DNA of 61,931 nt from Candidatus Micrarchaeota archaeon (GTDB taxonomy: Archaea; Micrarchaeota; Micrarchaeia; Norongarragalinales; SBBD01), in assembly GCA_043803465.1 (NCBI GenBank), contig JAZDKC010000040.1, positions 1 to 61,931 on the forward strand, given 5' to 3'. The position numbers were made by a program, and so were the translations under genes. The notes under the pieces were generated by a model. That model made no database searches and was not told where the DNA came from. It saw only the letters and a program-made list of their open reading frames with translations. Numbering within the stretch: the stretch's first letter is position 1; the number at the start of each line of letters is the position of its first letter. Of this stretch, positions 1-61,931 are shown piece by piece.

Positions 1-1
1 A

Positions 2-250
2 CCAATAAACGAAGACAACGTGAAGAAGACCCTTAGTGCCGCGGGGATGCAGGCGGATGCCGCAAAGGTGAAGTCGCTCGTTTCCTCACTCGAGGGAGTG
101 GACATCGAGGATGCGATCAAGCAGGCCGCTGTTGTTGCCGCTCCTGCTGCCGCAAGTGGTGCCGCAAAGCCCGCTGAGAAGAAGGAGGAAGTGAACGAGG
201 AGAAGAGGGAGGAGGAGGCTGCTGCCGGATTGGCGAGCTTGTTCGGTTAA
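2..250 (+). CDS. rpl12: 50S ribosomal stalk protein P1/L12, C-terminal part (5' end upstream of window)
   Basis: The frame is open from base 2 (..INEDNVKKTLSAAGMQADAAKVKSLVSSLEGVDIEDAIKQA..). It has an Ala-rich hinge, an acidic stretch and the canonical archaeal stalk tail EEAAAGLASLFG, then TAA at 248-250. The listed ORF 20..250 is only the GTG-initiated part. Confidence 0.9.
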   Translation, partial: PINEDNVKKTLSAAGMQADAAKVKSLVSSLEGVDIEDAIKQAAVVAAPAAASGAAKPAEKKEEVNEEKREEEAAAGLASLFG

Positions 251-305
251 TTTTTTCCTCTTTTTTGTTTTATTTATTTTTTCTTAAAGCTAATTCTATT
301 TTTTT
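251..305 (+). terminator. T-rich tract downstream of rpl12 (archaeal oligo-T terminator candidate)
   Basis: Runs of T6, T6, T4 and T6 lie directly after the TAA. Archaeal RNA polymerase terminates at oligo-T. A near-identical tract is repeated at 521-570. Confidence 0.5.
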
Positions 306-324
306 CAATCACTAGAGTAACAAA

Positions 325-410
325 GGGGTAGAGGCGACATACCGAAGACATAGGTCTTCGTATGTTAGTAGAGCTGAGCTCTACGTAACACGAGTAGGGA
401 AATGTCGCTC
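325..410 (+). repeat. Composite/nested copy of the G-rich hairpin element family
   Basis: It starts with GGGGTAGAGGCGACA, identical to the 5' end of the 37128 copy. It contains hairpins CGAAGAC-ATAG-GTCTTCG and GTAGAGC-TGA-GCTCTAC, then ACACGAGTAGGGAAATGT, which matches the 37128 copy apart from one G. GGCGACAT (333-340) can pair with ATGTCGC (402-408). Confidence 0.6.
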
Positions 411-432
411 ATTAATTCGCAGAACAAATTAA

Positions 433-481
433 GGGAGGTAGGGGCGACACGCGTAGGAGGGATATCCCTCCTGAAGGTGTC
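433..481 (+). repeat. G-rich hairpin element, copy abutting the duplicated rpl12 3' end
   Basis: Sequence: GGGAGGTAGGGGC GACAC GCG TAGGAGGG ATAT CCCTCCTG AAG GTGTC. It has an outer stem GACAC/GTGTC, a 3x3 internal loop, an 8-bp inner stem and a 4-nt loop. Confidence 0.7.
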
Positions 482-570
482 GAGGAGGCCGCTGCTGGTT
501 TGGCGTCTTTGTTCGGCTGATTTTTCCTCTTTTTTTGTTTTATTTTCCTTAGTTCTAATTCTATTTTTTT
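482..570 (+). repeat. Second copy of the rpl12 3' end (12 codons + stop + T-rich tail), no start codon
   Basis: 482-520 encodes EEAAAGLASLFG-stop, identical in amino acids to 212-250. It has 8 nucleotide differences, all synonymous (including AGC vs TCT Ser and TAA vs TGA). 521-570 matches the T-rich tail 251-305 with a few indels. Confidence 0.85.
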
Positions 571-663
571 TATAACCTAATTATAACCAGCCCTTAATTC
601 AAACCGTAAATAGCCTAGACCATCGAAGGTCAGAATTCTTAGTAGGTCAACAACCTGAATCAA

Positions 664-900
664 TCAACCATGCTTCATCATGTACATCTTCAGGCCCAGG
701 AAGATGAATAGCACCCCCCAAGCAGGAAGGTACGCGGACATCGAGAAGCCCGGGAAAAGCCTCCAGCCGTCCATCCCAACAAGGTATCCAAGGCCGATCA
801 GCATCATTATGCCGTCAAGATACCAATGCTCGCCGCAGCCGCCCTCTTTTCCTTTCATGCGCTCACCTGTGCGCCCCTGCAGAACGCTGCAAATGCGCAT
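664..900 (-). CDS. Small hypothetical membrane protein (two hydrophobic helices)
   Basis: The 78-aa ORF has two plausible TM segments (IMMLIGLGYLVGM and AWGVLFIFLGLKMYM). The overlapping + strand ORF looks non-protein-like. The start is uncertain (an internal Met is possible). Confidence 0.4.
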   Translation of the reverse strand: MRICSVLQGRTGERMKGKEGGCGEHWYLDGIMMLIGLGYLVGMDGWRLFPGFSMSAYLPAWGVLFIFLGLKMYMMKHG

Positions 901-1010
901 TAACCCTTAGGCAGGGGCGGGATATTAACTTAACTGCGCAGCACGTGCTGCAAGTAGTTTTTAAACGAAATCGACCGCACAATGAGCGATAGCGAGGCAG
1001 CTCTGTGAAA

Positions 1011-1583
1011 TTAGCCGTCCAATGCGCAATTAGTGAGGGACGCCAATTTTTGCAACGACTGTTCGCCCGGATACTTGTTTCCGTTTATTATCCAAGTCGG
1101 ATATCCGGATATTCCGGCTGCCTGGCATAATTCGGGCTGCGGATTTTCCCCTGCGGGATCGCATTCAATGTAAGTGATGTATTTGACTGAGCCGCCGAAT
1201 TCTGCTTTCTGGTTCTGGCAGTGGGAACACCAGTATGCGCCGTACATTTTCGCGCCTTTGGATGTTAGGCATTTTGCGAAATTGTCATAATTAGGCAAGG
1301 GAGTGGCCGTAGGGATCGGCGAAGGCACCACTGTCGGGGACGGTGAGGGAATTAGGCATCCGATGGAATTATCCCAAATCTTTCCAGGCCCGCAAGAGCA
1401 GCCATCGTAAGGTGCGCATACCCCACACATTGCACCTGAAGGGCAAGGCATGCATGGAGAAAAATTGCCGCCTGTTGAAATGCATAATTCTTTGTATTGG
1501 ATATTCATCGGGATTGGCGGTTGTTGCGTGCATCCGAATAGCAATATGATTGCCACTAATGCCGAAATTTGGGTGTACTTCAT
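1011..1583 (-). CDS. Secreted lipoprotein with Cys-rich N-domain and thioredoxin-fold domain of the type fused to VKOR homologues
   Basis: It has a signal peptide with a lipobox-like LLFGC, a Cys-rich segment, a Pro/Ser/Thr linker, then YGAYWCSHCQNQKAEFG ... ECDP ... C ... GISGYPTWIING (CxxC thioredoxin motif and the cis-Pro GYPTW motif). Confidence 0.7.
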   Translation of the reverse strand: MKYTQISALVAIILLFGCTQQPPIPMNIQYKELCISTGGNFSPCMPCPSGAMCGVCAPYDGCSCGPGKIWDNSIGCLIPSPSPTVVPSPIPTATPLPNYDNFAKCLTSKGAKMYGAYWCSHCQNQKAEFGGSVKYITYIECDPAGENPQPELCQAAGISGYPTWIINGNKYPGEQSLQKLASLTNCALDG

Positions 1584-1612
1584 ATGGCCATCCTTTCAAG
1601 TATTTGCTGCTC

Positions 1613-1948
1613 TTACCTTTTTGCAGTCGCATCCTCCTTCATGATCATCTTGACAATCAGGAATATTACAAGGGCAACAATAAGGAAGTCGATGAGCGCA
1701 CCGAGGAAATCTCCGTATTTTATGGAGTTCGCCACGGTCCCGTCCGCTGCCCTGCTAAGCACGATTTCCCAGCTCTTCCAGTCTCCGCCGGGCGTGAGCA
1801 TGGCTATTATCGGCATAACGAAATCGTTCACCAACGCGGTCACCAGCTTGCCAGCAGCAGCGCCTATGATGAATGCTACCGCCAAACCCAATACCTGGTA
1901 TTTCTTAAGAAACTCCTGGAACTCACTTATAATGCCCATATTGCCCAC
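1613..1948 (-). CDS. mscL: Large-conductance mechanosensitive channel
   Basis: 111 aa. The sequence FLKKYQVLGLAVAFIIGAAAGKLVTALVNDFVMPII plus a second TM helix (ALIDFLIVALVIFLIV) and a charged tail is the typical MscL layout. Confidence 0.9.
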   Translation of the reverse strand: MGNMGIISEFQEFLKKYQVLGLAVAFIIGAAAGKLVTALVNDFVMPIIAMLTPGGDWKSWEIVLSRAADGTVANSIKYGDFLGALIDFLIVALVIFLIVKMIMKEDATAKR

Positions 1949-2006
1949 CCCTCAAACGATTTTGCAAATAAAAAAAAATTGAATATAAATATGCTGTTTA
2001 ACCTCC

Positions 2007-2639
2007 CTAGCATTCGAGCGTCCTGATCATATATTCGGCGAGCTCGAGATCCGGGGATAGTTCCTCGGTCAATGCAGCAGTGAACGAAATCCAATAAGGT
2101 TTGCCCGCAGTTGTTTTGCAGTCGTAGAACGCCTGCTTCAGATAAATCGTCTGGTTCTCGTTTGCAGGATTGATATCTTGCGTGTTGCTCAAATACGCCA
2201 TCCTTCCGTTGATCGTTTCCTTGCTGACAGCAACATCCACTTTCTTCATTTCCGAGTAGATCACATTTTCGGACAATTCGGTGTCATTGACAACGCGCAC
2301 ATCATAAATCTCGACACTGAACGGCGGGTAATAGGTGACAAAACGGACCGTGAAGCCGGGGAAGGGCTCCTTTACCGCATCATAACCGATCGGGTACCTC
2401 ACCTTGAAGCCGTAATCCTGGTCGTAGTACTCTATTGTTTTGGAATCGTATTTTGCCTTCAATGCGGCCATCAGATCCGCTTTTTGCTGCGTTTGGCTTT
2501 TGCCAAATATTACTACCGGCTTAACCTCCGGCTGGTTCCTGGAGGAGTAGATGAAATAGAGCGATACGATGAATAGGGCAATAACGACGAGTATCAGGAA
2601 CAGATTGAAGCCCGGGTTCGCGTTTTTCTTTGCTGCCAT
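2007..2639 (-). CDS. Hypothetical N-terminally membrane-anchored protein
   Basis: 210-aa ORF with a basic N-terminus, one TM helix (FNLFLILVVIALFIVSLYFIY) and a soluble domain with no motif I recognise. Confidence 0.6.
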   Translation of the reverse strand: MAAKKNANPGFNLFLILVVIALFIVSLYFIYSSRNQPEVKPVVIFGKSQTQQKADLMAALKAKYDSKTIEYYDQDYGFKVRYPIGYDAVKEPFPGFTVRFVTYYPPFSVEIYDVRVVNDTELSENVIYSEMKKVDVAVSKETINGRMAYLSNTQDINPANENQTIYLKQAFYDCKTTAGKPYWISFTAALTEELSPDLELAEYMIRTLEC

Positions 2640-2695
2640 GATTCCACTCGCAAATAAGAAGTCAGAAGGGGTTTAAAATCCTAGCCCCACGCCGC

Positions 2696-2983
2696 TTACC
2701 AGCCCGAGCTTCGGACAATTTGGAAACCTGAAAATTTCCCCTCCGCTTTTTTCCATTCCGCAAAAATTTTGCCAACCCGGATATAGCCATCCTTCACTTC
2801 CAGTGCTTTTAGGAATTTTTTGAGTTCGTCATCCTCGCCTTCAGCCTGCACTTCAACTGTCCCATCCGCCAAGTTCCGAACTAAACCGGTTACTGCAAAC
2901 CTCCTCGCAATCGTGCTGACCGTGTACCTGAAGCCCACGCCTTGCACATCTCCGTGCACTATTGCTTTCAGAAATTTTTTCAT
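2696..2983 (-). CDS. acyP: Acylphosphatase
   Basis: It carries the acylphosphatase signature VHGDVQGVGFRY and G.V.N..DG.V. The start is placed at ATG 2983 (MKKFLKAIVHG, ~95 aa), although the ORF stays open up to 3049. Confidence 0.85.
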   Translation of the reverse strand: MKKFLKAIVHGDVQGVGFRYTVSTIARRFAVTGLVRNLADGTVEVQAEGEDDELKKFLKALEVKDGYIRVGKIFAEWKKAEGKFSGFQIVRSSGW

Positions 2984-3045
2984 GCTTGCCACTATCGGAA
3001 TTAAAAGAAAAAAATGAGAAAAAACTATTGGAACGGAAACCCCCA

Positions 3046-4593
3046 TCATCCCCGCTCTTCCCTCCTTCGCTGCCCCTTCCTTTCCGGATTCCTATCCATG
3101 TACATTTCGTCGGACCGGAAGTCCATATTGTCCATTTCCTTCGCGCCCAGGGCACGCTGCTGCCCGATTTCCCAGCTCCGCTTTGCGAGCTTCTCAACCC
3201 ATTCGCGGTTGAGGGTGCGGTCATTCAGATTGTAGAGTTCCCGCGTATTGTGCACGGTGTCGATCAGATCGCGCAATGCTTTGGGAGTTTCATCATAGCG
3301 CTCGTTGAACCAGATTGACTCCGTGGGCCTCGAGATGTTGAGCCTTTGGTTCTCGTGCTCCAATCCCCTGTTCGCTCCATGCAGGAATGAGGAAACCGCG
3401 ATTTCCTTGAGCACTTCAAGCGTCGGCTGGTCGTACCTCGTCCTCCATGAGTACTCGCTCAGGCCCCTATCATAGCGTTTCATTATGCTGCTGATTATTT
3501 TTTCGTGCGCATATCCCGGAACCGGCGCAGGCACGGTTTCCTGCTGGGCCTTCTTCCTGCTAATCTGCCCGATCGGGGGTTGGGGTACGGTATCTGTGGG
3601 ACGCCCCCGTTCCACTCCGGTTCTCAACCGATTAATCCTTGCCTGCTCCTTTTCCCATTCGGCCGTTGCCGCGGGATTGTAGGTCAGCATGTTTCTTCCA
3701 TCAACAGGCAAACCTTCTTTTTCTCCAGTCACTCCGCCTTTTCTCGGCGACACATTTCTTGTCTTCTCCCAATTCAATTTGCGGGCAGTATCTGGCGTAA
3801 CCATTAATGCGTTTCCGGGCCCTTTTTCTCGAGCCCCGTCTTTCCGAGCCGTAGCATCCGCTTTCTGACCTCCTCTGATGCCTGCAGCCGCCTCCTCGAT
3901 TAACTGCTGTCTACTTGTTCCGGTTACACCAATCCCTGCTTTTGAGGCCGCCCTGGCTTGGCCCATTGCCTTAAAGAGCTCATAAGGATCGTATGCCGGC
4001 CCCGATTCGGATTGCCCTCTTGGAATTCTCCTTACCGGGCCTGCAGAAACAACTATCCTTCCTCCTTTCCCCGTAAGGATTCTTGCCGTGCGGCCATATT
4101 TTACCTGCTCGGTCGGCGTAACCGCAGCTTTTTTGCGCCGCAGCCTTTGCGTGCGCTTGAAGTCCTTAATTTTATCAACCACCAAATCGACGACCTGCGC
4201 GGCATGCTCCTTGGGAATTCCCACATCGGCAGGCAGCGCTTTTGCGATTTGCTTCCTGGCATAGGGGGATGTCAGCGTCCTCACTCCGCTTTTAAATCCG
4301 CCCTTCTTTTCAAGGTATGAAAAAACGTTATTAGCTAGCCTTTTCCGGTCAGTGACGTTCAGGGGCACGGCCCTAATTTTTTCGACGACCAAATCCAAGA
4401 CCTGCTTCCTTTGCTTCATATTTAGTACAGATGCAGGAGGCAGCATTTTTGCCATTTCCCTCCTTGCATAAGAAGAAGTCAACTCGTTTACATTGCCTTT
4501 CAATCCGCCGCCCTTTTTTAAATCGATATAAACCCTATTGGCCCATTTGATTTGTTCATCTTTATTCCACCTTACTAGTTTCAATGCAGCCAT
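3046..4593 (-). CDS. Hypothetical basic protein with an N-terminal internal duplication
   Basis: 515-aa ORF. Two ~70-aa repeats are visible (..KKGGGLKGNVNELTSSYARREMAKMLP...QVLDLVVEKI.. and ..KKGGFKSGVRTLTSPYARKQIAKALP...QVVDLVVDKI..). No recognised family. Confidence 0.6.
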   Translation of the reverse strand: MAALKLVRWNKDEQIKWANRVYIDLKKGGGLKGNVNELTSSYARREMAKMLPPASVLNMKQRKQVLDLVVEKIRAVPLNVTDRKRLANNVFSYLEKKGGFKSGVRTLTSPYARKQIAKALPADVGIPKEHAAQVVDLVVDKIKDFKRTQRLRRKKAAVTPTEQVKYGRTARILTGKGGRIVVSAGPVRRIPRGQSESGPAYDPYELFKAMGQARAASKAGIGVTGTSRQQLIEEAAAGIRGGQKADATARKDGAREKGPGNALMVTPDTARKLNWEKTRNVSPRKGGVTGEKEGLPVDGRNMLTYNPAATAEWEKEQARINRLRTGVERGRPTDTVPQPPIGQISRKKAQQETVPAPVPGYAHEKIISSIMKRYDRGLSEYSWRTRYDQPTLEVLKEIAVSSFLHGANRGLEHENQRLNISRPTESIWFNERYDETPKALRDLIDTVHNTRELYNLNDRTLNREWVEKLAKRSWEIGQQRALGAKEMDNMDFRSDEMYMDRNPERKGQRRREERG

Positions 4594-4817
4594 TCAATCA
4601 CCTGAGCGCTGAGGGAAATCATGATACTTACGAATGGGTATTCTCAAATAAAAAGGGCGCGGTTGGGGTTTATGAGCGAGAATATCGCGTGGTTGGAATT
4701 ATTTCCGTCCAACCCTTCCGGGGATTTGCGGATAACGCCATATTCCGAAGTTGTTCTCGGGGTATTTATATTCTGCAAGCAAAAGCGTTTTAAAGCGAAA
4801 AATGCATCGTATTCGAT

Positions 4818-5939
4818 ATGGCACACGGAGCCGAAGGGCATGAAGGCATCAGAAGGGAGGAGGAGAGGGCGTTCGCGCCGGAAAAGCCCAGATGGTTCCA
4901 GAGGACCGTGAGGCGCTGGGTGTCGTGGCCGAAAAGGTTCCTGTTCGGAACGCAAGAACGGCAGAAGCGCATCATCAATGAGGATTTGCGCAGGTTCAGC
5001 GAAACGGAGGGCGAATTCGAGCACACCGCTTCGGAAGCCATCGCGCATACGGAGGGATTTCGGTTCGCGAAGAAGGAGGTGTGGGAACACGTCAAGGAGG
5101 ATTTGCGCGCATTGCTTGCAAAGGATATTTCCCATTTCGAGGGCAGGTTGGCGTTGCTGGATGAGGAAAACGCCCACCAAAGGCCGATGATAGCCCATTA
5201 TAATAAAATCATAAATTCCCTCGAGGGGTTTGGGCCGCATAATGCCTACAGGAGCGCAGTCCAGGCGGATTTGAAGGTCGCCGAGAACAGCAGGTTCGGC
5301 TATTCCTATTTGGGGAATTCGGTTTACGGCTCGCAGAGATGGGGTCAGGGATTCAATCCGATTAATTGGATTGGGACAACCGAAAGCAGGGTGAGGCGCA
5401 ATCCTGCGAATTTCGGAAGGGAGCTGCTTAGGGTTTTTGGAAGCAGAAAAGAGCGCATGCAGCCGATAAATTACATTAAAACAATCGGGGCGCTGAAGAT
5501 GCGGGAAATGGATGCGCTTGCTGCGCAGAAAAAAGCCGAGGAGCATGCGCCGCCAGCTGCAATGCCGGTTGAGCATGCCGAGGAGCAATTCTCACCTGAG
5601 GAACGGGCGGCTATCGACCATTATGTAAGCCAGGGCATGCCAAGACCGCAGGTTGAAGAGGCCATACGGCACCAAAGGGCTCAGGCTGCAGGAAATACTT
5701 TGAGGGCAGATGAGAGCAATACTATAAGGGAAACGCCGGAGAATACGCCAAGGCATGGAAGAGTCTACTCTCCTGATGAAATTATCGATATTAAAAGGAC
5801 CGCCCGCAAAGCAGGGATGAACATCAGTGAAAAAAGAAGGCGAGAAAAGGCCAGATTCGCAAGACAGGTCGCTGCTGAACTAGCAAAAATGGCTTTGAAA
5901 AATCGAGGGCGGCAAGGAGACCTGGCTTATCAACCGTAA
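4818..5939 (+). CDS. Hypothetical charged protein
   Basis: The 373-aa ORF has protein-like composition. The competing minus-strand ORF 4644..5588 is Arg/Leu/Pro-rich and looks like an antisense artefact. TATA-like GGTATTTATATT lies ~45 nt upstream. Confidence 0.5.
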   Translation: MAHGAEGHEGIRREEERAFAPEKPRWFQRTVRRWVSWPKRFLFGTQERQKRIINEDLRRFSETEGEFEHTASEAIAHTEGFRFAKKEVWEHVKEDLRALLAKDISHFEGRLALLDEENAHQRPMIAHYNKIINSLEGFGPHNAYRSAVQADLKVAENSRFGYSYLGNSVYGSQRWGQGFNPINWIGTTESRVRRNPANFGRELLRVFGSRKERMQPINYIKTIGALKMREMDALAAQKKAEEHAPPAAMPVEHAEEQFSPEERAAIDHYVSQGMPRPQVEEAIRHQRAQAAGNTLRADESNTIRETPENTPRHGRVYSPDEIIDIKRTARKAGMNISEKRRREKARFARQVAAELAKMALKNRGRQGDLAYQP

Positions 5940-5960
5940 CTAATTCTTTTTCAATCAGCC

Positions 5961-8900
5961 CTACTTCGTGATCTTCGACTTGGATAGCATGTCGTTCAGC
6001 GCCCAGTCGGGCTGCGCGTCGAGCTTCTCGCTGATCGAGTCGAGGTATTCTCCGGTTATGGATCCGGGGCAGTAGCCATTGACTTCGCACGCGTCCCGCA
6101 ATTGCTCGTACATGTTCCTTGCAGCCACAGCAGCATTCGGCTGCTGCACGGGCGTTTCATCAGATGGTGCTGCAGGCAGATCGGTTATCTTATCCACCAC
6201 TTGCGTAAACACTTGATCGGCTGAAATGTCCATCTTCGTCACCGGCGCCTCGATTGTCAGGAAGAGCGATTTGTAGAGTTTTTCGGGGTCGATTCCCTTG
6301 TTCACTCCTGTGATTAGCGTATAGCCCTGCTCTGTCGCGTATTGCCTGCCCTTGATCAGGTAAATGCAGATCGAGCTGTCAGCAGGATCGCACATTGCGC
6401 CCGAATCCAGCGCATTCAGGCAGCCTTCCTCCTCTCCCAGGTTCCTTGCGCAGATGCGCCTCATCGATGCCTTGTCCCATGAAAGCGCACTGCCTTCATC
6501 GACATTGTAGGAAACAAGGTGGTGCGGGAACCTATAATCCAGCGCGCCCTGCACAGGCCTCACATCAACGTGGAACAGCAATGGGATTAGAAGTGAAATT
6601 ATGTTTCGTGATTTCCTGAACCGCTCCAGCTCGCCGTATTCGCCGCCGAAGAATCTCCTGAGCCTGCCCTTCGCCGCCTGCTCCTGCCTCTTGACTTCGC
6701 CGACCAGTTTGTTTGCCTGCTCCGTAGTGAGGCCTAGTTTCGCATATGCACCCGCCGGATCCGTCAATGCCTCCACATTCAGTAGTGCCTTCGCCTTCGA
6801 GGATAAAACTGCCGGCGTCCCAACGCCCTTGAATCTCCTGCTGAGAGTGTCAATGGCTTTCTGGGTCAATTTTTCCTCTTCCGTGAAGAAATCATCCGCA
6901 TAGGAAATCAATGTTTGATCCACAGCGGAAATATCCTGCGCAATTTCACCATACCTAAATGCAGCTGCGCCGGTCAATTTGCTAGGAGGCCGTTTACCGG
7001 TCAATGCGGTATGCTCCTTCTTCAGCGCCTCCCTTTCGGATCTCAGGAGTTTCATTTCCTCCACTATATTGCCCCTCTTCTTGGCAGCATCGGCAAATCC
7101 CTTCGGGTCCATTTGCTCGTACGCTTTTGTGAGTTCGTTCTGTCTCATCATGAAAGCCTCTGGATTCTGTGTAAGATCCTTCTCGAATTGCGCCATCATT
7201 TCCGCTTTTGTGAGCCCCACCCTCTTTGCGTTTAATTGCTGGTCGTACCAATCCAGGTTTGTAGTGCCGGTAGCCGTATCAAAACCAAGCGTCTGCGCCG
7301 CAGCCAGAGTGCCGGCAACGGGCGAATTTGCCTCCATTATCCTGCCGGCCAAGGTGCTTGCATCCTTGATTCCCATCCCCGACCTCGTGAGATAGTCCAT
7401 CAGGTAGGCACGGCTTCCGAATGTCTTTGCGACCTTCAGGCCGCCGTACATAGCGGGTGTCGAAGTGTAGGTCGGCGTATCATCGCCGGTTACAAAATTA
7501 TAGCCGGCGGTCACGCCGTCGATTGCAGTTGTCAGGGCGACAAAACCCACCAATTCGAATAGGAATTTTCCCCCGAATGCGGCGCCGAATTTCAAGCCCT
7601 CGCCGCCGCCGGGAATTGCGGTAATCAATAATTCGGTCGCACCTGCAAAGCCGCCAGCCAAGCAATTGTTCGCAACTTCGCAAACCGGTGTTTTGGAGGT
7701 ATCTGCAGCCCTGAATGTAAGCCCTTGATAAATCGAGGCGCCGCATAAGGCGGCGGTTGTGGAAAGCCCATAAGCCGCTTTGATTGCCATTACTTCATTC
7801 CATACTGCGCTCGGCGCACCTACTCCGGTCAACGCCTTTCCGAAATTGGTCAGCAAACTCCCGCCCAGTGCGAGTGATGCAACGCCCATTGTCGCAACCA
7901 CGCCGCCGGTCATGTAGCCTGCGCAATACCATCCGGCCTCGTACGGTTCCGCCACGGCCATTGCTTCAGAACGGTCTATCTTGTAGAGCGTCCGGTAGAG
8001 GATATTCAGGTTCTGGATGTCCACCCTGTTGGCTGTACGCTTGTAGGGCCCGACAGTGAACAACTGCACCTTGTCAAGCAGGCCTATCAGCCCGCCGGCT
8101 TCGCTGCCGCTATCATCCCCGATGTTCCATCCGATTCCGGTTGACAGCTCGCGGCCCACAACTCCTTCCGTATTTCCGCGCTCCGCTACAAGCAGCGCCG
8201 CATTTGCAAGGGTGAAATTGCATTCCATGCCCGGCGTAAGCCTGAATTCAATGTTCGAATATTTCAGCCAATCGGCCTTCTTGGAGGGAGCTGTTGCAAA
8301 TTTGCAGATGTCGAGCCTTCCCTCCAGTATGTAAACGCCGCAGCCCTTCACATCAACAGTAGAGGTTGTGATCTTGAACCCGTCGTCGGATTGCTTCAAT
8401 ATGGAGTCGAATTCGGATTTAGAAAGCTCCAGCGACCGCTCCGAATCGAGCAGCGTTTCCGAATTTGCAGCCTGCAGGACGATTGATTTCTTGTAACCGC
8501 CATCGCTAAGGGTTTTCTCGCAGAATTTCGTGAGATCATTCGGGTATTCGGCATCCGACGCAAGCGTTTCAACAAGCGTCTTGAATTCTCCTGCAAATTC
8601 AGTGAATGCTGTTTCCACCTGTACAGAGGTGCAGAAATTGGTCTGGCATTTCATCACTGATGCATCCAAAGTTGTGAACACCTGGGGCTTGGGGCCAACA
8701 GAGGAGGGCGCATCATCCGCAAACGATTGCGCATTCACATCTGAATAAAAGCGGTCCACATAGCCGGACAAGGTCACCTCCGCCTCGGCTGTTGCCGCCT
8801 CCTGCGGTGCCAGGTCTCCGAGTGGTGAGGCGGAATACAATGCCTTGAAATCGGGTTCGGGCTCGAATACCTCGATGTTCACGTACCTTATATACTCGTT

Positions 8901-11900
8901 AATATCCCCGGCGGAATCGCTCGGAGTAATCTTCAGGCGGCCCTTGCCTTTCTTCTTTGAAACGCACTTGAGGACAGTCCCCTTGCCGGGTTCGAGCGTG
9001 CCTGTTGAAGGCGAGCAGCTTACCAATTGCGTGTCGCCGGTTACCGAGTAAGTGATTGCCTTGTCAAGATTGTTCACAGCCGCAATTGCACGCTCGTGAT
9101 TGATGCTCTTGAAGGAAAGCTTCATGAGCGCATTGTCGAACCTCACGTTCTGCTGGTCATCCGCATAATTGACATAGAAGCCGTTCATCATCTTCCGGAA
9201 TTGCTTGAACAGCGAGCCGCTGCATGTGCCCGTGCCCTTATCAAGCTTGATCTTTATGCCGATCTTCTCGGTCACCGCCTTCCCGTTGTATTCTCCAAAC
9301 AGGGTCACATATGTTTCGGAGTCGGGGTCGGTGACGCGGCCGTTCGCGCTTTCCAAAATGCAGCCGTCCTCATCCAGATATTGCGACGGCACGCCAATGT
9401 CGAGCCGGAAGGATTGGTATTTGCAGTTCTGCTTTGCAGGATCCACGGATTTGATGATCATCTTCGGATCCACTTGCCATGCGATTGGGCGGGTGACGCT
9501 CTTGAGCGCTCCATCCAGCTCCCCGCTAACTGACTCGCCGGTGTAGCCCACGTACCTCTTCTCGAGCGTCGTGCGGCTCATCAACGGATCGTCATCCAGC
9601 CTGAACTCCACCGCAAGGTTGGAAAAGCCCCAGTTCTGCACGCACACATACCTGGCCTGCGAGCCCTGTGCGTTCGTGTCGTCAAATTCCAAATCCAAAA
9701 GCTTGTCTGCGGTATCCGGCTTCCCGCCTTCAGGAGGCGCCTCGAATGCGACAAGAGGGCTGCTTGCATCCGCGATGAACGCGAATTTGTCCTTCTTCGC
9801 CTTGGTCTCGCAAAGTTCAAATGAAATCTTGTCTGCTTCCCTTACGACAATTTCCTGCGGCTTTTCGGGGTTGTTGGAAGTGCCCGGAAGCAGCCTCGCA
9901 TCCTCCTCGAACACTATTGATTTCACGGATGGAAGCTCATATTCGCGCGGCGCGTCTTCCCCGGCAATCTCGATCTTTATGTTCTTGCAGCCTCCCAGAT
10001 TCGCAATCTTTTGCTTATCATCGAATGTTTGGGCGGTTGAAGGCAGCGATACAGAAACCTCCTTCCCGAAAACCGCATGCAGCCAGTATTTGCCGTCATC
10101 ATCCTTCTTGATGGTTGCGACAATCGTCATGGTGCCCGGGATCGTCAATGTTTTCGGATCCGAGATGAAATCAGCGGAGGTGAAATCATATTGTTTCATC
10201 ATGAGCCTATTGCCCAGGAACGAGAACTCGTCCTTCTGCTCGTGATCCGCAAGCTTTATCTCAGCCGCTTCCGCAAACCGGAATGAATGATAAATCTCCT
10301 CTATTTTCTGCTTGTATGGCTCGAGCTTCGGCTGCAGGAATACGTCCCCGGGGATTTCAGCCATTACGGGGAATGAGAACCGCATCTCAAAATCGCGGCC
10401 TTCGGGAGTCGGGTCTATCTGCGTGAACGTGACGCCCTTCAATGAATCCAATTTCGCAAGGGCAATGTCATTGTAATTGTCGTTCCTCTGGAATGCGAGG
10501 CGCTCGACAGCGTATATCACCCTATAGCCCTCGTTTTCATTCCGTATTGAATTGGGGGGCGTGAGGAGCGCATTCGCGAGCGGGAAGTGGTAGGTCGTCT
10601 GTTCCGGGATCTTGATTGTGAACGATTCCGTCCCGTATTCGGATTTTTCAACCTTGATCATGCGGTTGCCAGCTCCAGGCGCGTTCGCGGAGAATGTGAT
10701 TTCAGTTCCTGCAGCGATCGTGACCTCCTTTGCCTCGAATGCCTTCTCATTCACTTCGACGTTCTCCATCAGCATCCTGTTGCCGTTCTCAAATTGTATC
10801 TGCGTCAGCGCGCCTTTCCTCTTCACTGCTGCCGAGGAGGGCAAATTGATTGTAATGCTTACGGGCAATTTCCTCGTGATCCCTACAACCCCGAAATCAG
10901 TAGGCTGGATGGTAATTGGCGCGGCCGGAAGCGCCTCTATCAATCTTGAGCCATCCGCATATTCGAGCCCGACCCTAGTGGTGCCCTGCGCAAAAAGCAG
11001 CTCATAAACTTCGGTTGAAATGGAGCGCGCCTGCGTTGCGCCGGCATCGAGCGCGAGCGCGATGCGGTCGCTCTTCGGAACCTTGAATTGCAGCTTGAAT
11101 GGCAATTGCAGGTGCAACTCGCCGTTCATCCCCTCCTGCGCATAAGGCGGCGGGATGCGGACAGCTGTTGCAGCCGGGATTGTAATTTTTCTTTGTTCAT
11201 TGAACAGGTCCCCGCTTCCACCGGTTGCAACGGGATCAGTTGAGGAGCGTGAATCCGGCGGCAATGTGATTGTCGTTCCCGAATCAAACTGAATGGCTCT
11301 GGAGCCGGTATAATCATCCGTCCTTATCCGGACCCTTTCTTGAATGACAAAAGTGGTGTCGACGGGGAAGTAGACTTCAATCGAGTCCTGGGAATTCGTG
11401 AAGGGGGTGAGCTGTATTCCGATGTAGGTGTTCGGCGGGATTGTCGCTCGCCTTTCATTGGAGCTTCTGCCCCGGACCAATGGAACCGAGGATGGGAAGT
11501 ACAAATCAAAATCCTCAATGCTTGCGATCTTCTGGCTGTCCTTCTGGGAGAATTCGGTTTCAGGCTCAAAATCAATGAAGGTGGTGAATGGGAACGCAAG
11601 CTTGTAGGAACTTGTTGATAATGACCGCGCATATGGGGACAAACCGGTGGTGCTAAAACCAGTGTAGCCAATCGGCTGGAGCATCGGTGTTTGCTGCACG
11701 TATTTTGGCGATGCCTCGATGAAAACGCCTGCTGGCACTATTATATAGCTCCCCCCTCCGGATGTGACCGCAGGGAATGCTGGCTGATTGGCGTATGACG
11801 AATATTGGTTCGCACTGCTTGTCAATTGCGCACCTGCCCCGAAAATGAACCGTTCCTTGGAGGGCAATTCTATCAGGATGGTGCCATCTGCATTGTACTT

Positions 11901-14900
11901 TGTTTTTGTGTTCGCGGGCAATTGTGCGGTTAGGGAAACCGGAAGGGTAACTTGCAGCGCATTTTCAATCGTGCAGGTTTCAGTCGAGGCGACTGCAACC
12001 TCCGTGGTTGCCGTTTTCTTCGAGTTGATCCCGTTGCTGGAGGCGTAGAAATCGATTTTTCCCTTGAACGTCTCTTCCTCGAATTTGCAGGATTCGGTTG
12101 ATGTCGCGCGGCCGTAAACAGTGAATTCAGCTGTCTCGCCGATATCCAAATTCTTTGAAAGCGGTTCGACGTAAACATTCGGCGAGGAGGATTGGTGGTT
12201 GACAAGGATCGGGTACGGCGCATTGTTGGCGATGATGATCGTCTGCGATTCCTGCTTGATTTTCGGCGGCGCTACTGAGAAACTAAGGGAATCCGGCGAT
12301 ATGCTCCAAAGCGCGTTCAGGTCGTCCTGCTTGAAATCGGTCGTGACGGTGAAGGGGATGTCCTCAGTCTGCTCGGATGCGCCGAGCTTTGCAACTATGC
12401 GAACCTTTCCGGTGATTTTCTCCTTCAATACCTGCGGCTTGTTCGAGACCTTGATGATCAGGTCCGAAATTTCGGCCTCGAGATTGTTGGTATCCCGCTC
12501 AAGCCCCTTGACAGTTGCACCGCCCTTCTCCAAGGTTACATCCGTGTATTTTCCGGTTGTGGAAGTCAGCGTATAGGTTACCTTCAGCTCGTTTGAGAGA
12601 AGATTTTCAACATTGAACGCCGAGACCTCGATTTGATCGGAAGAGGTGGAGATTGAAAGCGCCCGGGTATCGAGCTGGAAAAGCGTGGTCGCCTGCGTCT
12701 GTATTGTGCCCGCCTTCACCTTGAAGCCTTCTGCTGTTACACGGAAGGAAACAGAGCCTATCGAGGGCGGATTCACATTTTCAATCACATAGGTGATGGT
12801 GCCATCCTTTGCCTCCTGCAATTCCGCCTCGAGCACCGCGCCGCCAAGCGCATCTGCTCCGCTTCCAAGGGTCACGAAAGCGTTCTTCAACGGCAGGTTG
12901 AGCGAGTCCGTCACGGTGAACACAACACGGTTTTCCTTCAATGCCTTCAATATCTTCCCGCCGCCCTTCTCCACTATCACATTAAATGAGACCTTCAAAT
13001 CCGGCTTCTCCCCGACGATGCGGAGCGACAGCGGCTTTGTTATCGTGCTTTCCCCGCTTTTTACCGATAATTGCAAATCGATGTTGTTGACGAGCCTTCT
13101 GGCTTGGAGGGTGAATCCGCCCTCTGCATTGTCCGAGGATGTGGAGAGCGACAAAATCTGCCGGTTCTCGGTTGTTTTCAATACGGCCTTGGAGGCACCC
13201 GAAAGCCCTTCGGTGAGAGAGATAGTTTGGTCATCCAATGGCGCGGACAATTCAACTGTCGCCCCCTTTGGTGCAACGATCTTGAAGTTCAATTTGAATG
13301 TTTCGGAAATCGGCGCCTCAAAATTATCCTCAGCCGTGCCTGAGCTTCCCTCGAAATTGCTCTGCAGGCAGATCCCGTTGTCGCATTTGCCCTCGAAGGA
13401 TATTGTGAGCGATTGGGCCTGCATATTTGCAAGGAACGCGCCACGGGGCGCGGAATTGTCGATCGGGTCCCGCAGGACCTCCTTGTCAGTAAAGAACGCC
13501 GACCTGTATTGCAGTTCCACCTTCCCATTCGAAACGGCGCGCGTCCTGAATTGGACGCTCACCTCCTTGCTGCCTTCAAAGGGCTGGAAATCAAAATGGG
13601 CATATTTGTAAGCGTCAGAATCCACGTCCGCGAGGTTGAGCGATGCGGCTGCCGAAGGCGTTTCCGTGCCCTCGATATTCGGCTGCAGGGTCGCAATTGC
13701 CGACGCATCCGTTGAAGTGCCCTTCGTGACAACGGCACCGACCGCATCATAACCGATTATCTCCGCTTGCTCGTTCTCCAAGGCCACACCGGCATTTCCA
13801 ATCCTAACCTGCACCTCAACCCGCGTTATTTTAACTTTCGGCCGGTTGATTACAAACCTTGCGTTATAAGTCGTCGAGGGTGAAAGCGTATTTACCTGCT
13901 CGCCTTTCAAGTTGAAAACCCCGGAATATGCGATCTTCGTTTTCTGCGCGATTTCCGAGAGCATGATCCCGAAGCTGACCTTGTTGTCGATGTTGGGCTT
14001 CACCTCGAATTCGCTCGAGGTAAAAAGGTCGTATTTGTTCGCGCTTACTATTGCGACATAGAAGCCTTCCTGCAATTGCGCGGTGCACCTGCCGGCCTTG
14101 GTTGTGCAGCTTGCAATGGGGGAGAACTCCACATCCGAAGGCGAGAACTCCACCTTCGCATTGTCCACATTCTTGCCTGTGAAGTGGTCCTTCACCAAAA
14201 CGACTGCTCGGCCTTTCGCGGGCTTCAACGCGACTTTCAATAAATTGATTCCCGTTTCCTCGCCGGTGCCGGCAAGTGAGAGCTCAACAATGCTGCTCAT
14301 GCCGTTCCTTCCGTTGAAGGATGCCTTCGCATAAATTTTCACAAGCGGCAATTCTTCATAGCTGGCAATGCCATCATTGCCGGCGATCTTGTCAATTGAC
14401 CCGACAGGGGTTCCATCCTCATAGAAAAGCGAAACTGCTGATTGCGGAACCGCATCCCCGTTCTGGTTCTCCACCTGCACCTTCAATTTTGCGGAGTTGG
14501 CGGTGCTTGCGGATTCCATGTAAACGGTGTAGCTGTTGCCTTTTTCCGCATTCTGGAGGGTTGCAGGCAGGAAGCCGGGCTTTACAACAGTTATATAATA
14601 CTGGCCGCTTCCGACATCGTTGAAAAGCGCAACGCCGTCCATCGGATTGCTCTCCCCTACCTTCGTGAATTTTTCATCGTATAGCTTTGCTACCGGATTG
14701 ACAATTTGCGAATCGCCCATGTCGAGCACAATCACCTTGATCGCCTTGAGCTCCGCTTCCGGGATTTTGTCAAGCGCCAAAAGGAAGTTTGTCTCGTCCT
14801 CGATTGTTTTCTCAGCGGATTTGACCACATATCCCTGAAGGCGTGCAACTGCCTTCACAATTTTCCCTATCGCCAGTTCCTGCGGGCTGATCTCCCCGTT

Positions 14901-15776
14901 CTCCCCGGTTTTCAGATTGGTGAATATTTTCGTGTTGGTTACCGAATCGATAATATCGACGGAAACATCCTTCAATGCCCTTGCAGTCGCAGCATCCGTG
15001 ACATGCACGCGCACTTTTCCATTTATGATCTTGTCCCTTGGCCTTAATGTAATTGAGATGCTCTCGTCGTTCTCCTTCAAATAAATGGTCCGGTTTTCCT
15101 TGTTGTATCCTTGCGCCTCCACTTTCACAAAAAATTCCGTATTCACGGCAAGATCGGAGTATGAGACGGCAAGCCCGGGTTTTGGCGAGCCCGGAACTGA
15201 AAGCCTGTCAGGACCCTCGAACAAATAAATTTGCGCGCTTTCCCCGCTTCCCAGTCCTTTCAAATTGACCGTCAGGCTCACCTTGGGCTCGATTAACGGA
15301 GCGGAAAGGGCGAGGATGAAGGTGGATTTGGTCGGTGTGACTGCAATGCGGTCACTTTCAAAGTTCAATGACTCTCCCTGGAAATCCGAAGCCGCTACAA
15401 GGAATGCGGTTCCTATTTTGATCTTTTCAAAAGTGACTTTTCCATCCTCGTCGGTAGTCGCTTTTTCCGGCGAGGGCACGTCATTGCTTTCGGGGGTCAG
15501 CATTACCTCGGTGTTCGCAAGCGGCCTTCCGGCCGAATCCTTTAATGTGAGCAGGATCGAGGTTTCCTTCGGCGCGAAAATGCTCACCTGGCCGCCTCCG
15601 AGCGTGAGGTAGAGCGTGCCGCCAACTAGGAGCAATAGCAAAACCAAAAAGAAGGGCATCGCGGGGATCCCTTTTTCCTCGAGCGAATCCGAGATGCCGC
15701 GCAGAGGCAGGCCTTTCTCATCAGACCATTCCAGCAGGGATTCCCACTTCTCCTGAAGGCTTTCCGCTATTCCCAT
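5961..15776 (-). CDS. Giant (3271 aa) membrane-anchored surface protein
   Basis: The ORF is uninterrupted. It has a short N-terminal cytoplasmic segment, a TM helix (MPFFLVLLLLLVGGTLYLTL), many beta-sandwich-like repeats of the carboxypeptidase-regulatory/Cna-B style (e.g. LTLKDSAGRPLANTEVML...DEDGKVTFEKIKIG), a Gly/Ala-rich hydrophobic cluster near nt ~7480-7960, and a ~500-aa C-terminal region with coiled-coil-like segments. Confidence 0.9.
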   Translation of the reverse strand: MGIAESLQEKWESLLEWSDEKGLPLRGISDSLEEKGIPAMPFFLVLLLLLVGGTLYLTLGGGQVSIFAPKETSILLTLKDSAGRPLANTEVMLTPESNDVPSPEKATTDEDGKVTFEKIKIGTAFLVAASDFQGESLNFESDRIAVTPTKSTFILALSAPLIEPKVSLTVNLKGLGSGESAQIYLFEGPDRLSVPGSPKPGLAVSYSDLAVNTEFFVKVEAQGYNKENRTIYLKENDESISITLRPRDKIINGKVRVHVTDAATARALKDVSVDIIDSVTNTKIFTNLKTGENGEISPQELAIGKIVKAVARLQGYVVKSAEKTIEDETNFLLALDKIPEAELKAIKVIVLDMGDSQIVNPVAKLYDEKFTKVGESNPMDGVALFNDVGSGQYYITVVKPGFLPATLQNAEKGNSYTVYMESASTANSAKLKVQVENQNGDAVPQSAVSLFYEDGTPVGSIDKIAGNDGIASYEELPLVKIYAKASFNGRNGMSSIVELSLAGTGEETGINLLKVALKPAKGRAVVLVKDHFTGKNVDNAKVEFSPSDVEFSPIASCTTKAGRCTAQLQEGFYVAIVSANKYDLFTSSEFEVKPNIDNKVSFGIMLSEIAQKTKIAYSGVFNLKGEQVNTLSPSTTYNARFVINRPKVKITRVEVQVRIGNAGVALENEQAEIIGYDAVGAVVTKGTSTDASAIATLQPNIEGTETPSAAASLNLADVDSDAYKYAHFDFQPFEGSKEVSVQFRTRAVSNGKVELQYRSAFFTDKEVLRDPIDNSAPRGAFLANMQAQSLTISFEGKCDNGICLQSNFEGSSGTAEDNFEAPISETFKLNFKIVAPKGATVELSAPLDDQTISLTEGLSGASKAVLKTTENRQILSLSTSSDNAEGGFTLQARRLVNNIDLQLSVKSGESTITKPLSLRIVGEKPDLKVSFNVIVEKGGGKILKALKENRVVFTVTDSLNLPLKNAFVTLGSGADALGGAVLEAELQEAKDGTITYVIENVNPPSIGSVSFRVTAEGFKVKAGTIQTQATTLFQLDTRALSISTSSDQIEVSAFNVENLLSNELKVTYTLTSTTGKYTDVTLEKGGATVKGLERDTNNLEAEISDLIIKVSNKPQVLKEKITGKVRIVAKLGASEQTEDIPFTVTTDFKQDDLNALWSISPDSLSFSVAPPKIKQESQTIIIANNAPYPILVNHQSSSPNVYVEPLSKNLDIGETAEFTVYGRATSTESCKFEEETFKGKIDFYASSNGINSKKTATTEVAVASTETCTIENALQVTLPVSLTAQLPANTKTKYNADGTILIELPSKERFIFGAGAQLTSSANQYSSYANQPAFPAVTSGGGSYIIVPAGVFIEASPKYVQQTPMLQPIGYTGFSTTGLSPYARSLSTSSYKLAFPFTTFIDFEPETEFSQKDSQKIASIEDFDLYFPSSVPLVRGRSSNERRATIPPNTYIGIQLTPFTNSQDSIEVYFPVDTTFVIQERVRIRTDDYTGSRAIQFDSGTTITLPPDSRSSTDPVATGGSGDLFNEQRKITIPAATAVRIPPPYAQEGMNGELHLQLPFKLQFKVPKSDRIALALDAGATQARSISTEVYELLFAQGTTRVGLEYADGSRLIEALPAAPITIQPTDFGVVGITRKLPVSITINLPSSAAVKRKGALTQIQFENGNRMLMENVEVNEKAFEAKEVTIAAGTEITFSANAPGAGNRMIKVEKSEYGTESFTIKIPEQTTYHFPLANALLTPPNSIRNENEGYRVIYAVERLAFQRNDNYNDIALAKLDSLKGVTFTQIDPTPEGRDFEMRFSFPVMAEIPGDVFLQPKLEPYKQKIEEIYHSFRFAEAAEIKLADHEQKDEFSFLGNRLMMKQYDFTSADFISDPKTLTIPGTMTIVATIKKDDDGKYWLHAVFGKEVSVSLPSTAQTFDDKQKIANLGGCKNIKIEIAGEDAPREYELPSVKSIVFEEDARLLPGTSNNPEKPQEIVVREADKISFELCETKAKKDKFAFIADASSPLVAFEAPPEGGKPDTADKLLDLEFDDTNAQGSQARYVCVQNWGFSNLAVEFRLDDDPLMSRTTLEKRYVGYTGESVSGELDGALKSVTRPIAWQVDPKMIIKSVDPAKQNCKYQSFRLDIGVPSQYLDEDGCILESANGRVTDPDSETYVTLFGEYNGKAVTEKIGIKIKLDKGTGTCSGSLFKQFRKMMNGFYVNYADDQQNVRFDNALMKLSFKSINHERAIAAVNNLDKAITYSVTGDTQLVSCSPSTGTLEPGKGTVLKCVSKKKGKGRLKITPSDSAGDINEYIRYVNIEVFEPEPDFKALYSASPLGDLAPQEAATAEAEVTLSGYVDRFYSDVNAQSFADDAPSSVGPKPQVFTTLDASVMKCQTNFCTSVQVETAFTEFAGEFKTLVETLASDAEYPNDLTKFCEKTLSDGGYKKSIVLQAANSETLLDSERSLELSKSEFDSILKQSDDGFKITTSTVDVKGCGVYILEGRLDICKFATAPSKKADWLKYSNIEFRLTPGMECNFTLANAALLVAERGNTEGVVGRELSTGIGWNIGDDSGSEAGGLIGLLDKVQLFTVGPYKRTANRVDIQNLNILYRTLYKIDRSEAMAVAEPYEAGWYCAGYMTGGVVATMGVASLALGGSLLTNFGKALTGVGAPSAVWNEVMAIKAAYGLSTTAALCGASIYQGLTFRAADTSKTPVCEVANNCLAGGFAGATELLITAIPGGGEGLKFGAAFGGKFLFELVGFVALTTAIDGVTAGYNFVTGDDTPTYTSTPAMYGGLKVAKTFGSRAYLMDYLTRSGMGIKDASTLAGRIMEANSPVAGTLAAAQTLGFDTATGTTNLDWYDQQLNAKRVGLTKAEMMAQFEKDLTQNPEAFMMRQNELTKAYEQMDPKGFADAAKKRGNIVEEMKLLRSEREALKKEHTALTGKRPPSKLTGAAAFRYGEIAQDISAVDQTLISYADDFFTEEEKLTQKAIDTLSRRFKGVGTPAVLSSKAKALLNVEALTDPAGAYAKLGLTTEQANKLVGEVKRQEQAAKGRLRRFFGGEYGELERFRKSRNIISLLIPLLFHVDVRPVQGALDYRFPHHLVSYNVDEGSALSWDKASMRRICARNLGEEEGCLNALDSGAMCDPADSSICIYLIKGRQYATEQGYTLITGVNKGIDPEKLYKSLFLTIEAPVTKMDISADQVFTQVVDKITDLPAAPSDETPVQQPNAAVAARNMYEQLRDACEVNGYCPGSITGEYLDSISEKLDAQPDWALNDMLSKSKITK

Positions 15777-15808
15777 AAGAAAATCTGAAAAAGGATAGAA
15801 TATTTATG

Positions 15809-15816
15809 TATATAAA
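15809..15816 (-). promoter_or_regulatory. TATA-box candidate for the giant gene
   Basis: The minus strand reads TTTATATA ~33 nt upstream of the ATG at 15776, in an AT-rich intergenic region. Confidence 0.35.
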
Positions 15817-15954
15817 CGCTCTTGTGGCGCCTATTGCGGCTCAATGAAAAGTTGCGGGCTAATTTTAGGAATATTTTCAATTTTCAATCCTATTTTTCAC
15901 ATAATTTTTTCAGATAATTGGCCGGAGCGCCATAACCGCCCGCCATCCGATTGG

Positions 15955-16788
15955 TCAGGCCGCCGTCCTCTTCACAATAATTATCTCCTTCCTTCCCTGC
16001 CGGAACGGGACAATCAATTCGCGCTCCTCGACCTCGATCCTTTTTCCGGATCTTTCCGCGTAAACCACGAATTTCTTGCTTACTGGCAGGGATTCAAAAA
16101 ATGCGGTCCCATCTGCCGCTGTTTTTGAGGAATATTTTTCATCGAAAGTTGCGGCATCGGCAAGGAAAATTGTGGCATTCTTGAGGACATTGCCCTCCGG
16201 GGTCTGGATTGCGAGGTAAATGCCAACCTCCCTTGATTCGAATGCAAGGATTCCCACGGATATTATGGGAAGAATCGCCGCAATCGCAATTACAGCAACC
16301 AAAATCAATATCGGAAGAGGGGGCAATCCGTGCTGCGAGAATTTGCTTGAAATCCGGCTGAAAAAAGGGCCTTTCCTGTAAGAGTGGAAAACGGATTTTT
16401 TCGTGTAATATTGGGGCACGTATCCGGGCTGTTTTTGGGATGTTGCGCCTTGAGCTGCTTCCTTTTTGCCCGAAACGTACTTTTGCCTCGCCAATTCCAG
16501 CTGCCGCCTCTTTTCAATTTCCAAACCGATTTTTTCATTCGGAAAAGCAGCAGGAGGGCGGGAAATGGATTTTTCCATTTGATGCCTGGGAATTTGATGA
16601 ATGATCGAATCGGGGGCCTTTTCCGGATGCTTTTGGTGCCGCTCCGGAATATGCGTCCGGGCGTGTGATGCAAGCCTGCCTTCGGCTTTATTATTCGCGG
16701 CCTTATTTTCCCTGAATTCGAACTTCTTCGAATCGAGGATCATGCCTTTGATCCTGTACCGGATGCGTGCGAGGTGCTTGTTGGCCAT
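15955..16788 (-). CDS. Hypothetical single-pass membrane protein with C-terminal beta-sandwich domain
   Basis: 277-aa ORF with a basic, disordered-looking N-terminal half, a TM helix (LPPLPILILVAVIAIAAILPIISVGILAF), then a carboxypeptidase-regulatory-like segment (IQTPEGNVLKNATIFLAD...ADGTAFFESLP). It sits directly upstream of the giant gene on the same strand. Confidence 0.65.
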   Translation of the reverse strand: MANKHLARIRYRIKGMILDSKKFEFRENKAANNKAEGRLASHARTHIPERHQKHPEKAPDSIIHQIPRHQMEKSISRPPAAFPNEKIGLEIEKRRQLELARQKYVSGKKEAAQGATSQKQPGYVPQYYTKKSVFHSYRKGPFFSRISSKFSQHGLPPLPILILVAVIAIAAILPIISVGILAFESREVGIYLAIQTPEGNVLKNATIFLADAATFDEKYSSKTAADGTAFFESLPVSKKFVVYAERSGKRIEVEERELIVPFRQGRKEIIIVKRTAA

Positions 16789-16809
16789 GGAAGAAGAAAG
16801 AATCCATTA

Positions 16810-16817
16810 AATATAAA
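16810..16817 (-). promoter_or_regulatory. TATA-box candidate for the 277-aa gene (near-leaderless spacing)
   Basis: The minus strand reads TTTATATT ~22 nt upstream of the ATG at 16788. Confidence 0.35.
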
Positions 16818-16842
16818 GCATATTCATTCCGAAACAGATTGC

Positions 16843-16908
16843 TTAACCCATCCTCCTTGGCAACGGGTAAATGGCCCCGCACTTCTTGCACACTTTCTCC
16901 TTGTGCTT
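16843..16908 (-). repeat. Second copy of the last 21 codons + stop of the zinc-ribbon gene
   Basis: The minus strand encodes KHKEKVCKKCGAIYPLPRRMG-TAA, identical in amino acids to 16960-17025. The 6 nucleotide differences are all synonymous (GGA/GGG, ATA/ATT, TAT/TAC, CTT/TTG, AGA/AGG). Confidence 0.9.
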
Positions 16909-16959
16909 GACACCCACAGGGAAACTACGTTTCCCTCCACGTGTCGCCGCCACCCTTCC
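16909..16959 (-). repeat. G-rich hairpin element (51 nt) between the two copies of the gene end
   Basis: The minus strand reads GGAAGGGTGGCGGC GACAC GTGG AGGGAAAC GTA GTTTCCCT GTGG GTGTC. The architecture matches 433-481 and 37128-37175. It is 17 sense codons long, in frame with the gene, with no stop. Confidence 0.75.
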
Positions 16960-17304
16960 TTAACCCATCCTTCTTGGAAGCGGATATATGGCTCCGCACT
17001 TCTTGCACACTTTCTCCTTGTGCTTCCAGTTGAGGTCGAAATCAATCCCGCCGCAGTCCGCGCAGCCGCGCACCTCCGCCTTATGAAAGTCGCGCCAGCC
17101 CTCCTTGCCATCCCTTCCCACAAACGATGTGTGCGAATACGCGACCTTCTCGTGCTGGTGGGTTGTTGTAGCTAGCTTGGTGTCGAACTTCTTCCTTTCG
17201 GACGCATGCCGGATCTTCTTGCTCGAGCAGCGGGGGCAGATCTGCGGGTCGTCGGATTCAAATAGCAATTTGCAATTGTCGCATTCGTATTTCATGGGAA
17301 TCAA
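16960..17304 (-). CDS. Small double zinc-ribbon protein
   Basis: 114 aa with CDNC-x10-CPRC and CADC-x14-CKKC. Its start overlaps the stop of the upstream epimerase gene (ATGA-type overlap, 17301-17304). Confidence 0.7.
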   Translation of the reverse strand: MIPMKYECDNCKLLFESDDPQICPRCSSKKIRHASERKKFDTKLATTTHQHEKVAYSHTSFVGRDGKEGWRDFHKAEVRGCADCGGIDFDLNWKHKEKVCKKCGAIYPLPRRMG

Positions 17305-18278
17305 CCTTTTTCCTGCATGGATAGGATCATTTCCTTTATTCCATCATTAATTTTGATTTTCGGCCTGAAATGCAGCATTTTCTTCGCCTTGCTAATATTA
17401 TAAACCCTGCTTTCGGCTAGGGTATGGACGTATTCCTTAAAAATTTTTGGCTTTAGGCCCAAAAGCCGGTAAAGAAGGCGGATTGCGCTGGTTGAGAGGT
17501 ATGCGACGGATGTGGGGATGTGGATTCTTGGGGATGGAACATGGAGCTCTTTTGCAACTGCCTCGAATAATTCATTTTGGGTTTTGGCTTCGCCCGAACT
17601 AAATATGAATTCCTGGTTTTTCAATTTTGAATTTATTGCTGAAACGAGTGCGTCAACCAAATCTGAAATGTGGATGTACGCGATGTGGTTGTTCCCATTC
17701 CCAAGAATCGGCATTCTCCGTTTTTTAATTAATTTGACCACATCCCCAATCCCTGTTTTGAAACCTTTTCCGTAGATTATTGGGGAGCGCAAAATTAGGT
17801 AGTCGAGACCGCTTTCACGTAAAGCGCCTTCTGCTGCGAGTTTGCTCCGTCCATAGGCGTTTGAGGGGAAAGGTTTTGTTTTCTCGCTGATTTGTTCGGA
17901 TTTTGCCCCGCGGTAAATGGAAGTGGAGGAAAGGAAAATGAATTTTGGCGGCTTTCTTTGCAATTTGGCGGCTTTGATCAGTTTGAGCGTTCCGTGATAA
18001 TTAGCAGCCATGAATTCGGAGCCGGAAGCGGAATAATCGACAAGCCCTGCAAGGTGGACAATCAGGTCGACGTTTTTGCATGCCTCCGCAAGAGCGATGA
18101 AATCGTGCTCGGATGAGAGGTCCCCCTGATAAATTTCTACTTTCGAGCCGTACATTTTCTGCGCTTCAAACAGGTTATGCGCAAGGATCCGGAGCTTGCC
18201 GCGGTACTTTTTTTCCGCCAATAGCCTTCCAAGCAATTCGCGCCCCACCCTGCCTGTTGCGCCGGTAATCAGGATCAT
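17301..18278 (-). CDS. NAD-dependent epimerase/dehydratase (extended SDR family)
   Basis: It has the N-terminal Rossmann motif ILITGATGRVG and the catalytic YxxxK (NAYGRSK). 325 aa. Confidence 0.9.
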   Translation of the reverse strand: MILITGATGRVGRELLGRLLAEKKYRGKLRILAHNLFEAQKMYGSKVEIYQGDLSSEHDFIALAEACKNVDLIVHLAGLVDYSASGSEFMAANYHGTLKLIKAAKLQRKPPKFIFLSSTSIYRGAKSEQISEKTKPFPSNAYGRSKLAAEGALRESGLDYLILRSPIIYGKGFKTGIGDVVKLIKKRRMPILGNGNNHIAYIHISDLVDALVSAINSKLKNQEFIFSSGEAKTQNELFEAVAKELHVPSPRIHIPTSVAYLSTSAIRLLYRLLGLKPKIFKEYVHTLAESRVYNISKAKKMLHFRPKIKINDGIKEMILSMQEKG

Positions 18279-18320
18279 GAGTAGCTTTAAGCAGCAGGCT
18301 TTTTATTTGGGTCATCTTTA

Positions 18321-19106
18321 GTGTTGGGGAGGGATGCAGATTTGGAAACAAAGGAGGAGCAGATACGCGGGAATGTGAGGAGGGCATTTTTCATCGCACT
18401 GCTCCTGATCAGCGGCTGGGCGATCTTCTCGTTCATCACGTATGAGCGTTTCGCGCCCTTTGATGCGCTGTATGAGACGGTCTGCTCGCTGACTCTTGGG
18501 AAATGCAACCTGGAGTACACGTTCCCCGCGAAAATCGCATCGCTGTTCCTGGCGCTTTCAAGCTGGCTGGTGTTCGCGGTCCTTGTGGAATTCATGATAA
18601 GCTACGTGGTAAATCTCGAAATGGGTGAGAGGAAAATGCGGAAAAAGATCGGGGGGATGAAAAATCACATCATAGTGTGCGGCTATGGCGATTTGGGAAG
18701 GACCGCATGCGAAATATTCAAGCATTCCAAGGAGGATTATGTGGTGGTGGACCTTTCGGACAAGGCGATAAGCAACCTCAAGGATGCGGAGATCCCGCAC
18801 GTGCAGGGCGATGCCCTCCAAACCGCCACCTTGATGAAGGCGGGCGTCCAGCGGGCTAAATTGCTCATTGCAGCATTGAACAATGATTCCAACAACGTTT
18901 TTTTGGTGCTGACCGCGAAGGAATTGAATAAGAATGTCAAAATCGCGAGCAGGGCGTTTTCCGAGCAATCCGTAGGGAAGCTGCATGGCGCCGGAGCAAG
19001 CGTTATCGTGATGCCCGAAATCCTGGGGGGAATGGAGCTTGCCAAGCAGGCGTTGAATTTGCAGGAAAAGCATTTGAATGCGATGTTTGGCGGGAAGGGG
19101 AAATAA
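18321..19106 (+). CDS. Two-TM pore-loop channel-like protein with C-terminal RCK/TrkA-N domain (non-canonical filter)
   Basis: Layout is TM1, a pore-helix-like FDALYETVCSLTLGKCN, TM2, then the Rossmann-like IIVCGYGDLGR of RCK/TrkA-N domains. GTG start. Confidence 0.75.
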   Translation: MLGRDADLETKEEQIRGNVRRAFFIALLLISGWAIFSFITYERFAPFDALYETVCSLTLGKCNLEYTFPAKIASLFLALSSWLVFAVLVEFMISYVVNLEMGERKMRKKIGGMKNHIIVCGYGDLGRTACEIFKHSKEDYVVVDLSDKAISNLKDAEIPHVQGDALQTATLMKAGVQRAKLLIAALNNDSNNVFLVLTAKELNKNVKIASRAFSEQSVGKLHGAGASVIVMPEILGGMELAKQALNLQEKHLNAMFGGKGK

Positions 19107-19195
19107 TGCATCTGCTTAATAAAATCGGGATATAGTAAAATGAACCGGGAAAATTTTGGGAGGAAAAAAGAATAATCAAAAAGCCGTGACTCGCT

Positions 19196-20014
19196 ATGGA
19201 TCTTTCGTTTTTCATCGGGATCATTGCAACATTGGTGCTTGCGAATATTGCGGCAAAATTCCAGCTGCTTTCCGAGGGCGGGATATTTGCGGCAATACTT
19301 GTGGGGCTGACCGTTTTTGTTTTCGGCGGCTGGAATTGGTTCCTAATACTCGGAGTCTTCTTCGTTGCCGCGAGCGCGGTCACGAAATACAAATCGAAGG
19401 AGAAGGAGGATGTGAACAAGGAGTTCGCCAAGGGCGGCGTGAGGGATTTTTGGCAGGTCGCGGCGAACGGCGCATTGGCGGCGCTCGTTTCTGTGATCAA
19501 CTTCTTCTACCCGCTCAACACCCTTTATTTTGCATTCCTGGGGGTTGTCGCAACCGCAACAGCGGATACGCTTGCAACTGAAATCGGCGTTCTTAGCAAG
19601 GAATCCTACCTGATCACGAGCCTCAAGAAAGTGGAGAAGGGCGTTTCCGGCGCGGTTTCATGGCTTGGCATCGGGGCTGCATTCGTAGGCGCGCTTTCAA
19701 TCGGGCTGCTCGCATTCATCCTAAGCGATTATTTCAGCGCACCAAGGAACGAGCCGATTTTCCTGATCGCTATTCCGGTGGTTGCGGGAGTGCTTGGCGC
19801 GTTGATAGATTCTTTCCTGGGCGCGACGATACAGGTGATGTATTGGTGCCATAAATGCAAAAAGCAGACGGAGAGGGAAGTGCACAAATGCGGCACAAAA
19901 ACAGAGTACCATAAGGGCTGGAGGATAATCAACAACGATACGGTGAACCTGGTTTCCACAATTTCCGGCGGGCTGATTGGAGCTGGGCTTTACCAGCTGC
20001 TCAAGGGATTCTAG
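19196..20014 (+). CDS. DUF92/TMEM19-family integral membrane protein
   Basis: It is multi-pass, with KYKSKEK..KGGVRDFWQVAANG and ATATADTLATEIG motifs and the C-terminal CHKC...H.CG segment seen in archaeal DUF92 proteins. Confidence 0.75.
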   Translation: MDLSFFIGIIATLVLANIAAKFQLLSEGGIFAAILVGLTVFVFGGWNWFLILGVFFVAASAVTKYKSKEKEDVNKEFAKGGVRDFWQVAANGALAALVSVINFFYPLNTLYFAFLGVVATATADTLATEIGVLSKESYLITSLKKVEKGVSGAVSWLGIGAAFVGALSIGLLAFILSDYFSAPRNEPIFLIAIPVVAGVLGALIDSFLGATIQVMYWCHKCKKQTEREVHKCGTKTEYHKGWRIINNDTVNLVSTISGGLIGAGLYQLLKGF

Positions 20015-20148
20015 TTCGTTTGATGCGCATTCTCGGGTATCGCCCGCTAATGAAAGGATCCTGATCCGTTTGAGGAATTGACATGAGCATTCTGCCTAAA
20101 AGGAATAATAGTACGAAATCACGTATCCCGCGCCCAATAATGCAAAGC

Positions 20149-21354
20149 TCACCAAACCAGGAACAGGATGTATTTTGCGTAATTCCAGCCTTCCTTCCTG
20201 TTTGCGACTGCAATTTTCGCTATAGCGGAACCTAGGAGCCCGAGGAATATTCCCCGGGTTGCGGCCTCGCTGGGCAAGCTGCCAGCTGTAAACAGGAAAG
20301 CGACGCTCGCAATCACGGATGCGGAATTCACTGCGCCCGCAACGAAAAGCGCCAGGTAATACAATTGGTGGGAAACATCGAAAACCGCATTGGTAAGTGT
20401 GCTTACGATGAATAGCACGGATGCGAATTTAACAACGAACATCAGCGAAAGCGGGGTGTTGTATATGAATTTGAAATGCGAGAGGTTCACCTGCCGCGAA
20501 TAGTATTGGGTCATCAAAAGGAATCCCAAAATTGGGAGTGCGAAAAGGAATAATGTTGCACGGAATAAATACAAGTTGAGGAAGAGCAAAAGCAAAGCGT
20601 CCCTTAGAACGGAGCCCGCGGATGAGCTCGTAAAAGAGAGCTTTATCGCATCCAGGTTCACTTTCCTGCCGCGTGCAAAAAGCATTACGGTTGCAAGGGA
20701 GGAGATCAGGCCGCCGAAAAATGCAGCATACAGCACAGCATTATGCTTGATCACGCGCGCGATCACATGTGAAACGAATGAGAGGATCGAAATCAGGATT
20801 ACGGATAAAACGAACGATTGGATGTTAATCTGATGCCCCAGCAAATCCATTCCTTCGGATGGGATCAGGGGGTAAATTACGAATGCGATGACCGAGAAGA
20901 TCAGGAAATCGACAATTTCCCTCCTCGAAATCATTTCAACAAGGTGGTGCACCTCCCCTTTTTCGATCAGCACGTAAGCGACGATGATTGTTGCTGCGAT
21001 GGCTTCGATGGTGTAATTGAAGCTGATCATCATCCCGAGAATGTAGGTGAGCGGGAGCATTATCACCGTTGTCAAGCCTATTGAATGCTTGATGTGGGTA
21101 GCTTTGAAGAAATAGAATGAGAGGGTGATGGCGAAAATGCCAACCAAACCGATTGATGCCGCAATATAATACGAGGATGCCGAAAGTTCCGTCAAGAGCA
21201 TGCCGAGCAGGGAAATAAGGGAGAAGGTGCGCAAGCCGAGCAAGGTCTGCTTCTTCGTATGCTCCCTCTCCAGCCCGATGATGCCGCCGATTAAAACTGC
21301 CAATACCAGCTTCTCCAGCAGCGTTAGGGAAATTGCTAACATCCTGACCTCCAA
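20149..21354 (-). CDS. MgtC/SapB-family membrane protein with DUF4010-like C-terminal half
   Basis: The N-terminal LAVLIGGIIGLEREHTKKQ..GLRTFSLISLLG is the MgtC-family signature. About 10 further TM helices follow. Confidence 0.75.
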   Translation of the reverse strand: MEVRMLAISLTLLEKLVLAVLIGGIIGLEREHTKKQTLLGLRTFSLISLLGMLLTELSASSYYIAASIGLVGIFAITLSFYFFKATHIKHSIGLTTVIMLPLTYILGMMISFNYTIEAIAATIIVAYVLIEKGEVHHLVEMISRREIVDFLIFSVIAFVIYPLIPSEGMDLLGHQINIQSFVLSVILISILSFVSHVIARVIKHNAVLYAAFFGGLISSLATVMLFARGRKVNLDAIKLSFTSSSAGSVLRDALLLLFLNLYLFRATLFLFALPILGFLLMTQYYSRQVNLSHFKFIYNTPLSLMFVVKFASVLFIVSTLTNAVFDVSHQLYYLALFVAGAVNSASVIASVAFLFTAGSLPSEAATRGIFLGLLGSAIAKIAVANRKEGWNYAKYILFLVW

Positions 21355-21432
21355 AATAACGTTTTAAATCTGCGTGTTTTTAGAGTAGTAATTGCAGCCC
21401 GTATTTAAGCGTTTGTAATCAGGTCGGTCGAT

Positions 21433-22836
21433 GTGGAATTGCGCATACATAATACCTTGAGCGGAAAAAATGAAGCATTTGCACCTGCGCACAAGGATAC
21501 CGTGAAAATATACGTCTGCGGTATCACCCCCTACAGCAGCTCGCACATCGGGCACGGAAGATGCTATGTTGTTTGGGACACGCTGCGCAGGTATTTCGGT
21601 TTCCTCGGCTACAAAACCACTTACATCCAGAACTTTACCGACATAGATGACAAGATCATTAACAAAGCGAAGGAGCTCAAAACGGATCCGTTCAAGTTGG
21701 CTGAAAAGCACATCAAGGAATATTTCGAGGAGTTCGATGCGCTGAACGTGAAGAGAGCGGACAAATACCCTAAAGTAACGGAGCACATAAAGGAAATCAT
21801 AAAAATAATTGAAAAACTGATTGAAAACGGGTATGCGTATGAAAACAAAGGAGACGTTTTTTACGAGGTAGGCAAATTCAAGGAGTACGGGAAACTAAGC
21901 AAACAGAGCCTCGATGAGCTGATCAAGGGGAAGCGTGTGGAGATCAATCCAAATAAACGCCATCCTGCTGACTTCGCATTATGGAAATCCGCAAAGCCCG
22001 CAGAGCCCTCATGGGATTCGCCTTGGGGGATGGGAAGGCCCGGCTGGCACATCGAATGCTCCGCAATGAGCTCAAAATACCTGGGGGAGCAGTTCGACCT
22101 GCACTGCGGCGGGATGGACCTGATTTTCCCGCATCATGAGAATGAGATCGCGCAGTCGGAAGGCGCCAGCAGGAAGAGGCCGTTCGCAAAATATTGGATG
22201 CACAATGGGTTCGTAACGATAAAAAAGGAAAAGATGGCGAAGAGCGTAGGGAATATTATATCGCTCAATCAGCTTCTAAAAAAGTTTGATGGTGAAACAG
22301 TCCGCTTCTTTTACCTCTCAACCCAATACCGGCAACCGCTTGATTATTCCGAGGAATCGGTGCAGCAGGCGAAGGAGTCACTTGCATCATTGAAAAACGC
22401 AATTTGGCGCTTGGAGGAAAAAGGCATCAAGGAAGCGAAAAAAATCACTGACGAAAATTTGATTAAAATAAAACAATCCTTCCTAAATGCCATGGATGAT
22501 GACCTCAACACTCCTGCAGCCATCTCGATTTTATTCGAGCTGAAGAATTACGCGTTCGAGATGATGGATGACGGCGAGAGTGAAAAGGTGCTCTCAGAAT
22601 GCCTGCACCTTTTCAAAGAACTTGGGGGCATGCTGGGAATCTTCGAGCATAAGGAAAAGAAGGGAGAAATGAAAATTCCTGAAAAGGAGATTGAAAGCCT
22701 CATTGAGAAACGGAATGCCGCAAAGAAGCTGAAGGACTGGAAGGGGGCGGATGGGATCAGGAACGAACTTAAGAAGAAGGGCATCCTGCTTGAGGATAAT
22801 CCGGATGGGAGCGTGAGCTGGAAAATAGGGGGATGA
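21433..22836 (+). CDS. cysS: Cysteinyl-tRNA synthetase
   Basis: Class I motifs HIGHGR and KMAKSVGN are present, with the CGGMDLIFPHHENE zinc/cysteine-binding region. 467 aa. Confidence 0.95.
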   Translation: MELRIHNTLSGKNEAFAPAHKDTVKIYVCGITPYSSSHIGHGRCYVVWDTLRRYFGFLGYKTTYIQNFTDIDDKIINKAKELKTDPFKLAEKHIKEYFEEFDALNVKRADKYPKVTEHIKEIIKIIEKLIENGYAYENKGDVFYEVGKFKEYGKLSKQSLDELIKGKRVEINPNKRHPADFALWKSAKPAEPSWDSPWGMGRPGWHIECSAMSSKYLGEQFDLHCGGMDLIFPHHENEIAQSEGASRKRPFAKYWMHNGFVTIKKEKMAKSVGNIISLNQLLKKFDGETVRFFYLSTQYRQPLDYSEESVQQAKESLASLKNAIWRLEEKGIKEAKKITDENLIKIKQSFLNAMDDDLNTPAAISILFELKNYAFEMMDDGESEKVLSECLHLFKELGGMLGIFEHKEKKGEMKIPEKEIESLIEKRNAAKKLKDWKGADGIRNELKKKGILLEDNPDGSVSWKIGG

Positions 22837-22850
22837 ATAATTAGGGGAAT

Positions 22851-23975
22851 TTGGAAAAAAATACAATAGTGGAAAACATGAGACAACGCATCAAGCGCAT
22901 CTTCGAAAATTTGGGGAAAAACGCACCGGAGGCGATCTTCATAAATTACGGCGGGGTGAAGGATTATTCGTTCTTCTACGTGACCGGCTTCACCGGCGGG
23001 TCTTTCGAGGGGAGCAGCGCGATAATCAGGAAGGACGGAAGTTGCACGGCAATAATTCCGCAGCTGGAGGAGAACACTGCCAGAAAGGAGAACGGGAAAA
23101 ACAGATTGGGGAATGAATTGCTGATTTTCAAGACCGGAAAGGAGCACATCGATTTTCTGAAAAAGGAATTGAGGGAAATTAAAAACATCGGCTGCGACCT
23201 TTCCGCTTTGAGCGTGAACACACACAACCGGTTGAAAACGGAAACACATGCCAAAATTGCCGACGTTGGGACGGCGATACGGGATGCGAGGGCAATAAAG
23301 GACGGGATTGAAATCGCGAAAATCAGGGAGGCCGTTGAAATTGCGGAAAAAGCATTTGAGAGGGTGATAGAGGGGGACGTTGTCGAGGCCGGAGCAAGGG
23401 AATCAGATGTTGCCGCGGAACTGGCATACCAAATGCAAAGAATCGGCGGCACTCCCTCGTTTCCGACAATTGTTGCGGGGGGTAAGAATTCAGCTGAGCC
23501 GCATTACCTGACTGGAAGCGAAAAATTGAGGAAAAACCAATTCGTGCTCATTGATTGGGGCGCTAAATTCAAGAGGTATAACAGCGACATGACCCGGACA
23601 TTTGCTTTGGGGAGGGCAAATGAAAAGCAATTACGGATGTTCGAGGTGGTGGAGGATGCGCAGGAGGTCGCGTTCGATTTGATGCAGGAGGGGGTGGATG
23701 CGGCAAGCGTGCATTCCGCAGTTTCGGATTTCATAAGCAAAACCGAATTCAAAGGCAAATTCGTGCATTCGACGGGCCATTCGTTGGGCCTGCAGGTTCA
23801 CGATGGCAAAACCCTCGGAAACGAGAAGTTTGAGCTAAAGGAAAACATGGTCTTCACAGTTGAGCCTGGGATATATGTAAGCGGGATTGGCGGCGTAAGG
23901 CTGGAGGAGGATGTGCTGATAAGGAAGAACGGAATTGAAAAGTTGAGCGGGAAGAACAGGTTTTTTGAATTATGA
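22851..23975 (+). CDS. Xaa-Pro aminopeptidase / M24-family metallopeptidase
   Basis: Pita-bread fold metal-ligand blocks are present: IDWGAKFKRYNSDMTRT, HSTGHSLGLQVHD, FTVEPGIY, VRLEEDV. Confidence 0.9.
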   Translation: MEKNTIVENMRQRIKRIFENLGKNAPEAIFINYGGVKDYSFFYVTGFTGGSFEGSSAIIRKDGSCTAIIPQLEENTARKENGKNRLGNELLIFKTGKEHIDFLKKELREIKNIGCDLSALSVNTHNRLKTETHAKIADVGTAIRDARAIKDGIEIAKIREAVEIAEKAFERVIEGDVVEAGARESDVAAELAYQMQRIGGTPSFPTIVAGGKNSAEPHYLTGSEKLRKNQFVLIDWGAKFKRYNSDMTRTFALGRANEKQLRMFEVVEDAQEVAFDLMQEGVDAASVHSAVSDFISKTEFKGKFVHSTGHSLGLQVHDGKTLGNEKFELKENMVFTVEPGIYVSGIGGVRLEEDVLIRKNGIEKLSGKNRFFEL

Positions 23976-24023
23976 AACGGATCCGGGAGCGGAATTGGAA
24001 TTCCAGACATTGGGGAAAAAGGA

Positions 24024-24449
24024 GTGAGAAATATGGGGGAATCTGAGCAGCCGGCGTTCCCGTCATGGTTGAGTGCGCTGAGGAATGGGAAAACTGCCGC
24101 TGAAAGGAAATTGGCGGTGCAGAAAGTCATTCATTATTCTTCCGAATCTTTTCCGGGGGAGGAGAATACGAAGGAAAGGGCGATCTACCCGCTGGTCATC
24201 GCATTCGGGGAGGAGAAGGATGGATCCGTCAGGGGGGAAATAGCCAAATGGCTCAAAACGCTCGATAAGAAAAAAGTGGATGAGGTCATAATCCGGATTT
24301 TATCCCAGGGGCCGGATGAAATCAATAGGATCGGCGCTGCAGAGCTTTTTATGGGGATTCGGAAGGCGGAAGCAAAGGCTTATCTAGCAAAGGCTGCAGA
24401 AAAGGATAGGAGCGAAAAAGTGCGGCTTGCGATAAAAAAAATGCTATAG
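24024..24449 (+). CDS. Hypothetical HEAT-repeat-like protein
   Basis: 141-aa helical protein with repeated ..D..VR..A...L.. spacing typical of HEAT/PBS-lyase repeats. This is a weak assignment. Confidence 0.5.
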   Translation: MRNMGESEQPAFPSWLSALRNGKTAAERKLAVQKVIHYSSESFPGEENTKERAIYPLVIAFGEEKDGSVRGEIAKWLKTLDKKKVDEVIIRILSQGPDEINRIGAAELFMGIRKAEAKAYLAKAAEKDRSEKVRLAIKKML

Positions 24450-24465
24450 AAAGAATAAACGGATT

Positions 24466-25011
24466 TTGGTGCGTTACATGAAAAAAGAGACGAGGAAAAA
24501 ACTGGACCCTTTCGAGGAGGACTTTTTGAGAATTCAGGAGGAGATGGAGAGGATGGTTAACGACATCCTCACCCTGCATTACAGGGACGAGCAGCAGGCG
24601 AGGAAGCATTCACCTTATGTTTATGGCTTTTCAATGAAAGTATCGCAGGAGGGCAAGCCGGAGATCAAGGACTTTGGCACGTTCATCCCCCATCAGAAGG
24701 AATGGAAGGAGAAGCAGGAGATTGAAATCTCAAGGGAGCCGATGATCGACATCATCGAGGGGAAGGAGGAGCTGACGGTGATCGCGGAACTGCCCGGGGT
24801 GCAGAAGGAGGACATCCACATCAGCACCACGGAGGAGAGCATGGTTTTGCACACGCCGTACCATCACAAGAACTACAAGAAGGAGATATGGTTCCCGTGC
24901 AAGGTAAAGAGCGATTCCGCGAAAGCGATCTACAACAACGGCGTGCTGGAGGTAAAACTGAAGCGGATGGAACCGAAGCACGAGCACGGAAAGGAAGTAA
25001 AGATAGAATAA
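24466..25011 (+). CDS. hsp20: Small heat-shock protein (Hsp20/alpha-crystallin family)
   Basis: The alpha-crystallin domain block is present: IDIIEGKEELTVIAELPGVQKEDIHIS ... AIYNNGVLEVKLKR. The true start may be the ATG four codons downstream. Confidence 0.85.
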   Translation: MVRYMKKETRKKLDPFEEDFLRIQEEMERMVNDILTLHYRDEQQARKHSPYVYGFSMKVSQEGKPEIKDFGTFIPHQKEWKEKQEIEISREPMIDIIEGKEELTVIAELPGVQKEDIHISTTEESMVLHTPYHHKNYKKEIWFPCKVKSDSAKAIYNNGVLEVKLKRMEPKHEHGKEVKIE

Positions 25012-25046
25012 CTATTGAAATCACAAATTATTCACTAATTGCGGAT

Positions 25047-28000
25047 TTATTTAAGCTCATTTAATGAGACTGGCTCAAACGATTTCCTGTTTTTCATTTT
25101 TGCCAGCGATTCCGCCATCTTAAGCGCGGCAAAATAGCTGGAAATTACCGGAAGCTTGCGCTGGATTGCATATTTCCTCACTTCCTCGGTCTTGCGGATT
25201 TCCTCGAGATTGTTGCCGTGCGCCCTTAGCCCATCGACAACGAAGGAAATGACATTCGCCCGGATCATGTTGATTGCCTGGATGGGGGTGATCTTTTCCG
25301 AATCGTAAATCTTTATGCCGGCATGATGAAATGCCTGCGAGAGCACTTTCTTCCACTTTCCGCAGGAGCCGAGGAAAACGGAATCGCCGAAATTGTTTCC
25401 TGCTGCCAATTGCGCCTTCAGGTATGCTTCCTCAAAAGAGTTTGCAATTCCCATCACTTCTCCTGTGCTTTTCATTTCCGGCGAGAGTATGGGATCAACA
25501 TCCCTGAATTTTATGAATGGGAAAACTGGCACCTTTACTGCGAAATATGGGTGTTTTGGGATCAGTTCGGTTGCGAAGTCAGAAAAATAATCTTTTAGTT
25601 TTTTTCCAACCTGAAGCGCAGCTGCGATTTTTGCTATTTGGGTCCCGGTTGCTTTTGAGAGGTAGGGAACCGTCCTGCTCGCTCGGGGGTTAACCTCGAG
25701 GACGTACACGTCATCGCCCTTCACGGCCATCTGGATGTTTGCAAGCCCGATGACCCGCAGTTCCAGGAGGATTTTTTTGGTGTAATCGCGGATTTTGTTG
25801 AGAGCTTGGGGCGAGAACCGGATTGAGGGGATTACACAGCTCGAATCGCCGGAATGTATTCCCGCTTCCTCTATTTGTTCCATGATGCCCGCGATTTTTA
25901 CATGCTCGCCATCGCACAGCGCATCCACATCCGCCTCGATTGCATCCTCAAGGAAGCGGTCCATGATTATTGCGCAATTCCCGGAGATGAAAATTGCCTC
26001 ATCGATTTTGCGGAGGAGCTGCTTTTCGCCGTATACGACTTCCATTGCCCTTCCGCCCAATACATATGATGGACGGATAAGCAGGGGGTATGAGATGCTG
26101 CGGGCGATTTCCAATGCCTCTTCCTTTGAGAAAGCCAAACCGCTCTCTACGAGGGGGATTTTGAGTTTCTGCATCAGCGCCTTGAATTTCTTCCGGTTTT
26201 GAGACGCATCAATGGAGGCGACGGATGTCCCGAGAATCCTTGCGCCATTTTGTTCCAAAGGAAGGGAAAGGTTGATTGCGGTCTGGCCGCCGAACTGCAC
26301 AACCACCCCTTCAATATCCCCTTCTTTTGCAAGTACATTCATCACGCATTCGGCTGTCAGGGGCTCGAAATAGAGTTTTGAGGAGATATCGAAATCTGTT
26401 GAGACGGTTTCGGGATTGGAGTTGATGATTATGGATTCATACCCGAGTTCCCTTAGGGCAATTACTGCGTGAACTGTGGCATAATCGAATTCTATTCCCT
26501 GCCCTATGCGGATTGGGCCGCTGCCCAGGATTATGACTTTCTTTTTTTCCTTTTTCCCCTCAAGGAGCATCGATTCGTCCTCCTGCTCGTAAGTGGAGTA
26601 GTAATATGGCGTCATGGCGGCGAATTCCGAAGCGCAGGTATCGACCATCTTGAAGGAGGCGGAAATATTGCGCTGCGAGCGGATGAATTCAACGGAATCG
26701 GTCGAGATTGCCGCATATTTGGCGATTTGGTTGTCTGAAAAACCCAACTGCTTTGCCGAATATAGCATCGAATTTGCCCTGACATCCGATAAATTCATTT
26801 TCCCCAGTTCTTTTTCCTTCACAACGATGTTGTTGATTTTCTCGATGAACCATTTGTTGATTTTGGAAATTGAGGCGATTTCGCCAATCGGCATGAGGTT
26901 GAGGCGCAAAATGTCCTTGATTGCAAATAGGCGCAACTCATTGGGGAGGAGGTAGTTGCGCATTTCGCCGTCAGTTTCAAAATCGAACTCGATTTTTTGC
27001 TTCAGTTCCAGGGAATGGACCGCCTTTTGCAGCGCCTCCTCGAAATTTCGGCCTATTGCCATCACTTCACCGGTGCTTTTCATCTGCGTGCCAAGGGTGC
27101 GCTTGGCATAAAGCTTGTCGAACGGCCATTTTGGGATTTTTACAACGCAATAATCAAGCGCGGGCTCGAAAGCTGCAGATTTGCCGGTGATCTTATTTTG
27201 GATTTCGTGCAATTTGTACCCGAGGGCGATTTTCGTTGCAACCCATGCAATCGGGTAGCCGGTTGCCTTGGATGCAAGGGCGGAGGAGCGGGAGGTGCGG
27301 GGGTTCACCTCTATTATATAGTATTCGCCGGTTTGCTGGTTGAGTGCGAATTGGATGTTGCATGCGCCCGCCACATTGAGTGCGCGCACAACCTTGATTG
27401 CAACCCTCCTGAGCAGATGGTACTCCTTGTCGGTAAGCGTTTGTGAGGGCGCAACAACAGCGCTTTCGCCGGTATGGACGCCCATCGCATCAATGTTCTC
27501 CATGTTGCAGATGGTAATGCAATTGTCATCAAAATCGCGTATCACTTCATATTCAAGCTCGGCCATGCCTTCGACGGATTGCTCAATCAAGCATGAATGG
27601 GTCCCGGAGAGGTTCAATGCGTTCTCTGCAGCTGGAAGGAAATCCGCCTCATCCCGCACTATCGCGCTCCCGCTTCCTCCCAGGGAAAAATCAGGCCGGA
27701 TGATCAGGGGGATTTTGATTTTTTCCAATGCAGCTTGCGCTTCCCCCAAATTGGCCGCCCTTTCGCTTTTTGGGATTGGCTCCTTGATTTTTGCCATCAA
27801 TCCTGCAAATTTTTCCCGGTCTTCGGCCAAATCGATGGTTTCAAGCGAGGTGCCCAATAATTTGATTCTGTTTTTCTTGATTGCGCCTTTCAGCTGCATC
27901 GCCAGATTAAGGCCCGTCTGGCCGGCCATTGTGGCGATCATCCCCTCCGGCTTTTCCTTCTCGATGATTTTCGCGACTGTTTCCGGGGTAAGCGGCTCGA

Positions 28001-28208
28001 TGTAGATATGGTCTGCAAACTCAAAATCAGTCTGGATTGTTGCGGGGTTGCTGTTGACCAGCACGATTTTCACGCCCTCCTCCTTCAGCGCCTTGCAGCA
28101 CTGCGTTCCGGAGTAGTCGAACTCGGCCGCCTGGCCGATGACTATGGGCCCGCTTCCGATGACTAGGACTTTCCGCCCACGCCAATGGCTAGGCTGTTGT
28201 TGCTGCAT
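25047..28208 (-). CDS. carB: Carbamoyl-phosphate synthase large subunit
   Basis: 1053 aa with duplicated ATP-grasp halves (VLVIGSGPIVIGQAAEFDYSGTQ and VIILGSGPIRIGQGIEFDY) and an MGS-like C-terminus. Confidence 0.95.
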   Translation of the reverse strand: MQQQQPSHWRGRKVLVIGSGPIVIGQAAEFDYSGTQCCKALKEEGVKIVLVNSNPATIQTDFEFADHIYIEPLTPETVAKIIEKEKPEGMIATMAGQTGLNLAMQLKGAIKKNRIKLLGTSLETIDLAEDREKFAGLMAKIKEPIPKSERAANLGEAQAALEKIKIPLIIRPDFSLGGSGSAIVRDEADFLPAAENALNLSGTHSCLIEQSVEGMAELEYEVIRDFDDNCITICNMENIDAMGVHTGESAVVAPSQTLTDKEYHLLRRVAIKVVRALNVAGACNIQFALNQQTGEYYIIEVNPRTSRSSALASKATGYPIAWVATKIALGYKLHEIQNKITGKSAAFEPALDYCVVKIPKWPFDKLYAKRTLGTQMKSTGEVMAIGRNFEEALQKAVHSLELKQKIEFDFETDGEMRNYLLPNELRLFAIKDILRLNLMPIGEIASISKINKWFIEKINNIVVKEKELGKMNLSDVRANSMLYSAKQLGFSDNQIAKYAAISTDSVEFIRSQRNISASFKMVDTCASEFAAMTPYYYSTYEQEDESMLLEGKKEKKKVIILGSGPIRIGQGIEFDYATVHAVIALRELGYESIIINSNPETVSTDFDISSKLYFEPLTAECVMNVLAKEGDIEGVVVQFGGQTAINLSLPLEQNGARILGTSVASIDASQNRKKFKALMQKLKIPLVESGLAFSKEEALEIARSISYPLLIRPSYVLGGRAMEVVYGEKQLLRKIDEAIFISGNCAIIMDRFLEDAIEADVDALCDGEHVKIAGIMEQIEEAGIHSGDSSCVIPSIRFSPQALNKIRDYTKKILLELRVIGLANIQMAVKGDDVYVLEVNPRASRTVPYLSKATGTQIAKIAAALQVGKKLKDYFSDFATELIPKHPYFAVKVPVFPFIKFRDVDPILSPEMKSTGEVMGIANSFEEAYLKAQLAAGNNFGDSVFLGSCGKWKKVLSQAFHHAGIKIYDSEKITPIQAINMIRANVISFVVDGLRAHGNNLEEIRKTEEVRKYAIQRKLPVISSYFAALKMAESLAKMKNRKSFEPVSLNELK

Positions 28209-28209
28209 A

Positions 28210-29361
28210 TTATTTCAACATTTTCACGAATTCATCGAAGAGGAAATTCGCATCCCTAGGGCCGCAAGAGCCTTCCGGATGGAATTGGGAGGAGATGATG
28301 GGAAGATCCTTGTGCCTCACACCCTCGTTTGTATTGTCGTTGCAATTTACAAACAGCTCTTCTGCAGCGTTTTTCGGGACATCCTTCACCGCATAGCCGT
28401 GATTCTGGGCGGTGATGTAGATTTTTCCGGTTTTAGGGTTTAGCACCGCATGATTGCTGCCGCGATGCCCGAACTTAAGCTTGTATGTGGCGCCGCCAAG
28501 CGCATGGCCCAGAATCTGGTGGCCCAGGCATATTCCAAGCATGGGCAATTTTGGCACCAGCGTCTTGACGGTTGAAATCGTATCCTTCATCAAAGCGGGG
28601 TCGCCGGGGCCGTTCGAGACAAGGAGACCGTCGGGGCTATTGGCAAGAACTTTTGACGCGGCTGCATCGTAAGGGTGCGCAATGGCCTCGACATTCCTCG
28701 CGTTCAATTCCCTGATGATATTCATTTTCACGCCGCAATCGATCAGCGCGATCCTCTTGTCGATCTTTTCGGGTGAAAATATTTTTTTGTTTTTGAGGCA
28801 CACTTCCGAGACGAAATTGATCGATCCGTAATCGTATTTCCTTATTTTTTGGAGCAATTCGGCGACTTTCTCTTCCAGCGCTTTTTTTGGAATGTTTTTT
28901 TCAAGCGGCGAGATGGCAGCGGGCATGACGCCATATTCGCGCACCTTGCGCACAATCGCACGCGTGTCAACATTGCAAATGCCCGGAACATTGAAAGAGG
29001 CCAAATAATCCGAATAGTTTTGGGTGGCGGAATAGTGCGCATATTTGTTTCCGCTGCAGATTTCCCTTGCGACAACAGCCTTGACCTGCACCTTTCCGGA
29101 TTCAAAGTCGCCCTTATTGATTCCGTAGTTGCCCTGCAGGGGGTAGCTGAAGGTCAGGATTTGGCCTGCATAGGAAGGGTCAGTTAGCGCCTCCTGATAA
29201 CCTGTCATCGATGTGTTGAAAACAAGCTCCCCAGTACAATCGCATTGGGCGCCGAAATGAGTTCCTAAATGGCAGGTGCCGTCGGATAAAACTAGGATGG
29301 AAGTGGGATCAGAAATAGGAGGCCGAAGCGCCGCAGTTTCCGCTAACCGGTAAATTGCCAT
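28210..29361 (-). CDS. carA: Carbamoyl-phosphate synthase small (glutaminase) subunit
   Basis: It has the class-I amidotransferase catalytic block PMLGICLGHQIL and HRGSNH, and lies directly upstream of carB (one-base gap). Confidence 0.95.
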   Translation of the reverse strand: MAIYRLAETAALRPPISDPTSILVLSDGTCHLGTHFGAQCDCTGELVFNTSMTGYQEALTDPSYAGQILTFSYPLQGNYGINKGDFESGKVQVKAVVAREICSGNKYAHYSATQNYSDYLASFNVPGICNVDTRAIVRKVREYGVMPAAISPLEKNIPKKALEEKVAELLQKIRKYDYGSINFVSEVCLKNKKIFSPEKIDKRIALIDCGVKMNIIRELNARNVEAIAHPYDAAASKVLANSPDGLLVSNGPGDPALMKDTISTVKTLVPKLPMLGICLGHQILGHALGGATYKLKFGHRGSNHAVLNPKTGKIYITAQNHGYAVKDVPKNAAEELFVNCNDNTNEGVRHKDLPIISSQFHPEGSCGPRDANFLFDEFVKMLK

Positions 29362-29364
29362 AAA

Positions 29365-29392
29365 GCATTCGGAAGGTAACTATGCCGAATGC
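29365..29392 (-). promoter_or_regulatory. Perfect 8-bp inverted repeat immediately upstream of the carA start codon
   Basis: GCATTCGG-N12-CCGAATGC ends 3 nt before the carA ATG. A T/A-rich box (TTTTTTAAAT on the minus strand) lies just upstream of it. Confidence 0.4.
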
Positions 29393-29581
29393 AATTTAAA
29401 AAACAGAGGGTTAAACTACAAGCAAGTTTTAAGGAAAAAATCGGCAATAAATATGTAAAAGATTTTGATGCTCGGATAACCAGTAAAAAGCGGGAAAAAC
29501 CAATAAGCCGCGATTGCACGCGCCAGCAGCCCTTTTAGCATGCTGTGAAACGTTTTTATATTCCCAAGCAATAATACGCAC

Positions 29582-30229
29582 ATGCAATTCTGGGACGAAG
29601 TGCTCAAGCTTCTGGCAAAGGTATTCCGGGTAGTCAACAACAGCCTGTCCATGAGCCTGACAATTGCGATTGGCTCGCCTTTTTCAGTCTACCTGTTCCG
29701 GGATTCGCTTTCCTCCCCGACTGTCGAGCACCAATTTGCCGTTACGGTAATCGTTGTGCTGCTTCCATTCCTGCTATACAAAGCGCTATTGTACACGCTG
29801 CTGGCTACTTTTGATTGCATCCTGACCCTCACCACGGACTACAATAAAATATACGATGTGGACATGGAAAAGGTGCGTGCAAGGGTCACGAAAGTGATGG
29901 TGGAGCGGAAAGTGAGCTACCAATCGCTGGAGACGATCGCACTTGGCCTGGAGAGGGAATTGCTCAAATGGGTGCGGAAAATCTTCCACCTCAGGTATCC
30001 CCTGATCTATGTCGCAACGGAAAGGCCATTCGTGGTGGTGAAGATATTCCGGGCAATTGGATCGCCAAAAGTGGCAAACCTGATGAAGCAGGTGGAAAAC
30101 AAGGAGAGGGTGGGGGTGCGCATCTTCACTGAGGAGGAAAACGATGCCAAGGTGCTTGCCAAAGTAATCATCAATTCGCTGGAGTTCCTGAACAAGGAGG
30201 AAACGACGGAAAACGAGGAATCTGAATAA
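29582..30229 (+). CDS. Hypothetical membrane protein, paralog A
   Basis: 215 aa with an N-terminal hydrophobic helices region and a ~120-aa soluble domain. It is clearly related to the next gene (..MEKVRARVTKVMVERKVSY.. vs ..FERAKARVSRLYIDKGIPY..; ..RPFVVVKIF.. vs ..TPFVVARIY..; ..VIINSLEFL.. vs ..LIIASLQAL..). Confidence 0.6.
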   Translation: MQFWDEVLKLLAKVFRVVNNSLSMSLTIAIGSPFSVYLFRDSLSSPTVEHQFAVTVIVVLLPFLLYKALLYTLLATFDCILTLTTDYNKIYDVDMEKVRARVTKVMVERKVSYQSLETIALGLERELLKWVRKIFHLRYPLIYVATERPFVVVKIFRAIGSPKVANLMKQVENKERVGVRIFTEEENDAKVLAKVIINSLEFLNKEETTENEESE

Positions 30230-30278
30230 GGGATAAAATCCGCCAAGAAGTCGGAAATGAGGGTTAGGGGGGGCCACT

Positions 30279-31022
30279 ATGATCGGAAAAATCGTCAAAT
30301 TCACCACAAAGTCCATAAAATTGCTCAATCAGCGCGTTTTCACGGCAATTTTGTTCCTCATCGGCATTGCCGCATCGGTCTACATCTTCCCCACCCTGGC
30401 CACCGAAGGGGTCACAAAAAGGGAGGCTGCCGGCATTATTCTGCTGGTGATTTTGCCATACCTCATAGCGAAGGGGATTATCCTGATCATGCTCCTATTC
30501 CTGGATATCACGATCAATTTCTCAGCGAAGAGCACATATATTTACAAGATGAATTTCGAGCGTGCAAAGGCGCGCGTATCCAGATTATACATCGATAAGG
30601 GCATTCCATACGTATTGATGGATAATTTCGAATTCGGGATAGAAAAATACCTCGTCGTAGTGATGCAAAAATACCTTACGGGCACCAAATTCAACTATCC
30701 CGTAAATGTCATCAGCAGCACTCCGTTTGTGGTCGCACGCATTTATGATATGAAAAACGGAACCGTGCAGGCAAAGGTGCTTTACGAGGAGGAGAGGGAA
30801 GCGGAAGTGATGGGCAGGCTTATCATTGCTTCATTGCAGGCATTGGAATCGGAGGAAAAGGAGCGTGTGCCATCCGCAGAAACCACTTTTTCAGCGGGCG
30901 CAATCAAGCTCGCCCCGGCAAAACCGCAGGATGCGGCCGTGCAAATAGACATACCAGGCAAGGGCGCCCCAAAACCAATTGGCCTGATGGAAAAGCTCAA
31001 ATTCAAGAAGAAGAAAAAGTAA
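30279..31022 (+). CDS. Hypothetical membrane protein, paralog B
   Basis: 247 aa, same architecture as 29582..30229, with a Lys-rich C-terminal tail. Confidence 0.6.
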   Translation: MIGKIVKFTTKSIKLLNQRVFTAILFLIGIAASVYIFPTLATEGVTKREAAGIILLVILPYLIAKGIILIMLLFLDITINFSAKSTYIYKMNFERAKARVSRLYIDKGIPYVLMDNFEFGIEKYLVVVMQKYLTGTKFNYPVNVISSTPFVVARIYDMKNGTVQAKVLYEEEREAEVMGRLIIASLQALESEEKERVPSAETTFSAGAIKLAPAKPQDAAVQIDIPGKGAPKPIGLMEKLKFKKKKK

Positions 31023-31138
31023 CCTAAAATTTTAGGAATCCGGACTGATTTTTTGGTTTTATCCATTAGAAACCTTTTTATTGTTTTTCGTGTTAATTAC
31101 CACTATCAAGTTATATCAATTCCTACGAGGGATTCCTT

Positions 31139-33562
31139 ATGAAAATTGGTTTGCAAAATGTTCCGGGTATTTTTGTCGCGTTAATCGCATTTGCGTTGCT
31201 GATTAATTCCGCAAATGCGCTCACGCTCGTGCCCGAAAGCACTTCGATCACAAGCTGCATTTGCGAAACCAATTTGGTAAAGCTCGTTGCATCCAACCCC
31301 GCGGACTCAACCGAATCCGTATTGATGGCCGCCTCAGGTGCAAAGCCCTGGGTGATCCCCGGCCCGAAGGAATATAATTTATTGCCGCGCTCCTCAAAAG
31401 AGGTCACCGCGTTCGTGACTCCGGACTGCTTTGCCGTTCCCGGAAAATACGAAGTTGCGGTCACCGCAAAATCCGCCACCAGTTCTGCAACAGCAAAAAT
31501 CGGCGTGGAAGTTTTTGCATGCGTGCAATTGCCAAAGGAGCAATCGCTCAGCTTGTGCAGGGGCGAGCTGATCAATTCAAAGCTCGGGATTAGGAATATC
31601 GCAAGGGATGAGGGCAGGTCGTATGTGCTGTCCGTTTCATCAAAAAATGCGAATCCGAATGCGATCACCATTTCACCGAAAATTTACGTGGATGTCAATT
31701 CCGAAAAGCAGCTTGATTTTTCAATTGACGGAACTAACCTGGATGTGGGCAGCTACAATTTCGAAATCAAGGCGCAGGCGCTTTATGAGGCGACAAATGT
31801 TCCGACAACCGACATCGGCACCATGAATTTGATGGTGGAGGTCAAGAACTGCGAATCATTCGATTTGCAGGTGCCAGATACGATCGATGTGTGCGCGGGC
31901 GTTCCGACAATTTACAAGGCAAAGCTGGTGAACAAGGGCGCACCATCCGACGTGAAACTTTCATCCGATGCAAGCTATATTGCAATTAAGCCGGCAGCAG
32001 GAACACTCCATTACGGCGAAACCGCGGATGTGGAGCTGACGGTGAATGCACCGAAGGGGGAATATGCGGCAAAAATTTCCGCAAAATCGGATTTGAAAAG
32101 CGTCGAGAAGAATGTGAAGATCGTGTCGCGCGAGTGCTTTGGGGTTGAAATGCTAATGCAAGCGGACAAAGTCATCTGCTCCGAATACGGCGGGGAATAC
32201 GACCTGCTTTTGAAGAATCGGGAAACCCCCGCGGATTATGCGCTTTCAGTCGGCGGCATCGAGGGCGCAATGCTCTCGAAGGAAAAAATCACACTGGGCA
32301 AATCCGAAACCGGCAGCGCGAAGTTCACAATTCCAAAGGATGTTGCAAGCGGAACTTATTCTGCAACCTTGACGGCGGCATCAAAGGATGCGAAGGATGC
32401 GATCACAAAGGAATTCTCAATCCAGAAATGCTTTGATTTCAGGCTGGTTGGCCCAAGCTTGGAACTCTGCCCCTGCGAGGATGCGACTTTCAATTATGAG
32501 CTGATCAATTTCGGGATCAAGGACGACACATTCTCGCTTGTGAGCAAATCGGATTACCTCCAATTGAAGGAAACAAGTGTTGCCGTCAGGAGCAAGGACA
32601 AGGTGAAACTGTCCGCAACTGTTTCAACATGCAAGCTTGACAGCGGCAAATACAACGCGGTGATTTCCGCAAAATCGGATTCATATTCCTCAGCGCAAGA
32701 CAGCCTGAAGATCGATCTGGTTGTGAAGAGCAAGGAGCAATGCTATGGGATCGAGCTTTTGCCCGCGTCCACAAAAATTATTTCCGAGTGCGGGATCAAG
32801 AGCATGAGTGTGATGGTAATCAACAAGGGGACAAAGGAAGCGGCAATTTCGCTTTCTGCAACGGAGGGTTCGAAAGTGACCCCGGACAGCCTGCTTTTGG
32901 AGCCTGCTCAGAGCAAGGAGGTGTTCATAGTTGTTTTCCCCTCGCCATCAAGATGCGGAACGACCTTTAGTGTCAACATGAAGGCGGAGAGCAAAGGGAT
33001 CGTTGCAACCAAGCAATTTTCAGTCGAGATGGCGCCCGAAGAGAAGGCATCGCCAACTCCAATGATCACCGCAACCCCAAAACCGGCCTCGTCAGCCACA
33101 CCTGCACCAACAGGCGAGCAAGAGGAATTGCAGGCACTGATCAATTACTCGAATGAAACACTCTCGATTAGATCCGCTCCGGGCACCAGTATTGTCATTT
33201 CCGGAGAAGGCCAGCAGACAATGGAAAAGCAAACCGATAATGCCGGCCAGTTTGAGACCAAGCTTGGCGCAGGCACGTTCCTTGTGACCCTTTCGCGTGC
33301 CGGGTATAAGCCAGTGACCTTGCAGGTGAATGTGACTGGAAACCAGTCCGGAATTGGTGAAGGGCCTGCTGCTGGAAACCTCGGATCCATCCCGCTTCTG
33401 CTCGTGGCATTCCTGATAATTGTCGCAGCACTTTATTTTGTGCTAAAGCGCGGCGACAAGGAGGAGCCTGAGGGGGATGAAGAGGACGAGGACGAATCCA
33501 AGGAAGAAGAGGAAATCGAGGAAGTGAAGCCGAAGAGAGGCAGAAGGAGGAAGAAAAGCTAA
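31139..33562 (+). CDS. Large secreted repeat-domain surface protein with C-terminal TM anchor
   Basis: It has a Sec-type signal peptide (IFVALIAFALLINSANA) and about 6 repeats of a ~100-aa beta-sandwich unit with conserved Cys (CARDB/S-layer-duplication style). A Pro/Thr linker, a C-terminal TM helix (IPLLLVAFLIIVAALYFVL) and a highly charged tail follow. Confidence 0.8.
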   Translation: MKIGLQNVPGIFVALIAFALLINSANALTLVPESTSITSCICETNLVKLVASNPADSTESVLMAASGAKPWVIPGPKEYNLLPRSSKEVTAFVTPDCFAVPGKYEVAVTAKSATSSATAKIGVEVFACVQLPKEQSLSLCRGELINSKLGIRNIARDEGRSYVLSVSSKNANPNAITISPKIYVDVNSEKQLDFSIDGTNLDVGSYNFEIKAQALYEATNVPTTDIGTMNLMVEVKNCESFDLQVPDTIDVCAGVPTIYKAKLVNKGAPSDVKLSSDASYIAIKPAAGTLHYGETADVELTVNAPKGEYAAKISAKSDLKSVEKNVKIVSRECFGVEMLMQADKVICSEYGGEYDLLLKNRETPADYALSVGGIEGAMLSKEKITLGKSETGSAKFTIPKDVASGTYSATLTAASKDAKDAITKEFSIQKCFDFRLVGPSLELCPCEDATFNYELINFGIKDDTFSLVSKSDYLQLKETSVAVRSKDKVKLSATVSTCKLDSGKYNAVISAKSDSYSSAQDSLKIDLVVKSKEQCYGIELLPASTKIISECGIKSMSVMVINKGTKEAAISLSATEGSKVTPDSLLLEPAQSKEVFIVVFPSPSRCGTTFSVNMKAESKGIVATKQFSVEMAPEEKASPTPMITATPKPASSATPAPTGEQEELQALINYSNETLSIRSAPGTSIVISGEGQQTMEKQTDNAGQFETKLGAGTFLVTLSRAGYKPVTLQVNVTGNQSGIGEGPAAGNLGSIPLLLVAFLIIVAALYFVLKRGDKEEPEGDEEDEDESKEEEEIEEVKPKRGRRRKKS

Positions 33563-33617
33563 ATTCCTTTTTTTATATTTTTAAAAAGTCTAATAGTCGT
33601 GGAGGCAGCAATAGCGA

Positions 33618-35018
33618 GTGCTTCCCATGGAAGAGATAGGCTGGAAAGTGGACAGTTCTGCCAGGACAGCTTATTTCATAGCTGAAAATTTCGACCTTTC
33701 ACATGAGGAGCAAAAGCTGTATTCCGCACTAATCAACGAATTGAAGGAAAATGCACAGAAAGATGCGAAATCATCCAATAATTCAGCCGGCCAATGCCAT
33801 GAGCTGCTAAAGCGCATATGCGACAGGAAACACATGATGCTCCGGATGGATCGCGCCAGGGTGCTGGAGAAAATCGCTTGCATGAACATCGCAGGTTTTG
33901 GGGTGTTCGATTTGCTGCTTGCGGATGATTCACTCGAGGAGATCGCTGCAACCGGCCTGAATCGTTCCATCAGGGTGTATTCGAGGGGGAAAGGATGGCT
34001 GGAGTCGAATTGCACAGTCACCTCGAAGGAGTTCGCGGCCAACACAATCAATAAAATGGCGCGCGCATTGGGGAGAAGGATCACCTACCGCTCTCCGCTT
34101 TTGAATGCGCAGCTTCCGGATGGCTCCAGGCTGCATGCAACGGTTTCGCCGGTAAATGGAAACGAATTCGAAATAACAATACGGAAATTCTCGAAAAGCC
34201 CGCTTTGCATCCTCGATTTGGTCAAAAACAGGACGATTAACGCGGATGGGGCTGCTTTCCTTTGGCTGGCTGCATTCGCGGACATCTCGATATTGATTGC
34301 GGGCAATACGGGAAGCGGCAAAACCACTTTGCTCAATGCGCTCTTTTCCTTTGTGCCGCTTGATGAACGGATCATCGTCGCCGAGGAAACCCCTGAGATT
34401 TCAATTCTGCATAAACATCGGGTAAATCTGGTTTCGAATGAGCCATTGGGAATTTCGATGGCGGATCTGGTGCAGAATTCGCTTCGGATGCGGCCGGATA
34501 GGGTGATAATCGGGGAGGTGAGGACGCCCGGGGAGGTGTCCGCGCTGTTCGAGTCGTTGAGAGCCGGGCAGGCAAAGGGCAGCTTTGCGACCTTCCATGC
34601 GCAAAATTCGCGGGAAGTGGTCAGCAGGCTTGGGGGATTTGGGATTAATCCGCAGGATTTGGGCGCAGTCGATATAATAGTGGTGCTGCGGAGGATTTCC
34701 ATTTACGACCCGAAAAGAAAGCAAAAGGCGGAAATCCGAAGGGTGACGGAAATATCTGAAATTTCAGAAAGCGGGAAACCCAACATATTGTTCGAATATA
34801 ATGCGGGGCCGGATGCTCTGGAAATGGACGAGAATGCACTCGGGAAAAGCAAGATTTTGGGGAAAATTGGCGGAAATTACAAAATGGATCGGAATGAACT
34901 GCTAAATGAGCTTGAAAAACGGAAAAAAATGCTGGAAAGGATGGATTTTGGCGGAAATAATGCGGATTACGCGAAATTCACCGAATTGATCCAGAATGAG
35001 ATGTTTGGATGGAAATAA
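33618..35018 (+). CDS. Type II/IV secretion-family ATPase (FlaI/ArlI, VirB11, TadA-like)
   Basis: Walker A GNTGSGKTT, Asp box AEETPEI, Walker B DRVIIGEVR and His box ATFHA are present. 466 aa. Confidence 0.9.
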   Translation: MLPMEEIGWKVDSSARTAYFIAENFDLSHEEQKLYSALINELKENAQKDAKSSNNSAGQCHELLKRICDRKHMMLRMDRARVLEKIACMNIAGFGVFDLLLADDSLEEIAATGLNRSIRVYSRGKGWLESNCTVTSKEFAANTINKMARALGRRITYRSPLLNAQLPDGSRLHATVSPVNGNEFEITIRKFSKSPLCILDLVKNRTINADGAAFLWLAAFADISILIAGNTGSGKTTLLNALFSFVPLDERIIVAEETPEISILHKHRVNLVSNEPLGISMADLVQNSLRMRPDRVIIGEVRTPGEVSALFESLRAGQAKGSFATFHAQNSREVVSRLGGFGINPQDLGAVDIIVVLRRISIYDPKRKQKAEIRRVTEISEISESGKPNILFEYNAGPDALEMDENALGKSKILGKIGGNYKMDRNELLNELEKRKKMLERMDFGGNNADYAKFTELIQNEMFGWK

Positions 35019-35064
35019 TGCGGATTATGCCGGATTGATGCAAAACGGGATGTTCGGGAAATGA
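35011..35064 (+). repeat. Degenerate tandem copy of the ATPase 3' end (+1 frame)
   Basis: GGAAATAATGCGGATTA(C/T)GC occurs at 34953 and again at 35011. The second copy encodes GNNADYAGLMQNGMFGK-stop versus GNNADYAKFTELIQNEMFGWK-stop in the gene. Its TGA overlaps the ATG of the next gene (AAATGA). Confidence 0.7.
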
Positions 35065-35411
35065 AACAAAATAAGGCCATTAGTATAATCTTGGTGGAAG
35101 AGGCAACATTACGGCTTGACGAAATTGAAAAAAACGAGAGCTCAGAATATAAAAAGGTGCTAAAATCCGTATTCAATGCGATTGAGCGATTGAAAACCGA
35201 TCCCGTCTTTGGAATCCATATTCCCCATGCTTACTTTCCGAAAAAATATCTCGATAAATACGATGTCAATAATTTATGGAAAGTGAACCTAATTGGATTC
35301 CGGAGACTGCTCTATACGCTTCAAACGTCCAGCATCCAAATCAAGGTCGTAATATTGGATATCATAAGCCACGAGGAATATGACCGGATTTTCGGGTACC
35401 GGAAACGGTAA
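35061..35411 (+). CDS. RelE/ParE-superfamily toxin-like protein
   Basis: 116 aa. The C-terminal pattern NLWKVNLIGFRRLLYTL...IKVVILDIISHEEYDRIF resembles the LWK.R.GDYR.IY....I.I..I.H core of RelE/ParE toxins. Confidence 0.55.
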   Translation: MKQNKAISIILVEEATLRLDEIEKNESSEYKKVLKSVFNAIERLKTDPVFGIHIPHAYFPKKYLDKYDVNNLWKVNLIGFRRLLYTLQTSSIQIKVVILDIISHEEYDRIFGYRKR

Positions 35412-35687
35412 TTAGGAAATAGCCCTTCCTTGCTTTACCGCATCCTCCAACTTCTGGCTTGGGTTAAACGTCCAGATTATCCCTTTCCGAGTATCGAGAA
35501 TGCATCCCTTTCCCGATAAGTAGTCGAGAATCAGGTTCAGTGTCTGGTGCATGATTTTTTTCGGCAATCTTTCCTTCAACTCCGTCCTTGAAAGCGGCTT
35601 ATCAGCCTTTTTTAACTGTTCCTCCACCATTAGAATGGTTTTTAGATTCGGGTAATGTAGTGCGACTTGCACCTGCCGCGTATGCAT
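35412..35687 (-). CDS. Small winged-helix DNA-binding protein (putative)
   Basis: 91 aa. LSRTELKERLPKKIMHQTLNLILDYLSGKGCILDTRKGIIWTF fits helix-turn-helix plus a beta-wing. It is convergent with, and abuts, the toxin-like gene. Confidence 0.5.
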   Translation of the reverse strand: MHTRQVQVALHYPNLKTILMVEEQLKKADKPLSRTELKERLPKKIMHQTLNLILDYLSGKGCILDTRKGIIWTFNPSQKLEDAVKQGRAIS

Positions 35688-35891
35688 AAGAACACCTAGT
35701 TATATATAAGTATATAATAAAATATATAAATGTATCTATTTTTATCATCCAAATAGTAGTTCAAGGTATTTTGGGGATTAAAAATAAGGGAAAAAATCGC
35801 TGCTTTAAAGCGAAGAATAGTAGCAGTTCCAGCACCCCAAACTAGTAGGATATAGAAAAAAAGATAAAAAAAATAAAAAAAGAGGGGGAAC

Positions 35892-36977
35892 TTAGATGTA
35901 GTTTACGTTCTCCAACCCCATCGCATCCGCAACTGCCTGCTTCTTCTTCTCCTCATGCCTTAGCACATTGGGTGAAGTGACGCCGGTCACAACTGCGGTC
36001 ACGATGATCTTGTCTCCAAGCTCCGGTGAAATCCTTGCACCCCATTTGACGTACGCCTTCGAGTCAAATGCAGCAGTGATTCCCTCCCCGATCTTCACAG
36101 CCTCTCCCAATGTCAATTGGGGCCCGCCGTTGATCAGGATGAGTGCGCCCTTCGAGCCCGCATAATCAACATCCAAAAGGGGATGCTCCAAAGTGCTTTG
36201 GATCACATTCTTCACGCGGTCCGTTCCGCTTGCCTCTCCAATTGAGATCATTGCAGTGCCTGCATTGCCCATGATCATCCTAAGGTCGGCAAAGTCGATG
36301 TTCATCAGCGATGGCAGCATCACGGTGTCCGCTATGCCTTTCACGGCTTTCGCGACCAGAGTGTCCGCAACTGCGAATGCCTGGTTCATCGGAAGGTTCG
36401 GGACGAATTGCACGAGCTTGTTGTTGTCGATTATGACAACAGTGTCGCAAGTTTCCTGCAATGCATTCAATCCCCAGTCCGCTTTCTCAAGCCTTGCCCT
36501 TTCCAGTGCGAAGGGGAAGGTGACCATTCCGACAGTGATTGCGCCCTGCTGCTTTGCTATCTGAGCAACGATCGGGGCCGCTCCGGTTCCAGTGCCGCCG
36601 CCCATACCTGCGGTGATGAAGACTAATTCAGAATCCTTCAGCACTTCACTTAGCTTATCCCTTGCGCTCTCAGCTGCTTTCGCCCCTACTTCAGGGAATC
36701 CGCCCGCTCCAAGGCCCTTGGTCATGGATGCGCCGATTAAAAGCTTCCTGTTCGCTTCCACCAATCTCAAGTGGTTCGCATCAGTGTTGATGGCGATTGT
36801 ATCCGCGCTCGTGATGCCCATTTTGGTGAGCCTCGATACGCAGTTCGTGCCTGCTCCTCCGACTCCGACGACTGTTATCTTCAGTTTCGCGGGAGTGAAG
36901 GACTTCCCTGCTTCTTCAGGGAGCTTGTCGTGCGCACTGTACTTCAGTGCATCTGCAATTAAACTATCCATACACAT
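35892..36977 (-). CDS. ftsZ: Cell-division GTPase FtsZ (paralog 1)
   Basis: It has the tubulin signature GGGTGTGAAPIVAQIAK, GVGGAGTN and NTDANHL. GGAGGAG precedes the second ATG (36971), which may be the real start. Confidence 0.95.
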   Translation of the reverse strand: MCMDSLIADALKYSAHDKLPEEAGKSFTPAKLKITVVGVGGAGTNCVSRLTKMGITSADTIAINTDANHLRLVEANRKLLIGASMTKGLGAGGFPEVGAKAAESARDKLSEVLKDSELVFITAGMGGGTGTGAAPIVAQIAKQQGAITVGMVTFPFALERARLEKADWGLNALQETCDTVVIIDNNKLVQFVPNLPMNQAFAVADTLVAKAVKGIADTVMLPSLMNIDFADLRMIMGNAGTAMISIGEASGTDRVKNVIQSTLEHPLLDVDYAGSKGALILINGGPQLTLGEAVKIGEGITAAFDSKAYVKWGARISPELGDKIIVTAVVTGVTSPNVLRHEEKKKQAVADAMGLENVNYI

Positions 36978-37127
36978 CTCCTCCGGTGGGTTTACCGTTT
37001 ATCCAATGGTTTTTTTGCAAGCGTGCGTAATTTTGCCTGCGCGCCTCGAACGAGGGAAAAACATGATGTGAAATCGCAGCTAATCAACTGCGCATATTTC
37101 CAAGGTGGGATTTAATCCCCAAATAAT

Positions 37128-37175
37128 GGGGTAGAGGCGACACGAGTAGGGGAAATGTGTTCCCCTGGAGGTGTC
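37128..37175 (+). repeat. G-rich hairpin element, copy between the two ftsZ genes
   Basis: Sequence: GGGGTAGAGGC GACAC GAG TAGGGGAA ATGTG TTCCCCTG GAG GTGTC. Its 3' end overlaps the stop codon of ftsZ paralog 2 on the opposite strand. A GGGATT-T-AATCCC palindrome lies 10 nt upstream (37107-37119). Confidence 0.7.
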
Positions 37176-38241
37176 AGCCAATGATCTCGATGTCGTACCC
37201 AAGCTCTCTTTCTGCTTCCTTCTTCTTGGTTACATCCCTGCCAACTATGTTGGCCGAGGTGACACCGGTAACTATTGCAACGATCTCCAGCTTTCCATCG
37301 AAGTCAGGTAGCAGCCTTGCTCCCCACTTGACAGAAGCCTTCGCATCCATTGTCTCCGTGATCCTCTCTCCTGCCCGGATCGCATCCCCCAAAGTAAGGT
37401 CCGCGCCTCCGGCAATGTGGATCAGTGCGCCTTTTGCGCCTGCAAAATCCACATCAAGCAGGCGGTTCTTCATGACGCCCTCAACTGCATCATCCACCTT
37501 GTTTGGACCCTTTCCGCTTCCCACTGCAATCATTCCAACGTCCCCTTGCCCCATGATCGACCTGACATCAGCAAAATCTATGTTGACCAGGGATGGTTGG
37601 GTAATTGTGAAAACTAAACCTCCTATTGCCTTTGCAAGAATCTCATCCGCAACAAGGAACGCCTGGTTCATCGGCAGGTTCGGCACGATCTGCACGAGCC
37701 TGTTGTTGTCGAGAATGATGACTGAATCGGCGGTGTTTCTCAGGCGGTTGATTCCGTCCTCCGCCTTCGTGACCCTTGCGCGCTCTAGTGCGAAGGGGTA
37801 TGTTACCATCGCAACCACAATTGCGCCCATTTCCTTTGCGACCTCTGCAATGATCGGCGCAGCGCCAGTCCCAGTGCCTCCGCCCATGCCTGCGCAGATG
37901 AAAACCAGATGGGAACCGGAAAGCGCCCTTCGGATCTCCTCGCGGTCCATTTCAGCGCACTTCGCGCCTACTTCCGGGTATCCGCCTGCACCCAGCCCTT
38001 TTGTGATCGACTTACCAATCAGGAATTTCTTGACCCCTTCTTCAACGATATTCAAATGCTGCCTATCCGTGTTGCATGCAATCAATTCCGCGCCCTTCAC
38101 TCCAAGCCTCTTCAACCTGTTGACAGTGTTGTTCCCGCCGCCTCCGACTCCGATTACGGATATGCGGATGTGCTCGAATTCCTCACTTCTAACTCCAGTT
38201 GCACTAGAGCCACTTAAAGCGGATTTAATGATGCTCTCCAT
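37174..38241 (-). CDS. ftsZ: Cell-division GTPase FtsZ (paralog 2)
   Basis: It has the tubulin signature GGGTGTGAAPIIAEVAK, GVGGGGNN and NTDRQHL. 355 aa. Confidence 0.95.
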   Translation of the reverse strand: MESIIKSALSGSSATGVRSEEFEHIRISVIGVGGGGNNTVNRLKRLGVKGAELIACNTDRQHLNIVEEGVKKFLIGKSITKGLGAGGYPEVGAKCAEMDREEIRRALSGSHLVFICAGMGGGTGTGAAPIIAEVAKEMGAIVVAMVTYPFALERARVTKAEDGINRLRNTADSVIILDNNRLVQIVPNLPMNQAFLVADEILAKAIGGLVFTITQPSLVNIDFADVRSIMGQGDVGMIAVGSGKGPNKVDDAVEGVMKNRLLDVDFAGAKGALIHIAGGADLTLGDAIRAGERITETMDAKASVKWGARLLPDFDGKLEIVAIVTGVTSANIVGRDVTKKKEAERELGYDIEIIG

Positions 38242-38795
38242 AAATTATCGCCTCATCTCTAAACCTTTGGGTTTTTTGCTATTTGCATCAAGAAATTGTG
38301 CGATTAGCTTTAAATACTTTTCCATTCGTCCGCCCGAAAATACAACTAATGGGGCATTTTTCAAAGGGAAAGCACTATGATTGAAAAATAACCCCAAAAA
38401 TACGCCCTAAAACGGCCCATTCCGGCAAAAAACTCCCGGGAAAACACCGCAATTGCGCGATCATGCAATAAAACCGCCAATTTTGGCCATCTGGGCCCGA
38501 ATCCCAGGTTTTGATTGCACTTTTTTAGGCATTCCTAAAGATTTTTATACCGATTTGCGCATACGATTGGAAAACATTCAGGTGTTGATGCAAATGCCAA
38601 TGGGAAGGGACGTTTTTTTCATGTTTTCACTTTTCGTGAGCATCGTGCTGGTCCTTAGTGTGCACTGGTTCCTGGGGCTGGTCAATTTCATCATCGCTTA
38701 CGGCTACCTGATGGGCGAATGATTTTTTTCAAACGCCTATCCAAAATCCCGGTCGCAACAATCAACATTTAATAATTCCCAGTGCATAATCGCTA

Positions 38796-41252
38796 ATGGT
38801 TTTTATGCCTGAAAAGAAGCGCGCATTCCTTTTGGACGTCGGCTACTTGATGAAGAACAACACGTCGCTTCTGCGATTGTTGCTGAAGGATCCGCAAACA
38901 AAAAGGACCTATCGCGTTTATGACGGGGAATTCGAGCCGTACCTGTACCTGAGGCCAAAGGAGGGGGAAATTGATAAGATTCAAGAAGACCTGATGCGCA
39001 TCCGCGTATTCGACCACGGAAAGGAAGTGAAAATAAAAAAGGTCGGGAAAGTGACTCGCTCCTTGAGGCATGAGGAATACGATTTCTTGAAAATAACCTG
39101 CCTCCACCCATCCGATGTCACAAAAATTCGGGATGAGGCGAAAAAATTCGGCGAAACGTTCGAGCACGGGATCTCCTTCACGAAAAGGTACCTGATCGAC
39201 AAGGGATTGATTCCGATGAGGGAAGTCGAATTCCACGAGGGGGATGGGAGGAAAATCAGCGGCATCGCCCCCATTGAGGATGCACAACTATCGGAGGTTC
39301 CGATGAAATTAATGGCGCTCGATATTGAAACGTACAATCCGAAGGGCATTCCAAATCCGCTCTCCGACCCCGCAATACTGATCGGGTGGGCGGATGGGGA
39401 GGAGAAAGGCATTTTCACATTCCAGAAAAAAGTGAGGGATGAGAACGCCCACGTTTCTGCGACTGAAAAGGAGATGCTCGAGGCGTTTGGGGATTTCCTG
39501 AAAAGGAAAAAAGTCGATTTGCTCGCGACCTATAACGGGGATCAGTTCGATTTGCCGTATTTGCGGGACCGCGCAAAAGTTTTGAAAGCCGGAATGCACC
39601 TTGGAAGGGATAGGGCGCCACCGAAGAGCAAATCCCTGGGCCTTAGGATCCAGACATCGCTAAATGGCCGCATTCATTTCGATGTTTTCCCAATTGTTTC
39701 CTTCCTGAACACGATCGGCGCATACAAGCTTGCGCGCCTCACCCTTGAAAATGTATATTTTGAAATCCTCGGAGGGAAGAAACTCGATGTCAAGAAGGAA
39801 AACATCTGGAGGGATTGGGATTCGAACGATCCTGCGAAATTGAAATACCTCGCGGAATATTGCGAGAATGATGCGGTCGCGGCGTACAGGCTTGCAATGC
39901 ACGTGATGCCGCTTGAAATCGAGCTTTGCAGGCTGACCGGCACATCGATTTTCGATGCGACCAGGAGCACTTCGGGCCAGCTGATTGAAATGCTCCTGAT
40001 GAGGGAGGCGTTCAAGGCGCATGAGATCATACCGAATAAGCCAAAGTACGAGGAAGTCCAGAAAAGGCTGGCAAATCCGGTCGAGGGCGCGTTCGTCAAA
40101 TTGCCTTCCCCGGGCGGTTATGAGAATATTGCAGTGCTTGATTTCAGGAGCCTGTACCCTTCAATAATCATTTCGCATAACATCGATCCTTCGACTTTGA
40201 ATTGCAAGTGCTGCTCCAGGGAGGAGTCATATGTTTCGCCGCAGGGCCATCGGTTTTGCAAAAAAAGGAAGGGTTTGATTCCGAGAGTTTTGCAATTCGT
40301 GCTCAATTCCAGGTATGAAATCAATGGAAAAATGAAGGAATTGAAAAAGGACGGGAAGGAGGAGGGATTCGGGTACAAGGAGATGGATGCAAGGCAATGG
40401 GCGTTGAAGATCATGGCGAATTCGATGTATGGCTATTTGCTTTATGCGCGCTCCCGCTATTATTCCAGGGAAGCGGGCGAATCGGTCACCGCATATGCGC
40501 GCGAATACATCCAAAAAACCATGGAGAAGGCGAAGGAATTCGGGATGGATGTGCTTTACGGCGACACGGACAGCATTTTCTTGCTTTACGGCAAAAAGGA
40601 GGATGAGCATAAGGTGACGGAATTCCAGCACAGGATAAATTCGGAACTGCCGGAGGGACTGGAGCTCGAGCTTGAGGATATCTATCCCCGCGGGATTTTC
40701 GTGAGCAAGAAGCAGGAGGAGAAGGGCGCGAAGAAAAAATACGCGCTGATCAACCGCGCGGGCAAAATTAAAATACGGGGATTCGAGCTTGTGAGGAGGG
40801 ACTGGAGCAAGGTTGCGAAGGACACGCAGCGCAAGGTGCTTGAAATCATCCTGAAAGAGGGGGATGTCACCAAGGCAATCGTGCTTGTTCGTGAAGTGAT
40901 TGAAAACCTAAAGTCCGGAAACACGCCGCTCGAGGAGCTTTCAATAATGACCCAGCTGAAAAAGCAGGCCGGAAGCTATGATATCATCTCCCCGGAGGTT
41001 TCCGCGGTGCAAAAGGCGAAAAAAGCCGGAGTGGTGCTCGATGACATGCCGATGATCAGCTATGTGATAACGAAAATGGGAAAAACCATTTCCGAGAAGG
41101 CCACAATCGTGGAAATGGCCAAGGATTACGATCCGGATTATTACATCAACAACCAGGTGCTTCCCGCAGTGCTCAAAATACTTTCCGCTTTCGGCTTCGA
41201 TGCGGAAAGCCTGAAGATGAAGGGGCAGCAGAAGAGCCTGGGCGACTGGTGA
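38796..41252 (+). CDS. polB: Family-B DNA polymerase with all catalytic motifs intact
   Basis: Motifs present: ExoI LDIETYN, ExoII YNGDQFDLPYL, ExoIII EYCENDA, motif A DFRSLYPSII, motif B KIMANSMYGY, motif C YGDTDS, KKKYA. 818 aa, no intein. Confidence 0.95.
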   Translation: MVFMPEKKRAFLLDVGYLMKNNTSLLRLLLKDPQTKRTYRVYDGEFEPYLYLRPKEGEIDKIQEDLMRIRVFDHGKEVKIKKVGKVTRSLRHEEYDFLKITCLHPSDVTKIRDEAKKFGETFEHGISFTKRYLIDKGLIPMREVEFHEGDGRKISGIAPIEDAQLSEVPMKLMALDIETYNPKGIPNPLSDPAILIGWADGEEKGIFTFQKKVRDENAHVSATEKEMLEAFGDFLKRKKVDLLATYNGDQFDLPYLRDRAKVLKAGMHLGRDRAPPKSKSLGLRIQTSLNGRIHFDVFPIVSFLNTIGAYKLARLTLENVYFEILGGKKLDVKKENIWRDWDSNDPAKLKYLAEYCENDAVAAYRLAMHVMPLEIELCRLTGTSIFDATRSTSGQLIEMLLMREAFKAHEIIPNKPKYEEVQKRLANPVEGAFVKLPSPGGYENIAVLDFRSLYPSIIISHNIDPSTLNCKCCSREESYVSPQGHRFCKKRKGLIPRVLQFVLNSRYEINGKMKELKKDGKEEGFGYKEMDARQWALKIMANSMYGYLLYARSRYYSREAGESVTAYAREYIQKTMEKAKEFGMDVLYGDTDSIFLLYGKKEDEHKVTEFQHRINSELPEGLELELEDIYPRGIFVSKKQEEKGAKKKYALINRAGKIKIRGFELVRRDWSKVAKDTQRKVLEIILKEGDVTKAIVLVREVIENLKSGNTPLEELSIMTQLKKQAGSYDIISPEVSAVQKAKKAGVVLDDMPMISYVITKMGKTISEKATIVEMAKDYDPDYYINNQVLPAVLKILSAFGFDAESLKMKGQQKSLGDW

Positions 41253-41320
41253 AAAACCGATGGAAAATGCTCGACGCCGGAACGCGGCGGTTTTGGCAAA
41301 GCGGTTCTGAGGAAGCGCCG

Positions 41321-41698
41321 CTATTGCGTTCTGCCTTTATCCTGTTCCTTCACCCGTTCCCTTGCGGCCTGCAAATGCGCTTCCAGATCCTTTGCCACAT
41401 TGGAGGGTAGATCCATGATCAGGTGCAAATACGGCCGTCCATCCTGACCAGTTCTGTTGGACATCATCACGTTAACATTCCTTGCCTTCGAACCCAATGC
41501 GTTTATTCCATGCTCCCCATCAAAAACAGACTTGAATATCCGAATTATTCCCGCACGTTCTTCCGGCCCGATATGGTCGGCCCTAGCGATGAATGTTCCG
41601 CCTTGGCTTTCCCTCCTGAAAACGACCCTGCTCCTCTGCTCTGCAAGGTGCAGCGCATCCCCCAATTTCCCAAATAATTCCTGCTTTTCCCGGTTCAT
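41321..41698 (-). CDS. Hypothetical protein
   Basis: 125-aa ORF with protein-like composition. No motif recognised. Confidence 0.5.
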   Translation of the reverse strand: MNREKQELFGKLGDALHLAEQRSRVVFRRESQGGTFIARADHIGPEERAGIIRIFKSVFDGEHGINALGSKARNVNVMMSNRTGQDGRPYLHLIMDLPSNVAKDLEAHLQAARERVKEQDKGRTQ

Positions 41699-41777
41699 GA
41701 TATACGCCCCGCAATGGAAAAAAATGATGCTTAAAAAATTCCAAGTATTTTTGCCTTCGCTTCCATCAATGCCAAGT

Positions 41778-42407
41778 TCACTTCGCCGCCGCCTTTTCGC
41801 GCAGCTCGTCCATATGCATATTCAGCGAATACAGCACGCCATACGGTATGCGGTCAAACACCGATTTCGTGGGACTAAGGATGGGATGAAGATATTTTGA
41901 AACAACAGCCGAGGTGAAAATAGCCCTGAGCCCATCCCTTTTCTTCACCCCCAGTTTCGAGAAAACACTGATTTGTGAAAGATCGATTTTTTTGCCGGAT
42001 TTCTTTTCCAGTTCGAGGATCTGTTTCGCGACATCCGCCTGTTTCCGCTTTCCGAACCCGCGAAGTTGGAGCAGCCTGCGCATCGCAGTGCCCGCAGCCT
42101 CCGGGCCGAGCCCGCGGATCTGCAGCTCGTGGTATTTGCCGCCTGTGGAGACGATTTGCATCATTATTTTCAGGGGGGGCACTTGCATCCCTTCGCCGCT
42201 TGGCGATGAAAAAGATCGGGGTCTTTGGAATTTCATCAGGGATCGGTAAGTTTCTTCCCGGTTCACGATCTTCTGGACTTCTGTTCCGACTCTTTGCGCA
42301 TCCTCTATTTCCTTAAAACGGAATGAAAAGGTCAGGTTGCCTGCAGGGTCCATTTCAAATTTCCTAAGGCCGTTTTCGAAGAGCTGTTTCGCGAAGAGTT
42401 CGGACAT
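41778..42407 (-). CDS. Hypothetical protein
   Basis: 209-aa ORF with protein-like composition. No motif recognised. Confidence 0.5.
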   Translation of the reverse strand: MSELFAKQLFENGLRKFEMDPAGNLTFSFRFKEIEDAQRVGTEVQKIVNREETYRSLMKFQRPRSFSSPSGEGMQVPPLKIMMQIVSTGGKYHELQIRGLGPEAAGTAMRRLLQLRGFGKRKQADVAKQILELEKKSGKKIDLSQISVFSKLGVKKRDGLRAIFTSAVVSKYLHPILSPTKSVFDRIPYGVLYSLNMHMDELREKAAAK

Positions 42408-42535
42408 TCGATCACCGGATGGGGTTGGATTCCTAAGTGCAAAGGGATTTGGCAGGGCACATTTTTAACCCGTTCCGCCAATAGTGCCAAAGTGGAACTG
42501 ATCCTTGAAATTGGCAAAAAACCGCTAAGGCAGAA

Positions 42536-42805
42536 TCAGACCAGATTCCTTCTGTCAACGACCATAACGTCCTTGACATCAAGCACGGCAGAATATGGGA
42601 TGGTGATAAGGCCGGCGCCTTCCCTCTTTGCACGCACTGCAAGCGTGGAGTCCGGATTCGGCTCAACAAGCACGCTTTCGAGCTTGCCGGTAAGTTCGGA
42701 AAGGTACAGGTCAACGACCCGCCCTAGCTCCTCTCCGTCGGTTGTGATGACTCTTTTGCCTGCGAGCTGCTTGGCAATTGCGAATTTGACCATAGTATAT
42801 ACCAC
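42536..42805 (-). CDS. PRC-barrel domain protein
   Basis: 89 aa. LAGKRVITTDGEELGRVVDLYLSELTGKLESVLVEP....IPYSAVLDVKDVMVV is the typical PRC-barrel pattern. Confidence 0.7.
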   Translation of the reverse strand: MVYTMVKFAIAKQLAGKRVITTDGEELGRVVDLYLSELTGKLESVLVEPNPDSTLAVRAKREGAGLITIPYSAVLDVKDVMVVDRRNLV

Positions 42806-42843
42806 CTTATAAGCAGAAACGAAAATAATTTCTCAGGTGCAAT

Positions 42844-45800
42844 TTAAATACCTTTCGAATCGTTTTTCGAGGGAGAAATCGATGCTTTTGCCTGCTCCGC
42901 AAGCTGTTTTTCCGCCAATTCGACCTCCACCAGCTGCGATACGCCCTTCACCATCGAAACCCCTATCAGGCAATCCGAGGTGGTGTAGGTCATTTGGTTG
43001 TGCGTGACCGAGACAATCTGCGAATTCTTGCTAAGTTCCTTGATCAAAAGCGCAAGTTTGCGCGAGTTTTCCTGGTCCAGCGCCGCATCCGCCTCATCCA
43101 GGATATATAGGGAGGAGGGGTTGTAGGCCTGGATCGCAAACAGGAATAGCGTTGCGATGAGCGATTTCTCGCCGCCGCTCATCAGCTCGAGGTATTTTAC
43201 CTCCTTGTTTTCCAGCTGCGCCTTGATGGTAAGGCCGCCCTCGAAGGGGTTCACCTCGTTTTCCAGGAACAATGTGCCCCTCCCCCTGAAAATCTGCGAG
43301 AACAGGTTGATGAAATTCTGGTTCACCGCATGGTATGCGGCCATGAAAGTTGAAATTTTCTTGCCTTCGATTGCGGAAATCATGTCCATGATCGCCTTCT
43401 TCTCGTTCGCAAGCTGCGCAACCTTCAATTTCTGCTCCTCGAAATCCTCCGCGCGGTAATCGTATTCCTCGATCGCCTTCTGGTTGATCGTGCCGATCCC
43501 CGCAAGCTCCTCTTCCGCCTTCTTGGTCTTGAAAATCAGCTCCGCCTTGTCCCCTATTTTTAGCAGCACAACTCCGTCATATCTTGCAAATTCCGCCTTC
43601 AGGTTCGCGAGGTTGGTTTCCGCAATCGCCCTGCCGACCTCCTGCTTTTGCTTCTCCGCAGCAAGCTTTTCCCTTTCGAATTCGAATTTGCCCTTCTGGG
43701 TCGCGATCTTGTAGATTTGCGCATCGAGCATTTCGCGCTCCTCAAGCAAATCCTTCAGGGCGGATGAAATCAACTTCAATTCCGCATTCTTTTCCGCTGA
43801 AAGCTTGGCGCCCTCCTTGATTACAGTTTCGCATTTGGAGATTTCTTCCCTCGCGGATTTGATTTCCTGCTTAAGGTCGGCCTCTATCTTTTCCAGGTTC
43901 CTGAATTCCCGCTCATATGCGGAATGCTGCGTATTGAGCGCCTCGAGCTTGTTTTGGTAGTCGGAATGCGAGAATTTCAGGTCGGCAAGCTTCTTTTCCC
44001 TCTCTTTTAGGGCGATCCCGAAATTCTTCTCCTTCTCGACATCGATTTTGGACTTCAAGTCGAGCGAAAGGATGTTCAAATCCGATAATTTGCGCACCAG
44101 GCCGGATTTGTCCTCATCGAATTTTTCTATTTGCCTCTGCGCCGCGTCCATCTCCTTTTGCAGCGCATTCACCGCCTCCCGCACGTTCTTGCTCTTTTCC
44201 TCGAATTCGCCCTCCAATTTGTCATAATTCTGCAATTCGAGCTCCAGCGCGCGGATCTTCACCTCCACTTCCGCCTTTTTCTTCCTCTCAACGCCCATTT
44301 CCTGCTGGGCGGAATACAATTCGCCAAGCAAATCCTCCTTCAACGATTTCATCTGCTGCAATTTCTTGTCAAATTCATCCATCTGCTCCTTCATTTTCGC
44401 TATGTTCACGCGCTCGGTGAAACTCCCGCCTGTCACGAGCCCTGCTTGCTCGATGAGAGCGCCATCCATGGTCACAATGCGCGCCTTGCCGATGAGCTGC
44501 TCGGATTCCTTCAAATTGGATGTGAGGAGCGTGTTGGTAAGAACATACTCGAATGCCTTCTTGTATTTCTTGTCGAACTCAAGCAAATTGATCATGAAAC
44601 CCAGGGCGCCCTTCTCCTTTTCGAGTAAGAGTTCATCCTTGCGCAATTCATACGGCCTTATTTTATCCAATGGAATGAAAGACACCCTGCCCAAGCTCCG
44701 ATGCTTGAGGGTCTCGATTAGTTTTTCCGCGACCTTGACCGAATCCACAATCACATAATTCAGCCTTCCGCCAATTGCGACCTGCACCGGAAGGGAATAT
44801 TTCAAATCATAGCTGCAAAGATTTTCGACTGTGCCATGTATCCCATCCATCTTGCCCTTTTGCTCCAGCACGTGTTGCACTCCGCGCGATACTTCCGCTT
44901 CCTTTGAATGCTGCAGCCTTATTGTTATCTCGGTGCTCTTGATTTTTGCCAAAAGCAGCTCCTTTTCGCTCTCCGCGATCTTGGTGTTCAGCTGCTTTTC
45001 ATTGTTGAATAGCAAATCCAATTTCCTGGAAATTTCATTAAGCTCCTTTTGGAGTGTTTTTTTGCCCTCCTCGACAGATTTCCGCTTGTCGGAATAATCT
45101 TCTTTTACTCCCTGCTTGAGCCTCTTCAATTCGTTTTCCTTGAGGTGCGATATCTCCTGCAATTTCCCCGCTTCGGCCTGGATTGCATTGAGCTGCTCCT
45201 TGATATTCAGCATCCCCTGCTGCGCATCATCATACCCCTTCTTGCTCTTGAAGAAATCATCCGAGAATTTGTCGCCCTCCTTCACAATTTCGTCGAGCTT
45301 CTTTTGTTCTGTGCCCAAAATTTCGTTGAGTGACTTGATTTCTGCGGTGATTTCATCGATTTTCCTTTTCGCGCCCTTCACTTCGTCGAACGCATGCGTC
45401 TTCTCGTTTTGCATCCCCAAGATGCGCTCCTCGTTCTTCTTGATTGCGGACCTCTTCTCATCCATCATCGCACGGTTGCGCTCGATTTCGCCCCTTAAAT
45501 TCTCTATTTCCTTTTCCAGCACGAGCTGCTTGCCCTCGCTCCTCTCGGAAATCTTGCGGTGCACCTCGTCCTTTTGCAGCTGCAGGGCATTGATCTCCCC
45601 ATGCAGCCTGCCCATTTCCCTCATTATTTGGTCATTTTTCGAGTTGAGGTCGACCATCGAATTGACCGCATTCTCAAACTCGATTTCAACTGCATGCAAA
45701 TCAATTGAAATCAATGTGGCCCTAAGGGAGTCTAAATCCTTTTGCAAAGAAAGGAACCTCTCCGCATCCTCCTTGTCCTTCCTAAGCCGCTCAAGGATCC

Positions 45801-46353
45801 CTTCGCGCTCCCCTAAAATCACAGCCGCTTCCTTGAGCCTATCCTCCACGCGATCGAGCTCCGAAAGAGCCTCCTTCTTCTTTTCCTCATATTCGAGCAC
45901 ATTTGCGATGTTGTCAACCAAAGTGCGGCGCTCCTTGGAGTTCATTTCAACTATTTGCTGCACCTGCCCTTGCTGTATGATGTTGTAAGTGCTGATCCCG
46001 TTCGCGCGCAGCAAATCCTCGACAACGTATTTGTGCACGCGCTTGCCATTCATGAGGTAGCGCAATTTGCCGTCATTGCGGATTGCCCTGCTGACCTGCA
46101 CCTTTTCGCCCTTTCCATCGGATAGGGTGATGGTAACTTCGGCGATTTTGGAATGGGTGCAAATCAGGTCCGGGGTTTTTTTGGCCCGCAAAGCCCGGAT
46201 GCGGCTCTCCCCCAGCGCGAACAGGATCGCGTCAACGATGTTGCTCTTGCCCGAGCCGTTCGGCCCGATTATGGCATTGAACCCGCGGGAGAGGTGGATC
46301 TTGGCGTCCCTGAAGGACTTGAAATTTCGAAGTTCGACTGATTCAACAAACAT
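42844..46353 (-). CDS. smc: Chromosome segregation protein SMC
   Basis: It has the N-terminal Walker A GPNGSGKSN, two long coiled coils around a hinge, the C-terminal signature LMSGGEKS and Walker B LYILDEADAALD. 1169 aa. Confidence 0.95.
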   Translation of the reverse strand: MFVESVELRNFKSFRDAKIHLSRGFNAIIGPNGSGKSNIVDAILFALGESRIRALRAKKTPDLICTHSKIAEVTITLSDGKGEKVQVSRAIRNDGKLRYLMNGKRVHKYVVEDLLRANGISTYNIIQQGQVQQIVEMNSKERRTLVDNIANVLEYEEKKKEALSELDRVEDRLKEAAVILGEREGILERLRKDKEDAERFLSLQKDLDSLRATLISIDLHAVEIEFENAVNSMVDLNSKNDQIMREMGRLHGEINALQLQKDEVHRKISERSEGKQLVLEKEIENLRGEIERNRAMMDEKRSAIKKNEERILGMQNEKTHAFDEVKGAKRKIDEITAEIKSLNEILGTEQKKLDEIVKEGDKFSDDFFKSKKGYDDAQQGMLNIKEQLNAIQAEAGKLQEISHLKENELKRLKQGVKEDYSDKRKSVEEGKKTLQKELNEISRKLDLLFNNEKQLNTKIAESEKELLLAKIKSTEITIRLQHSKEAEVSRGVQHVLEQKGKMDGIHGTVENLCSYDLKYSLPVQVAIGGRLNYVIVDSVKVAEKLIETLKHRSLGRVSFIPLDKIRPYELRKDELLLEKEKGALGFMINLLEFDKKYKKAFEYVLTNTLLTSNLKESEQLIGKARIVTMDGALIEQAGLVTGGSFTERVNIAKMKEQMDEFDKKLQQMKSLKEDLLGELYSAQQEMGVERKKKAEVEVKIRALELELQNYDKLEGEFEEKSKNVREAVNALQKEMDAAQRQIEKFDEDKSGLVRKLSDLNILSLDLKSKIDVEKEKNFGIALKEREKKLADLKFSHSDYQNKLEALNTQHSAYEREFRNLEKIEADLKQEIKSAREEISKCETVIKEGAKLSAEKNAELKLISSALKDLLEEREMLDAQIYKIATQKGKFEFEREKLAAEKQKQEVGRAIAETNLANLKAEFARYDGVVLLKIGDKAELIFKTKKAEEELAGIGTINQKAIEEYDYRAEDFEEQKLKVAQLANEKKAIMDMISAIEGKKISTFMAAYHAVNQNFINLFSQIFRGRGTLFLENEVNPFEGGLTIKAQLENKEVKYLELMSGGEKSLIATLFLFAIQAYNPSSLYILDEADAALDQENSRKLALLIKELSKNSQIVSVTHNQMTYTTSDCLIGVSMVKGVSQLVEVELAEKQLAEQAKASISPSKNDSKGI

Positions 46354-46516
46354 TGGAACTCACGAGTGGGAAAATGGAATTAATACGCAGGAAGGGTTTA
46401 AAAGCCATTTCGATGGTAGAGTATATTCGATAATATGCCCGAAGAAAAGGCCCGATATCCGTATGTTGGCGTCTACAGGAAAACAGCGGTGCCGAAACAA
46501 AAGTAGCGGAAGGAAA

Positions 46517-47485
46517 TCAGCTGCTTGAGGGATCCGCCGGAATCCCGCTTTTGCTGGAACCCGCGTGCATCGCGATCAGCCGGATTGCGGATACCGTCTT
46601 CATCCGCATCGATTCGCTGCTCCGAAATGCCCCAAACAGGCCGGATGCGAAATCGGCTGCAATATTGCGGTGCAGGCCCAGCCTTTTTTTAAAGATATCG
46701 GCGAATTGGGTTTCAGTTTTCCCTTCCCGGATTGCGCCATAGATTTCCTTCATGAGGGGCGCGTTATGTCTGTGCAGGAAATGAAACGACTGGTAATGGG
46801 AATTGCCCTTTTCCGGCTCGATTGCCAACAATTCGGCATATTCGCGTTGGCCTTTTCCCAGATCGCCACGTAAATAGGACACGGTGGCCAAATAATTTGC
46901 GATGAAATCCCGTTTCATTCCCTCTTCATCGAGCTTGTCGAATATTTCCGGGTTCAGCAATATTCTCAGGGTGTTGGCTTCGCCATTCTCAATGTTCGGC
47001 AATTCCCATTCCTTCCAATGGGCCACCAGCCCCTCGGGAATCATGACAAAAGAGACTTTGCCTTTTCCCGATTGCGTGGTTTGGGGCTTGGTGGTCAGGC
47101 CCATGCCTTTCAATTGGCCGAAATCCAGATGCCCGAACCGTATGTGCAGGTTCTTGAAAAGCCGCGCCTTTGGCAGGGGCTGCCGGCCTTCCTTCAAATA
47201 CCTCGCATCGGTAAATTGAAGCGATTCGATTGCCATGCCGCATTTCCGCTCATAAGCGCCGTCATCCCTTACAAAAACCAACCGGCGGTATTTCCCCTGC
47301 CCCTTATTATCGCGCAAGAGTTGCTGAAAAGCCGGGAATTTCGCCTCCGAATGGAACCGGTCCCGGGTTATCCGGCCCTCCCTGCTTGCGGGAAAGAGAA
47401 CTTTTGTTATGAATCTATCGGGCGTGGTGCTGGCGTACATGCGGTATAGGAATTGCTCGATTTCCCTTCCGCTTCGTTCTGCCAT
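46517..47485 (-). CDS. Hypothetical protein
   Basis: 322-aa ORF with protein-like composition. No motif recognised. Confidence 0.55.
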   Translation of the reverse strand: MAERSGREIEQFLYRMYASTTPDRFITKVLFPASREGRITRDRFHSEAKFPAFQQLLRDNKGQGKYRRLVFVRDDGAYERKCGMAIESLQFTDARYLKEGRQPLPKARLFKNLHIRFGHLDFGQLKGMGLTTKPQTTQSGKGKVSFVMIPEGLVAHWKEWELPNIENGEANTLRILLNPEIFDKLDEEGMKRDFIANYLATVSYLRGDLGKGQREYAELLAIEPEKGNSHYQSFHFLHRHNAPLMKEIYGAIREGKTETQFADIFKKRLGLHRNIAADFASGLFGAFRSSESMRMKTVSAIRLIAMHAGSSKSGIPADPSSS

Positions 47486-47567
47486 GGTACCATTTCGACT
47501 GCAAATCTTTTTAATTGCGGTTCCCGGAAATCAACAGGCAGGCAATTGCGAATATGCAGCTTCAGCC

Positions 47568-48824
47568 CTAAATGCCGGCGATCAGCGAGCTTGCAAGGTA
47601 GACCATCAGCGCAAGGCATGCGATCAGGCCGATGAACGCGCGGCTCTTGTGCAGGTACCTGTGCAGGCCCTGCTCGTCCCTCTTGAGCATGAACGCCGAG
47701 AGGTTTGTAATCGCATAATAGCCCAGCAGCCCGAAACTGCTGAGCTCGATTATCTGCCTGAAGTTCATGAATAACGCGAGCAGCGACATCAGGGCGCCGG
47801 CGACGATGATCGAAACATACGGGGTGCCGAATTGCCTGTGCAGTTTCGTGAAGAATGCGGGCATCTGCCTGTTGCGGCCCATGGAATAGATTATCCTCGA
47901 AACCCCCAGGATTTCCGTCAGGAGGACAGAGGAGGTCGCTGCGAGCGCTCCGATCGCAACAAGCACAACAGCATACCTCGAGCCTGCTCGCGAAACCGCT
48001 TCCGCGATTGGCGCAGTTGATCTCGAGAGCGCCTCCGAGCCCAAAAGGCCGATTGCGGTGAAGCCTGTGAGGAAGTATATCACGGTGCATACGGTAAGCG
48101 CAAGCATGATTGCCTTCGGAATGGTTTTCGTTGGTTCTTTTACCTCCTCGGCAATTGTCGCGACCCTGCCGAATCCCGCGAACGCGAAGAAAATCATGCC
48201 CGCGCCTTGGATTATTCCGTCCCAGCCAAATGAGTACATATTCTGGAAATTCTGCGGGTTTACCTGGTTGATGCCGAAGAATATGAAGAACAGCAGGATG
48301 GCAATTTTTGCAACAACCAAAGCGTCATTGACAAGGCTCGAGCGCTTCAGGCCGAGGATATTCACTATCACCATCAGGATTATGACCAGAACGGCCACGC
48401 CTTTCAATGGAAGGGAGGGCGCCATCAGCACAAAATAACTTGCGAATCCGACGCTGACAACCGCGCCGCTCACTATTGCCGAGGCGGACCATAGGAGGCC
48501 GTCGAGATAACCTGCCTCGTGGGAAATCACACGGTATGCGAATTCATATTCCCCGCCTTCCTTGGGGATCCGATGGCTCAACTCCGCATAGCTCATTGCG
48601 GTAAGGTATGCGATGGAGCCTGCAATGAGCATGGAAATGATCAGGCCCGCGCCTGCAACGCTTGCCACGACCCCGATCACGACAAAAATTCCGGCCCCGA
48701 TTATTGCGCCGATATCGATCGCGGTCGCATCGAAAATATTGAGCTCCCTGCGCAATTTTGCTTCGTTATGCCGCACGGGACCTGCACGAGTAGTGCTCAG
48801 AGGCAAGATGGGCCTGCGCTTCAT
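47568..48824 (-). CDS. Amino-acid permease (APC superfamily)
   Basis: 418 aa with ~12 TM helices. The N-terminal block LNIFDATAIDIGAIIGAGIFV is typical of APC transporters. Confidence 0.85.
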   Translation of the reverse strand: MKRRPILPLSTTRAGPVRHNEAKLRRELNIFDATAIDIGAIIGAGIFVVIGVVASVAGAGLIISMLIAGSIAYLTAMSYAELSHRIPKEGGEYEFAYRVISHEAGYLDGLLWSASAIVSGAVVSVGFASYFVLMAPSLPLKGVAVLVIILMVIVNILGLKRSSLVNDALVVAKIAILLFFIFFGINQVNPQNFQNMYSFGWDGIIQGAGMIFFAFAGFGRVATIAEEVKEPTKTIPKAIMLALTVCTVIYFLTGFTAIGLLGSEALSRSTAPIAEAVSRAGSRYAVVLVAIGALAATSSVLLTEILGVSRIIYSMGRNRQMPAFFTKLHRQFGTPYVSIIVAGALMSLLALFMNFRQIIELSSFGLLGYYAITNLSAFMLKRDEQGLHRYLHKSRAFIGLIACLALMVYLASSLIAGI

Positions 48825-48965
48825 AGTCTGGTTACTACCCGCCGCCTTAAAAAACTAATTAAAAACGTCGAGTGCAAGCGGAACAATTGCGGATTCAAAC
48901 AAGGCAATTATTGCACTTGGCCCATAGGCCGAACATAGCCTAATTTTCAATGCATATCATGCGAA

Positions 48966-50039
48966 ATGCAAAAGGATTTAAATCGCGGAAAAGAGAGATT
49001 ATGCGGAGACGCAATTATGGTACTTGACGCGCCGACATTCAAATTAGTGCTCACGCCGGAAGCGGCACTGGGGGTCGTGCAGAAGGAGGTGCACCACCGC
49101 GGCTGGAAGAAATTCGAAGTCGAGGAGGTCAGGCTGATTTACACCCCGTTCTTTTTGTTCTCTTTTGATGTCCGGTCCGAGACCGGGCCGCCCGCAACCG
49201 GGAAGGCCGCAATGAATGCGTACACAGGGGAGCTTTCCGAATTTGTTCCCGTAATCATGGAACGGCCGCTCCAAAAAACCAAAAATATCGAGGAGGGCGG
49301 GGAAGTGGAGGAAACCGCGATTCCCTCAAATGAGGCGAAGGAGACCGCGAAGGACAAAATTGCCGCGCAGGCGGGGATAAAGAGGGAGATGGTTTCGATT
49401 TCAGCTGTAAGCAAGGTTTATATCCCGTTTTTCCGCGTTTGGCTGGAGGTTGCGCATAGCTCGCTTAAAGTGGATGTCGATGCATTGGTTGGCGCGCCAC
49501 TTGGAATCGAAAACGCGCCCGAAAGGGAGAAAACCTGGGGCGAGGCAACTGGAGAAACGCTCTCGAAATTGAAATCGCCTTCCGGATGGATCGAACTTAC
49601 GGGGAAGGCAGTTGGCTCGCTTACGGGCGCAGCGGGAGGCGGCCATGGGGCCGGGCATGACGAGCATGGCGGAGGGGAGCACGGGAGCGGCGATGGCGGC
49701 AAGACCAAGCGCTGGCTCATACTTGGTGGCGCAATTTTAATACTTGCATATTTCCTATTCATGCAGCCAAATTATGGGATCAAATGCACGGGTGAAATTT
49801 CGGATTACAGGAACGGGTGCATCCTGAAAGGGCAGTGCACAATTGCCTCAAAAACCCCCGGCGACATTTTGGGCAAGGGGCTGCAGGTGTACATCAAGGG
49901 GCTGGATGGCAAGCGGATTTTCGAATATGCCGAATTGGTGACGTTCACATCCAAAACATCGGAAACGTACAACTTGACTTTCGATCCGGTTGATGCGGAC
50001 TGCAGGCGCTACGGCTGGGGCTACGATGTCGTGAGTTAA
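48966..50039 (+). CDS. Hypothetical single-pass membrane protein with Gly/His-rich segment
   Basis: 357-aa ORF. GAAGGGHGAGHDEHGGGEHGSGDGG lies directly before a TM helix (WLILGGAILILAYFLF), followed by a Cys-containing C-terminal domain. Confidence 0.55.
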   Translation: MQKDLNRGKERLCGDAIMVLDAPTFKLVLTPEAALGVVQKEVHHRGWKKFEVEEVRLIYTPFFLFSFDVRSETGPPATGKAAMNAYTGELSEFVPVIMERPLQKTKNIEEGGEVEETAIPSNEAKETAKDKIAAQAGIKREMVSISAVSKVYIPFFRVWLEVAHSSLKVDVDALVGAPLGIENAPEREKTWGEATGETLSKLKSPSGWIELTGKAVGSLTGAAGGGHGAGHDEHGGGEHGSGDGGKTKRWLILGGAILILAYFLFMQPNYGIKCTGEISDYRNGCILKGQCTIASKTPGDILGKGLQVYIKGLDGKRIFEYAELVTFTSKTSETYNLTFDPVDADCRRYGWGYDVVS

Positions 50040-50110
50040 GGAAGGCCGGGCCTATACTAATTTATTCCTTTTCAATGGCATAATGCCGATTATATGTTCG
50101 AGTTGATTAA

Positions 50111-51181
50111 ATGCCCAAGTGTGCGAATTGCAAAAAAAATGCGGTTGTGGAATTGGAATACAACAAAACGCATTTGTGCGAGAACTGCTTCTGCGACCAA
50201 TTTGAGAACCGGGTGAGGCAGGCGAACAAGGAATTCAAACTCATCAAATTGAACCAGAAAATCGGGGTGGCGCTTTCCGGCGGGAAGGATTCGAGCGCGA
50301 TGCTTTACGTGCTGCACCGGATTGTGAAAAACGTGCATGGCACCACATTGGTTCCGATCCTCATCGATGAGGGGATAGAGGAGCACCGGCTGGATGCGAT
50401 CGCGAAGGCGCAGGAGCTCTGCGATAAATTGCACCTGCCACTCCATATCCGCACTTTCAAGGATGCGTATGGATTGGAGATCGACCGGGTGGTGGAATTA
50501 AAACAGAACATGCCCGAGGAAAAGTTCCAGCGCAACTGCACCTATTGCGGCGTTTTCCGGAAAAATTTGCTGAACAAGGCTGCTCTCGAATTGGGCTGCG
50601 ACTCTTTGGCAATCGGGCATAATGCGGATGACATTGCGCAAACTTTTTTGATGAACATGCTGCACAATGAGCCTGAGCGGATGAAACGGTTTGATGTGAT
50701 CAATGATGAAACGGAAGGGTTCGCCCCCCGCATGAAGCCGCTCATATACAACCCGGAAGAGGAGTGCGCGCTTTATTGCAAATTCAAGAAACTGCCCTTT
50801 TACAGGTGCGGCTGCCCGCATGCGACTGAGAGCTTCCGAATGGAGATAAAATTGTTCCTGAACGATTTGGAGAAGAGGTTCCCGGGAGTGAAGTTCAACC
50901 TTTTGCGCTCTTACCTTGCGATGAATGGGGAATTGAGGAAATTGAGGGGGTTTGAGGAAAAATACGGAAAGGCGCTTGGGCCCAACTCGATTGGGAGGGG
51001 GATTCTCAAATGCAAACGCTGCGGCCAGAACTCCTCAACTGGAATCTGCAAATCGTGCGCCTTCCGGGAGGAAATACTGGGGTTGAAGGCAAAATTCGGC
51101 AAATCCGGAAGGAAGCTCAAGCCTCTTGATTATGGGAAGCTGATGGATTCGGATAAGGGCCGGATAATGTGTTTCGGATAA
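50111..51181 (+). CDS. PP-loop ATPase, tRNA 2-thiolation enzyme family (TtuA/NcsA-like)
   Basis: It has the PP-loop GVALSGGKDSS, an N-terminal CANC...CENC zinc finger, Fe-S-type cysteines (CTYCGVFR, CGCP) and a C-terminal CKRC...CKSC. Confidence 0.85.
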   Translation: MPKCANCKKNAVVELEYNKTHLCENCFCDQFENRVRQANKEFKLIKLNQKIGVALSGGKDSSAMLYVLHRIVKNVHGTTLVPILIDEGIEEHRLDAIAKAQELCDKLHLPLHIRTFKDAYGLEIDRVVELKQNMPEEKFQRNCTYCGVFRKNLLNKAALELGCDSLAIGHNADDIAQTFLMNMLHNEPERMKRFDVINDETEGFAPRMKPLIYNPEEECALYCKFKKLPFYRCGCPHATESFRMEIKLFLNDLEKRFPGVKFNLLRSYLAMNGELRKLRGFEEKYGKALGPNSIGRGILKCKRCGQNSSTGICKSCAFREEILGLKAKFGKSGRKLKPLDYGKLMDSDKGRIMCFG

Positions 51182-51553
51182 TTATTTCTTTATGTACTCC
51201 ACATTCGGCATCTTCTCGAAATCGTTGTCGCCGGTGAGGAATTTCAGCCCCATTCTTTCGGCCATGCAGTATCCTATCGCATCCGCAAGGGAAAGATCTC
51301 GGTACTTGAGCTTGAGGCTCGATGCCGCCTTAATGTCCTCCAAGGACATCTGCGCAGATGATACAGACAATTTTTCAAGGAACTCGTCCGCCTTGCTCGG
51401 CTCCATCCTCTTCTTCAGGTACACTGCAAGCTCCGCAAGGTTCAGCATGCCGGTTGTGCCCTCCGTTAATGCGAAAGGGGCATAATTCCGGTTTCCATTA
51501 AGGATTTCTACCAGTGCATATGTGTCGAAGAAATACTCACCGGTCATCGTCAT
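51182..51553 (-). CDS. vapC: PIN-domain toxin (VapC-like)
   Basis: PIN hallmarks are present: FFDTYAL at the N-terminus, LADAIGY, and LTGDNDF near the C-terminus. The start is placed at ATG 51553, overlapping the antitoxin stop, although the ORF is open to 51616. Confidence 0.8.
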   Translation of the reverse strand: MTMTGEYFFDTYALVEILNGNRNYAPFALTEGTTGMLNLAELAVYLKKRMEPSKADEFLEKLSVSSAQMSLEDIKAASSLKLKYRDLSLADAIGYCMAERMGLKFLTGDNDFEKMPNVEYIKK

Positions 51554-51776
51554 ACAGCTCCTTGTCAAGTTCATCCAGTATCTTCTGGGTGTCGCCCTTG
51601 AATTTGACCGCTCCAAATAATTCCTTGAAAGGGTGAGCTTTCCTTAAGACGCCGAGCTTCACCGTATCGCCTTCCTTCAAATTCTCCGCCTTCACTGCGC
51701 CCATGGGCACAACTACTCCCAATGATCTTCCCCACCGCCTCAGTTTCGCCTCTATCCAAACCATATATGCATCCAT
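51537..51776 (-). CDS. vapB: AbrB/SpoVT-type antitoxin (VapB-like)
   Basis: 79 aa. RRWGRSLGVVVPMGAVKAENLKEGDTVKL is the swapped-hairpin AbrB/MazE-type motif. It lies immediately upstream of, and overlaps, the PIN gene. Confidence 0.7.
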   Translation of the reverse strand: MDAYMVWIEAKLRRWGRSLGVVVPMGAVKAENLKEGDTVKLGVLRKAHPFKELFGAVKFKGDTQKILDELDKELYDDDR

Positions 51777-51959
51777 AATTATACCGGTATAATCATATAT
51801 ATTCCTTGCGATTACGGGATAGGATCCGGCAAGTGTAATTTAAATCTTGGGTTGATAAATTATCAACGAAAAGTTGAGCTTCAAGGGGGAGCGAAAATAT
51901 TTTTAGGAAGGGGATGCTTCCAAGGGTAGCGGGAAAACCCGGGTTTCCCCAAGACGCTT

Positions 51960-52130
51960 GGGCTCGTAGTCGAGTGGTAAGACGTCAGTTTCACACGGAC
52001 CTCTTTTTCTTCCCGAAGAAAAAGACCTCCACGAGAAAAAGAAGGGAATTTGAAAGAAATCCCTCGAAAGAAATGAAAGGAGTACGGTCGTGAAAACTGA
52101 AGAACCGGAGTCCGATTCTCCGCGGGCCCA
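51960..52130 (+). tRNA. tRNA-Val (anticodon CAC) with a ~99-nt intron (about 51996-52094)
   Basis: Hand-folded. Acceptor GGGCTCG/CGGGCCC with discriminator A, then U8 A9. D-arm GTCG-AGTGGTA-AGAC (A14, G18 G19). Anticodon stem TCAGT/ACTGA is perfect, loop TT-CAC-A, with the intron after position 37. Variable loop AGAAC. T-arm CGGAG-TCCGATT-CTCCG (C at position 55 is atypical). The intron ends can pair (CACG.AC with GTCGTG). No CCA is encoded. Confidence 0.8.
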
Positions 52131-52144
52131 TTCAGGCGACACGC

Positions 52145-52462
52145 ATGAATGGAAATAAACCGGTACCTATCAGATACGACGAAATCCACGAACATGGGAC
52201 CGGGCTTATTGAAAGCGACCCCGAAATCAGCCCTTGGCATGTGAAAACCGTAAGAAAAGGCAATATTACGGAATTCCATTTCAAGAAAGAAACCGAAATC
52301 TCCATATTGGCAAAGGCACACGGCGCCCTCAGGGAATTGGCGGTTTCAAAAGGATTGAGGATTGCCAACGCTAGAAACTTAAATGTTCCACCCCGAATCG
52401 AAATATTTTATAATAAATATAATAAAATACTCGTTCTGATGCATTCTTCTCCCAAAGCATAG
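52145..52462 (+). CDS. Hypothetical protein
   Basis: 105-aa ORF starting 15 nt after the tRNA. Composition is protein-like and no motif is recognised. Confidence 0.4.
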   Translation: MNGNKPVPIRYDEIHEHGTGLIESDPEISPWHVKTVRKGNITEFHFKKETEISILAKAHGALRELAVSKGLRIANARNLNVPPRIEIFYNKYNKILVLMHSSPKA

Positions 52463-52495
52463 TGCTGATCCGAATGTTTCCTGTTTTTTTCAGGA

Positions 52496-52813
52496 TCACT
52501 TCCGCTTAATTAATAGATCGAACCCCAAAAGCACCCTCTCGTTCGTGTTCTGATTGGGATATTTTGACGGATCCTCCGCGTAATTGTCGATCCTTTCCTT
52601 CTGCAGAACCTCGATGCCGTAATCCGAATTTTTCAGGAAGCGCTCGATCTCCTTCCCTAAGGCATCCCCGATCGGGTCCTTTCCCTGGAATTTCTCCCAG
52701 CCGGGGTCGTCCCACGGGACGAAGATGCGCATTCCCTTGATTTTCAAATTCCGGAAGCCCAAGCTCTTCAGATGCGCCGAAACCTTCCCCATTATTGCGA
52801 CCATTCCAATCAC
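52496..52813 (-). CDS. Hypothetical protein
   Basis: 105-aa ORF (an internal Met at MGKVSAHL is a possible start). No motif recognised. Confidence 0.45.
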   Translation of the reverse strand: MIGMVAIMGKVSAHLKSLGFRNLKIKGMRIFVPWDDPGWEKFQGKDPIGDALGKEIERFLKNSDYGIEVLQKERIDNYAEDPSKYPNQNTNERVLLGFDLLIKRK

Positions 52814-52999
52814 TGAAATCTATTGCTAAAAGGGATTTATTAAAGACAGCCACTCCAAAATGGCAGCCAGCCTATTTTTTGATGCTGGTGCGGATGCTCT
52901 GCCTCACCATTCCGGTGATTTCCTTCCTAACCTGCCTATTCACTATCCCATGCGAAACCGCATTCACCAATGCCTTGACAATTTTCGGATGCGCGCCCT

Positions 53000-53467
53000 T
53001 CACGCCCTTGTGGGAAGCCCAGATTGCGGAGATCGGATACGCAGCCAAGCCCCGCCGAACGGAATAAAAGAGATGGGCAGTGCAATTCCCAGATGGTGCA
53101 GCGCCTTGTTCACCTCGAAATCCTCCTCCGGAATTTTTCCATTCTTTTGGTCTCTGCGCAGCTTCACCCTCTTTCCGATGACCCAGCCCGACCTCAGGAA
53201 ATTGGAAGTCAACGGGATCGCGAATTGGAAAGCGACTGTGAGCGCCACATGCGCACCCAAATTCCTCGCGAAGCTCTTCATGAACGGCGACTTCGATTGG
53301 TCGCGCAAATCCACGTAATCGTCCTCGGCAATCTTGGCATTTGCGAGCTCGATTTCCAGCCCCTTCCTGATCGGCAGCTCGCCGACCTCCTGGTGCAATG
53401 CACCGTCGGTTGCGATCCTGTAGAGCTTCCTGCGCTGCAGCCAGCTTTTCTCGGTTTTCTCCTGCAT
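53000..53467 (-). CDS. Hypothetical protein, possibly frameshifted (protein-like continuation in another frame down to 52872)
   Basis: The 155-aa ORF is protein-like for ~125 aa. The C-terminal ~60 aa of the overlapping ORF 52872..53471 (..YPISAIWASHKGVKGAHPKIVKALVNAVSHGIVNRQVRKEITGMVRQSIRTSIKK) also looks protein-like. Confidence 0.4.
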   Translation of the reverse strand: MQEKTEKSWLQRRKLYRIATDGALHQEVGELPIRKGLEIELANAKIAEDDYVDLRDQSKSPFMKSFARNLGAHVALTVAFQFAIPLTSNFLRSGWVIGKRVKLRRDQKNGKIPEEDFEVNKALHHLGIALPISFIPFGGAWLRIRSPQSGLPTRA

Positions 53468-53588
53468 GCATAAATTTTAACGGCTAGATTTTATAAACCG
53501 GTTTCGTTAAGCGCAATGCCGGCACAAATTTTCCATCACCACAACTGGAAATCGAAACCTATTTAACCGATTTTGCCTAAAAACAAAT

Positions 53589-54464
53589 ATGGCTTCCGGC
53601 TCATCTTCCGCGGTGCTCGCCCTTATCGGCGCTGCGCTGCTTTGGTCGTTTGCGAATGTTTACATGAAGGGCCCGCTGATGGCTTATGAGATGCTCCCGC
53701 TCCTCACCGGGAGGTATGTGACCGCGTTCATTCTCATGTACCTCATTTTGAGGCAGACAAATCACAAGGTGAAATCGCACGAGATGATGCCCGGAATCAT
53801 AATCGGCGCCCTCACATTCATCGGATTCCTTCTTAACGGAGTGGGACTGATACTCTCCACTCCTGCAAGGGCGTCGTTCCTCTCCTCGCTTTCGGTGCTG
53901 TTCGTCCCGGTTTTCTCATATTTCCTTGCACTAAAGGTACGCGATAGGGAAATAACAGCTGCAATGATCGCTTTCACCGGCCTCATCCTGTTCACATTCA
54001 CTCCGGATTGGCAGATCAGCACAGGAGAGATCGCGCTATTCCTTGACAATATTCCATTCGCTTTGGGGTTGGTCCTGACAGGCATTTATTTGAGGAAATG
54101 CGACTTCAAATCGCTGATGCTGGTGGGGTTCGGCACTACTGCGTTGCTCTCGCTCTTATTTAGCATTTCGAACCAGCAATTCGATTTCCAGCCTACAGTG
54201 ATTGCCATCGGCATTGTTTCGGGTATCTTCTTCACAATGATACCTACTGGTTTGCAATCATGGGCGCTCATAAGAGTTTCCCCGACTGCCACTGAAGTCA
54301 TCATTTCCCTCTGCCCTGTTTTCACCGGCATGCTTTCAAATTACTTCCTTGGCGAGACCTTTTCTTTTGCACAGGTGGTCGGCGGCGTGCTGATTGTATA
54401 CGGATCTATTTATGCGGCTCCGGGGAAAGCAGATAAGGAAATAGGGGTAGCGACCGGCCATTGA
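53589..54464 (+). CDS. EamA/DMT-family transporter
   Basis: 291 aa with ~10 TM helices in two similar halves. This is typical drug/metabolite transporter topology. Confidence 0.8.
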   Translation: MASGSSSAVLALIGAALLWSFANVYMKGPLMAYEMLPLLTGRYVTAFILMYLILRQTNHKVKSHEMMPGIIIGALTFIGFLLNGVGLILSTPARASFLSSLSVLFVPVFSYFLALKVRDREITAAMIAFTGLILFTFTPDWQISTGEIALFLDNIPFALGLVLTGIYLRKCDFKSLMLVGFGTTALLSLLFSISNQQFDFQPTVIAIGIVSGIFFTMIPTGLQSWALIRVSPTATEVIISLCPVFTGMLSNYFLGETFSFAQVVGGVLIVYGSIYAAPGKADKEIGVATGH

Positions 54465-54478
54465 CGCCGCCATCCCTC

Positions 54479-54820
54479 TTAGGGATTGTCCCTTGCGTAT
54501 TCGATATCCTCAAGCAGCTTGAGCACCTCATAATCAAAGGAGGTGAATTTCAAATGCTCCTTCTTCTCACGGAACTCATAATCGAACTCCAGCGCCATCA
54601 TCACGCTTCCGGTAACCCGGATGTTGTGCATTTTCAGAAGGGGGATGCTTCGATGCAACCTGGGCACATCCGGCATTATGCCTCCGGAATAGATTACGAA
54701 TACCTTTTTTTTCGAAAGAATCAGCATCCCCACCTTGGGCATCCCCGGATCCCCGAAATTGCCGTTGCTTGCAAAGATTATCCTCTCATTCCACGGAATC
54801 AGCTCCTTCCAGTCTGCCAT
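54479..54820 (-). CDS. Small conserved hypothetical protein, tandem paralog 2 (possibly PH/GRAM-like)
   Basis: 113 aa, about half identical to the adjacent gene (MADWKELIPWNERIIFASNGNFG.. vs MAKWKDLIPANEEIIVASNGSFG..; ..HLKFTSFDYEVLKLLEDIEYARDNP vs ..HVKFTSLDYEVRKLLEEIEYAADNP). Confidence 0.7.
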   Translation of the reverse strand: MADWKELIPWNERIIFASNGNFGDPGMPKVGMLILSKKKVFVIYSGGIMPDVPRLHRSIPLLKMHNIRVTGSVMMALEFDYEFREKKEHLKFTSFDYEVLKLLEDIEYARDNP

Positions 54821-54838
54821 GATTACCGCCAGCTAAAT

Positions 54839-55180
54839 TCAGGGATTGTCGGCCGCATATTCGATCTCCTCCAGCAGCTTCCTCACCTCATAGTCGAGGG
54901 AGGTGAATTTTACGTGCTCATTGCGTTCCTTGACGTCATAATCGAATTCCAGGCTGCGCATCACATCGCCGGTTATTTGCGCGTTCTGCACCTTCACCAA
55001 TTGAATCGTCCTGTACAGCTTTGGGATGTTCGCCATCAAGCCTTCGAAATAGATCACATAAATCTTCTTTGCAGCAAGCACGAGCATCCCCATCTGCGGC
55101 TTTGCAGGTTCGCCAAAGCTGCCGTTGCTTGCGACTATTATCTCCTCATTCGCCGGAATCAGGTCCTTCCATTTCGCCAT
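54839..55180 (-). CDS. Small conserved hypothetical protein, tandem paralog 1
   Basis: 113 aa, same length and architecture as 54479..54820, separated from it by 18 nt. Confidence 0.7.
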   Translation of the reverse strand: MAKWKDLIPANEEIIVASNGSFGEPAKPQMGMLVLAAKKIYVIYFEGLMANIPKLYRTIQLVKVQNAQITGDVMRSLEFDYDVKERNEHVKFTSLDYEVRKLLEEIEYAADNP

Positions 55181-55245
55181 CCGAATCGCCGATAACTAAG
55201 AACACGTTTCTGGTGTTTAAATAACTGCGTCAGCGTTTCACCCAT

Positions 55246-56139
55246 TTATAAGTCCGATAAATACCGTTCACCCCTATCAGGAAATATGGTTACGACTTCC
55301 CCGTTTTTTTCCTTCAATTTCTGTGCAGCAAGGTAATTCGCACCTGAGCTTGTACCTACTAGGATTCCATGCTCTTTTGCCAACTTATCCGCCATGCTTA
55401 TTGCATCTACGCCCGGGATTGCGATTATCTCATCCACCAAATCCAGATTCCTTTGCAGCAATTCCGGTATGAAACCCTCTCCGATGCCTTGAATTTCGTG
55501 GTGCCCCGGCTGCTTGCCTGAAAGCACAGCTGATTCCATAGGTTCAACCGCAACGATTCGAATATCCGGAAATTCCTCCTTCAGCCTTCTTCCAGTTCCT
55601 ATAAGGGTACCCCCCGTTCCAGCCCCTGCAACAAATGCGCCTATTTTTCCAGGCATCTGCTCGAGGATTTCTTCTGCTGTTCCACGGTAATGCGCATCGG
55701 GGTTGTCCGGATTTTTGAACTGATTCGGAAGATACCAATCAGGATGCAAAGCAACAAGCCTTTCGTATTCCGCAATTGCACCCGCCATATCCTTTTCTGC
55801 GGGCGTCAGCACGATCTTCCCTCCGAATTTTTCAATCATCCTACGGCGCATAATGCTCATGGATTCAGGCATCACAGCAGTGAGACCGTACCCGCGAATT
55901 GCCGAAAGCATGGAAAACGAGATTCCCGTATTGCCGCTTGTGACTTCCAGAATTTCCATCCCTTCCCGCAGTTCGCCCCGCTCCTCCGCCCTTCTGATGA
56001 TGTTCCACGCCATCCGGTCCTTTATTGAGCCGGTAGGGTTCGTGGTTTCCAATTTCGCCCAGATTCCGCCTATTTCTATTAGCGGCGTATTCCCAATAGT
56101 CTCCAATATGTTTTTTCCAAATGTTTTCATGAATATCAA
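55246..56139 (-). CDS. cysK: Cysteine synthase (O-acetylserine sulfhydrylase family, PLP-dependent)
   Basis: It has NPTGSIKDR (PLP lysine), TSGNTG, GAGTGGT and HEIQGIGEGF blocks. The start is possibly at the internal MKTF. Confidence 0.9.
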   Translation of the reverse strand: MIFMKTFGKNILETIGNTPLIEIGGIWAKLETTNPTGSIKDRMAWNIIRRAEERGELREGMEILEVTSGNTGISFSMLSAIRGYGLTAVMPESMSIMRRRMIEKFGGKIVLTPAEKDMAGAIAEYERLVALHPDWYLPNQFKNPDNPDAHYRGTAEEILEQMPGKIGAFVAGAGTGGTLIGTGRRLKEEFPDIRIVAVEPMESAVLSGKQPGHHEIQGIGEGFIPELLQRNLDLVDEIIAIPGVDAISMADKLAKEHGILVGTSSGANYLAAQKLKEKNGEVVTIFPDRGERYLSDL

Positions 56140-56303
56140 CCTCGGATAATGGCTAAGCTAAAAACAAAAACAGCAAGAGGGCCCGGAATCAGAATCAGTT
56201 ACAGCTCGAGGCTGAAAGTAGGGAAAATCGCTTCGAATTAGGTGCAAACTGCAATCTGTTCCCTACCATAAGTAAATTCTGCTTTCCCACCTATATAAAA
56301 CTT

Positions 56304-58586
56304 TCACAAAGCGGTTTCCTGGTAATAATTCAGCGCCATTTGCTTCTCGCTCTCCAATTTCCGCCATATCTCCTCCTCCGAATACCCGAAAGGCAGAATG
56401 ATCGCCTCCAGCGCCTTCACCAGCAGTTTCTCATATTCTTTAACGGAATATTTCGCATCGCTTTGCAGGAATTGCACCGGAACCGCCTTCTGGTACTGCT
56501 TCTGCTTGCCGTTCTCCACGAAAACGAATTTGGTGGACATGCCCGGAGCAACCGTAATATTGTGCTTTTGCAGCTGCGTTGCTATCTCTCTTTGCACATT
56601 ATTCCCCTTATACCGGTAAAGCGGTTTTGAAAGCTGCCTCTTGATCACCAAATCCTTCAGCACAAAATCTCCGTCCTTGAGCTTTTTCAAATACTTGTCC
56701 AGAACGAAGAACAGCTGCGGAATCCTCTCGTGGAATTGCACGGTTGTTTCCGCTTCCCCCAGCAGATTCAGGCATTCCTCCTGAAACAGTTTCACCAGAT
56801 TGCACGTATCCTTCCTCCGGAGTTCAATTCCCCTAACTTTCAGCTCCCCTTCCAGATTCACCCCATAAAAACGAGTGGGAACCGGTACTTTTGGGTTCAC
56901 CAGAGAGGGAAGGAACACGAACCACTTGTAGAAATTCTCTATTTTGATGGGAACTTCCGTAACCTCCTCAATCTCCCTGCACACCGATTCCACTTCCTCC
57001 TTCCGATACCCCTCCTTCCGAATCCAGAGCGAATCAATTATCCCATGCAACACCTGAAACCCGTGCTTTTCGGCTATTCTCATCGCCTGCAGCAATTTAT
57101 GCCTTGCAAACGCGCAAATGCTTTGATGAGTCTCAATTCTCCCAAATTTGGCGTTCTTGTAGCCGGTGTAGCCGAAGCACGTAACAAGCAGCCATTTCAG
57201 CACAACACTCCTCTCCTCGTACTTTTGCAGCTCATCCCCTATTGCGGTTTTCTTCATCTTCTTATAATAGAGCCGGCGTTTCAGAATTGGGGCTAAAATA
57301 TTGCGCAATATTCCATCCTTCTTTTCGCAAACATTGAACCCCAATTGCGGCACCGTATTCTCCTCGCAGCATTTGCAGAACATCGTTTCCGGTGAAAGGT
57401 TATGCACCACCATGATGCTAGGGTATAGGGAGAAGAAATCGATTTCAGCTACTTCCGTATGCATCCCAACTTTCGGCTCCAGGATCATGCCGCCCCTATC
57501 CGCATTATACAAAGCATTCCCATCCTTGAACACCTCCACCTGATTCTTCTTGTAAGGCACAAGGTATCCGTTCTTGTATGCCTCCAGAACCTGCAGATTG
57601 CTAACACCGCTTCCGGGGCTTGTCCTTGCGGCCTTCTGCGGAAGCACCCCAGTAGTCCTTGAAAATTCAACCAAGCCATTCAAATTCCCTTCTGAAAACA
57701 TGAACCAATTGGCGTTCAGATGCCACCTTCCAAAGAAATAGTAGGGCGCATTGCGGCGAACTATGTGCCCATACGAAAAATAACTTTTTCCCTTCTTCAA
57801 TTTGAACACCTGCGCTTCCCTTCCGAATGAGAAGTGCATCCCGTATTTCAGGAACCTCTCCTGCAGGAACGGGATCAGGAACTCCTCCTCATTGTCGAAA
57901 ATGATCACATCCGCATCATATTCCACGTATTTGCGCATGAACTCGCATAGCAGCTTCCTCTCCCAGCCCTTCATCAGCTCCCCATTGAAATAAACCCCCC
58001 AAATCTTGGTCGAATCCGCATACCTGTGGTCGGATAATTTGAACTCCAACGAGAGCGTCTTCAAATCCGGAACCTCATAATCGTGCTCGTTCCTGTCGAT
58101 ATTTTCAATCCACAATAATTTGGAAATTGCCCCATTTCCTGAGCCCCCCGCTCCATCCGAACTCCCCCTTCCAACATAACCTCCGCCACTTACACTGCCA
58201 TTTCCTTCGTATTCAAACTCCACCTGCTGCAACGGCATCAATCCCTTATCATAAAGGTAACGCTGATTGAGCGGGATATCGGCGTTATACATCTCCAAAT
58301 CGTACTCGTATTCCTTCTCCAGCTCCCGAACTATCCGCGTGAAATCGGAAACTCCGGCTTCCACCCGGAACACCGAAAGATTCTCATTGTAGATTGTGGG
58401 CATTTCCTCCAGAACCGGCGCAAGCCCCCTCTTTTCCAGCCTGCGTTTCAATTCCTCCATATCCGGATGCCTAGCGTAGAAGAAGGTGCGGTAATCATCC
58501 GTAACTCTGACCATGCCGCGTTCCGTCTTCAGCCACAGAATAACCTTATCTCCGGAGCATTGGGTGTCGAATAAGAATCCTCTCAT
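56304..58586 (-). CDS. Divergent family-B DNA polymerase paralog (exonuclease motifs eroded, motif C HGIIDS)
   Basis: 760 aa. Motif A is kept (EIDFFSLYPSIM). Motif B is degenerate (KWLLVTCFGYTGY). Motif C reads HGIIDS instead of YGDTDS. ExoI DIE is replaced by LEF. There is no YxxxD ExoIII. A Gly/Ser-rich insert (GGGYVGRGSSDGAGGSGNG) sits in the N-terminal region. Confidence 0.85.
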   Translation of the reverse strand: MRGFLFDTQCSGDKVILWLKTERGMVRVTDDYRTFFYARHPDMEELKRRLEKRGLAPVLEEMPTIYNENLSVFRVEAGVSDFTRIVRELEKEYEYDLEMYNADIPLNQRYLYDKGLMPLQQVEFEYEGNGSVSGGGYVGRGSSDGAGGSGNGAISKLLWIENIDRNEHDYEVPDLKTLSLEFKLSDHRYADSTKIWGVYFNGELMKGWERKLLCEFMRKYVEYDADVIIFDNEEEFLIPFLQERFLKYGMHFSFGREAQVFKLKKGKSYFSYGHIVRRNAPYYFFGRWHLNANWFMFSEGNLNGLVEFSRTTGVLPQKAARTSPGSGVSNLQVLEAYKNGYLVPYKKNQVEVFKDGNALYNADRGGMILEPKVGMHTEVAEIDFFSLYPSIMVVHNLSPETMFCKCCEENTVPQLGFNVCEKKDGILRNILAPILKRRLYYKKMKKTAIGDELQKYEERSVVLKWLLVTCFGYTGYKNAKFGRIETHQSICAFARHKLLQAMRIAEKHGFQVLHGIIDSLWIRKEGYRKEEVESVCREIEEVTEVPIKIENFYKWFVFLPSLVNPKVPVPTRFYGVNLEGELKVRGIELRRKDTCNLVKLFQEECLNLLGEAETTVQFHERIPQLFFVLDKYLKKLKDGDFVLKDLVIKRQLSKPLYRYKGNNVQREIATQLQKHNITVAPGMSTKFVFVENGKQKQYQKAVPVQFLQSDAKYSVKEYEKLLVKALEAIILPFGYSEEEIWRKLESEKQMALNYYQETAL

Positions 58587-58674
58587 AAGTAAGGAGTGAA
58601 AACAGGGGAATAAATGCAGGAAGAGGGGTCACTTCCACTGCTTATTTTTAAGCTTAATTCTGCGTTCAGTATGC

Positions 58675-59352
58675 ATGGAGGAAAGTAAGCCCATCGCAAG
58701 CTGCCAAGGAGAAAAACCAAAGGAACATATCGAGTATGTTTTCATTGATGAAAGCGGCGACCTTGGAAAGTACGGTTCTGCTTATTTTAGCATTGTCGCA
58801 ATAGTCACCCACAATCCGTCCGGATTATCGAGGATAATAAAAAGGGTCCGGGAAAGTAAATTTAAAAAGAAAAAAATGAAGGATATTTCTGAAATCAAGG
58901 CCAACAATTCTAGGCAGGAAATCAAAAAGGCGGTCCTCGAGAGACTGAGCAGGTGCGATTGCAAAATATCCGCCATAGCGGTCCCGAAAACAAGGGTTCG
59001 GGAAGATCTTTTCAAAAAGAATGAAAAACTCTACAATTATTTATGCGGCCAGATGATGGAGCATATAAGCTTGAATACAGATATTGTGGATATTACCGTA
59101 GACAAGAAAAGCGGGAATCAGCTTTTACAGGAGGATTTCAACCAATACATTGAAATGAAGCTAAAGGGCAGGAATCCGAATATCACCGTCCGGATCAGGC
59201 ATCTGGAATCGCACGCCTCCAAGGAGCTTCAGGCAGTAGATTTCGTTGCATGGGCAGTAAATAGAAAATTCACGCACTCGGAAAGCACATATTACGAATT
59301 GATTTCGGATAAAATCACAAATAAGGGGAAGGAGAATATTTGGGAAAAATAA
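58675..59352 (+). CDS. DUF3800-family protein
   Basis: 225 aa. The N-terminal YVFIDESGDLG motif and the C-terminal ELQAVDFVAWAV block are characteristic of DUF3800. Confidence 0.7.
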   Translation: MEESKPIASCQGEKPKEHIEYVFIDESGDLGKYGSAYFSIVAIVTHNPSGLSRIIKRVRESKFKKKKMKDISEIKANNSRQEIKKAVLERLSRCDCKISAIAVPKTRVREDLFKKNEKLYNYLCGQMMEHISLNTDIVDITVDKKSGNQLLQEDFNQYIEMKLKGRNPNITVRIRHLESHASKELQAVDFVAWAVNRKFTHSESTYYELISDKITNKGKENIWEK

Positions 59353-59646
59353 GAGTGCGGACCCAAAGAAGGCTTTTTGCGTACACCATCCGGTGCACAC
59401 CTTTCCTTGGACTTACCCGCATATACTTCAGTTTTCCCAGATTTATAAGCTTAACGAGGTTTTTATACTAATCTGGGGGTGTGTGCGGGTGAAGGGGGAA
59501 AAGGAGGAGAATAAGCTGGATGATGCAGCCAGAACCCATACAGAGATGCTCAGGAAGGCGAAAATACCCTTCAGGTTCATTTTGCTGAGGATTCGGAGAT
59601 TATACCGGGCCTGCCGGATAAATAAGAGGTGTAAAAATCGCGTTTG

Positions 59647-61931
59647 CTATTCTTGTGCAACGCAGGTACACCCGGGCTTCCCCTTACCGGTCGCCACAGT
59701 GCAAGTTAACCCGAATGCTTGATCCGTCGTAAGGTTCTGTGAAGCCATATAACCGCAAACCATCTCTTTTCTGATCGATAAGGGCAGGAAATTGAGGTGC
59801 GTATTAAGGAGGTTTTGAGAGGTTATGAAGTTGTTCAAAGTTGTTTGGATGCCGCTTATTGTTTGCTGAATCGAGTCAACTGTCGACTCTAGAATACTGG
59901 TCCTGTTCTCTAGATTTTGCACTTTATTTTCCAATTCTTCTATTCTCTGCTGCAATTCTTCGGGAGAAATGGTCGGAGAAGGTGTTACTGTTGCATTCGG
60001 AGTCGGGGATGGGCTTGGAGAAGGGGTAGGAGTCGGCGAGGGGCTTATTGTGGGCGTTGGGCTCGGATAGGTGGTTTCCGGGCCATTAATCACGAAATTA
60101 TCGTAATCCAGTTCGATCAGTCCGTCATGGCCGGTTCTCGTATTGAATGCGAATTTGAATGGCGGGGAATATGAGCTAGAATTGAATTCGACAACAGAGT
60201 TATCGGGCGTCGTGACTTTCAAAGTCGTATTTCCGGTTTGGAAGTTGATTCTTATGTGATAAGCACCCGGCGCATAGCCAGCAACCATAGGCCCGCTCCA
60301 ATAGCCTATTGCTCCACACCATAAACATACGCCAGAACTGACATCCCAGGGGATATCGTTGATTACCATTCTGCTCATATGATTTCCAGAGCCAGAAATC
60401 AGGTATAGGTCGTAATCCAAAGTATCCCCACTATTGAATGAATATGCGGCTATTTCACCCGATACATCCGCATTGGATGCATTCAATTGCGCGGTATGGT
60501 ACCTTTCGGTAAAAACGTTGGTATAAAATTCGGATAATGCCAGGGGCGCATCAAATGGCGCCGTTATATTCCATTTTGAAAGGTTTAGATCGGGTGAGGA
60601 AAAGTTCTCGTACAGCCAATTCGTAATGGCAGGCGTGGGCGAAGGAGTGGGATTTGCCAGGGTTGAAAATGAATTTAAGGAAGAATTGGTGCAATTCCCG
60701 GAATTGCAGCTTCGCACAATATAATAATACAACGTAGATGGCATTAGAGTGGTTAAAGCAACCAGATGGGATGTAACATTATTCTCCTGTTTGGTCGAAT
60801 TTTCCATGCTGGTACTAATTCCATAAAACACCTCGGAAGTCGAGGGGATATCGGTTATCCAAATAATCTGCGCAGAATCGTTCGTAATGGCCTCCGCATA
60901 TATTGATGACTCCGAAATTATAGGCGCGGGATAAGTGGATGGCGAGGGTGAGGGGGACGGAGAAGGCGAGGGACTGGGCGAAGGAGTAGAGATATTCATA
61001 ACCAGGGGCAAATAGTCTCCCCCATTCAGGATATTCCCATTGGCATTGTAGGGCAATAACGTATCGCCCACTCCGTCACCGGTAAGGTCTGCCCCTAAAT
61101 AGTCAAACCAGTAGTTTCCGGCAATGGTCGGGCCGCCGATAATGTTCGTACCCGGAGTGACTAGGGTGCTCCAATAATTGTAATAGGAGTCCTGCGCATT
61201 GATGGTGTTGTTGAAATAATTGTCATATATCGTATTGTAATTCGAATTAGGCAGGTACATGCCTTTAGCGTTTGAGGTCAAGTAATTACTGCCAAAATTG
61301 TTGTAATACGAGGCAGACAAATAAACGCCTATTGTGTCATTTCGGAAGGTATTGTTTGTAAAATTGTTATAACTGCTCGATTCCGACCAAAGCCCAGCAT
61401 CCTTATTGGATTCAAATATATTTTTTTCCCAATAATTATTATTGGAGTATTGGAAATAAACACCGTATTTTCCATTATTTGCAATATTGTTATTCGCAAA
61501 ATAAGAGAAATCGATATAATGAGGGTAAAATCCGTTCAATTGATTGAAACTCGCGGTATTGTTTTCATAAGTCAAATTGTTAGAACTATCGATAGCTATT
61601 CCTTCGCCATAATTTTGGTTTACGATGTTATTGCTATAGCGGTTATTGTTTGACAATTGATTATGAAGGCCGTAAAGGGTATTAAAGAGGGCGATATTGT
61701 TTGAAATATTATTAAAATTGGAGTAATAGAAAAACGAGCCAGAATAATAATTATTTATTAGGGAATTGCCATATAATGAATTGCCATCTGAGTAGGTGGC
61801 GTAAAATCCAAATTGGTTATTTGAACTTAGATTGTTATTTCGAATTTGGTTCGAGTTTGAATAAGAAAAGTATACCCCATAAGTGTTAGAGTATAGGGCA
61901 TTATTTTGGATTTTGTTGGAATAGGAATATG
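59647..61931 (-). CDS. Secreted right-handed beta-helix repeat protein with Fn3-like domain, Pro/Ser/Thr linkers and C-terminal coiled coil (N-terminus beyond window)
   Basis: The frame stays open from 61656 to the window edge. It has Asn/Tyr/Gly-rich ~22-aa repeats (NNxFxxNxxG.Y) typical of PbH1/NosD-like beta-helices. It also has (PS)n and TPSP linkers, an Fn3-like block (..ITNDSAQIIWITDIPSTSEVFYG..YYYIVRSCN) and a heptad segment (LQQRIEELENKVQNLENRTSILE). Confidence 0.8.
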   Translation of the reverse strand, partial: YSYSNKIQNNALYSNTYGVYFSYSNSNQIRNNNLSSNNQFGFYATYSDGNSLYGNSLINNYYSGSFFYYSNFNNISNNIALFNTLYGLHNQLSNNNRYSNNIVNQNYGEGIAIDSSNNLTYENNTASFNQLNGFYPHYIDFSYFANNNIANNGKYGVYFQYSNNNYWEKNIFESNKDAGLWSESSSYNNFTNNTFRNDTIGVYLSASYYNNFGSNYLTSNAKGMYLPNSNYNTIYDNYFNNTINAQDSYYNYWSTLVTPGTNIIGGPTIAGNYWFDYLGADLTGDGVGDTLLPYNANGNILNGGDYLPLVMNISTPSPSPSPSPSPSPSPSTYPAPIISESSIYAEAITNDSAQIIWITDIPSTSEVFYGISTSMENSTKQENNVTSHLVALTTLMPSTLYYYIVRSCNSGNCTNSSLNSFSTLANPTPSPTPAITNWLYENFSSPDLNLSKWNITAPFDAPLALSEFYTNVFTERYHTAQLNASNADVSGEIAAYSFNSGDTLDYDLYLISGSGNHMSRMVINDIPWDVSSGVCLWCGAIGYWSGPMVAGYAPGAYHIRINFQTGNTTLKVTTPDNSVVEFNSSSYSPPFKFAFNTRTGHDGLIELDYDNFVINGPETTYPSPTPTISPSPTPTPSPSPSPTPNATVTPSPTISPEELQQRIEELENKVQNLENRTSILESTVDSIQQTISGIQTTLNNFITSQNLLNTHLNFLPLSIRKEMVCGYMASQNLTTDQAFGLTCTVATGKGKPGCTCVAQE

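Follow-up and report, generated by a model that had tools for sequence, protein, structure and literature searches.

Small hairpin elements of Micrarchaeota adjoin duplicated ends of rpl12 and other genes

The duplicated end of rpl12

The DNA analysed here (the window) is an entire 61931-nt contig of Candidatus Micrarchaeota, and the contig start falls inside rpl12, the gene of the ribosomal stalk protein P1. Homologues of this gene belong to PF00428 and are named 50S ribosomal protein P1 of Candidatus Micrarchaeota. Every one of the nearest rpl12 loci lies in a Micrarchaeota MAG. Two other proteins of the window were looked up by exact sequence, and neither had a match. The features at the contig start are the following.

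2-250, forward strand: 3' part of rpl12 (ribosomal stalk protein P1), assigned by translation and cut by the contig start; stop codon TAA at 248-250
212-305, forward strand: left (working) copy of the gene end, with the last 12 P1 codons, TAA, and a T-rich tail at 251-305
306-410, forward strand: element A, long form, with a variable 5' extension at 306-326 and the core GGTAGAGGCGAC at 327-338; covariance model (CM) match at 301-366
411-481, forward strand: element B, complete short form; CM R1 match at 411-481, 68.2 bits, E 4.9e-22
482-570, forward strand: right (ghost) copy of the gene end, with 12 codons, TGA at 518-520, and a T-rich tail at 521-570, and without a start codon

The coding parts of the two copies, GAGGAGGCTGCTGCCGGATTGGCGAGCTTGTTCGGTTAA at 212-250 and GAGGAGGCCGCTGCTGGTTTGGCGTCTTTGTTCGGCTGA at 482-520 as read from the sequence, both encode EEAAAGLASLFG followed by a stop codon. 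The 8 differences among their 39 nt are silent throughout and include a switch of the serine codon (AGC or TCT) and of the stop codon (TAA or TGA). This duplicated P1 end had been described in a sequence-only reading of the contig, and direct reading confirmed that it is real. The direct repeat (212-305 and 482-570) extends through the T-rich tails, and the longest exact match between the copies is approximately 16 nt. A degenerate pattern of the tail occurs at exactly two sites in the window, which are the two copies, and shuffled sequences are expected to contain none. The tails differ by roughly 7 substitution or indel events per approximately 55 nt, whereas the coding parts carry 8 differences at approximately 13 silent sites, which corresponds to approximately 13% and 60% divergence, respectively, with a tail similarity that is inflated by T-rich low complexity. 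With this qualification, the earlier statement that the tails are more alike than the coding parts holds at comparable sites. Because the tails are far more alike than the silent coding sites, the repeat in the window is a mosaic.

The second copy starts directly 3' of GGTGTC (476-481), the end of element B. Reading upstream from it, there is no in-frame ATG, GTG, or TTG back to an in-frame stop codon at 413-415. Both its position at the 3' end of a hairpin and its missing start codon agree with the sequence-only reading. The two rpl12 stop codons are 270 nt apart, a multiple of 3, and stop codons intervene. The 176-nt insert between the copies (306-481) contains no ORF of note and encodes nothing, and no tRNA or tmRNA genes were found in the window.

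A family of small repeat elements

The hairpins between the copies had been regarded earlier as hairpin elements. They do form an element family, but the insert is made up of two distinct elements, a truncated long form (A) and a complete short form (B). The family is an undescribed and conserved group of small repeat elements of Micrarchaeota, which are DPANN archaea. The hairpins are copies of a small, non-coding, and probably mobile repeat that occurs in Micrarchaeota and other DPANN-type groundwater archaea. A metagenome scan with a two-motif pattern returned 46 loci with approximately 25 true elements, mostly on Hainich groundwater contigs. The family set, which includes other loci, comprises 18 short-form and 8 long-form copies, and the covariance model recovers the collected copies at 59-81 bits, plus further diverged ones.

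In the core of the family, GGTAGAGGCGAC may be followed by two variable hairpins; CGAGTAGGGG, a loop, CCCC, three bases that vary, and GGTGTC come next. The motifs GGTAGAGGCGAC, CGAGTAGG, and GGTGTC are nearly invariant across the family. The inner helix (upper stem) is 97% paired, four of its pairs are changed on both sides, and its covariation score was reached by none of 500 shuffles. The outer stem never varies and is thus neutral with respect to covariation. The terminal GTGTC pairs with an internal GACAC approximately 10 nt beyond the hairpin foot. At the 3' side the element ends exactly (GGTGTC), and a purine follows wherever this end is canonical; this end frequently has the Shine-Dalgarno-like sequence GGAGGTG. 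At the 5' side the element is ragged, with an extension that varies in length and sequence (consensus AATTCGCAGAAGTAAATAAAGG) and that does not form an inverted repeat with the 3' end.

In element A, which is of the same long-form type as the copy in locus L201, the core is followed by two extra hairpins at 340-390 and by CGAGTAGGG at 391-399. The element (327-405) is 3'-truncated after AAATGT (405; CGAGTAGGGAAATGT), and the filler CGCTC comes next. Element B begins with an A-rich 5' extension, ATTAATTCGCAGAACAAATTAAGGGA (411-436), followed by GGTAGGGGCGAC (437-448). It has an outer stem (GACAC/GTGTC), a 3x3 internal loop, an inner hairpin (GGAGGG-ATAT-CCCTCC), and the 3' end GGTGTC, with a predicted fold of -28.2 kcal/mol (z -4.2). 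Visual inspection of the internal loop, in which GAG faces GAG, revealed no fit to a bulge-helix-bulge splice motif, a K-turn, a hammerhead core, or an HDV-like fold. A third element lies elsewhere in the window.

37104-37175, forward strand: element C, short form, between two ftsZ genes; CM match of 75.4 bits

The 3' end of element C, which is oriented opposite to ftsZ-2 (37174-38241, minus strand), reaches into the stop codon of that gene, and no duplication flanks the element.

Searches around the elements returned no partner. Rfam 15 gave no match in the window at the gathering score, and its E-value mode over 150-700 gave matches at chance level only. All-against-all BLASTP of the ORFs within 3 kb of every element revealed no recurring protein except for the synteny of the rpl operon. 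According to Pfam, none of the 30 window ORFs encodes an integrase, transposase, reverse transcriptase, or Y1 enzyme, and only housekeeping genes are present. No nuclease, TnpB, Cas, or recombinase was found in the 3-kb neighbourhoods or among the 30 window ORFs. In a search for a viral or plasmid carrier, two specific element patterns had no match in the IMG/VR contigs, where the 14-mer alone gave chance matches only, and a literature search on Micrarchaeota and MITE found nothing relevant. The case for mobility comes from copy number and from the empty sites of related species, since neither a mobilising enzyme nor an excised form was observed, nor a single population with both occupied and empty alleles.

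Occupied and empty rpl12 sites in relatives

The same architecture was found at rpl12 in two different NCBI assemblies (L045 and L046), in the order stop codon, T-rich tail, element, 8-nt filler, second tail with stop codon, and T-rich tail. In a Logan assembly (L035), the stop codon is followed by 5 nt, a long-form element, GAGC, a second tail copy, and a T-rich tail; its copies show 2 differences, both of which are silent. An inverted element lies directly 3' of the rpl12 stop codon in L005, without a duplication. Empty sites, in which a plain stop codon is followed by the T-rich tail, are present in L003, L001/L214, L036-L044, L212, and L213. A comparison with relatives, which the sequence-only reading had proposed in order to see whether an empty site exists, did reveal such sites.

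The rpl12 duplications of the window, L045, and L035 have a common left boundary, GAGGAGGC. The distance between the stop codons is 142 nt in L045 and 139 nt in L035, neither of which is a multiple of 3. In the 39-base coding part, the window and L045 differ at 13 positions between their working copies and at 5, all of them silent, between their ghost copies, and every other pairing yields 8 differences; the DNA beyond the ghost copies is unalignable. The L045 ghost copy has the tail type of the window (TTGGCG...TTGTTCGG), and the L045 working copy has that of other relatives (CTTGCA...TATTTGG). The two T-rich tails of the window are closer to each other than either is to its L045 counterpart. 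The element stems of the window and L045 differ by compensatory changes. The tail of P0 (L10) was considered as a donor for gene conversion; P0 of L045, L035, and L003 has no P1-like tail, so it cannot have served as the donor.

Anatomy of the insertions

A second duplicated gene end lies on the minus strand 17 kb inside the contig.

16960-17025, reverse strand: left copy, with the last 21 codons and TAA of a 114-aa zinc-ribbon gene (16960-17304)
16909-16959, reverse strand: element D, diverged short form, with GGAAG and then GGTGGCGGCGACAC ... GGTGTC
16843-16908, reverse strand: right (ghost) copy, with the same 21 codons and TAA, directly after element D

Element D was found by the covariance model (match at 16909-16980, 39.1 bits, E 1.6e-11). 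The two zinc-ribbon tail copies differ at 6 of 66 nt with zero amino acid changes and are 117 nt apart, again a multiple of 3. The first 32 bases of the tail copy are identical. Orthologues of the gene in L215 and L216 represent empty sites, and the same gene in L217 carries an element of the window subtype, GTGGCGGCGAC, without a duplication.

Elements adjoin the 3' ends of protein and tRNA genes in either orientation. An element end lies at most approximately 9 nt from a stop codon, or 2 nt from tRNA-Leu (L206). Elements in opposite orientation to the gene typically end, at the 3' side, within a few nt of the stop codon (element C, L005, L178, L198, and L202), or 2 nt from tRNA-Leu in L206. 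In the same sense as the gene, the element comes after the stop codon or terminator with its 5' side, and a second copy of the gene tail is joined to its 3' end across 0-8 nt of filler, such as GAGC in L035, GATGGGGA in L045, or AATTG in L191. The gene ends used include those of the ribosomal stalk protein P1, FtsZ, a chaperonin-like protein, and tRNA-Leu, and the genes are left unbroken.

The duplication is more general than the rpl12 case alone. A flanking direct repeat above the shuffle maximum was detected at 13 of the 28 motif-matched loci scanned, which represent approximately 24 true, non-redundant element copies, and its right copy starts 1-9 nt past the element. Element D and the second element in L194 are additional cases. 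Duplications are 20-94 nt long, and many copies have none (range 0-94). Identical repeats occur at L170, L172, L173, and L206 and near-identical ones at L035 and L187; those at rpl12 of the window, element D, L045, L182, L167, L199, and L193 have diverged. The identical tails indicate that the copy can be made from, or equal, the local gene. These loci do not support the earlier argument, in which a diverged homologue was preferred to a fresh duplication. Near-identical elements are found at unrelated targets (L035 and L167), and at least 13 unrelated gene tails are used overall. The tail copy begins at a codon boundary in 7 of 9 clear cases, and its frame relative to the GTG of the element is +1 at 5 loci and +2 at 4. 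The copies are spaced in frame at both window loci (270 and 117 nt) and out of frame in L045 and L035. In L182, a mismatch occurs already at base 3 of the tail copy.

Silent divergence of the tail copies

Path-averaged counting over seven loci yielded 37 synonymous and 8 non-synonymous differences (pS 0.60, pN 0.034, pN/pS 0.056). The non-synonymous count stems mostly from switches of codon family (AGC/TCT), and only two codons differ in amino acid. One constrained and one neutral copy would predict 66% non-synonymous differences; 8 of 45 were observed (P = 4e-11). These counts rule out a new target duplication with later decay of the ghost as the complete explanation. The sequence-only reading had argued from rpl12 that neutral decay of a fresh copy fails to explain a silent-only pattern, and the seven loci bear this out.

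Comparison with known systems

A precedent for a displaced gene end with silent differences is the E. coli prophage e14, which is flanked by icd and an icdC fragment and whose excision alters icd mainly at synonymous sites (PMC13626634). The element resembles e14 and phage 21 in icd, as well as integrators in tRNA genes, in the direct repeat of a gene 3' end that flanks the insert. Further likenesses to e14/icd are the mostly silent differences between working and displaced ends, the empty sites in relatives, and the use of tRNA 3' ends. It differs in that the insert is only 50-180 nt long, is free of genes, and contains no integrase or recombinase. It also has many unrelated targets rather than one dedicated attachment site, its repeat is 20-94 nt or absent, and the presence of a repeat can be predicted from how the element is oriented to the gene. 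Near-identical elements at 13 or more unrelated tails set it apart from classical site-specific elements, which have one attachment site. The earlier proposal of an integrative unit that brings its own replacement gene end is supported in part, by the small repeated element, the empty sites, and the e14/icd-like pattern; the absence of genes from the 176 nt, the lack of an integrase among the 30 ORFs, and the many unrelated tails speak against it.

Like MITEs and DNA transposons, the element is multicopy and non-coding and has empty sites in relatives, but it lacks terminal inverted repeats and a short target duplication of fixed length. SINE-like retroposons, which use target-primed reverse transcription, share with it an exact 3' end, a variable 5' end, variable duplications, filler, and the absence of coding sequence. 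However, the element ends in GGTGTC without an A-rich 3' tail, no reverse transcriptase is encoded by the 30 window ORFs, and a fresh target duplication leaves the silent-only divergence unexplained. SINE-like retroposons are not known in archaea.

REP/RAYT systems have been described in bacteria, and neither these nor IS200/IS605-derived elements make a target duplication. The element shares a GTAG-type motif (CGAGTAG), an imperfect covarying hairpin, and an extragenic location with REP/RAYT and with the palindromic elements of IS200/IS605 (PATEs), and like REPs and PATEs, it is found at gene 3' ends in both orientations. The GTGTC/GACAC pairing resembles the pairing of guide and cleavage site at IS608 ends. 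In contrast to these systems, long duplications are present at at least 13 loci, and no Y1 (HUH) transposase was found among the 30 window ORFs. Diversity-generating retroelements are common in DPANN archaea, and they likewise have a non-coding copy of a gene 3' end close downstream and beside a structured region. This candidate was rejected, as the mismatches are silent rather than diversifying, affect all bases, and are not adenine-specific (T/C, C/T, A/T, AGC/TCT, T/C, and A/G), and no reverse transcriptase was found among the 30 window ORFs. None of these families agrees with the element in all of its defining features.

Origin of the tail copies

The explanation that we favor, and to which we give an even chance, is that a non-autonomous mobile element may duplicate or carry the gene tail, and that the tails would descend from different functional alleles after exchange between lineages. 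We infer the mechanism of the tail duplication as follows. The tail would be duplicated at integration as a long and variable target duplication; alternatively, the duplication may result from recombination between a tail copy carried by the element and the chromosomal tail. The tail-element-tail unit, or the adjoining gene, would be swapped between diverged lineages via the conserved coding tail, and the working and ghost copies would stem from two different functional alleles. The moving enzyme would be supplied in trans. Two functional alleles would produce silent-only differences without translation of the ghost, as seen for icd and icdC around prophage e14. The tail types of L045, the mosaic in the window, and the pairwise differences fit two allelic origins, and they fit a ghost under selection almost as well. 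Recombination would be inefficient between tails that are only 77-90% identical over 36-94 nt, which counts against the mobile-element reading, and the near-identical elements at unrelated targets argue against element lineages that have long carried their own gene tail. Since the T-rich tails of the window are most alike each other, the allele-exchange reading also needs extra gene conversion.

A rather unlikely, although substantial, alternative is that the element and the tail copy together form a selected functional unit, either a scaffold with a guide or homing segment or a small regulatory or antisense RNA. Its layout would be comparable to that of omega-RNA, crRNA guides, or the homing spacers of CRISPR-associated transposons. 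Wobble positions, where the target tolerates change, would be equally unconstrained in the copy, and silent-only differences would result without translation. The comparison of the window and L045 is consistent with this, as the ghosts differ at 5 of 39 positions, all silent, and the working copies at 13 of 39, with unalignable DNA beyond. Provided that the two insertions are orthologs, change in the ghost has been much slower than in neutral DNA, which would favor a selected function, as do the compensatory changes in the element stems. The junction of element and copy is exact in every case, one left boundary is used at rpl12 in the window, L045, and L035, and one subtype occurs at the same zinc-ribbon gene in the window and L217. 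In contrast, no nuclease, TnpB, Cas, or recombinase was found near the copies, and many element copies have no duplication. The copy, when read with the element, has the sense of the mRNA, and identity is not concentrated beside the element, where 32 identical bases come first after element D and a mismatch comes at base 3 in L182.

We consider it improbable that the hairpin and tail copy constitute a programmable nucleic-acid-guided module or an RNA-derived variant of it. As a module, a scaffold with a precisely joined copy of a gene end may direct the element, or an enzyme acting in trans, to that gene end in new genomes. The layout of RNA-guided systems, a scaffold with a target-matching segment, is present, and no effector gene was found near the copies. 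As an RNA variant, the RNA of the element may be ligated to 3' fragments of mRNA or tRNA and copied back at the end of the transcript; such a route would be consistent with starts in codon phase, with filler bases, and with tRNA ends as targets.

Still less probable is a remnant of an integrase-type integrative element (a virus or plasmid), in which the tails would represent attL and attR and the interior would have been deleted to approximately 50-180 nt. The direct repeat of a gene 3' end around an insert, the use of a tRNA 3' end (L206), and the mostly silent differences, as in e14/icd, agree with such an origin. However, one conserved hairpin lies amid at least 13 unrelated repeats, and random deletion remnants would not share it. 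A single integrase family would not use so many attachment sites, none of the 30 window ORFs is an integrase, and the element is absent from the IMG/VR contigs.

Translation of the ghost copy, as a mini-ORF or through ribosomal bypass or read-through, would place it under direct coding selection. The L045 copy is preceded by an in-frame ATG (MGKEEAAAGLASLFG) and GGTG, the element often ends in the Shine-Dalgarno-like GGAGGTG, most of the clear cases (7 of 9) start at a codon boundary, and the spacings at rpl12 and element D are both multiples of 3. Nevertheless, no start codon lies between the in-frame stop at 413-415 and the window copy, stop codons lie between the copies, the frame relative to the element GTG varies (5 loci at +1, 4 at +2), and the stop-to-stop distances in L045 and L035 are not multiples of 3; the codon-boundary bias can be explained by the purine preference at the junction. 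With start codons and frames inconsistent across loci, this candidate was rejected as highly improbable, and with it the earlier suggestion that both copies are under coding selection.

A mis-join of two strain variants, which the sequence-only reading had raised and to which a locus less than 600 nt from the contig start and a contig that breaks within rpl12 might point, has hardly any likelihood: the same architecture is present in three other assemblies (L045, L046, and L035) and at element D (16843-17025), its recurrence at rpl12 of relatives, at a second window gene, and at approximately 11 other metagenomic loci excludes an assembly artefact, an element rather than a gene body precedes copy 2, which is thus a fragment in any genome, and the longest exact match of the copies is below the usual assembly k-mers.

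Biological significance

Duplicated gene ends of this type can be mistaken for assembly errors or pseudogenes during annotation, and they may mislead variant calling in rpl12. The genomes of DPANN archaea are tiny, and little is known of the mobile DNA in them. Here, a compact element family repeatedly uses the ends of essential genes without breaking them and leaves behind tail copies that keep their sense. If these copies come from other lineages, they would represent a record of allele exchange between diverged Micrarchaeota. If they are selected, they would point to a new guide-like or regulatory use of gene-tail copies, and a guided module or its RNA variant, if true, would be a new way to target gene ends in DPANN archaea.

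Tail duplication at the zinc-ribbon gene and the ftsZ locus

The contig holds a second gene-tail duplication, located at the end of a gene for a zinc-ribbon protein, and a further hairpin element is situated between two ftsZ paralogues:

16843-17025, minus strand: second gene-tail duplication of the contig
16960-17304, minus strand: zinc-ribbon protein gene (114 aa)
37104-37176: hairpin element between the ftsZ paralogues
35892-36977 and 37174-38241, both minus strand: ftsZ paralogues

The final 21 codons and the stop of the zinc-ribbon gene recur directly after a diverged hairpin element. The two tail copies differ at 6 of 66 nt, and none of these differences changes an amino acid. The element at ftsZ is without a tail duplication; the TGA stop codon of ftsZ-2 is made in part of the terminal GTGTC of the element plus an A.

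Long forms and nested elements

In long-form elements, a pair of additional hairpins always sits between GGCGAC and ACGAGTA. This pair is found in the window at 340-390 and in seven loci from related or metagenomic assemblies (L201, L035, L005, L167, L177, L187, and L189). These extra hairpins belong to at least two unrelated sequence types, of which ATACCGAAGAC... is found in window element A and L201, and CGTGAAGC... in L035, L005, L167, L177, L187, and L189. They stem either from variable expansion or from nested insertion. Partial and complete elements, nested or in tandem, are also present in locus L208 (999-1178), where a long-form fragment is followed by a 5' core truncated after GGCGAC and then by a full element; window elements A and B have the same arrangement. 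Apparently, incoming copies insert at or within older ones and remove the 3' part of the older copy.

Junctions between elements and gene ends

Glycine followed by a stop (GGN-TAR) is an unusually frequent gene end beside the element, as in P1, the zinc-ribbon protein, ftsZ-2, L170, L187, and L194b (the second element in locus L194). In the window, such ends are:

245-250
16960-16965
37174-37179

They are similar to the 5' GGGGTAG of the element itself, and in L187 this motif provides the last codon and stop of the gene. The resemblance may mark a short stretch of homology exploited at the 5' junction. In seven of nine clear cases, where about three would be expected, the start of the ghost copy (the second copy of a gene tail) coincides with a codon boundary in the gene. 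A purine preference after GGTGTC could produce this as a side effect; alternatively, it could hint at the involvement of ribosome-phased mRNA fragments.

Other genes and the stalk proteins

Three further genes of the window are:

5961-15776, minus strand: giant ORF (3271 aa)
38796-41252, plus strand: family-B DNA polymerase
56304-58586, minus strand: second family-B DNA polymerase

The giant ORF, which probably encodes a surface protein, keeps its position in relatives (3220-3243 aa), and its counterparts in L045, L215, and L217 have faint Big_1/CarboxypepD_reg matches. The two polymerase genes are less than 20 kb apart, and the second has no exonuclease domain recognisable with Pfam.

Archaeal P0 (L10) usually has a conserved ...AAGLxxLFG tail in common with P1. 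The P0 end was read in relatives L045 (1240-1290), L035 (9880-9925), and L003 (2860-2903), rpl10 of the window's genome being off the contig. Because P0 ends without this tail in all three, the GTPase-recruiting tail of this lineage may be carried by P1 alone.

Follow-up and report, generated by a model that had tools for sequence, protein, structure and literature searches.

Why does one small G-rich hairpin recur between the genes of this stretch of DNA, at or near their ends, and what kind of element is it? The window, by which we mean the whole 61.9-kb stretch that was analyzed, has an archaeal gene content, with two FtsZ paralogues, ribosomal stalk protein P1 and family B polymerases. We refer to the repeated G-rich hairpin element as E, and L-numbers (such as L015) denote the loci that were fetched for comparison. 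A sequence-only reading had placed copies at 325-481, 37128-37175 and 16909-16959 (-), and the four places involved are confirmed by sequence, leader pattern, fold and covariance model. Three of the copies are canonical short ones, at 431-481 (+), 37124-37175 (+) and 16909-16960 (-), and one, at 321-412 (+), is long or composite. The features discussed below are as follows.

20..250, + strand: ORF of ribosomal stalk protein P1, the host gene of the locus 1 duplication
212..307, + strand: target copy A of locus 1, consisting of the last 12 codons and stop of P1 (212-250, ending in EEAAAGLASLFG and the stop), then about 57 nt of T-rich downstream DNA
308..412, + strand: long ('composite') E, with leader 308-326, GGTAGAGGCGA, hairpin 1, hairpin 2 and a third hairpin that is cut off
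411..481, + strand: short canonical E of locus 1, with leader 411-436 (attaattcgcagaacaaattaaggga) and core 437-481 (GGTAGGGGCGACAC...GGTGTC); covariance-model score 67.7 bits
482..572, + strand: target copy B of locus 1, with the same 12 P1 codons and stop TGA, then homologous T-rich downstream DNA
16959..17025, - strand: target copy A of locus 2, comprising the final 21 codons, with stop, from the gene for a 114-aa zinc-ribbon protein (ORF 16960..17304, - strand)
16909..16958, - strand: type II short E of locus 2, GGTGGCGGCGACAC-GTGG-AGGGAAAC-GTA-GTTTCCCT-GTGG-GTGTC; covariance-model score 51.7 bits
16842..16908, - strand: target copy B of locus 2, with the same 21 codons and stop directly after GTGTC, then native downstream DNA
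37124..37175, + strand: short canonical E of the ftsZ site, antisense to both ftsZ paralogues; covariance-model score 70.9 bits

Four sites in the 61.9 kb match the leader pattern GGYRGVGGCGACAY perfectly, every one of them at a copy of E, and the pattern GGCGACAY-N20-45-RTGTC has three matches in the window when 0.11 are expected by chance, a count that is reached by 0 of 100 shuffled sequences. When an unfiltered covariance model built from 33 copies is run over both strands of the window, it returns only the four E sites, with scores of 70.9, 67.7, 51.7 and 24.6 bits, and the runners-up are either the opposite strands of the same copies or have E-values above 0.6. The 24.6-bit match (321-366) belongs to the long copy, in which the variable hairpin 1 is CCGAAGAC/GUCUUCG, hairpin 2 is GTAGAGC/GCTCTAC and the third hairpin ends after GGGAAATGT, stopping where the leader of the next element starts. 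The 3' end of that next element, the short E of locus 1, directly adjoins copy B, and the last two bases of the ftsZ-site copy belong to the TGA stop of ftsZ2 (37174..38241, - strand).

In the short copies of the window, an outer stem of 5 bp (GACAC/GUGUC) is followed by a symmetric 3x3 or 4x4 internal loop, an inner stem of 8 bp and a loop of 3-5 nt, and our folds agree in this respect with the stem, small symmetric loop and hairpin that had been drawn from the letters. The short copies fold at -19.4 to -21.7 kcal/mol (z = -3.1 to -3.6), and the long copy (322-412) adopts a multi-hairpin fold at -32 kcal/mol (z = -4.2). Among the 33 copies selected by pattern, 99.3% of stem cells are paired and double changes occur in four inner-stem pairs. 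In a set of 52 copies that was gathered with the covariance model, and is free of the search-pattern constraint, 98.4% of stem positions are paired and double changes occur in 8 of 13 pairs (86 cells), so that the compensatory changes claimed for the inner stem are real. None of 500 shuffles attains these figures, and slid controls pair at about 50%. The outer stem of the 52 copies also shows double changes, from G-C to A-U in seven and from A-U to C-G in two. The hairpin of E is kept by selection on its structure. Moreover, the inner stem has U-A at its base in 21 of the 52 copies and U-G in another 21, and the U-G pair would become a C-A mismatch on the opposite strand; because of this pair, and because the leader is found on one side only, we take the G-rich strand to be the strand that folds. 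These pairs do not distinguish RNA from single-stranded DNA, since G-T wobble is tolerated in DNA as well. The U-G pairs on the G-rich strand are the only hint of an RNA intermediate. Conserved in sequence are the 5' unpaired triplet G[A/C]G, its 3' counterpart NN[A/C]G and the box GGTAGRGGC, and these positions may represent contacts with a protein. The geometry of the internal loop is unsuitable for a K-turn or a bulge-helix-bulge, and a bulge-helix-bulge intron is rejected because the unpaired triplets of E lie opposite one another, instead of forming two 3-nt bulges on either side of a helix, and its inner helix has 8 bp, not 4 bp. At locus 2, the sequences flanking the junction between gene body and copy A (body|A) and that between E and copy B (E|B) are not complementary, as judged by eye.

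On its 5' side the element extends further than in the earlier account, since GGTAG is preceded by a leader, tt.ATTCGCARARGTAAMTAARGG, that can reach about 35 nt. A complete E consists of an A-rich leader of about 35 nt, the G-rich box GGTAGRGGC and then one hairpin (short form) or three (long form), and it ends exactly at GTGTC; the core of the short form measures 45-50 nt, compared to about 100 nt for the long form. GTGTC is invariant as the 3' end, apart from the variants GTGTT and GGGTT, which have a compensating 5' change. The 5' leader is shortened variably, with 2-35 nt retained. Three left junctions were examined, and at each of them the target has leader-like sequence (microhomology), the shared letters being CGCAAA in L046, TTAAG in the window and AGCG in L014. 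The window example is locus 2, at which the leader is cut to 4 nt and the left junction lies at the gene's TTAAG, a match to the leader motif AAATTAAGG. In L046 the last codon and stop of the gene come from E, and the protein ends in YRKV instead of YRK. Copies of E had been said to touch stop codons, and this has two separate causes, namely the TAA or TAG within the A-rich leader and microhomology junctions that fall at the gene's own stop.

The long form is present in at least four copies (the window; L047, 7594-7695; L091, 1941-2039; and L029, 2831-2931, on a type II background), and the composite architecture described for the window thus recurs in three other genomes. In this form the leader and GGTAGAGGCGA are followed by a hairpin that varies, then by one with the arms GTAGAG..CTCTAC, and finally by the usual terminal hairpin. 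Hairpins 1 and 2 both show compensatory changes, and the CTCTAC arm is able to pair alternatively with GTAGAG of the leader. The long form could be a master copy or a recurrent nested insertion. The suspicion that elements insert into each other is substantiated by nested copies at L015 (870-916) and L064 (5076-5122).

The pattern GGTAGNGGCGACAC-N24-36-GGTGTC, run against one genome per prokaryotic species, gives 64 loci. Thirty of these are in at least nine Candidatus Micrarchaeota MAGs, one of which is labelled order Norongarragalinales and one only 'archaeon', and the hairpin is present in 30 of 30; the other 34 are in high-GC bacteria, have no hairpin and correspond to about chance level by our own estimate. 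The richest genome is represented in groundwater from Hainich (samples H41/H43). The metagenome scan mainly retrieves the same groundwater genome again, plus a few new loci, and 24 matches on viral contigs are rejected as viral copies of E because all represent one conserved phage coding sequence without the hairpin, a coincidence of pattern. As far as these scans show, the E family is confined to Micrarchaeota (class Micrarchaeia), in which it recurs on both strands as had been proposed for the window. Rfam 15 has no match in the window at gathering thresholds, and a search by E-value (E <= 1) returns nothing for 200-600 of the window and one 15-bit match for L047, to ALIL, a family with a gathering score of 50. 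A CRISPR array is also rejected, since the elements at L047 differ from one another, whereas homology links the 'spacers' both with one another and with the neighboring gene. The statement that E is no known RNA family, ribozyme or CRISPR repeat therefore survives. Full-text searches of the literature brought up no specific account of such a repeat or MITE in Micrarchaeota.

The flanks of E supply a further observation, which the sequence-only reading had missed. At about 25 of the 33 pattern-matched copies, 14-94 nt ending just upstream of E recur 0-8 nt after GTGTC, with flank alignment scores of 26-137 compared to shuffled maxima of 20-27, and most of the copies found later also have the flank repeat. 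The duplication reconstitutes the interrupted gene end. The majority of duplicated targets are 3' ends of protein genes in sense orientation, with antisense 5' ends of genes being duplicated at L024, L042 and L152, and tRNA gene ends from the T-loop onward at L020, L017 (2733-2782), L015 and L064. The DNA between the repeats is 50-270 nt long and non-coding. In the window, the direct repeat is 212-275 versus 482-545 at locus 1 and 16956-17025 versus 16839-16908 at locus 2; the nearest homologues of the zinc-ribbon gene at locus 2 are in Micrarchaeota MAGs. About one-quarter of the 33 pattern-matched copies have no flank repeat nearby, among them the ftsZ copy, for which a repeat was sought within 300 nt and across the whole window. 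A larger integrated element with a distant upstream copy A is rejected, because at such repeat-less copies the flank does not recur anywhere in the 8-kb loci or the window. Inspection by eye of about 28 sites reveals no conserved target motif (TAM-like) at the junctions, and no conserved motif is seen at the body|A junction. It is the flanking duplication of gene ends that marks E as a mobile element, which the earlier account had treated mainly as a structured RNA. E is best described as a new family of tiny, non-coding, non-autonomous mobile elements with an unusual insertion anatomy, and not as a free-standing regulatory RNA.

The comparison with MITEs that had been made for the window is apt insofar as E is small, non-coding, non-autonomous, multi-copy and mostly intergenic, and undergoes nested insertion. 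Prokaryotic MITEs are defined as having a fixed target duplication of 2-10 bp (PMC11602168), however, whereas that of E is variable at 14-94 nt. In addition, terminal inverted repeats are absent from E, in that the arms GACAC/GTGTC enclose only the 3' hairpin and the 20-45 nt on the 5' side (leader and GGTAGRGGC) have no inverted partner. We reject a MITE on these two grounds. An IS200/IS605-derived PATE would insert 3' of a fixed tetra- or pentanucleotide and leave no duplication, and it is rejected because the E junctions (about 28 sites) have no fixed motif and duplications are present. There is no transposase among the 20 window proteins scanned with Pfam.

Identity between the upstream copy A and the downstream copy B ranges from 100% to about 75%. 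The duplications are identical at L039 (54/54), L046 (36/36), L020 (21/21) and L015 (20/20). At each of the two window loci there are 5 synonymous and 0 non-synonymous codon differences, AGC to TCT being one of those at locus 1. The two copies of 19 curated pairs (271 codons) differ at 111 nucleotides, distributed 18/5/88 over the three codon positions, and 84 of the codon differences are synonymous versus 10 that are non-synonymous. Random placement of an equal number of changes gives a mean of 77.8 non-synonymous differences, with a minimum of 62 in 3000 runs. The 84 to 10 ratio rules out the decay of a dead copy as the sole explanation. The differences between A and B include multi-step synonymous swaps (AGC/TCT, AGA/CGG and TTG/CTT). 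When sorted by the base in the upstream copy (A 27, T 21, C 18, G 20, with transitions prevailing), they show no adenine bias, which excludes a DGR with its TR/VR pair, since the changes affect all bases and not only adenines. Copy B is not translated by read-through, because the A-B offsets are scattered over all three frames and in-frame stops are common in E. B retains its genome's own amino-acid variants (V, A and Y in the window; I, S and M in L014). The simplest reading is that each version of a gene end was a working end in some lineage until shortly before its placement. Among the homologues obtained, none is a relative more than 90% identical to any occupied locus.

Several versions of one gene end may also be stacked. 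The array at L047 has the order v1-E-v2-E-v3-E(long)-v4-E(type II)-v5, that is, five versions of one C-terminus, DY[RK]xWVD[DNG]YLAKPLLKK followed by a stop, with four differing elements between them, and L001 has the order A-E-B-E-C. The L047 versions are about equidistant by hand count, with 7-11 differences per 36 nt (v4/v5 excepted), and an origin of the array as a time series, or 'ladder', is rejected for this reason. The internal versions v2-v4 are not translatable, yet their mutual differences are almost all synonymous, so that they look like functional sequence although they are not expressible. A search for natural alleles matching v2-v5 found nearest homologues that are only about 70% identical and have other C-termini. 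The arrays are not made of integron attC cassettes, because E ends in GACAC/GTGTC rather than in R''/R' boxes (RYYYAAC...GTTRRRY) and the 'cassettes' are 36-54-nt versions of one gene end.

These figures bear on ordinary transposition with a long staggered cut, in which the two copies would be identical at birth and diverge in place, B being a decaying pseudo-copy. The identical duplications at L039, L046, L020 and L015 are what such a process would leave, and variable duplication length is reported for a few IS families (IS1634). In-place decay, however, predicts at least about 60% non-synonymous differences, compared to the 10 of 94 that are observed, and neither the multi-step synonymous swaps nor the untranslatable L047 versions v2-v4, which differ almost only synonymously and are about equidistant by hand count with no time ladder, are consistent with it. 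As a sole explanation, staggered-cut transposition is already contradicted, and we consider the idea very improbable.

Comparison of orthologous loci, which the sequence-only reading had suggested, shows that the end of the zinc-ribbon gene is occupied in some genomes and empty in others. E is absent from L089 (the closest relative, with 77% amino acid identity), L090 and L096, and present at a common junction in the window, L014 and L093; L091 has a long-form E at another junction, and L094 has a long type II E with no repeat. The common junction has a type II element in the window, and in L014 and L093 it has one of type I. L024, L042 and L152, which form a second orthologous group, also share a single junction. 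Near-identical cores with the inner stem GGGGAGTTACTCCCC occur at three loci of one genome (L015, L019 and L045), which would be a sign of recent spread within that genome. E also interrupts three tRNA genes (L008; L064, 577-626; and L015, 6718-6764), in each case where the T-loop ends on its 3' side (position 59/60 of the tRNA), and these copies might be spliced out, for which the epsilon2-type splicing endonuclease (described in PMC3239211) is a candidate.

An alternative is that E is a cis-acting structured RNA (a 3'-UTR stabilizer, terminator, processing site or ribosome-binding mimic) passed on by vertical descent, the duplications being incidental. The conserved structure, including its G-U pairs, and the fact that most copies are in sense orientation after a gene would suit such a role, as would the Shine-Dalgarno-like GGAGGTG of the 3' arm. 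This motif had been pointed out before and is indeed conserved, but a role in translation is unsupported because no start codon regularly follows the 3' arm and many copies, including that at ftsZ, are antisense to their neighbors. The pattern of presence and absence at orthologous sites argues against a purely vertical element, other copies are inside tRNA genes or inside one another, and the flanking repeats would be left without a reason. We therefore regard a cis-acting RNA as highly improbable as an account of E, although a cis effect in addition to mobility is possible.

Our main reading, to which we assign a probability of roughly 55%, is that E is a non-autonomous element that moves via a single-stranded intermediate, and that units of gene end plus E spread between alleles and lineages. 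In the first step of this model, E would be copied through a single-stranded intermediate, either RNA or ssDNA, with the 3' hairpin acting as a handle for an enzyme encoded elsewhere, and fresh insertion sites would have little or no duplication. We prefer a target-primed, retroposon-like route for this step, the second choice being an HUH or rolling-circle type, which would fit almost equally well. We lean toward the retroposon-like route because target-primed reverse transcription characteristically leaves an exact 3' end, a truncated 5' end, microhomology and a duplication of variable length, all four of which E displays, and because the U-G pairs of E fit RNA. In the second step, gene end A, leader and E would be copied as a unit into E-less alleles of the same gene, on sister chromosomes or in related lineages, by integration of a Campbell-type or one-ended kind, for which the A side alone supplies homology; equivalently, the incoming DNA would be a circle that links GTGTC to the beginning of A. 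The product would be body-A-E-B, with A being the donor's gene end and B the resident one displaced downstream, and arrays would result from several rounds of this step. Such a step would give an exact E|B junction that is reused within an array and among orthologues, and it would yield identical A/B pairs when the donor resembles the recipient and synonymously diverged pairs when the donor comes from a related lineage. Homology of 40-70 nt at 75-90% identity should integrate inefficiently, however, which would indicate an unrecognized site-directed step, and the different E subtypes at the same junction would require target specificity or later replacement of the element. As for the partner enzyme, a Pfam scan of the 20 larger of the window's approximately 36 candidate genes gave housekeeping proteins or no family, and there is no autonomous partner with an identical 3' hairpin in the window or the 8-kb loci.

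Fungal mitochondria contain mobile endonuclease ORFs (mORFs) with a foreign C-terminal gene end, as in atp6 of Allomyces macrogynus and atp6, atp9, cox2 and nad3 of Glomus (PMC3630166). Their layout is gene core, inserted gene end, mobile element and displaced native end, the two ends differ largely synonymously, and the accepted explanation is that gene end and element spread together horizontally (PMC3630166). Of the architectures described, that of mORFs with a carried gene end is the nearest to E. They are about 1 kb long and encode their own LAGLIDADG or GIY-YIG nuclease, however, whereas E measures 50-110 nt, has no ORF, and is present in multiple copies at many genes and tRNAs of an archaeal chromosome.

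Integrative elements, which have att sites in the 3' ends of tRNA or protein genes, resemble E in their gene-end direct repeats, restored gene, tandem stacking and blocks extending from the tRNA T-loop to the 3' end. E might be a miniature version moved by a tyrosine-type or integron-like recombinase in trans, in which case the repeats would be attL/attR identity blocks and the carried gene end would restore the target. The tRNA duplications at L020, L017 (2733-2782) and L015 span the T-loop to the 3' end, which is a classic integrase sublocation, elements are stacked in tandem at one site, orthologues use the same junction, and the targets (tRNA T-arms and E itself) can form hairpins. Against these points, the unit of about 100-150 bp is too small for an ordinary double-stranded circle, and variable truncation of the 5' leader with microhomology at three junctions is unexpected for conservative site-specific recombination. 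Moreover, there are no inverted core sites around the crossover, and E neither encodes an integrase nor has one beside any copy. We find this reading rather unlikely.

SINEs and other non-LTR retroposons have an exact 3' end, variable 5' truncation, target duplications of variable length and some microhomology at the 5' junction, each of which is found for E, and the 3' stem-loop of E could be a handle for a partner enzyme. To our knowledge, SINE-like elements are not known in bacteria or archaea, and no partner reverse transcriptase is present among the 20 Pfam-scanned window proteins. A stronger version of our proposal, which we advance tentatively as the less probable one, is that E is the first prokaryotic SINE-like retroposon, or a guide-bearing homing cassette, in which a host-encoded enzyme would copy a structured RNA of about 80 nt back into DNA where genes begin or end, gene ends being dragged along with it. 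REP/RAYT systems, which are described in bacteria, provide another comparison, since REPs and REPINs share with E a short imperfect palindrome under compensatory change, an extragenic location and tens of copies per genome. REPs have a conserved GT[AG]G head that adjoins the palindrome; on the 5' side of the E palindrome there is a conserved GGTAG or GGTGG, but NGGC intervenes before the stem, so that GTAG is 5 nt away from it. REP/RAYT systems are characterized by inverted doublets, a REP-flanked RAYT gene and the absence of a target duplication, whereas E has long target duplications and its copies are single or in direct arrays, and we do not count E among the REPs or REPINs.

The guide-bearing alternative can be put more specifically as RNA-guided homing, in which the E hairpin would be the scaffold and copy B the guide, as in TnpB omega-RNA or Cas12 crRNA. 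A nuclease from elsewhere would cut E-less alleles that match B, repair would copy A and E into them, and A would be spared by its synonymous divergence. The scaffold followed at an exact junction by a variable 3' segment, the single peptide written in different codons in A and B, the reuse of one junction and the likeness of the arrays to repeat-spacer arrays directed against alleles of one gene are all consistent with this scheme. Many A/B pairs are identical, however, which would imply self-targeting, there is no conserved TAM/PAM upstream of the target position, and duplication length extends over 14-94 nt. In addition, about one-quarter of the 33 pattern-matched copies lack a duplication, and no nuclease gene is present among the 20 Pfam-scanned window proteins. 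RNA-guided homing therefore seems doubtful to us.

Finally, every data source is a MAG or a contig from a mixed-population metagenome, and strain variants of a gene end might have been chained during assembly. The same architecture is seen in at least nine MAGs, however, with contig names that indicate different assemblers and studies, the k-mers across the E|B and A|leader junctions are obtainable from reads only, and E covaries across genomes, so that an assembly artefact is scarcely credible.

In practical terms, gene callers and tRNA finders applied to E-bearing genomes will be misled by the duplicated gene ends and by tRNA genes that are interrupted. DPANN archaea have tiny, compact genomes in which mobile DNA is little known, and E, by rebuilding the gene end that it interrupts, illustrates a way of spreading where intergenic space is nearly absent. 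We know of no described prokaryotic transposition mechanism that fits an anatomy in which the 3' hairpin is exact, the 5' end truncated and the duplication both long and variable, and the enzyme behind E could therefore reveal a new one. Moreover, the synonymous-only divergence and the arrays of up to five C-termini suggest that short segments are frequently exchanged between related lineages, and this exchange would be traceable via the copies of E. If the retroposon or homing reading is true, Micrarchaeota keep stacks of alternative, horizontally acquired gene termini.

The element, together with its leader and in antisense orientation, interrupts three tRNA genes, namely Asn-GTT, Gly-CCC and a third without an assigned identity, and ARAGORN detects none of them:

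L008 358-527, + strand: interrupted tRNA gene, the insert (element and leader) being about 95 nt
L064 about 480-700: interrupted tRNA gene, with the element at 577-626 (-)
L015 around 6718-6764, - strand: interrupted tRNA gene

Insertion occurs in each case at the boundary of the T-loop and T-stem, which may correspond to position 59/60, where a non-canonical tRNA intron site is known in Ca. Micrarchaeum (PMC3239211). The L008 insert is also self-closing, in that a helix pairs an arm of the element with CCUGGAGGU close to the opposite end of the insert. At a further locus (L017 2733-2974), two elements in opposite orientations lie on either side of a tRNA-Arg gene. One of these duplicates the 3' end of the tRNA (17/17 nt), and the second duplicates its 5' end together with upstream DNA (24/25 nt). 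The segment that still adjoins the tRNA carries TTTATATTAA, which looks like a TATA box, approximately 25-30 nt upstream of the tRNA start.

In the zinc-ribbon locus of another MAG (L093 1975-2120), the downstream copy matches the gene over only about 33 nt, and beyond that point the open frame is unrelated to it (…SGKGSYVQKTYPMFVELNESAKPLCA*). The divergent tail may reflect a deletion, or it may be what remains of another C-terminus that the gene once had. Where the element lies upstream of a gene start (L042 3540-3660 (-), with orthologues in L024 and L152), the displaced copy retains the ATG and about 14 codons. Its frame in L042 runs through the antisense element and ends at a TGA that shares bases with the start codon of the functional copy (ATGA); the displaced copy may be a coupled upstream ORF.

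The window also contains the following genes:

5961-15776, - strand: one ORF of 3271 aa
35892-36977 and 37174-38241, - strand: tandem pair of FtsZ paralogues
38796-41252, + strand: family B DNA polymerase gene
56304-58586, - strand: family B DNA polymerase gene

The 3271-aa ORF probably encodes a giant surface protein because its giant orthologues in L089 and L094 give faint Big_1, CarboxypepD_reg and SpaA matches. Both FtsZ paralogues and both polymerase genes fall within 25 kb, and the element at 37124-37175 is located between the two ftsZ genes.

Viral occurrence of the element was rejected: the 24 pattern matches in viral contigs (L065-L088) all represent a single phage gene segment, conserved and coding (GGTAGTGGCGACACAAAG...GATGGTGTC), which varies at third positions, lacks the hairpin and fits the element pattern by chance. 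The window element at 431-481, after the stalk protein gene P1, has a core nearly identical to that of L026 1290-1340 (-), with inner stem GGAGGGATATCCCTCC. This second copy belongs to MAG JACRGC and follows a gene different from P1, and the near-identity of the cores indicates that element subfamilies are common to different genomes. L047 7327-7862 is an array in which the final 11-17 codons of a FlaI/VirB11-type ATPase gene occur in five versions, with four elements between them that differ from one another: two are short type I, one is long and one is type II. Several homologues of this ATPase (P0034, P0036, P0058, P0062 and P0063) contain intein and homing-endonuclease domains (PF14528, PF14890), which shows that these archaeal lineages, or relatives of them, have homing elements in circulation.

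Follow-up and report, generated by a model that had tools for sequence, protein, structure and literature searches.

A predicted giant surface protein of one Micrarchaeota order, with a sequon-free C-terminal module and a PsbP-like partner gene

What might a host-dependent archaeon with a small genome do with a surface protein of more than three thousand amino acids, and on which side of the membrane does the far end of such a protein lie? The stretch of DNA analysed here (the window; 61,931 nucleotides, positions 1 to 61,931 of contig JAZDKC010000040.1 in the Candidatus Micrarchaeota assembly GCA_043803465.1) raises both questions, since a gene for such a protein, P0001, runs through it as one unbroken open reading frame of 3271 amino acids that takes up 15.8% of its length, much as the initial annotation of this DNA had reported (a single uninterrupted frame of ~16%). 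That annotation also gave the gene a TATA-like box of its own, and TTTATATA, whose function is putative, indeed lies 33–40 nt upstream of the ATG. An origin of the frame by mis-assembly of repeats, which had been raised as a possible refutation, can be ruled out because tandem repeats in its DNA are limited to four arrays of 15–23 nt and 16 full-length homologues (2745–3716 amino acids long and 19–54% identical) are colinear with it. Such colinear homologues are present in the 13 loci examined, and a profile of the C-terminus (A1) matches 45 of 49 further genomes from this Micrarchaeota (DPANN) order and none of 351 from outside it, mostly at one locus per genome and in frames of 1900–5182 amino acids; among 1.84 billion cluster representatives the giant has 10 matches. 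A search with profile A1 that was set to longer proteins gave back only the query, which, with results prone to crowding, does not speak for an absence of such proteins. From these sequence comparisons we regard the giant as a genuine, single-copy, colinear surface protein that is predicted nearly throughout one Micrarchaeota order, and its description as a giant protein of the envelope in a host-dependent archaeon with a small genome holds. Its distal two thirds gave no match in Pfam, the PDB or the literature; no literature record on large surface proteins of Micrarchaeota was found, and in the titles and abstract openings found on giant proteins of DPANN archaea the Micrarchaeota are absent. 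The features discussed below are collected in Table 1.

Table 1. Positions of the giant gene, its segments and its neighbours in the window
Feature	Position in window	Strand	Basis or remark
Giant protein gene P0001	5961..15776	-	ORF list and translation, 3271 aa
TATA-like box TTTATATA	15809..15816	-	Read from sequence; putative
aa 1-40, predicted cytoplasmic motif W-x-x-[FL]-L-E-W..EKGLP..LEEKGIP	15657..15776	-	Directly before anchor
aa 41-62, predicted N-terminal transmembrane anchor	15591..15656	-	KD and homologues
aa 65-600, membrane-proximal stalk of about six ~90-aa beta-sandwich domains in tandem, prealbumin/CarboxypepD_reg-like	13977..15584	-	
aa 601-2376, conserved ectodomain with conserved Cys pairs	8649..13976	-	Homologue alignment
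aa 2377-2610, Cys-rich alpha/beta domain	7947..8648	-	Before hydrophobic helices
aa 2611-2780, hydrophobic module rich in Gly/Ala, with four long helices predicted	7437..7946	-	
aa 2781-3030, poorly conserved helical linker with antiparallel helical hairpin (aa ~2885-2985)	6687..7436	-	
aa 3031-3271, conserved C-terminal alpha/beta domain	5964..6686	-	Alignment A1
277-aa single-pass protein upstream of giant	15955..16788	-	TM segment and first domain resemble N-terminal part of giant
Strain-specific insertion with two basic ORFs	3046..5939 (3046..4593 -, 4818..5939 +)	.	Between giant and usual neighbours
Conserved partner gene, 210 aa	2007..2639	-	N-terminal TM helix and predicted extracellular PsbP/Mog1-fold domain

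At the N-terminus, the anchor proposed in the initial annotation is borne out by a 19-residue KD mean of 2.33 at residues 42–60, and a strong anchor segment is found in all 15 homologues whose sequence includes the N-terminus. The motif block at this end is the giant's most conserved stretch of 50 amino acids (mean identity 56%), and a similar motif followed by a TM segment is present on four other giant ORFs of the same genome. Other giant surface ORFs of the genome also share part of the giant's stalk. The stalk begins close behind the anchor, and PF13620 (CarboxypepD_reg) matches the giant at residues 76–129 with 42.9 bits (cut-off 32.3) and is above its cut-off in 10 of 11 giant homologues. 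When windows of the giant were compared with one another by hhalign (989 pairs scored, covering windows up to 1051), 11 pairs had a probability of at least 93%, and all of these fall within residues 61–600. In relatives, it is at residues 100–800 that sequons gather.

Beyond the stalk, the conserved ectodomain of residues 601–2376 has column identities to the window protein of 25–52%, and its fold signals are weak MSP, PapD and HYDIN-Ig hints. Profile searches with residues 1000–1700 and 1700–2520 found no sequence relative in the PDB (none at E < 0.1), and in the ESM Atlas residues 1150–2600 gave HYDIN/VesB Ig-like leads at 0.84, which is below the level that was counted as more than a lead. 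A beta-sandwich array of ~2400 amino acids, as first annotated, is thus supported for residues ~61–600 but not for residues 1000–2520, which have no family match and only weak hints of PapD/HYDIN-type Ig domains.

The C-terminal module is made up of four parts. In the Cys-rich domain that precedes the hydrophobic helices six Cys are conserved at 94–100%, and AF2 gives pLDDT values of 72–92 over residues ~2520–2630. The hydrophobic module that follows is present in 17 of 17 homologues and contains four invariant Cys (2618, 2678, 2699 and 2705) and no sequons; the 200-residue block that holds its 170-residue hydrophobic stretch is 15% Gly and 16% Ala. The four Gly/Ala-rich segments quoted in the initial annotation do exist, at residues 2615–2765, but they are only marginally hydrophobic, with KD peaks in the window protein of 1.5–1.6; C-terminal segments of the homologues have values of 1.5–2.15 (2.15 in one homologue), compared with 2.3–3.0 for the anchor. 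Estimated insertion costs are +0.8 to +4.2 kcal/mol for the best C-terminal window in 17 of 17 homologues and -0.8 to -4.4 kcal/mol for the anchor in 15 of 15, and on the same scale the four segments of the window protein cost an estimated +2.8, +5.2, +6.1 and +4.7 kcal/mol and its anchor -2.3. AF2 draws the cluster as helices of 34–38 residues at low confidence (pLDDT 31–76), and it models the helical hairpin of the linker confidently. The end domain (pLDDT mostly 84–94) has four invariant Cys (C3109, C3119, C3129 and C3137), a conserved L-L-F-x-V-D-V-R-P-V stretch and no sequons, so that a partly helical tail with a Cys-rich terminal domain was correctly recognised at the outset. A zinc ribbon is unlikely here, since no CxxC pairs occur among the four Cys.

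Searches with this module returned little: Pfam applied to 18 C-terminal sequences found no family common to two members, the profile of the C-terminus met nothing in the PDB below E 0.1, and Foldseek with the C-terminal model found nothing in the PDB or BFVD at E ≤ 0.001. In the ESM Atlas the best score of the C-terminal 772 residues was 0.84, reached on clusters without a name, and PT-TG and Tle1-like_C came up at 0.83–0.84, values below the level counted as more than a lead. The sequence and structure searches matched the hydrophobic helices to the fold or family of no pore former, translocator or fusogen. Archaeal PGF-CTERM/PEF-CTERM signals consist of a C-terminal sorting motif, a TM helix and then a basic tail at the very end; a sorting signal of this archaeosortase type was not found in the giant, whose last ~130 residues are hydrophilic and have no terminal hydrophobic stretch.

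Does the tail behind the hydrophobic cluster lie inside the cell? The initial annotation held that it does: close to its C-terminus the protein would attach to the membrane a second time, and a cytoplasmic tail of ~500 residues would follow that signals or gates a pore. The region after the cluster is charged and partly helical, as this would have it, and the ~40 N-terminal residues are cytoplasmic and highly conserved, from which it follows that some intracellular interface exists. The distribution of N-X-S/T sequons argues otherwise for the tail. From residue 2601 to the end, that is, in the C-terminal 520–820 residues of 17 homologues (which, being relatives, are not fully independent samples), there are 0 sequons where 57.9 ± 7.0 are expected (200 shuffles, minimum 40), and the tails alone have 0 where ~45 are expected; 18 further C-terminal frames have 2, with 76.0 ± 7.9 expected. 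Control motifs in the same region of the 17 homologues occur 42 times (57 expected) for the reverse motif, 61 times (60 expected) for N[ST] and 48 times (57 expected) for Q-x-[ST]. The background of the genome is neutral (1470 sequons in 637 ORFs, 1375 expected, a ratio of 1.07), and an STT3/AglB gene is present. In four distant homologues the ectodomain carries 10–22 sequons (12–16 expected) and the C-terminal part none. In the family to which the window belongs, sequons are scarce throughout the ectodomain (0–5, with 16–21 expected) and the window giant holds only 2 sequons in total, so the lack of glycans in this particular protein is not special to its tip. The argument presumes that the depletion was caused by selection against glycosylation.

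The cysteines point the same way, as 27 of 30 are conserved in at least 76% of the sequences, mostly in closely spaced groups that continue through the cluster and the tail, and the four invariant Cys of the end domain are singly spaced and do not form a CxxC zinc pattern. In addition, one N-terminal and four C-terminal segments, which is the annotation's own count, would put the C-terminus outside, and the C-terminal segments appear too weak for stop-transfer by the estimated insertion costs (above). Judged from these sequence features, the chain beyond the anchor, tail included, bears signs of extracytoplasmic exposure, namely sequon avoidance and conserved Cys groups, and the tail most likely lies outside the cell. 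We consider a second attachment with a cytoplasmic, signalling or gating tail highly improbable; of the architecture first drawn for this protein, the frame, the anchor, the TATA-like box and the Cys-rich end domain stand, and the intracellular tail is not supported.

A tail outside the cell would also be obtained if the four helices inserted in the producer's own membrane as a bundle, which would make a giant loop of the ~2550-residue ectodomain and would place the Cys4 end domain on the outer face beside the PsbP-like partner (below), as an envelope tether or scaffold. An even number of C-terminal segments leaves the end domain outside, in agreement with the sequon and Cys data, all 17 homologues keep four hydrophobic helices, the membrane in question also carries the anchor of the partner, and the giant is order-wide, single-copy and colinear, as a structural component would be. 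We nonetheless hold this arrangement improbable: next to the anchor, each of the four segments in the window protein is weak (estimates above), the KD of the cluster is low, one invariant Cys falls inside the second segment and others where the first and third begin, and the AF2 helices are longer than a bilayer needs.

Alternatively, the giant could be a purely extracellular structural or adhesive fibre in which the Gly/Ala-rich region is the small-residue core of a soluble helical domain and the PsbP-like protein an assembly factor or docking site. Such a fibre would account for a beta-sandwich stalk typical of adhesins and for disulfide-like groups of conserved Cys along the entire length; the searches run gave no similarity to membrane-active families, and the N-terminal motif and part of the stalk are common to other giant surface ORFs of the genome. 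It would leave unexplained why every lineage lacks sequons in the C-terminal module, including those whose stalk tolerates them, and why a hydrophobic stretch of 170 residues has been retained throughout the order, and in our judgement it has only a small chance of being the full account.

The gene that accompanies the giant was missed by the initial annotation, which laid stress on a 277-aa protein and two basic ORFs as neighbours; the conserved neighbour is instead the 210-aa PsbP-fold protein. This partner gene adjoins the giant gene in 13 of 13 loci, and in 43 of the 45 genomes that have both genes it lies on the same contig and strand, downstream of the giant (within 1 kb in 37). Of the order's 49 genomes 46 contain it, and 351 genomes from elsewhere gave only five marginal matches. 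The partner has two invariant Cys, one of them its last residue. Its AF2 model (pLDDT 89.2) matches 25 PDB chains by Foldseek at E ≤ 0.001, with cyanobacterial PsbP at the top (2xb3; E 7.6e-6, TM 0.67 normalised to the target); other matches are Tsi3 (3wa5_B, 8.8e-5), LpqN (6e5d, 6.6e-4), EagT6 (6xrf_G, 8e-3) and DcrB (6e8a_A, 9.9e-3). In Pfam there was no match at gathering score, PsbP_2 being hit in 2 of 14 members (best E 0.0054) and PsbP in 1 of 14 (E 0.15). The model thus assigns a PsbP/Mog1-like fold to the predicted ectodomain of the partner. Prediction of a complex of the pre-module plus hydrophobic part, the C-terminal domain and the partner ectodomain gave a score of 0.00 (mark 0.32), which favours neither outcome. 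A partner anchored in the producer's membrane could equally mean that the C-terminus of the giant stays at the producer's surface.

In the window, the two basic ORFs separate the giant from its PsbP-fold partner. They exist as first described but make up a strain-specific insertion: neither a homologue in the 13 loci nor a paralogue in the genome was found for them, they match no family in PHROG or Pfam, and of 10 genomes from the family none has P0016 and one weakly matches P0017. By sequence comparison they do not appear to be part of the conserved system. For the 277-aa protein the TM segment is confirmed, whereas the beta-sandwich domain it was said to share with the giant is below the cut-off (CarboxypepD_reg, 18.6 bits, cut-off 32.3), although BLAST does match it to the N-termini of giant homologues at 25–26% identity. 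BLAST finds it among upstream ORFs in 3 of 13 loci, all of the same genus, so the proposed synteny of this protein with the giant extends no further than that. The suggestion that the giant is more than a simple adhesin gains support from its order-wide, single-copy and colinear occurrence, its distinct and conserved C-terminal module and its dedicated partner gene.

The function that we tentatively favour is that of an N-terminally anchored fibre whose tip, free of glycans, can insert into membranes under certain conditions, with the PsbP-like partner handling it. The signal-anchor holds the N-terminus in the producer's own membrane, behind the cytoplasmic motif of ~40 residues, and the distal ~900 residues form a conserved module that comprises the Cys-rich alpha/beta domain, four marginal helices, the variable hairpin linker and the Cys4 alpha/beta end domain. 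Since the Gly/Ala-rich helices seem too weakly hydrophobic for stop-transfer, they may be exported and stay soluble or folded; once in contact with a target (host), they could insert into its membrane and act there as anchor, pore or fusion element. Sequon avoidance would leave the tip free of glycans and so allow it to insert or to pass narrow openings, and at the producer's membrane the partner may hold or chaperone the tip or protect the producer from it, a role that would resemble the binding of partner proteins by other members of its fold class. Good, colinear conservation of the whole protein across an order is no less expected of a structural part of the envelope than of a weapon against particular hosts.

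A bolder form of this proposal, which we think unlikely, would make the distal module the long-sought device with which these DPANN archaea breach or fuse with the host membrane. Glycan-free, disulfide-braced, fusion-peptide-like helices would then sit at the tip of a fibre whose reach could be ~100 nm (an estimate), the PsbP-fold partner would keep the module harmless to the producer as a chaperone or immunity factor, and host contact would open a cytoplasmic connection through which the symbiont would feed. The listed literature records on DPANN membrane fusion and cytoplasmic bridges name no such protein. Were it true, one archaeal order would possess a new class of machinery of its own for membrane penetration between cells.

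For the molecular means by which DPANN archaea attach to a host and exploit it, the giant and PsbP-fold pair is an order-wide candidate that carries predictions on topology, absence of glycans, insertion into lipid and partner binding. Cryo-ET of a cultured micrarchaeon revealed envelope structures that are not yet assigned to proteins (PMC11329633). Counts of sequons across homologues can, moreover, assign a compartment and mark regions that "must stay naked" in uncultured archaea, and are useful where topology predictors are ambiguous.

How does the giant compare with known systems? The Micrarchaeota S-layer protein SLP_Mh is a glycosylated PF05123 protein of ~101 kDa with many predicted glycosylation sites (Gfrerer et al., bioRxiv 10.1101/2021.04.28.441871). 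The two are alike in being Micrarchaeota envelope proteins with an N-terminal hydrophobic segment, but the giant is ~3.3 times longer in residues, lacks PF05123 and has only 2 sequons. S_layer_N (PF05123) is not among the giant's Pfam matches at E ≤ 0.1, and nothing in the giant's own genome (90.7% complete) matches it; the model is insensitive in the phylum as a whole (17 of 401 genomes matched). In the family with most of the ~910–960-residue PF05123 frames (f19), the giant family occurs in 0 of 76 and PF05123 in 11 of 76.

Bacterial RTX/LapA-type adhesins have one anchored end, a long beta-sandwich stalk and a functional distal tip, and reach 3000 amino acids and more. The giant shares the anchored end, the beta-sandwich stalk, specialised domains at the far end and the size, an architecture typical of surface-attached life styles; it differs in being archaeal, in its N-terminal TM anchor, in the absence of an RTX/T1SS signal and of DNA-level repeats, in stalk repeats that span only ~600 residues and in a distal module that is hydrophobic and sequon-free. 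CdiA is a filament that presents a distal region; its C-terminal part probably enters a target-cell membrane only after contact, and the gene directly downstream encodes a small protective protein. In architecture the giant is similar, a filament with a distal module and a small protein gene downstream, but no relation of sequence or fold was found, it is without TPS, FHA repeats or a recognisable toxin domain, its downstream protein is PsbP-fold and membrane-anchored, and the system is conserved across the order, not polymorphic. The ectodomain of that downstream partner shares its predicted fold with PsbP, the T6SS immunity protein Tsi3, LpqN, DcrB and EagT6, a class in which several members act by binding another envelope protein; EagT6, an Eag/DUF1795 chaperone, binds the N-terminal region of the effector Tse6, a likeness to the partner at the level of fold only. 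The partner differs from these proteins in its N-terminal TM anchor, its two invariant Cys and its archaeal origin, and its sequence similarity is below family thresholds. Finally, the hydrophobic module invites comparison with the membrane-active Gly/Ala-rich segments of viral fusion proteins, phage tape-measure proteins and alpha-helical pore formers or translocators. Their helices, of moderate hydrophobicity, are soluble when exported and insert only on contact, as is proposed for the giant, and Cys and helical hairpins flank them.

The initial annotation described a single uninterrupted reading frame, and the ORF list and its translation confirm it; it fills 15.8% of the window, which is the complete contig C40 of a 1.40 Mb genome (91 contigs, 90.7% complete) and also encodes SMC, TtuA and two family-B polymerases, all archaeal housekeeping proteins. 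Mis-assembly of repeats was considered and is excluded, since Tandem Repeats Finder reports only four arrays of 15–23 nt inside the ORF and 16 homologues (19–54% identity to the window protein) can be aligned with it colinearly from end to end. The named database entries of its family are all from Candidatus Micrarchaeota archaeon and are called hypothetical, Ig-like or carboxypeptidase-regulatory-like.

Features of the window, of the giant protein and of related loci (C, contigs of the source genome; L, related loci)
Feature	Location	Remarks
Giant ORF	5961..15776 (-)	3271 aa
Partner gene	2007..2639 (-)	210 aa
ORF presumed to be acylphosphatase-like from its motif	2696–3049 (-)	117 aa
Basic ORF P0016	3046..4593 (-)	515 aa
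Basic ORF P0017	4818..5939 (+)	373 aa
Candidate surface-structure locus	31139–35018 (+)	807-aa protein, sub-threshold CarboxypepD_reg match
Giant, alpha/beta region	aa ~2520–2630	AlphaFold2 confident, pLDDT 72–92
Giant, four long helices over Gly/Ala-rich cluster		AlphaFold2 low confidence, pLDDT 31–76
Giant, antiparallel helical hairpin	aa ~2885–2985	AlphaFold2 confident, pLDDT 74–87
Giant, alpha/beta end domain	aa ~3068–3271	AlphaFold2 confident, mostly 84–94; holds four invariant Cys
Second large proteins upstream of the giant	L017:14744–19750; L020:338–5788; L021:65–3253; L022:22–4836	1062–1816 aa
Other giants sharing the N-terminal module	C23:783–7376; C76:1964–9427; C88:1–6643; C53:10931–15883	1650–2487 aa; fragments on C89, C91
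Sequon-rich giants	C74:16556–33232; C32:37567–48027; C71 and C32	5558 aa; 3486 aa; about 1670–1680-aa ATG frames
Sequon-poor giants	C40, C76, C88, C53, C17, C19	

When 1.84 billion cluster representatives were searched with the C-terminal 772 aa, no more than 10 proteins reached E ≤ 0.001; a word-indexed search returned 3, the giant itself counted, and as a single query this stretch matched 22 of 41 related genomes. A profile of 18 C-terminal sequences, run against 401 genomes across the phylum, matched 46, namely the source genome and 45 of the 49 other genomes of its order, and none of the 351 genomes outside the order. The matches sit in giant open frames (~1900–5182 aa), mostly at one locus per genome; the giant is an order-specific, nearly universal, single-copy gene. 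In two genomes of another family the C-terminal module lies in much longer frames, of 5182 and 5172 aa (G011:C2 and G021:C8, loci L041 and L042), because of which the length of the giant family varies more than two-fold.

The initial annotation placed a ~500-aa tail inside the cell, and the distribution of N-glycosylation sequons speaks against this. From aa 2601 to the end, 17 homologues (522–822 aa each) contain no N-X-S/T motif, where 200 residue shuffles give 57.9 ± 7.0 (minimum 40); control counts over these residues are 42 for the reverse motif (57.1 expected), 61 for adjacent N[ST] (60.3 expected) and 48 for Q-x-[ST] (57.2 expected). In a second set of 18 C-terminal frames, of which 16 come from genomes absent from the first, 2 sequons are seen where 76.0 ± 7.9 are expected, both in one frame whose region begins 100 residues earlier. 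Homologue sequons mapped onto the window protein fall mostly at aa 100–800 and never past aa 2600, and four distant homologues have normal numbers in their ectodomains (10–22 observed, 12–16 expected) but lack them altogether C-terminally. A gene for an STT3/AglB homologue (42.8 bits, above cut-off) is present, and the genome's ORFs of 250–1400 aa are neutral (1470 sequons observed, 1375 expected, ratio 1.07). The archaeal oligosaccharyltransferase works at the outer membrane face, so counter-selection of sequons is sensible for exported sequence only.

The cysteines and the hydrophobicity of the same region point the same way. Of the 30 cysteines of the giant, 27 recur in 76% or more of the 17 sequences, most of them lying close together in groups, with invariant residues in the hydrophobic cluster (2618, 2678, 2699, 2705) and the tail (3109, 3119, 3129, 3137; 3230 and 3236 are kept in 59%). 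Judged from sequence, this grouping through cluster and tail is the pattern of disulfide-bonded exported domains; a CxxC zinc site is unlikely from the spacing in the alignment. The four Gly/Ala-rich segments of the initial annotation are real and keep their position in all 17 aligned homologues, with estimated insertion costs, on a Hessa-type scale, of +2.8, +5.2, +6.1 and +4.7 kcal/mol in the window protein. On that scale the totals are −0.8 to −4.4 kcal/mol for the N-terminal anchor and +0.8 to +4.2 kcal/mol for the most favourable C-terminal window in each homologue; C-terminal segments as marginal as these would not be expected to stop translocation. By these three independent lines the tail is predicted not to be cytoplasmic, and we consider the intracellular model highly improbable. 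If all four segments did re-enter the producer's own membrane, one N-terminal plus four C-terminal helices would still leave the end domain outside, independently of these three lines; given the insertion costs, we think such re-insertion unlikely.

The most conserved block of the giant is its first 50 aa (mean identity 56%), a charged motif ending in EKGIP followed immediately by a strong TM segment (KD 2.33), and a similarly strong segment is present in 15 of 15 homologues whose N-terminus is included. At least four other giant ORFs of the same genome begin with the same kind of module (an acidic or aromatic helix, [ED][KSN]GIP, then a TM helix), and so, in another family, does the large protein encoded immediately upstream of the giant at L020; the module has the look of a cytoplasmic signal, specific to the lineage, for sorting or docking giant surface proteins. 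The proposed ~2400-aa array of beta-sandwich domains holds for about six domains (aa 61–600) but is demonstrable no further: PF13620 (CarboxypepD_reg) scores above cut-off in the window protein and 10 of 11 homologues, always within the first ~1000 aa, and among 989 hhalign pairs of 90-aa alignment windows, scored as far as window 1051, all 11 with probability ≥93% lie inside aa 61–600. The middle (aa 600–2520) is conserved, belongs to no recognised family and gives weak MSP/PapD/HYDIN-type Ig hints; PDB profile searches with aa 1000–1700 and 1700–2520 found nothing. AlphaFold2 models the C-terminal alignment with a mean pLDDT of 64.5, the linker around the helical hairpin being otherwise poorly conserved and rich in indels. 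The model makes the short hydrophobic segment that precedes the V-D-V-R-P-V motif the final part of a long helix running straight into the end domain, and not a TM helix.

The conserved neighbour of the giant gene, overlooked in the initial annotation, is the partner: all 13 fetched loci have a homologue of it beside the 3' end of the giant gene. A profile of 14 partner sequences matches 46 of the order's 49 other genomes (E 1e-11 to 1e-83) and, outside it, 5 of 351, marginally (E 1e-4 to 8e-4) and all on the N-terminal part. The partner accompanies the giant in 45 of the 46 genomes where the giant is matched, downstream on the same contig and strand in 43 and on separate small contigs in the other 2; the gap from the last matched giant residue is 7–3328 nt (<1 kb in 37 genomes). 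The model of the partner is confident (pLDDT 89.2), with a TM helix (aa 9–34), a second helix and an alpha/beta sandwich for which Foldseek returns the PsbP/Mog1 fold (cyanobacterial PsbP 2xb3, E 7.6e-6, TM 0.67), other matches being the T6SS immunity protein Tsi3, LpqN, MTC28, Mog1, DcrB and the chaperone EagT6 complexed with the Tse6 N-terminus. At sequence level Pfam gives little support, PsbP_2 being matched by 2 of 14 members. Two cysteines are invariant, one of them the final residue. At aa ~160–166 of its ectodomain, one alignment column retains an N-x-[ST] sequon in 8 of 14 homologues, in contrast to the sequon-free distal module of the giant.

In the window 3.3 kb separate giant and partner, occupied by the putative acylphosphatase-like ORF, which is kept between the two genes in 5 of 13 related loci, and by two highly basic orphans (3046–5939). 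The latter have no homologues in 13 loci, no genome paralogue, no Pfam family and no significant PHROG family; among 10 other genomes of the family P0016 occurs in none and P0017 in one, weakly (G001, on the contig bearing its partner gene). They are a strain-level insertion outside the conserved system, and may be a small mobile or viral remnant. In G003, a genome of the same genus, the gap is about as large (3.3 kb). The 277-aa upstream protein resembles the TM-plus-first-domain region of the giant and has homologues in three same-genus loci only; in two other families a second large protein stands in its place. Elsewhere on the contig, the 807-aa protein is followed immediately downstream by a T2SSE/VirB11-type secretion ATPase (PF00437, E 1e-34).

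The giant ORFs of this genome fall into two groups by sequon content, one rich (observed vs expected 391 vs 143, 176 vs 60, 99 vs 39 and 95 vs 28) and one poor (2 vs 22, 5 vs 18, 3 vs 14.5, 4 vs 8.5, 3 vs 15 and 2 vs 9), ordinary ORFs being neutral, which suggests a heavily glycosylated coat beside deliberately unglycosylated surface machines.

The above measurements show exported, Cys-braced domains over the whole length of the giant behind its N-terminal anchor, with a stalk in which some lineages accept glycosylation sites and a distal region of ~670 aa that never has them; the PsbP-fold partner is tightly linked to the giant and anchored in the membrane. A domain of ~100 aa spans roughly 4 nm. 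With ~25 such domains, the ectodomain could exceed by far both published distances, the 20–25 nm reported for the pseudoperiplasm of a cultured micrarchaeon (bioRxiv 10.1101/2021.04.28.441871) and the 11–16 nm reported between symbiont and host S-layers (PMC11329633). The reading that we prefer, tentatively and as possible though short of probable, is that the hydrophobic helices are exported, kept folded and would enter a target membrane on contact only, that the tip lacks glycosylation sites and so would stay glycan-clear for insertion, and that the partner would hold or neutralise it at the producer's surface. Against tip insertion stand the low model confidence over the key helices, the lack of similarity to any membrane-active family in our searches, and the sequon poverty of the window's family over the whole ectodomain (0–5 vs 16–21 expected). 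Order-wide colinear conservation also counts against it, being what a structural component typically shows. The rival of a wholly soluble fibre, structural or adhesive, seems doubtful to us when set beside the kept Gly/Ala-rich segments.

The giant is not the described Micrarchaeota S-layer protein, reported as ~101 kDa, PF05123 and glycosylated (bioRxiv 10.1101/2021.04.28.441871); the giant has no PF05123 match. Membership in adhesin, delivery or fusion families is not supported by any test run, and our literature searches found no papers on such proteins in Micrarchaeota, though homologues might be listed in published proteomic tables. The giant belongs with the known giant surface proteins of host-dependent small-genome archaea, its distal module and partner being undescribed. 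One-end-anchored giant adhesins with a functional tip are closest to it in working, and in the boldest reading it would resemble devices for contact-dependent delivery or fusion that come with a protective partner.

Follow-up and report, generated by a model that had tools for sequence, protein, structure and literature searches.

Why should the last codons of a small zinc-ribbon (ZR) gene occur twice in a row, the second time behind a hairpin and in a different spelling that leaves the encoded peptide untouched? This question is raised by one locus in the window, the stretch of 61,931 nucleotides of Micrarchaeota DNA that was analyzed here as a whole. On the minus strand, the ZR gene closes with KHKEKVCKKCGAIYPLPRRMG-TAA at 17025-16960, a 51-nt hairpin follows at 16959-16909, and positions 16908-16843 again hold 21 codons and a TAA, with a peptide identical to that of the ZR gene end. 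Hereafter, we refer to the upstream repeat copy as X, to the hairpin element as E and to the downstream copy as X'. The alignment of X and X' at the ZR locus showed 63 identical positions out of 70, no difference in the leading 32 nt, and six substitutions in five codons, 100% of them synonymous. One copy follows the other at a period of 117 nt, with 17 stop-free codons in between. Most of these features had been described in the original prediction and was reproduced: the order of gene end with TAA, hairpin and second gene end with TAA matched exactly in its coordinates, as did the 32 identical nucleotides with six of six differences synonymous, the 117-nt period and the 17-codon hairpin stretch without a stop. 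The hairpin folds at -22.3 kcal/mol (z = -3.3). Homologues of the ZR protein were found in Micrarchaeota only, where synteny is kept, with an epimerase upstream and a giant protein downstream. Together with the homologues of P1, they assign the window to this group ('Ca. Norongarragalinales'). An exact look-up of the window ZR protein returned no record, and thus no strain-level variants for comparison. The features of the window are collected in the table below.

Table. Features of the three element loci in the window, with positions counted from its first letter.
Feature	Position	Strand	Basis
ZR host gene of the insertion, 114 aa from TTG	16960..17304	-	ORF; 111 aa from ATG at 17295
X at ZR, upstream repeat copy, the functional last 21 codons and TAA of the ZR gene	16956..17025	-	Repeat comparison
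E at ZR, short-form hairpin element, ending with GGTGTC at 16909	16909..16961	-	Covariance-model match, 55.9 bits, E = 2e-12
X' at ZR, putative orphan downstream copy of the ZR gene end, beginning right after GGTGTC	16839..16908	-	Repeat comparison
3' part of the ribosomal stalk protein P1 (rpl12) gene, second host gene	2..250	+	PF00428 homologues
X at rpl12, last 12 codons, stop and 55 nt of T-rich downstream sequence	212..305	+	Repeat families
5' part of a long-form element: GGGGTAGAGGCGACAT, two extra hairpins, ..ACACGAGTAGGGAAATGT	320..412	+	Fold, partial model match
Short-form element E_B with the 5' extension ATTCGCAGAACAAATTAA	413..481	+	Model match 430-481, 69.9 bits
X' at rpl12, putative orphan gene end and terminator region	482..570	+	Repeat comparison
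Third element copy, antisense to ftsZ2	37123..37175	+	Covariance-model match, 68.3 bits

The original prediction had also named rpl12 as a second locus of the same architecture. Here, the recoded gene end after a hairpin was indeed observed: the segment 212-250 (EEAAAGLASLFG-TAA) is repeated at 482-520 with eight substitutions in six codons, all synonymous and including a Ser encoded by AGC in X and by TCT in X', and the repeat extends beyond the stop into the T-rich region (212-305 versus 482-570). The likeness to ZR does not extend to the stretch between the copies, since at rpl12 it carries in-frame stops and is open only over the 66 nt upstream of the second copy. The region 320-412 folds at -32 kcal/mol (z = -4.6) and yielded a partial covariance-model match at 320-356, and the extension motif of E_B is common to other element copies. 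A third copy, which had been overlooked in the original prediction, lies against ftsZ2 (37174-38241, minus strand), with its last two bases falling within the ftsZ2 stop codon. No target repeat was detected at this copy.

These hairpins belong to one element family. The three window copies have in common GGGGTAGnGGCGACACGnGTAGG...CCTGnAGGTGTC, with an inner stem that varies in a compensatory way. Whereas 0.02 occurrences of the motif GGCGACA..GGTGTC would be expected, the window contains three. Because the inner stem differs among copies, a CRISPR-like repeat was rejected. The consensus of the family reads ..GGGGTAGAGGCGACAC-stem/loop-CCTGGAGGTGTC. A motif scan of GTDB, with one genome per species, gave 33 matches, 13 in Micrarchaeota MAGs and 20 in high-GC bacteria, the latter being near chance expectation with none fitting the covariance model, and a metagenome scan added further copies. 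Overall, about 30 copies were gathered from about 12 Micrarchaeota assemblies. A covariance model built from 23 copies recovered four matches in the window, three of them full copies and one partial, and 28 matches (27 distinct sequences) from 20 sources across the fetched DNA, with scores of 40-77 bits. In these matches, 98.5% of the base-pair cells are paired and seven of the 12 stem pairs show changes on both sides, as in compensatory evolution; none of 500 shuffles equaled the observed value, and slid controls were only 33-59% paired.

The two ends of E behave differently. Its 3' end is invariably GGTGTC, and its 5' side varies among a long form, a short form, and forms with or without an extension, of which aTTCGCAgaAgtAAaTAAGGGG is present in many copies. 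The long form carries two extra hairpins and was found in L060, L026 and the window (320-412), where L-numbers denote the related loci under comparison; at rpl12 it is intact in L060. By its appearance, the short form derives from the long one through an internal deletion. The whole unit spans 47-180 nt and holds no ORF. At gathering thresholds, Rfam gave no match in the window, and the short and long forms returned nothing meaningful at relaxed thresholds. Two motif patterns produced no match to E in viral contigs, which gives no sign of a viral or plasmid carrier. A Pfam scan of 30 ORFs detected no recombinase, transposase or reverse transcriptase in the window, and an autonomous transposase-encoding relative of E was found neither there nor among the viral contigs. 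A tRNA scan of the window returned zero tRNA genes.

The linkage between E and a repeated flank proved to be general. A scan for further hairpin copies followed by repeated CDS ends returned many of them: in 19 of the about 30 copies, an X' starting 0-5 nt past GGTGTC repeats 17-94 nt of the sequence upstream of E, most repeats measuring 30-94 nt and a few 17-27 nt. For the copies with no nearby repeat, a search for larger composite or autonomous elements, by distant repeats up to 8 kb upstream, revealed nothing above shuffled controls. Repeat identity ranges from perfect down to 80%. Perfect or nearly perfect repeats were observed in L026 (59/60), L006 (70/71), L032 (36/36), L009 (38/38), L019 (21/21) and L015 (17/17), and diverged ones at the two window loci, in L048, L021, L029, L050 and L065, and in an older pair of L006. 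At least 15 unrelated targets share near-identical copies of E. They include the zinc-ribbon, P1, archease-like and other genes as well as tRNA-Thr, tRNA-Arg and tRNA-Asn. At the 3' ends of protein genes, E is sense-oriented at ZR, at P1 (three genomes) and at several other genes, and it stands antisense at the 5' end of the archease-like gene in two genomes. The 3' part from the T loop onward is repeated for tRNA-Thr, tRNA-Arg and one more tRNA; the 5' part of tRNA-Arg from the D loop is repeated as well. In one genome, E lies within the T loop of three tRNA genes; tRNA-Asn and tRNA-Arg are among the T-loop-interrupted tRNAs. Arrays such as X-E-X-E-X were observed in L006, L026 and L031.

In either orientation of E, it is X' that adjoins GGTGTC, and the host gene owes its completeness to the copy joined to the gene body. 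The exceptions to an intact host with a repeat are the T-loop insertions, which leave no intact tRNA gene, and ftsZ2, which has no repeat. X ends on its right side no more than about 4 nt from the stop codon in about eight of 11 gene-end cases, and L031 and L032 draw the stop codon itself from the 5' part of E, which is TAA-rich. Where E adjoins the start of the archease-like gene, an upstream ORF arises in both genomes from the orphan ATG copy joined to E in reverse complement; its terminal TGA overlaps the true ATG (ATGA), an arrangement that appears suited to translational coupling.

Metagenome assemblies carry a general risk of collapsed or chimeric strain variants, and an assembly artefact had been among the options of the original prediction. 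Nothing further speaks for it. At least 12 independent assemblies, produced by different projects with different assemblers, show the same architecture at different genes, a structured element always stands between the repeat copies, and these copies range from perfect to 80% identical. Given the diverged copies and this recurrence, we regard the probability of an artefact as negligible.

The T-loop insertions raise another possibility, namely that E and one repeat copy are removed at the RNA level, like an intron, by the splicing endonuclease of the Micrarchaeota, with X' serving as an exon in some transcripts. Three tRNA genes of one genome carry E in the T loop and would need processing for function, and the excision of one exact repeat period would restore the frame whatever the period. 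Moreover, Micrarchaeum possesses an epsilon2 EndA of broad substrate specificity (PMC3239211), which could be relevant to the processing of these interrupted tRNAs. On the other hand, no bulge-helix-bulge motif was found at the expected junctions of the three interrupted tRNAs, where the two 3-nt bulges and 4-bp helix of the archaeal bulge-helix-bulge intron are missing; the hairpin of E has a symmetric 3x3 internal loop rather than two bulges 4 bp apart. The element also stands in both orientations relative to host genes, its direct repeats cannot pair with each other, and no conserved pairing with the variable flanks was observed. Intron-like removal is in our judgment improbable.

Whether X' is translated was the central issue in another option of the original prediction, a recoding device in which stop readthrough, or a hop between matching GGT take-off and landing codons as in T4 gene 60, would yield a C-terminally extended isoform with the second copy. 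Viewed by itself, the ZR locus has a period of 117 nt that preserves the frame and 17 codons with no stop between the copies, and GGT precedes the stop codon as well as occurring at the hairpin end. The readthrough peptide expected there would be ..RRMG-x-GRVAATRGGKRSFPVGV-KHKEK.. (..RRMG-x-GRVAATRGG..). The other loci contradict this option. The period from X to X' is a multiple of 3 in about five of 13 loci and otherwise amounts to 98, 100, 104, 106, 107, 118 or 130 nt; stops in the frame of X' lie inside E, preceding the junction by 15-24 nt in L048, L032 and L026 and by 66 nt at rpl12, whose copies are separated by in-frame stops. The last codon of the host varies (GGT, CCT, AAA, GGC), and GGTGTC is constant in the about 30 copies of E, being unrelated to the codon that precedes the host stop. 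No start codon for X' is conserved, a GTG being present at the ZR locus only, and the relatives that carry E displayed no consistent translation signal for X'. In addition, X' repeats the existing C-terminus instead of contributing new extension sequence, and E also occurs antisense to genes and inside tRNAs. Because of the periods, the stops, the want of a conserved start and the fact that GGTGTC is the element's own end, both readthrough and hopping were rejected as very improbable. Membership among programmed bypass systems was likewise dismissed, as take-off and landing codons tied to the host are absent and the downstream segment is not an in-frame, stop-free one. The reading frames thus argue that X' is untranslated in place.

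Across the five diverged gene-end repeats there are 32 nucleotide differences in 29 codons, and 29 of 29 are synonymous. The joint probability of this outcome for random changes in a neutral copy is about 1e-19 over the five loci; on our own estimate, assigning a fifth of the changes to the constrained copy still leaves it at about 1e-12. As a cause of this pattern, gene conversion between the two copies was rejected by the reasoning that nonsynonymous changes would still exceed synonymous ones, and a guide-RNA reading of X' was rejected because the constraint acts at the protein level and not at the nucleotide level. A DGR (TR/VR) was also discarded: the substitutions A>G, A>T, T>C, C>T and T>G are not adenine-specific, they are all synonymous, and the window has no reverse transcriptase. 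With X' apparently untranslated and the differences synonymous only, the two copies would therefore descend from two recently functional sequences. Purifying selection on X' through some periodic function is a possible alternative.

Recombination between lineages fits as the source of two such alleles. For the Ser position of rpl12, the AGC and TCT codon families are both present among the functional alleles of relatives. The ZR repeat resembles a mosaic, with all five changed codons in its second half (P of about 0.02 by our own calculation). In the rpl12 repeat, the noncoding part is about 90% identical and 13 codons hold eight differences. In L004, the orphan reads KHKE, as does the gene in other lineages, and its own gene reads KRKE. 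The rpl12 orphans of the window and L065 are mutual nearest neighbors with five differences, all synonymous, and the corresponding host copies differ at 13 positions. The sequences behind the two-allele reading are all very short, and the rpl12 distance matrix is only suggestive in its support. A breakpoint search, in which the left and right flanks of rpl12 were compared with relatives, revealed no clear-cut breakpoint.

Comparison of genomes for empty and occupied sites, a check named in the original prediction, revealed empty orthologous sites at both ZR and rpl12. The closest relative, L001 (77% amino-acid identity), has a syntenic ZR locus with neither the hairpin nor the second copy, and it carries at least six copies of E at other sites. 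L004 (64% identity) bears a different E subfamily at the same ZR junction codon, and 30 nt of its X' are recognizable, with two nonsynonymous changes and one synonymous change. The ZR locus of L002 has a long variant past the stop and no repeat. At rpl12, the site is empty in L058/59, L061-64 and L067 and occupied in L060 and L065/66. In L060, the element is of the long form and X' is nearly identical to the genome's own X apart from a 1-nt indel; in L065/66, the element is short, and X' and X differ in seven codons, all synonymously. Empty and occupied sites thus coexist among relatives, and therefore E is gained and lost at given sites; as L004 and the L060 indel demonstrate, orphan copies of X' can decay. 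The GGTGTC|X' junction recurs at ZR in the window and L004, at archease in L029 and L050, and at rpl12 in the window and L060.

The element also seems to travel between lineages. The copy linked to ZR is identical at 51 of 53 positions to one beside tRNA-Thr in PPR_0039, a genome whose host genes are 65-81% identical to those of the window genome; other copies of E are only 68-72% identical to the ZR-linked one. From this comparison between species, we infer that E moves horizontally across Micrarchaeota lineages. Within-population polymorphism of empty and occupied sites, an enzyme or an intermediate was not seen.

Taken together, we consider it probable, at roughly 0.55, that the hairpin represents a structured mobile element, non-autonomous and confined to the Micrarchaeota, that inserts with long target duplication. 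In essence, this is the option of the original prediction in which a miniature mobile or integrative element spares the gene end, and it gains from the recurrence of the same architecture at many targets as well as from the empty sites. The arrival of E would cause 17-94 nt of the target 5' of E to be repeated directly after GGTGTC. This repeat would usually reach a stop codon, a start codon or a tRNA 3' end, leaving the gene-body copy complete, which is why the host gene would stay intact. At ZR and rpl12, the upstream copy would be the functional one and the other an untranslated orphan, and the spread of the element between lineages would bring together two copies from two functional alleles. 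The insertion would be duplicative, with its function supplied in trans, and copying may run up to a defined template end before priming resumes some tens of nucleotides further upstream. The element's preference for hairpin loops, together with microhomology at its 5' junction, gives a hint of a replication-linked or single-strand process. Two observations sit less easily with this explanation: recurrent GGTGTC|X' junctions are not predicted by purely random duplicative insertion, and the position of the right end of X near the stop requires an extra cause, such as selection or a microhomology to the TAA-rich 5' region of E.

The nearest bacterial counterpart is insertion with long target duplication, in which the repeats often span start or stop codons and the gene remains intact (PMC2853133; Furuta et al. 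2010). The same source (PMC2853133) characterizes such events by variable repeats of at least 30 bp, an empty site in a relative and no mobility gene, and E exhibits all three, with a few shorter repeats of 17-27 nt. Like these insertions, E is flanked by direct target repeats of variable length, of tens of base pairs or more, has no transposase inside and faces empty sites in related genomes. The bacterial cases are kilobase-sized restriction-modification units, each a one-off event, whereas E is archaeal, noncoding, structured and multicopy, measures 50-180 nt, has one invariant end and also enters tRNA loops.

A different arrangement of the same parts is offered by the e14 prophage, which sits in icd. 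By analogy, E and one gene-end copy would make up a miniature integrative element that alternates between a free, probably circular, state and an integrated one by recombining at GGTGTC|X. The carried copy would then be functional upon integration and the host end after excision, placing both under selection at the protein level. Like e14, E lies in a gene 3' end with an alternative end that keeps the gene and with a displaced C-terminal fragment; direct repeats flank it and the gene or tRNA end is restored. In tRNAs, the repeated segment begins in the T loop and extends to the 3' end, like classical attachment sites and as in integrative elements that target tRNAs. Between icd and the displaced icdC, the differences are mostly synonymous (PMC13626634), which resembles the exclusively synonymous differences seen here. 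The conservation of the same junction between genomes for three genes agrees with such a cycle too, and X-E-X-E arrays would be expected from an [X-E] circle integrating beside a resident element. Against this stand several features of E. The unit is just 47-180 nt and codes for nothing, with no integrase inside it or in the window, whereas e14 and tRNA islands span at least 15 kb, bring their own integrase and use one fixed attachment site; at least 15 unrelated targets for near-identical copies would demand that target specificity shift very fast. Many repeats are perfect even in noncoding sequence, as in fresh target duplications, and the orphans decay, as seen in L004 and in the L060 indel. 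We consider a cycle of this kind unlikely.

Small, noncoding, palindromic, multicopy and lineage-specific selfish repeats, often located at gene ends, are well known as MITEs, REP/BIME and Rickettsia palindromic elements, and E resembles them in being small, noncoding, palindromic, multicopy and lineage-specific. In MITEs, the termini are inverted repeats and the target duplication is short and fixed in length; REPs do not duplicate their target, and Rickettsia palindromic elements are translated in frame. Unlike these, E has a single sharp end, a variable 5' side and duplications of 17-94 nt instead of short fixed ones. With three copies in 62 kb and about 30 in the fetched DNA, all from Micrarchaeota, it is multicopy within a lineage, as MITEs are; terminal inverted repeats are absent, GACAC/GTGTC being terminal only at the 3' end. 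The target-primed insertion of SINE/non-LTR elements shares, as an analogy only, the precise 3' end, the variable or truncated 5' side and the variable duplications, but E has no A/T tail and no reverse transcriptase was seen in the window. To our knowledge, no retroelement of the non-LTR/SINE type is known in archaea. A census of MITEs in 8,220 archaeal genomes does not mention the Micrarchaeota (PMC11602168). Our limited search of the literature found no description of such a hairpin family in archaea, and as far as that search reaches, E is previously undescribed.

More tentatively, E might constitute a new class of archaeal mobile element, a hairpin module that spreads horizontally and is copied into gene termini and hairpin loops with no transposase, for which template switching or priming from the GGTGTC end are possibilities. 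If this is true, long and variable target duplications would render the insertion harmless, and the T-loop insertions would be raw material for the noncanonical tRNA introns of archaea. Even apart from this, any processing of the tRNA-internal copies would bear on the origin of archaeal tRNA introns.

For genome annotation, these loci advise caution, as duplicated and perfectly coding gene ends are not necessarily a sign of recoding. Until now, insertion with long target duplication had been described for single bacterial cassettes only; E would extend it to a multicopy family, and such a family provides many independent junctions for analysis. E may also help to trace recombination and horizontal exchange among the lineages of the Micrarchaeota. 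For the Micrarchaeota themselves, the probable meaning is that a selfish element can colonize the tiny, gene-dense genomes of DPANN archaea, entering even essential genes such as those of the ribosomal stalk protein and tRNAs, and leave them undestroyed.

Among the eight well-defined loci of the window and related loci in which the hairpin element (E) lies in sense orientation at a gene end, the repeat of the target sequence that directly follows the invariant GGTGTC terminus of E (X′) started at a codon boundary in seven to eight. For three genes (zinc-ribbon, rpl12 and archease), the identical junction between GGTGTC and X′ was also seen in more than one genome, despite differing E subfamilies. 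A preference for purine-rich GAR/AAG sites may underlie this pattern, or else the junction may have been inherited with the unit. Longer E variants, of at least 100 nt, differed in the internal domains that separate GGCGACAC from GGTGTC, and the one in L002, a locus from another Micrarchaeota assembly, was located 24 nt past the zinc-ribbon stop codon without a target repeat.

The neighborhood formed by the zinc-ribbon and giant-protein genes was kept in relatives, where the giant proteins comprise 3243 and 3220 aa and produced faint matches to Big_1/CarboxypepD_reg and nothing else. The window apparently also harbors two family-B DNA polymerase genes. Across its entire 62 kb (1-61931), neither tRNA genes nor Rfam families at the gathering threshold were found.

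Features of the window and of E-bearing loci from other Micrarchaeota assemblies
Feature	Location	Strand	Remark
Giant protein gene	window:5961-15776	-	3271 aa; adjoins zinc-ribbon locus
Tandem FtsZ paralogues	window:35892-36977; window:37174-38241	- (both)	
Family-B DNA polymerase, candidate 1	window:38796-41252	+	YGDTDS motif in translation alone
Family-B DNA polymerase, candidate 2	window:56304-58586	-	PF00136 match
E-interrupted tRNA genes (PPR_0039)	L010:345-520; L009:5847-6003; L009:7885-8000		
Upstream ORF, archease-like 5′ end	L029:3520-3680; L050:610-770		
E-supplied stop codon	L031:597-790; L032:5440-5530		
Long E variants	L002:6347-6455; L031:540-600		

In PPR_0039, a Micrarchaeota MAG, three tRNA genes (tRNA-Asn GTT, tRNA-Arg CCT and one further tRNA) were split in the T loop, where an E copy in antisense orientation was inserted together with about 60 nt. 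ARAGORN made no call for any of the three, and the canonical bulge-helix-bulge motif was absent at all of them. The L010 insert bears inverted E termini at both borders, which are able to pair as a 9-bp helix.

The TAA-rich 5′ part of E provided the host-gene stop codon in L031 and L032, and in L031 the final few codons as well, and the native C-terminus is slightly changed as a result (from ..KYRK-stop to ..KYRKV-stop). The third E copy of the window is located between the two FtsZ paralogue genes, whose shared stretches, repeat families D1 and D3, are 74-81% identical in nucleotide sequence; since the ftsZ2 stop codon includes the last two bases of this copy, ftsZ2 may now lack its native C-terminal tail. 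The archease-like gene is preceded at its 5′ end by an upstream ORF, in which its first 14 codons, present as an orphan copy, are joined to the reverse complement of E. In L029 and L050 alike, the terminal TGA of this ORF overlaps the true ATG as ATGA. This overlap suggests translational coupling, by which expression of the archease-like gene would be kept.
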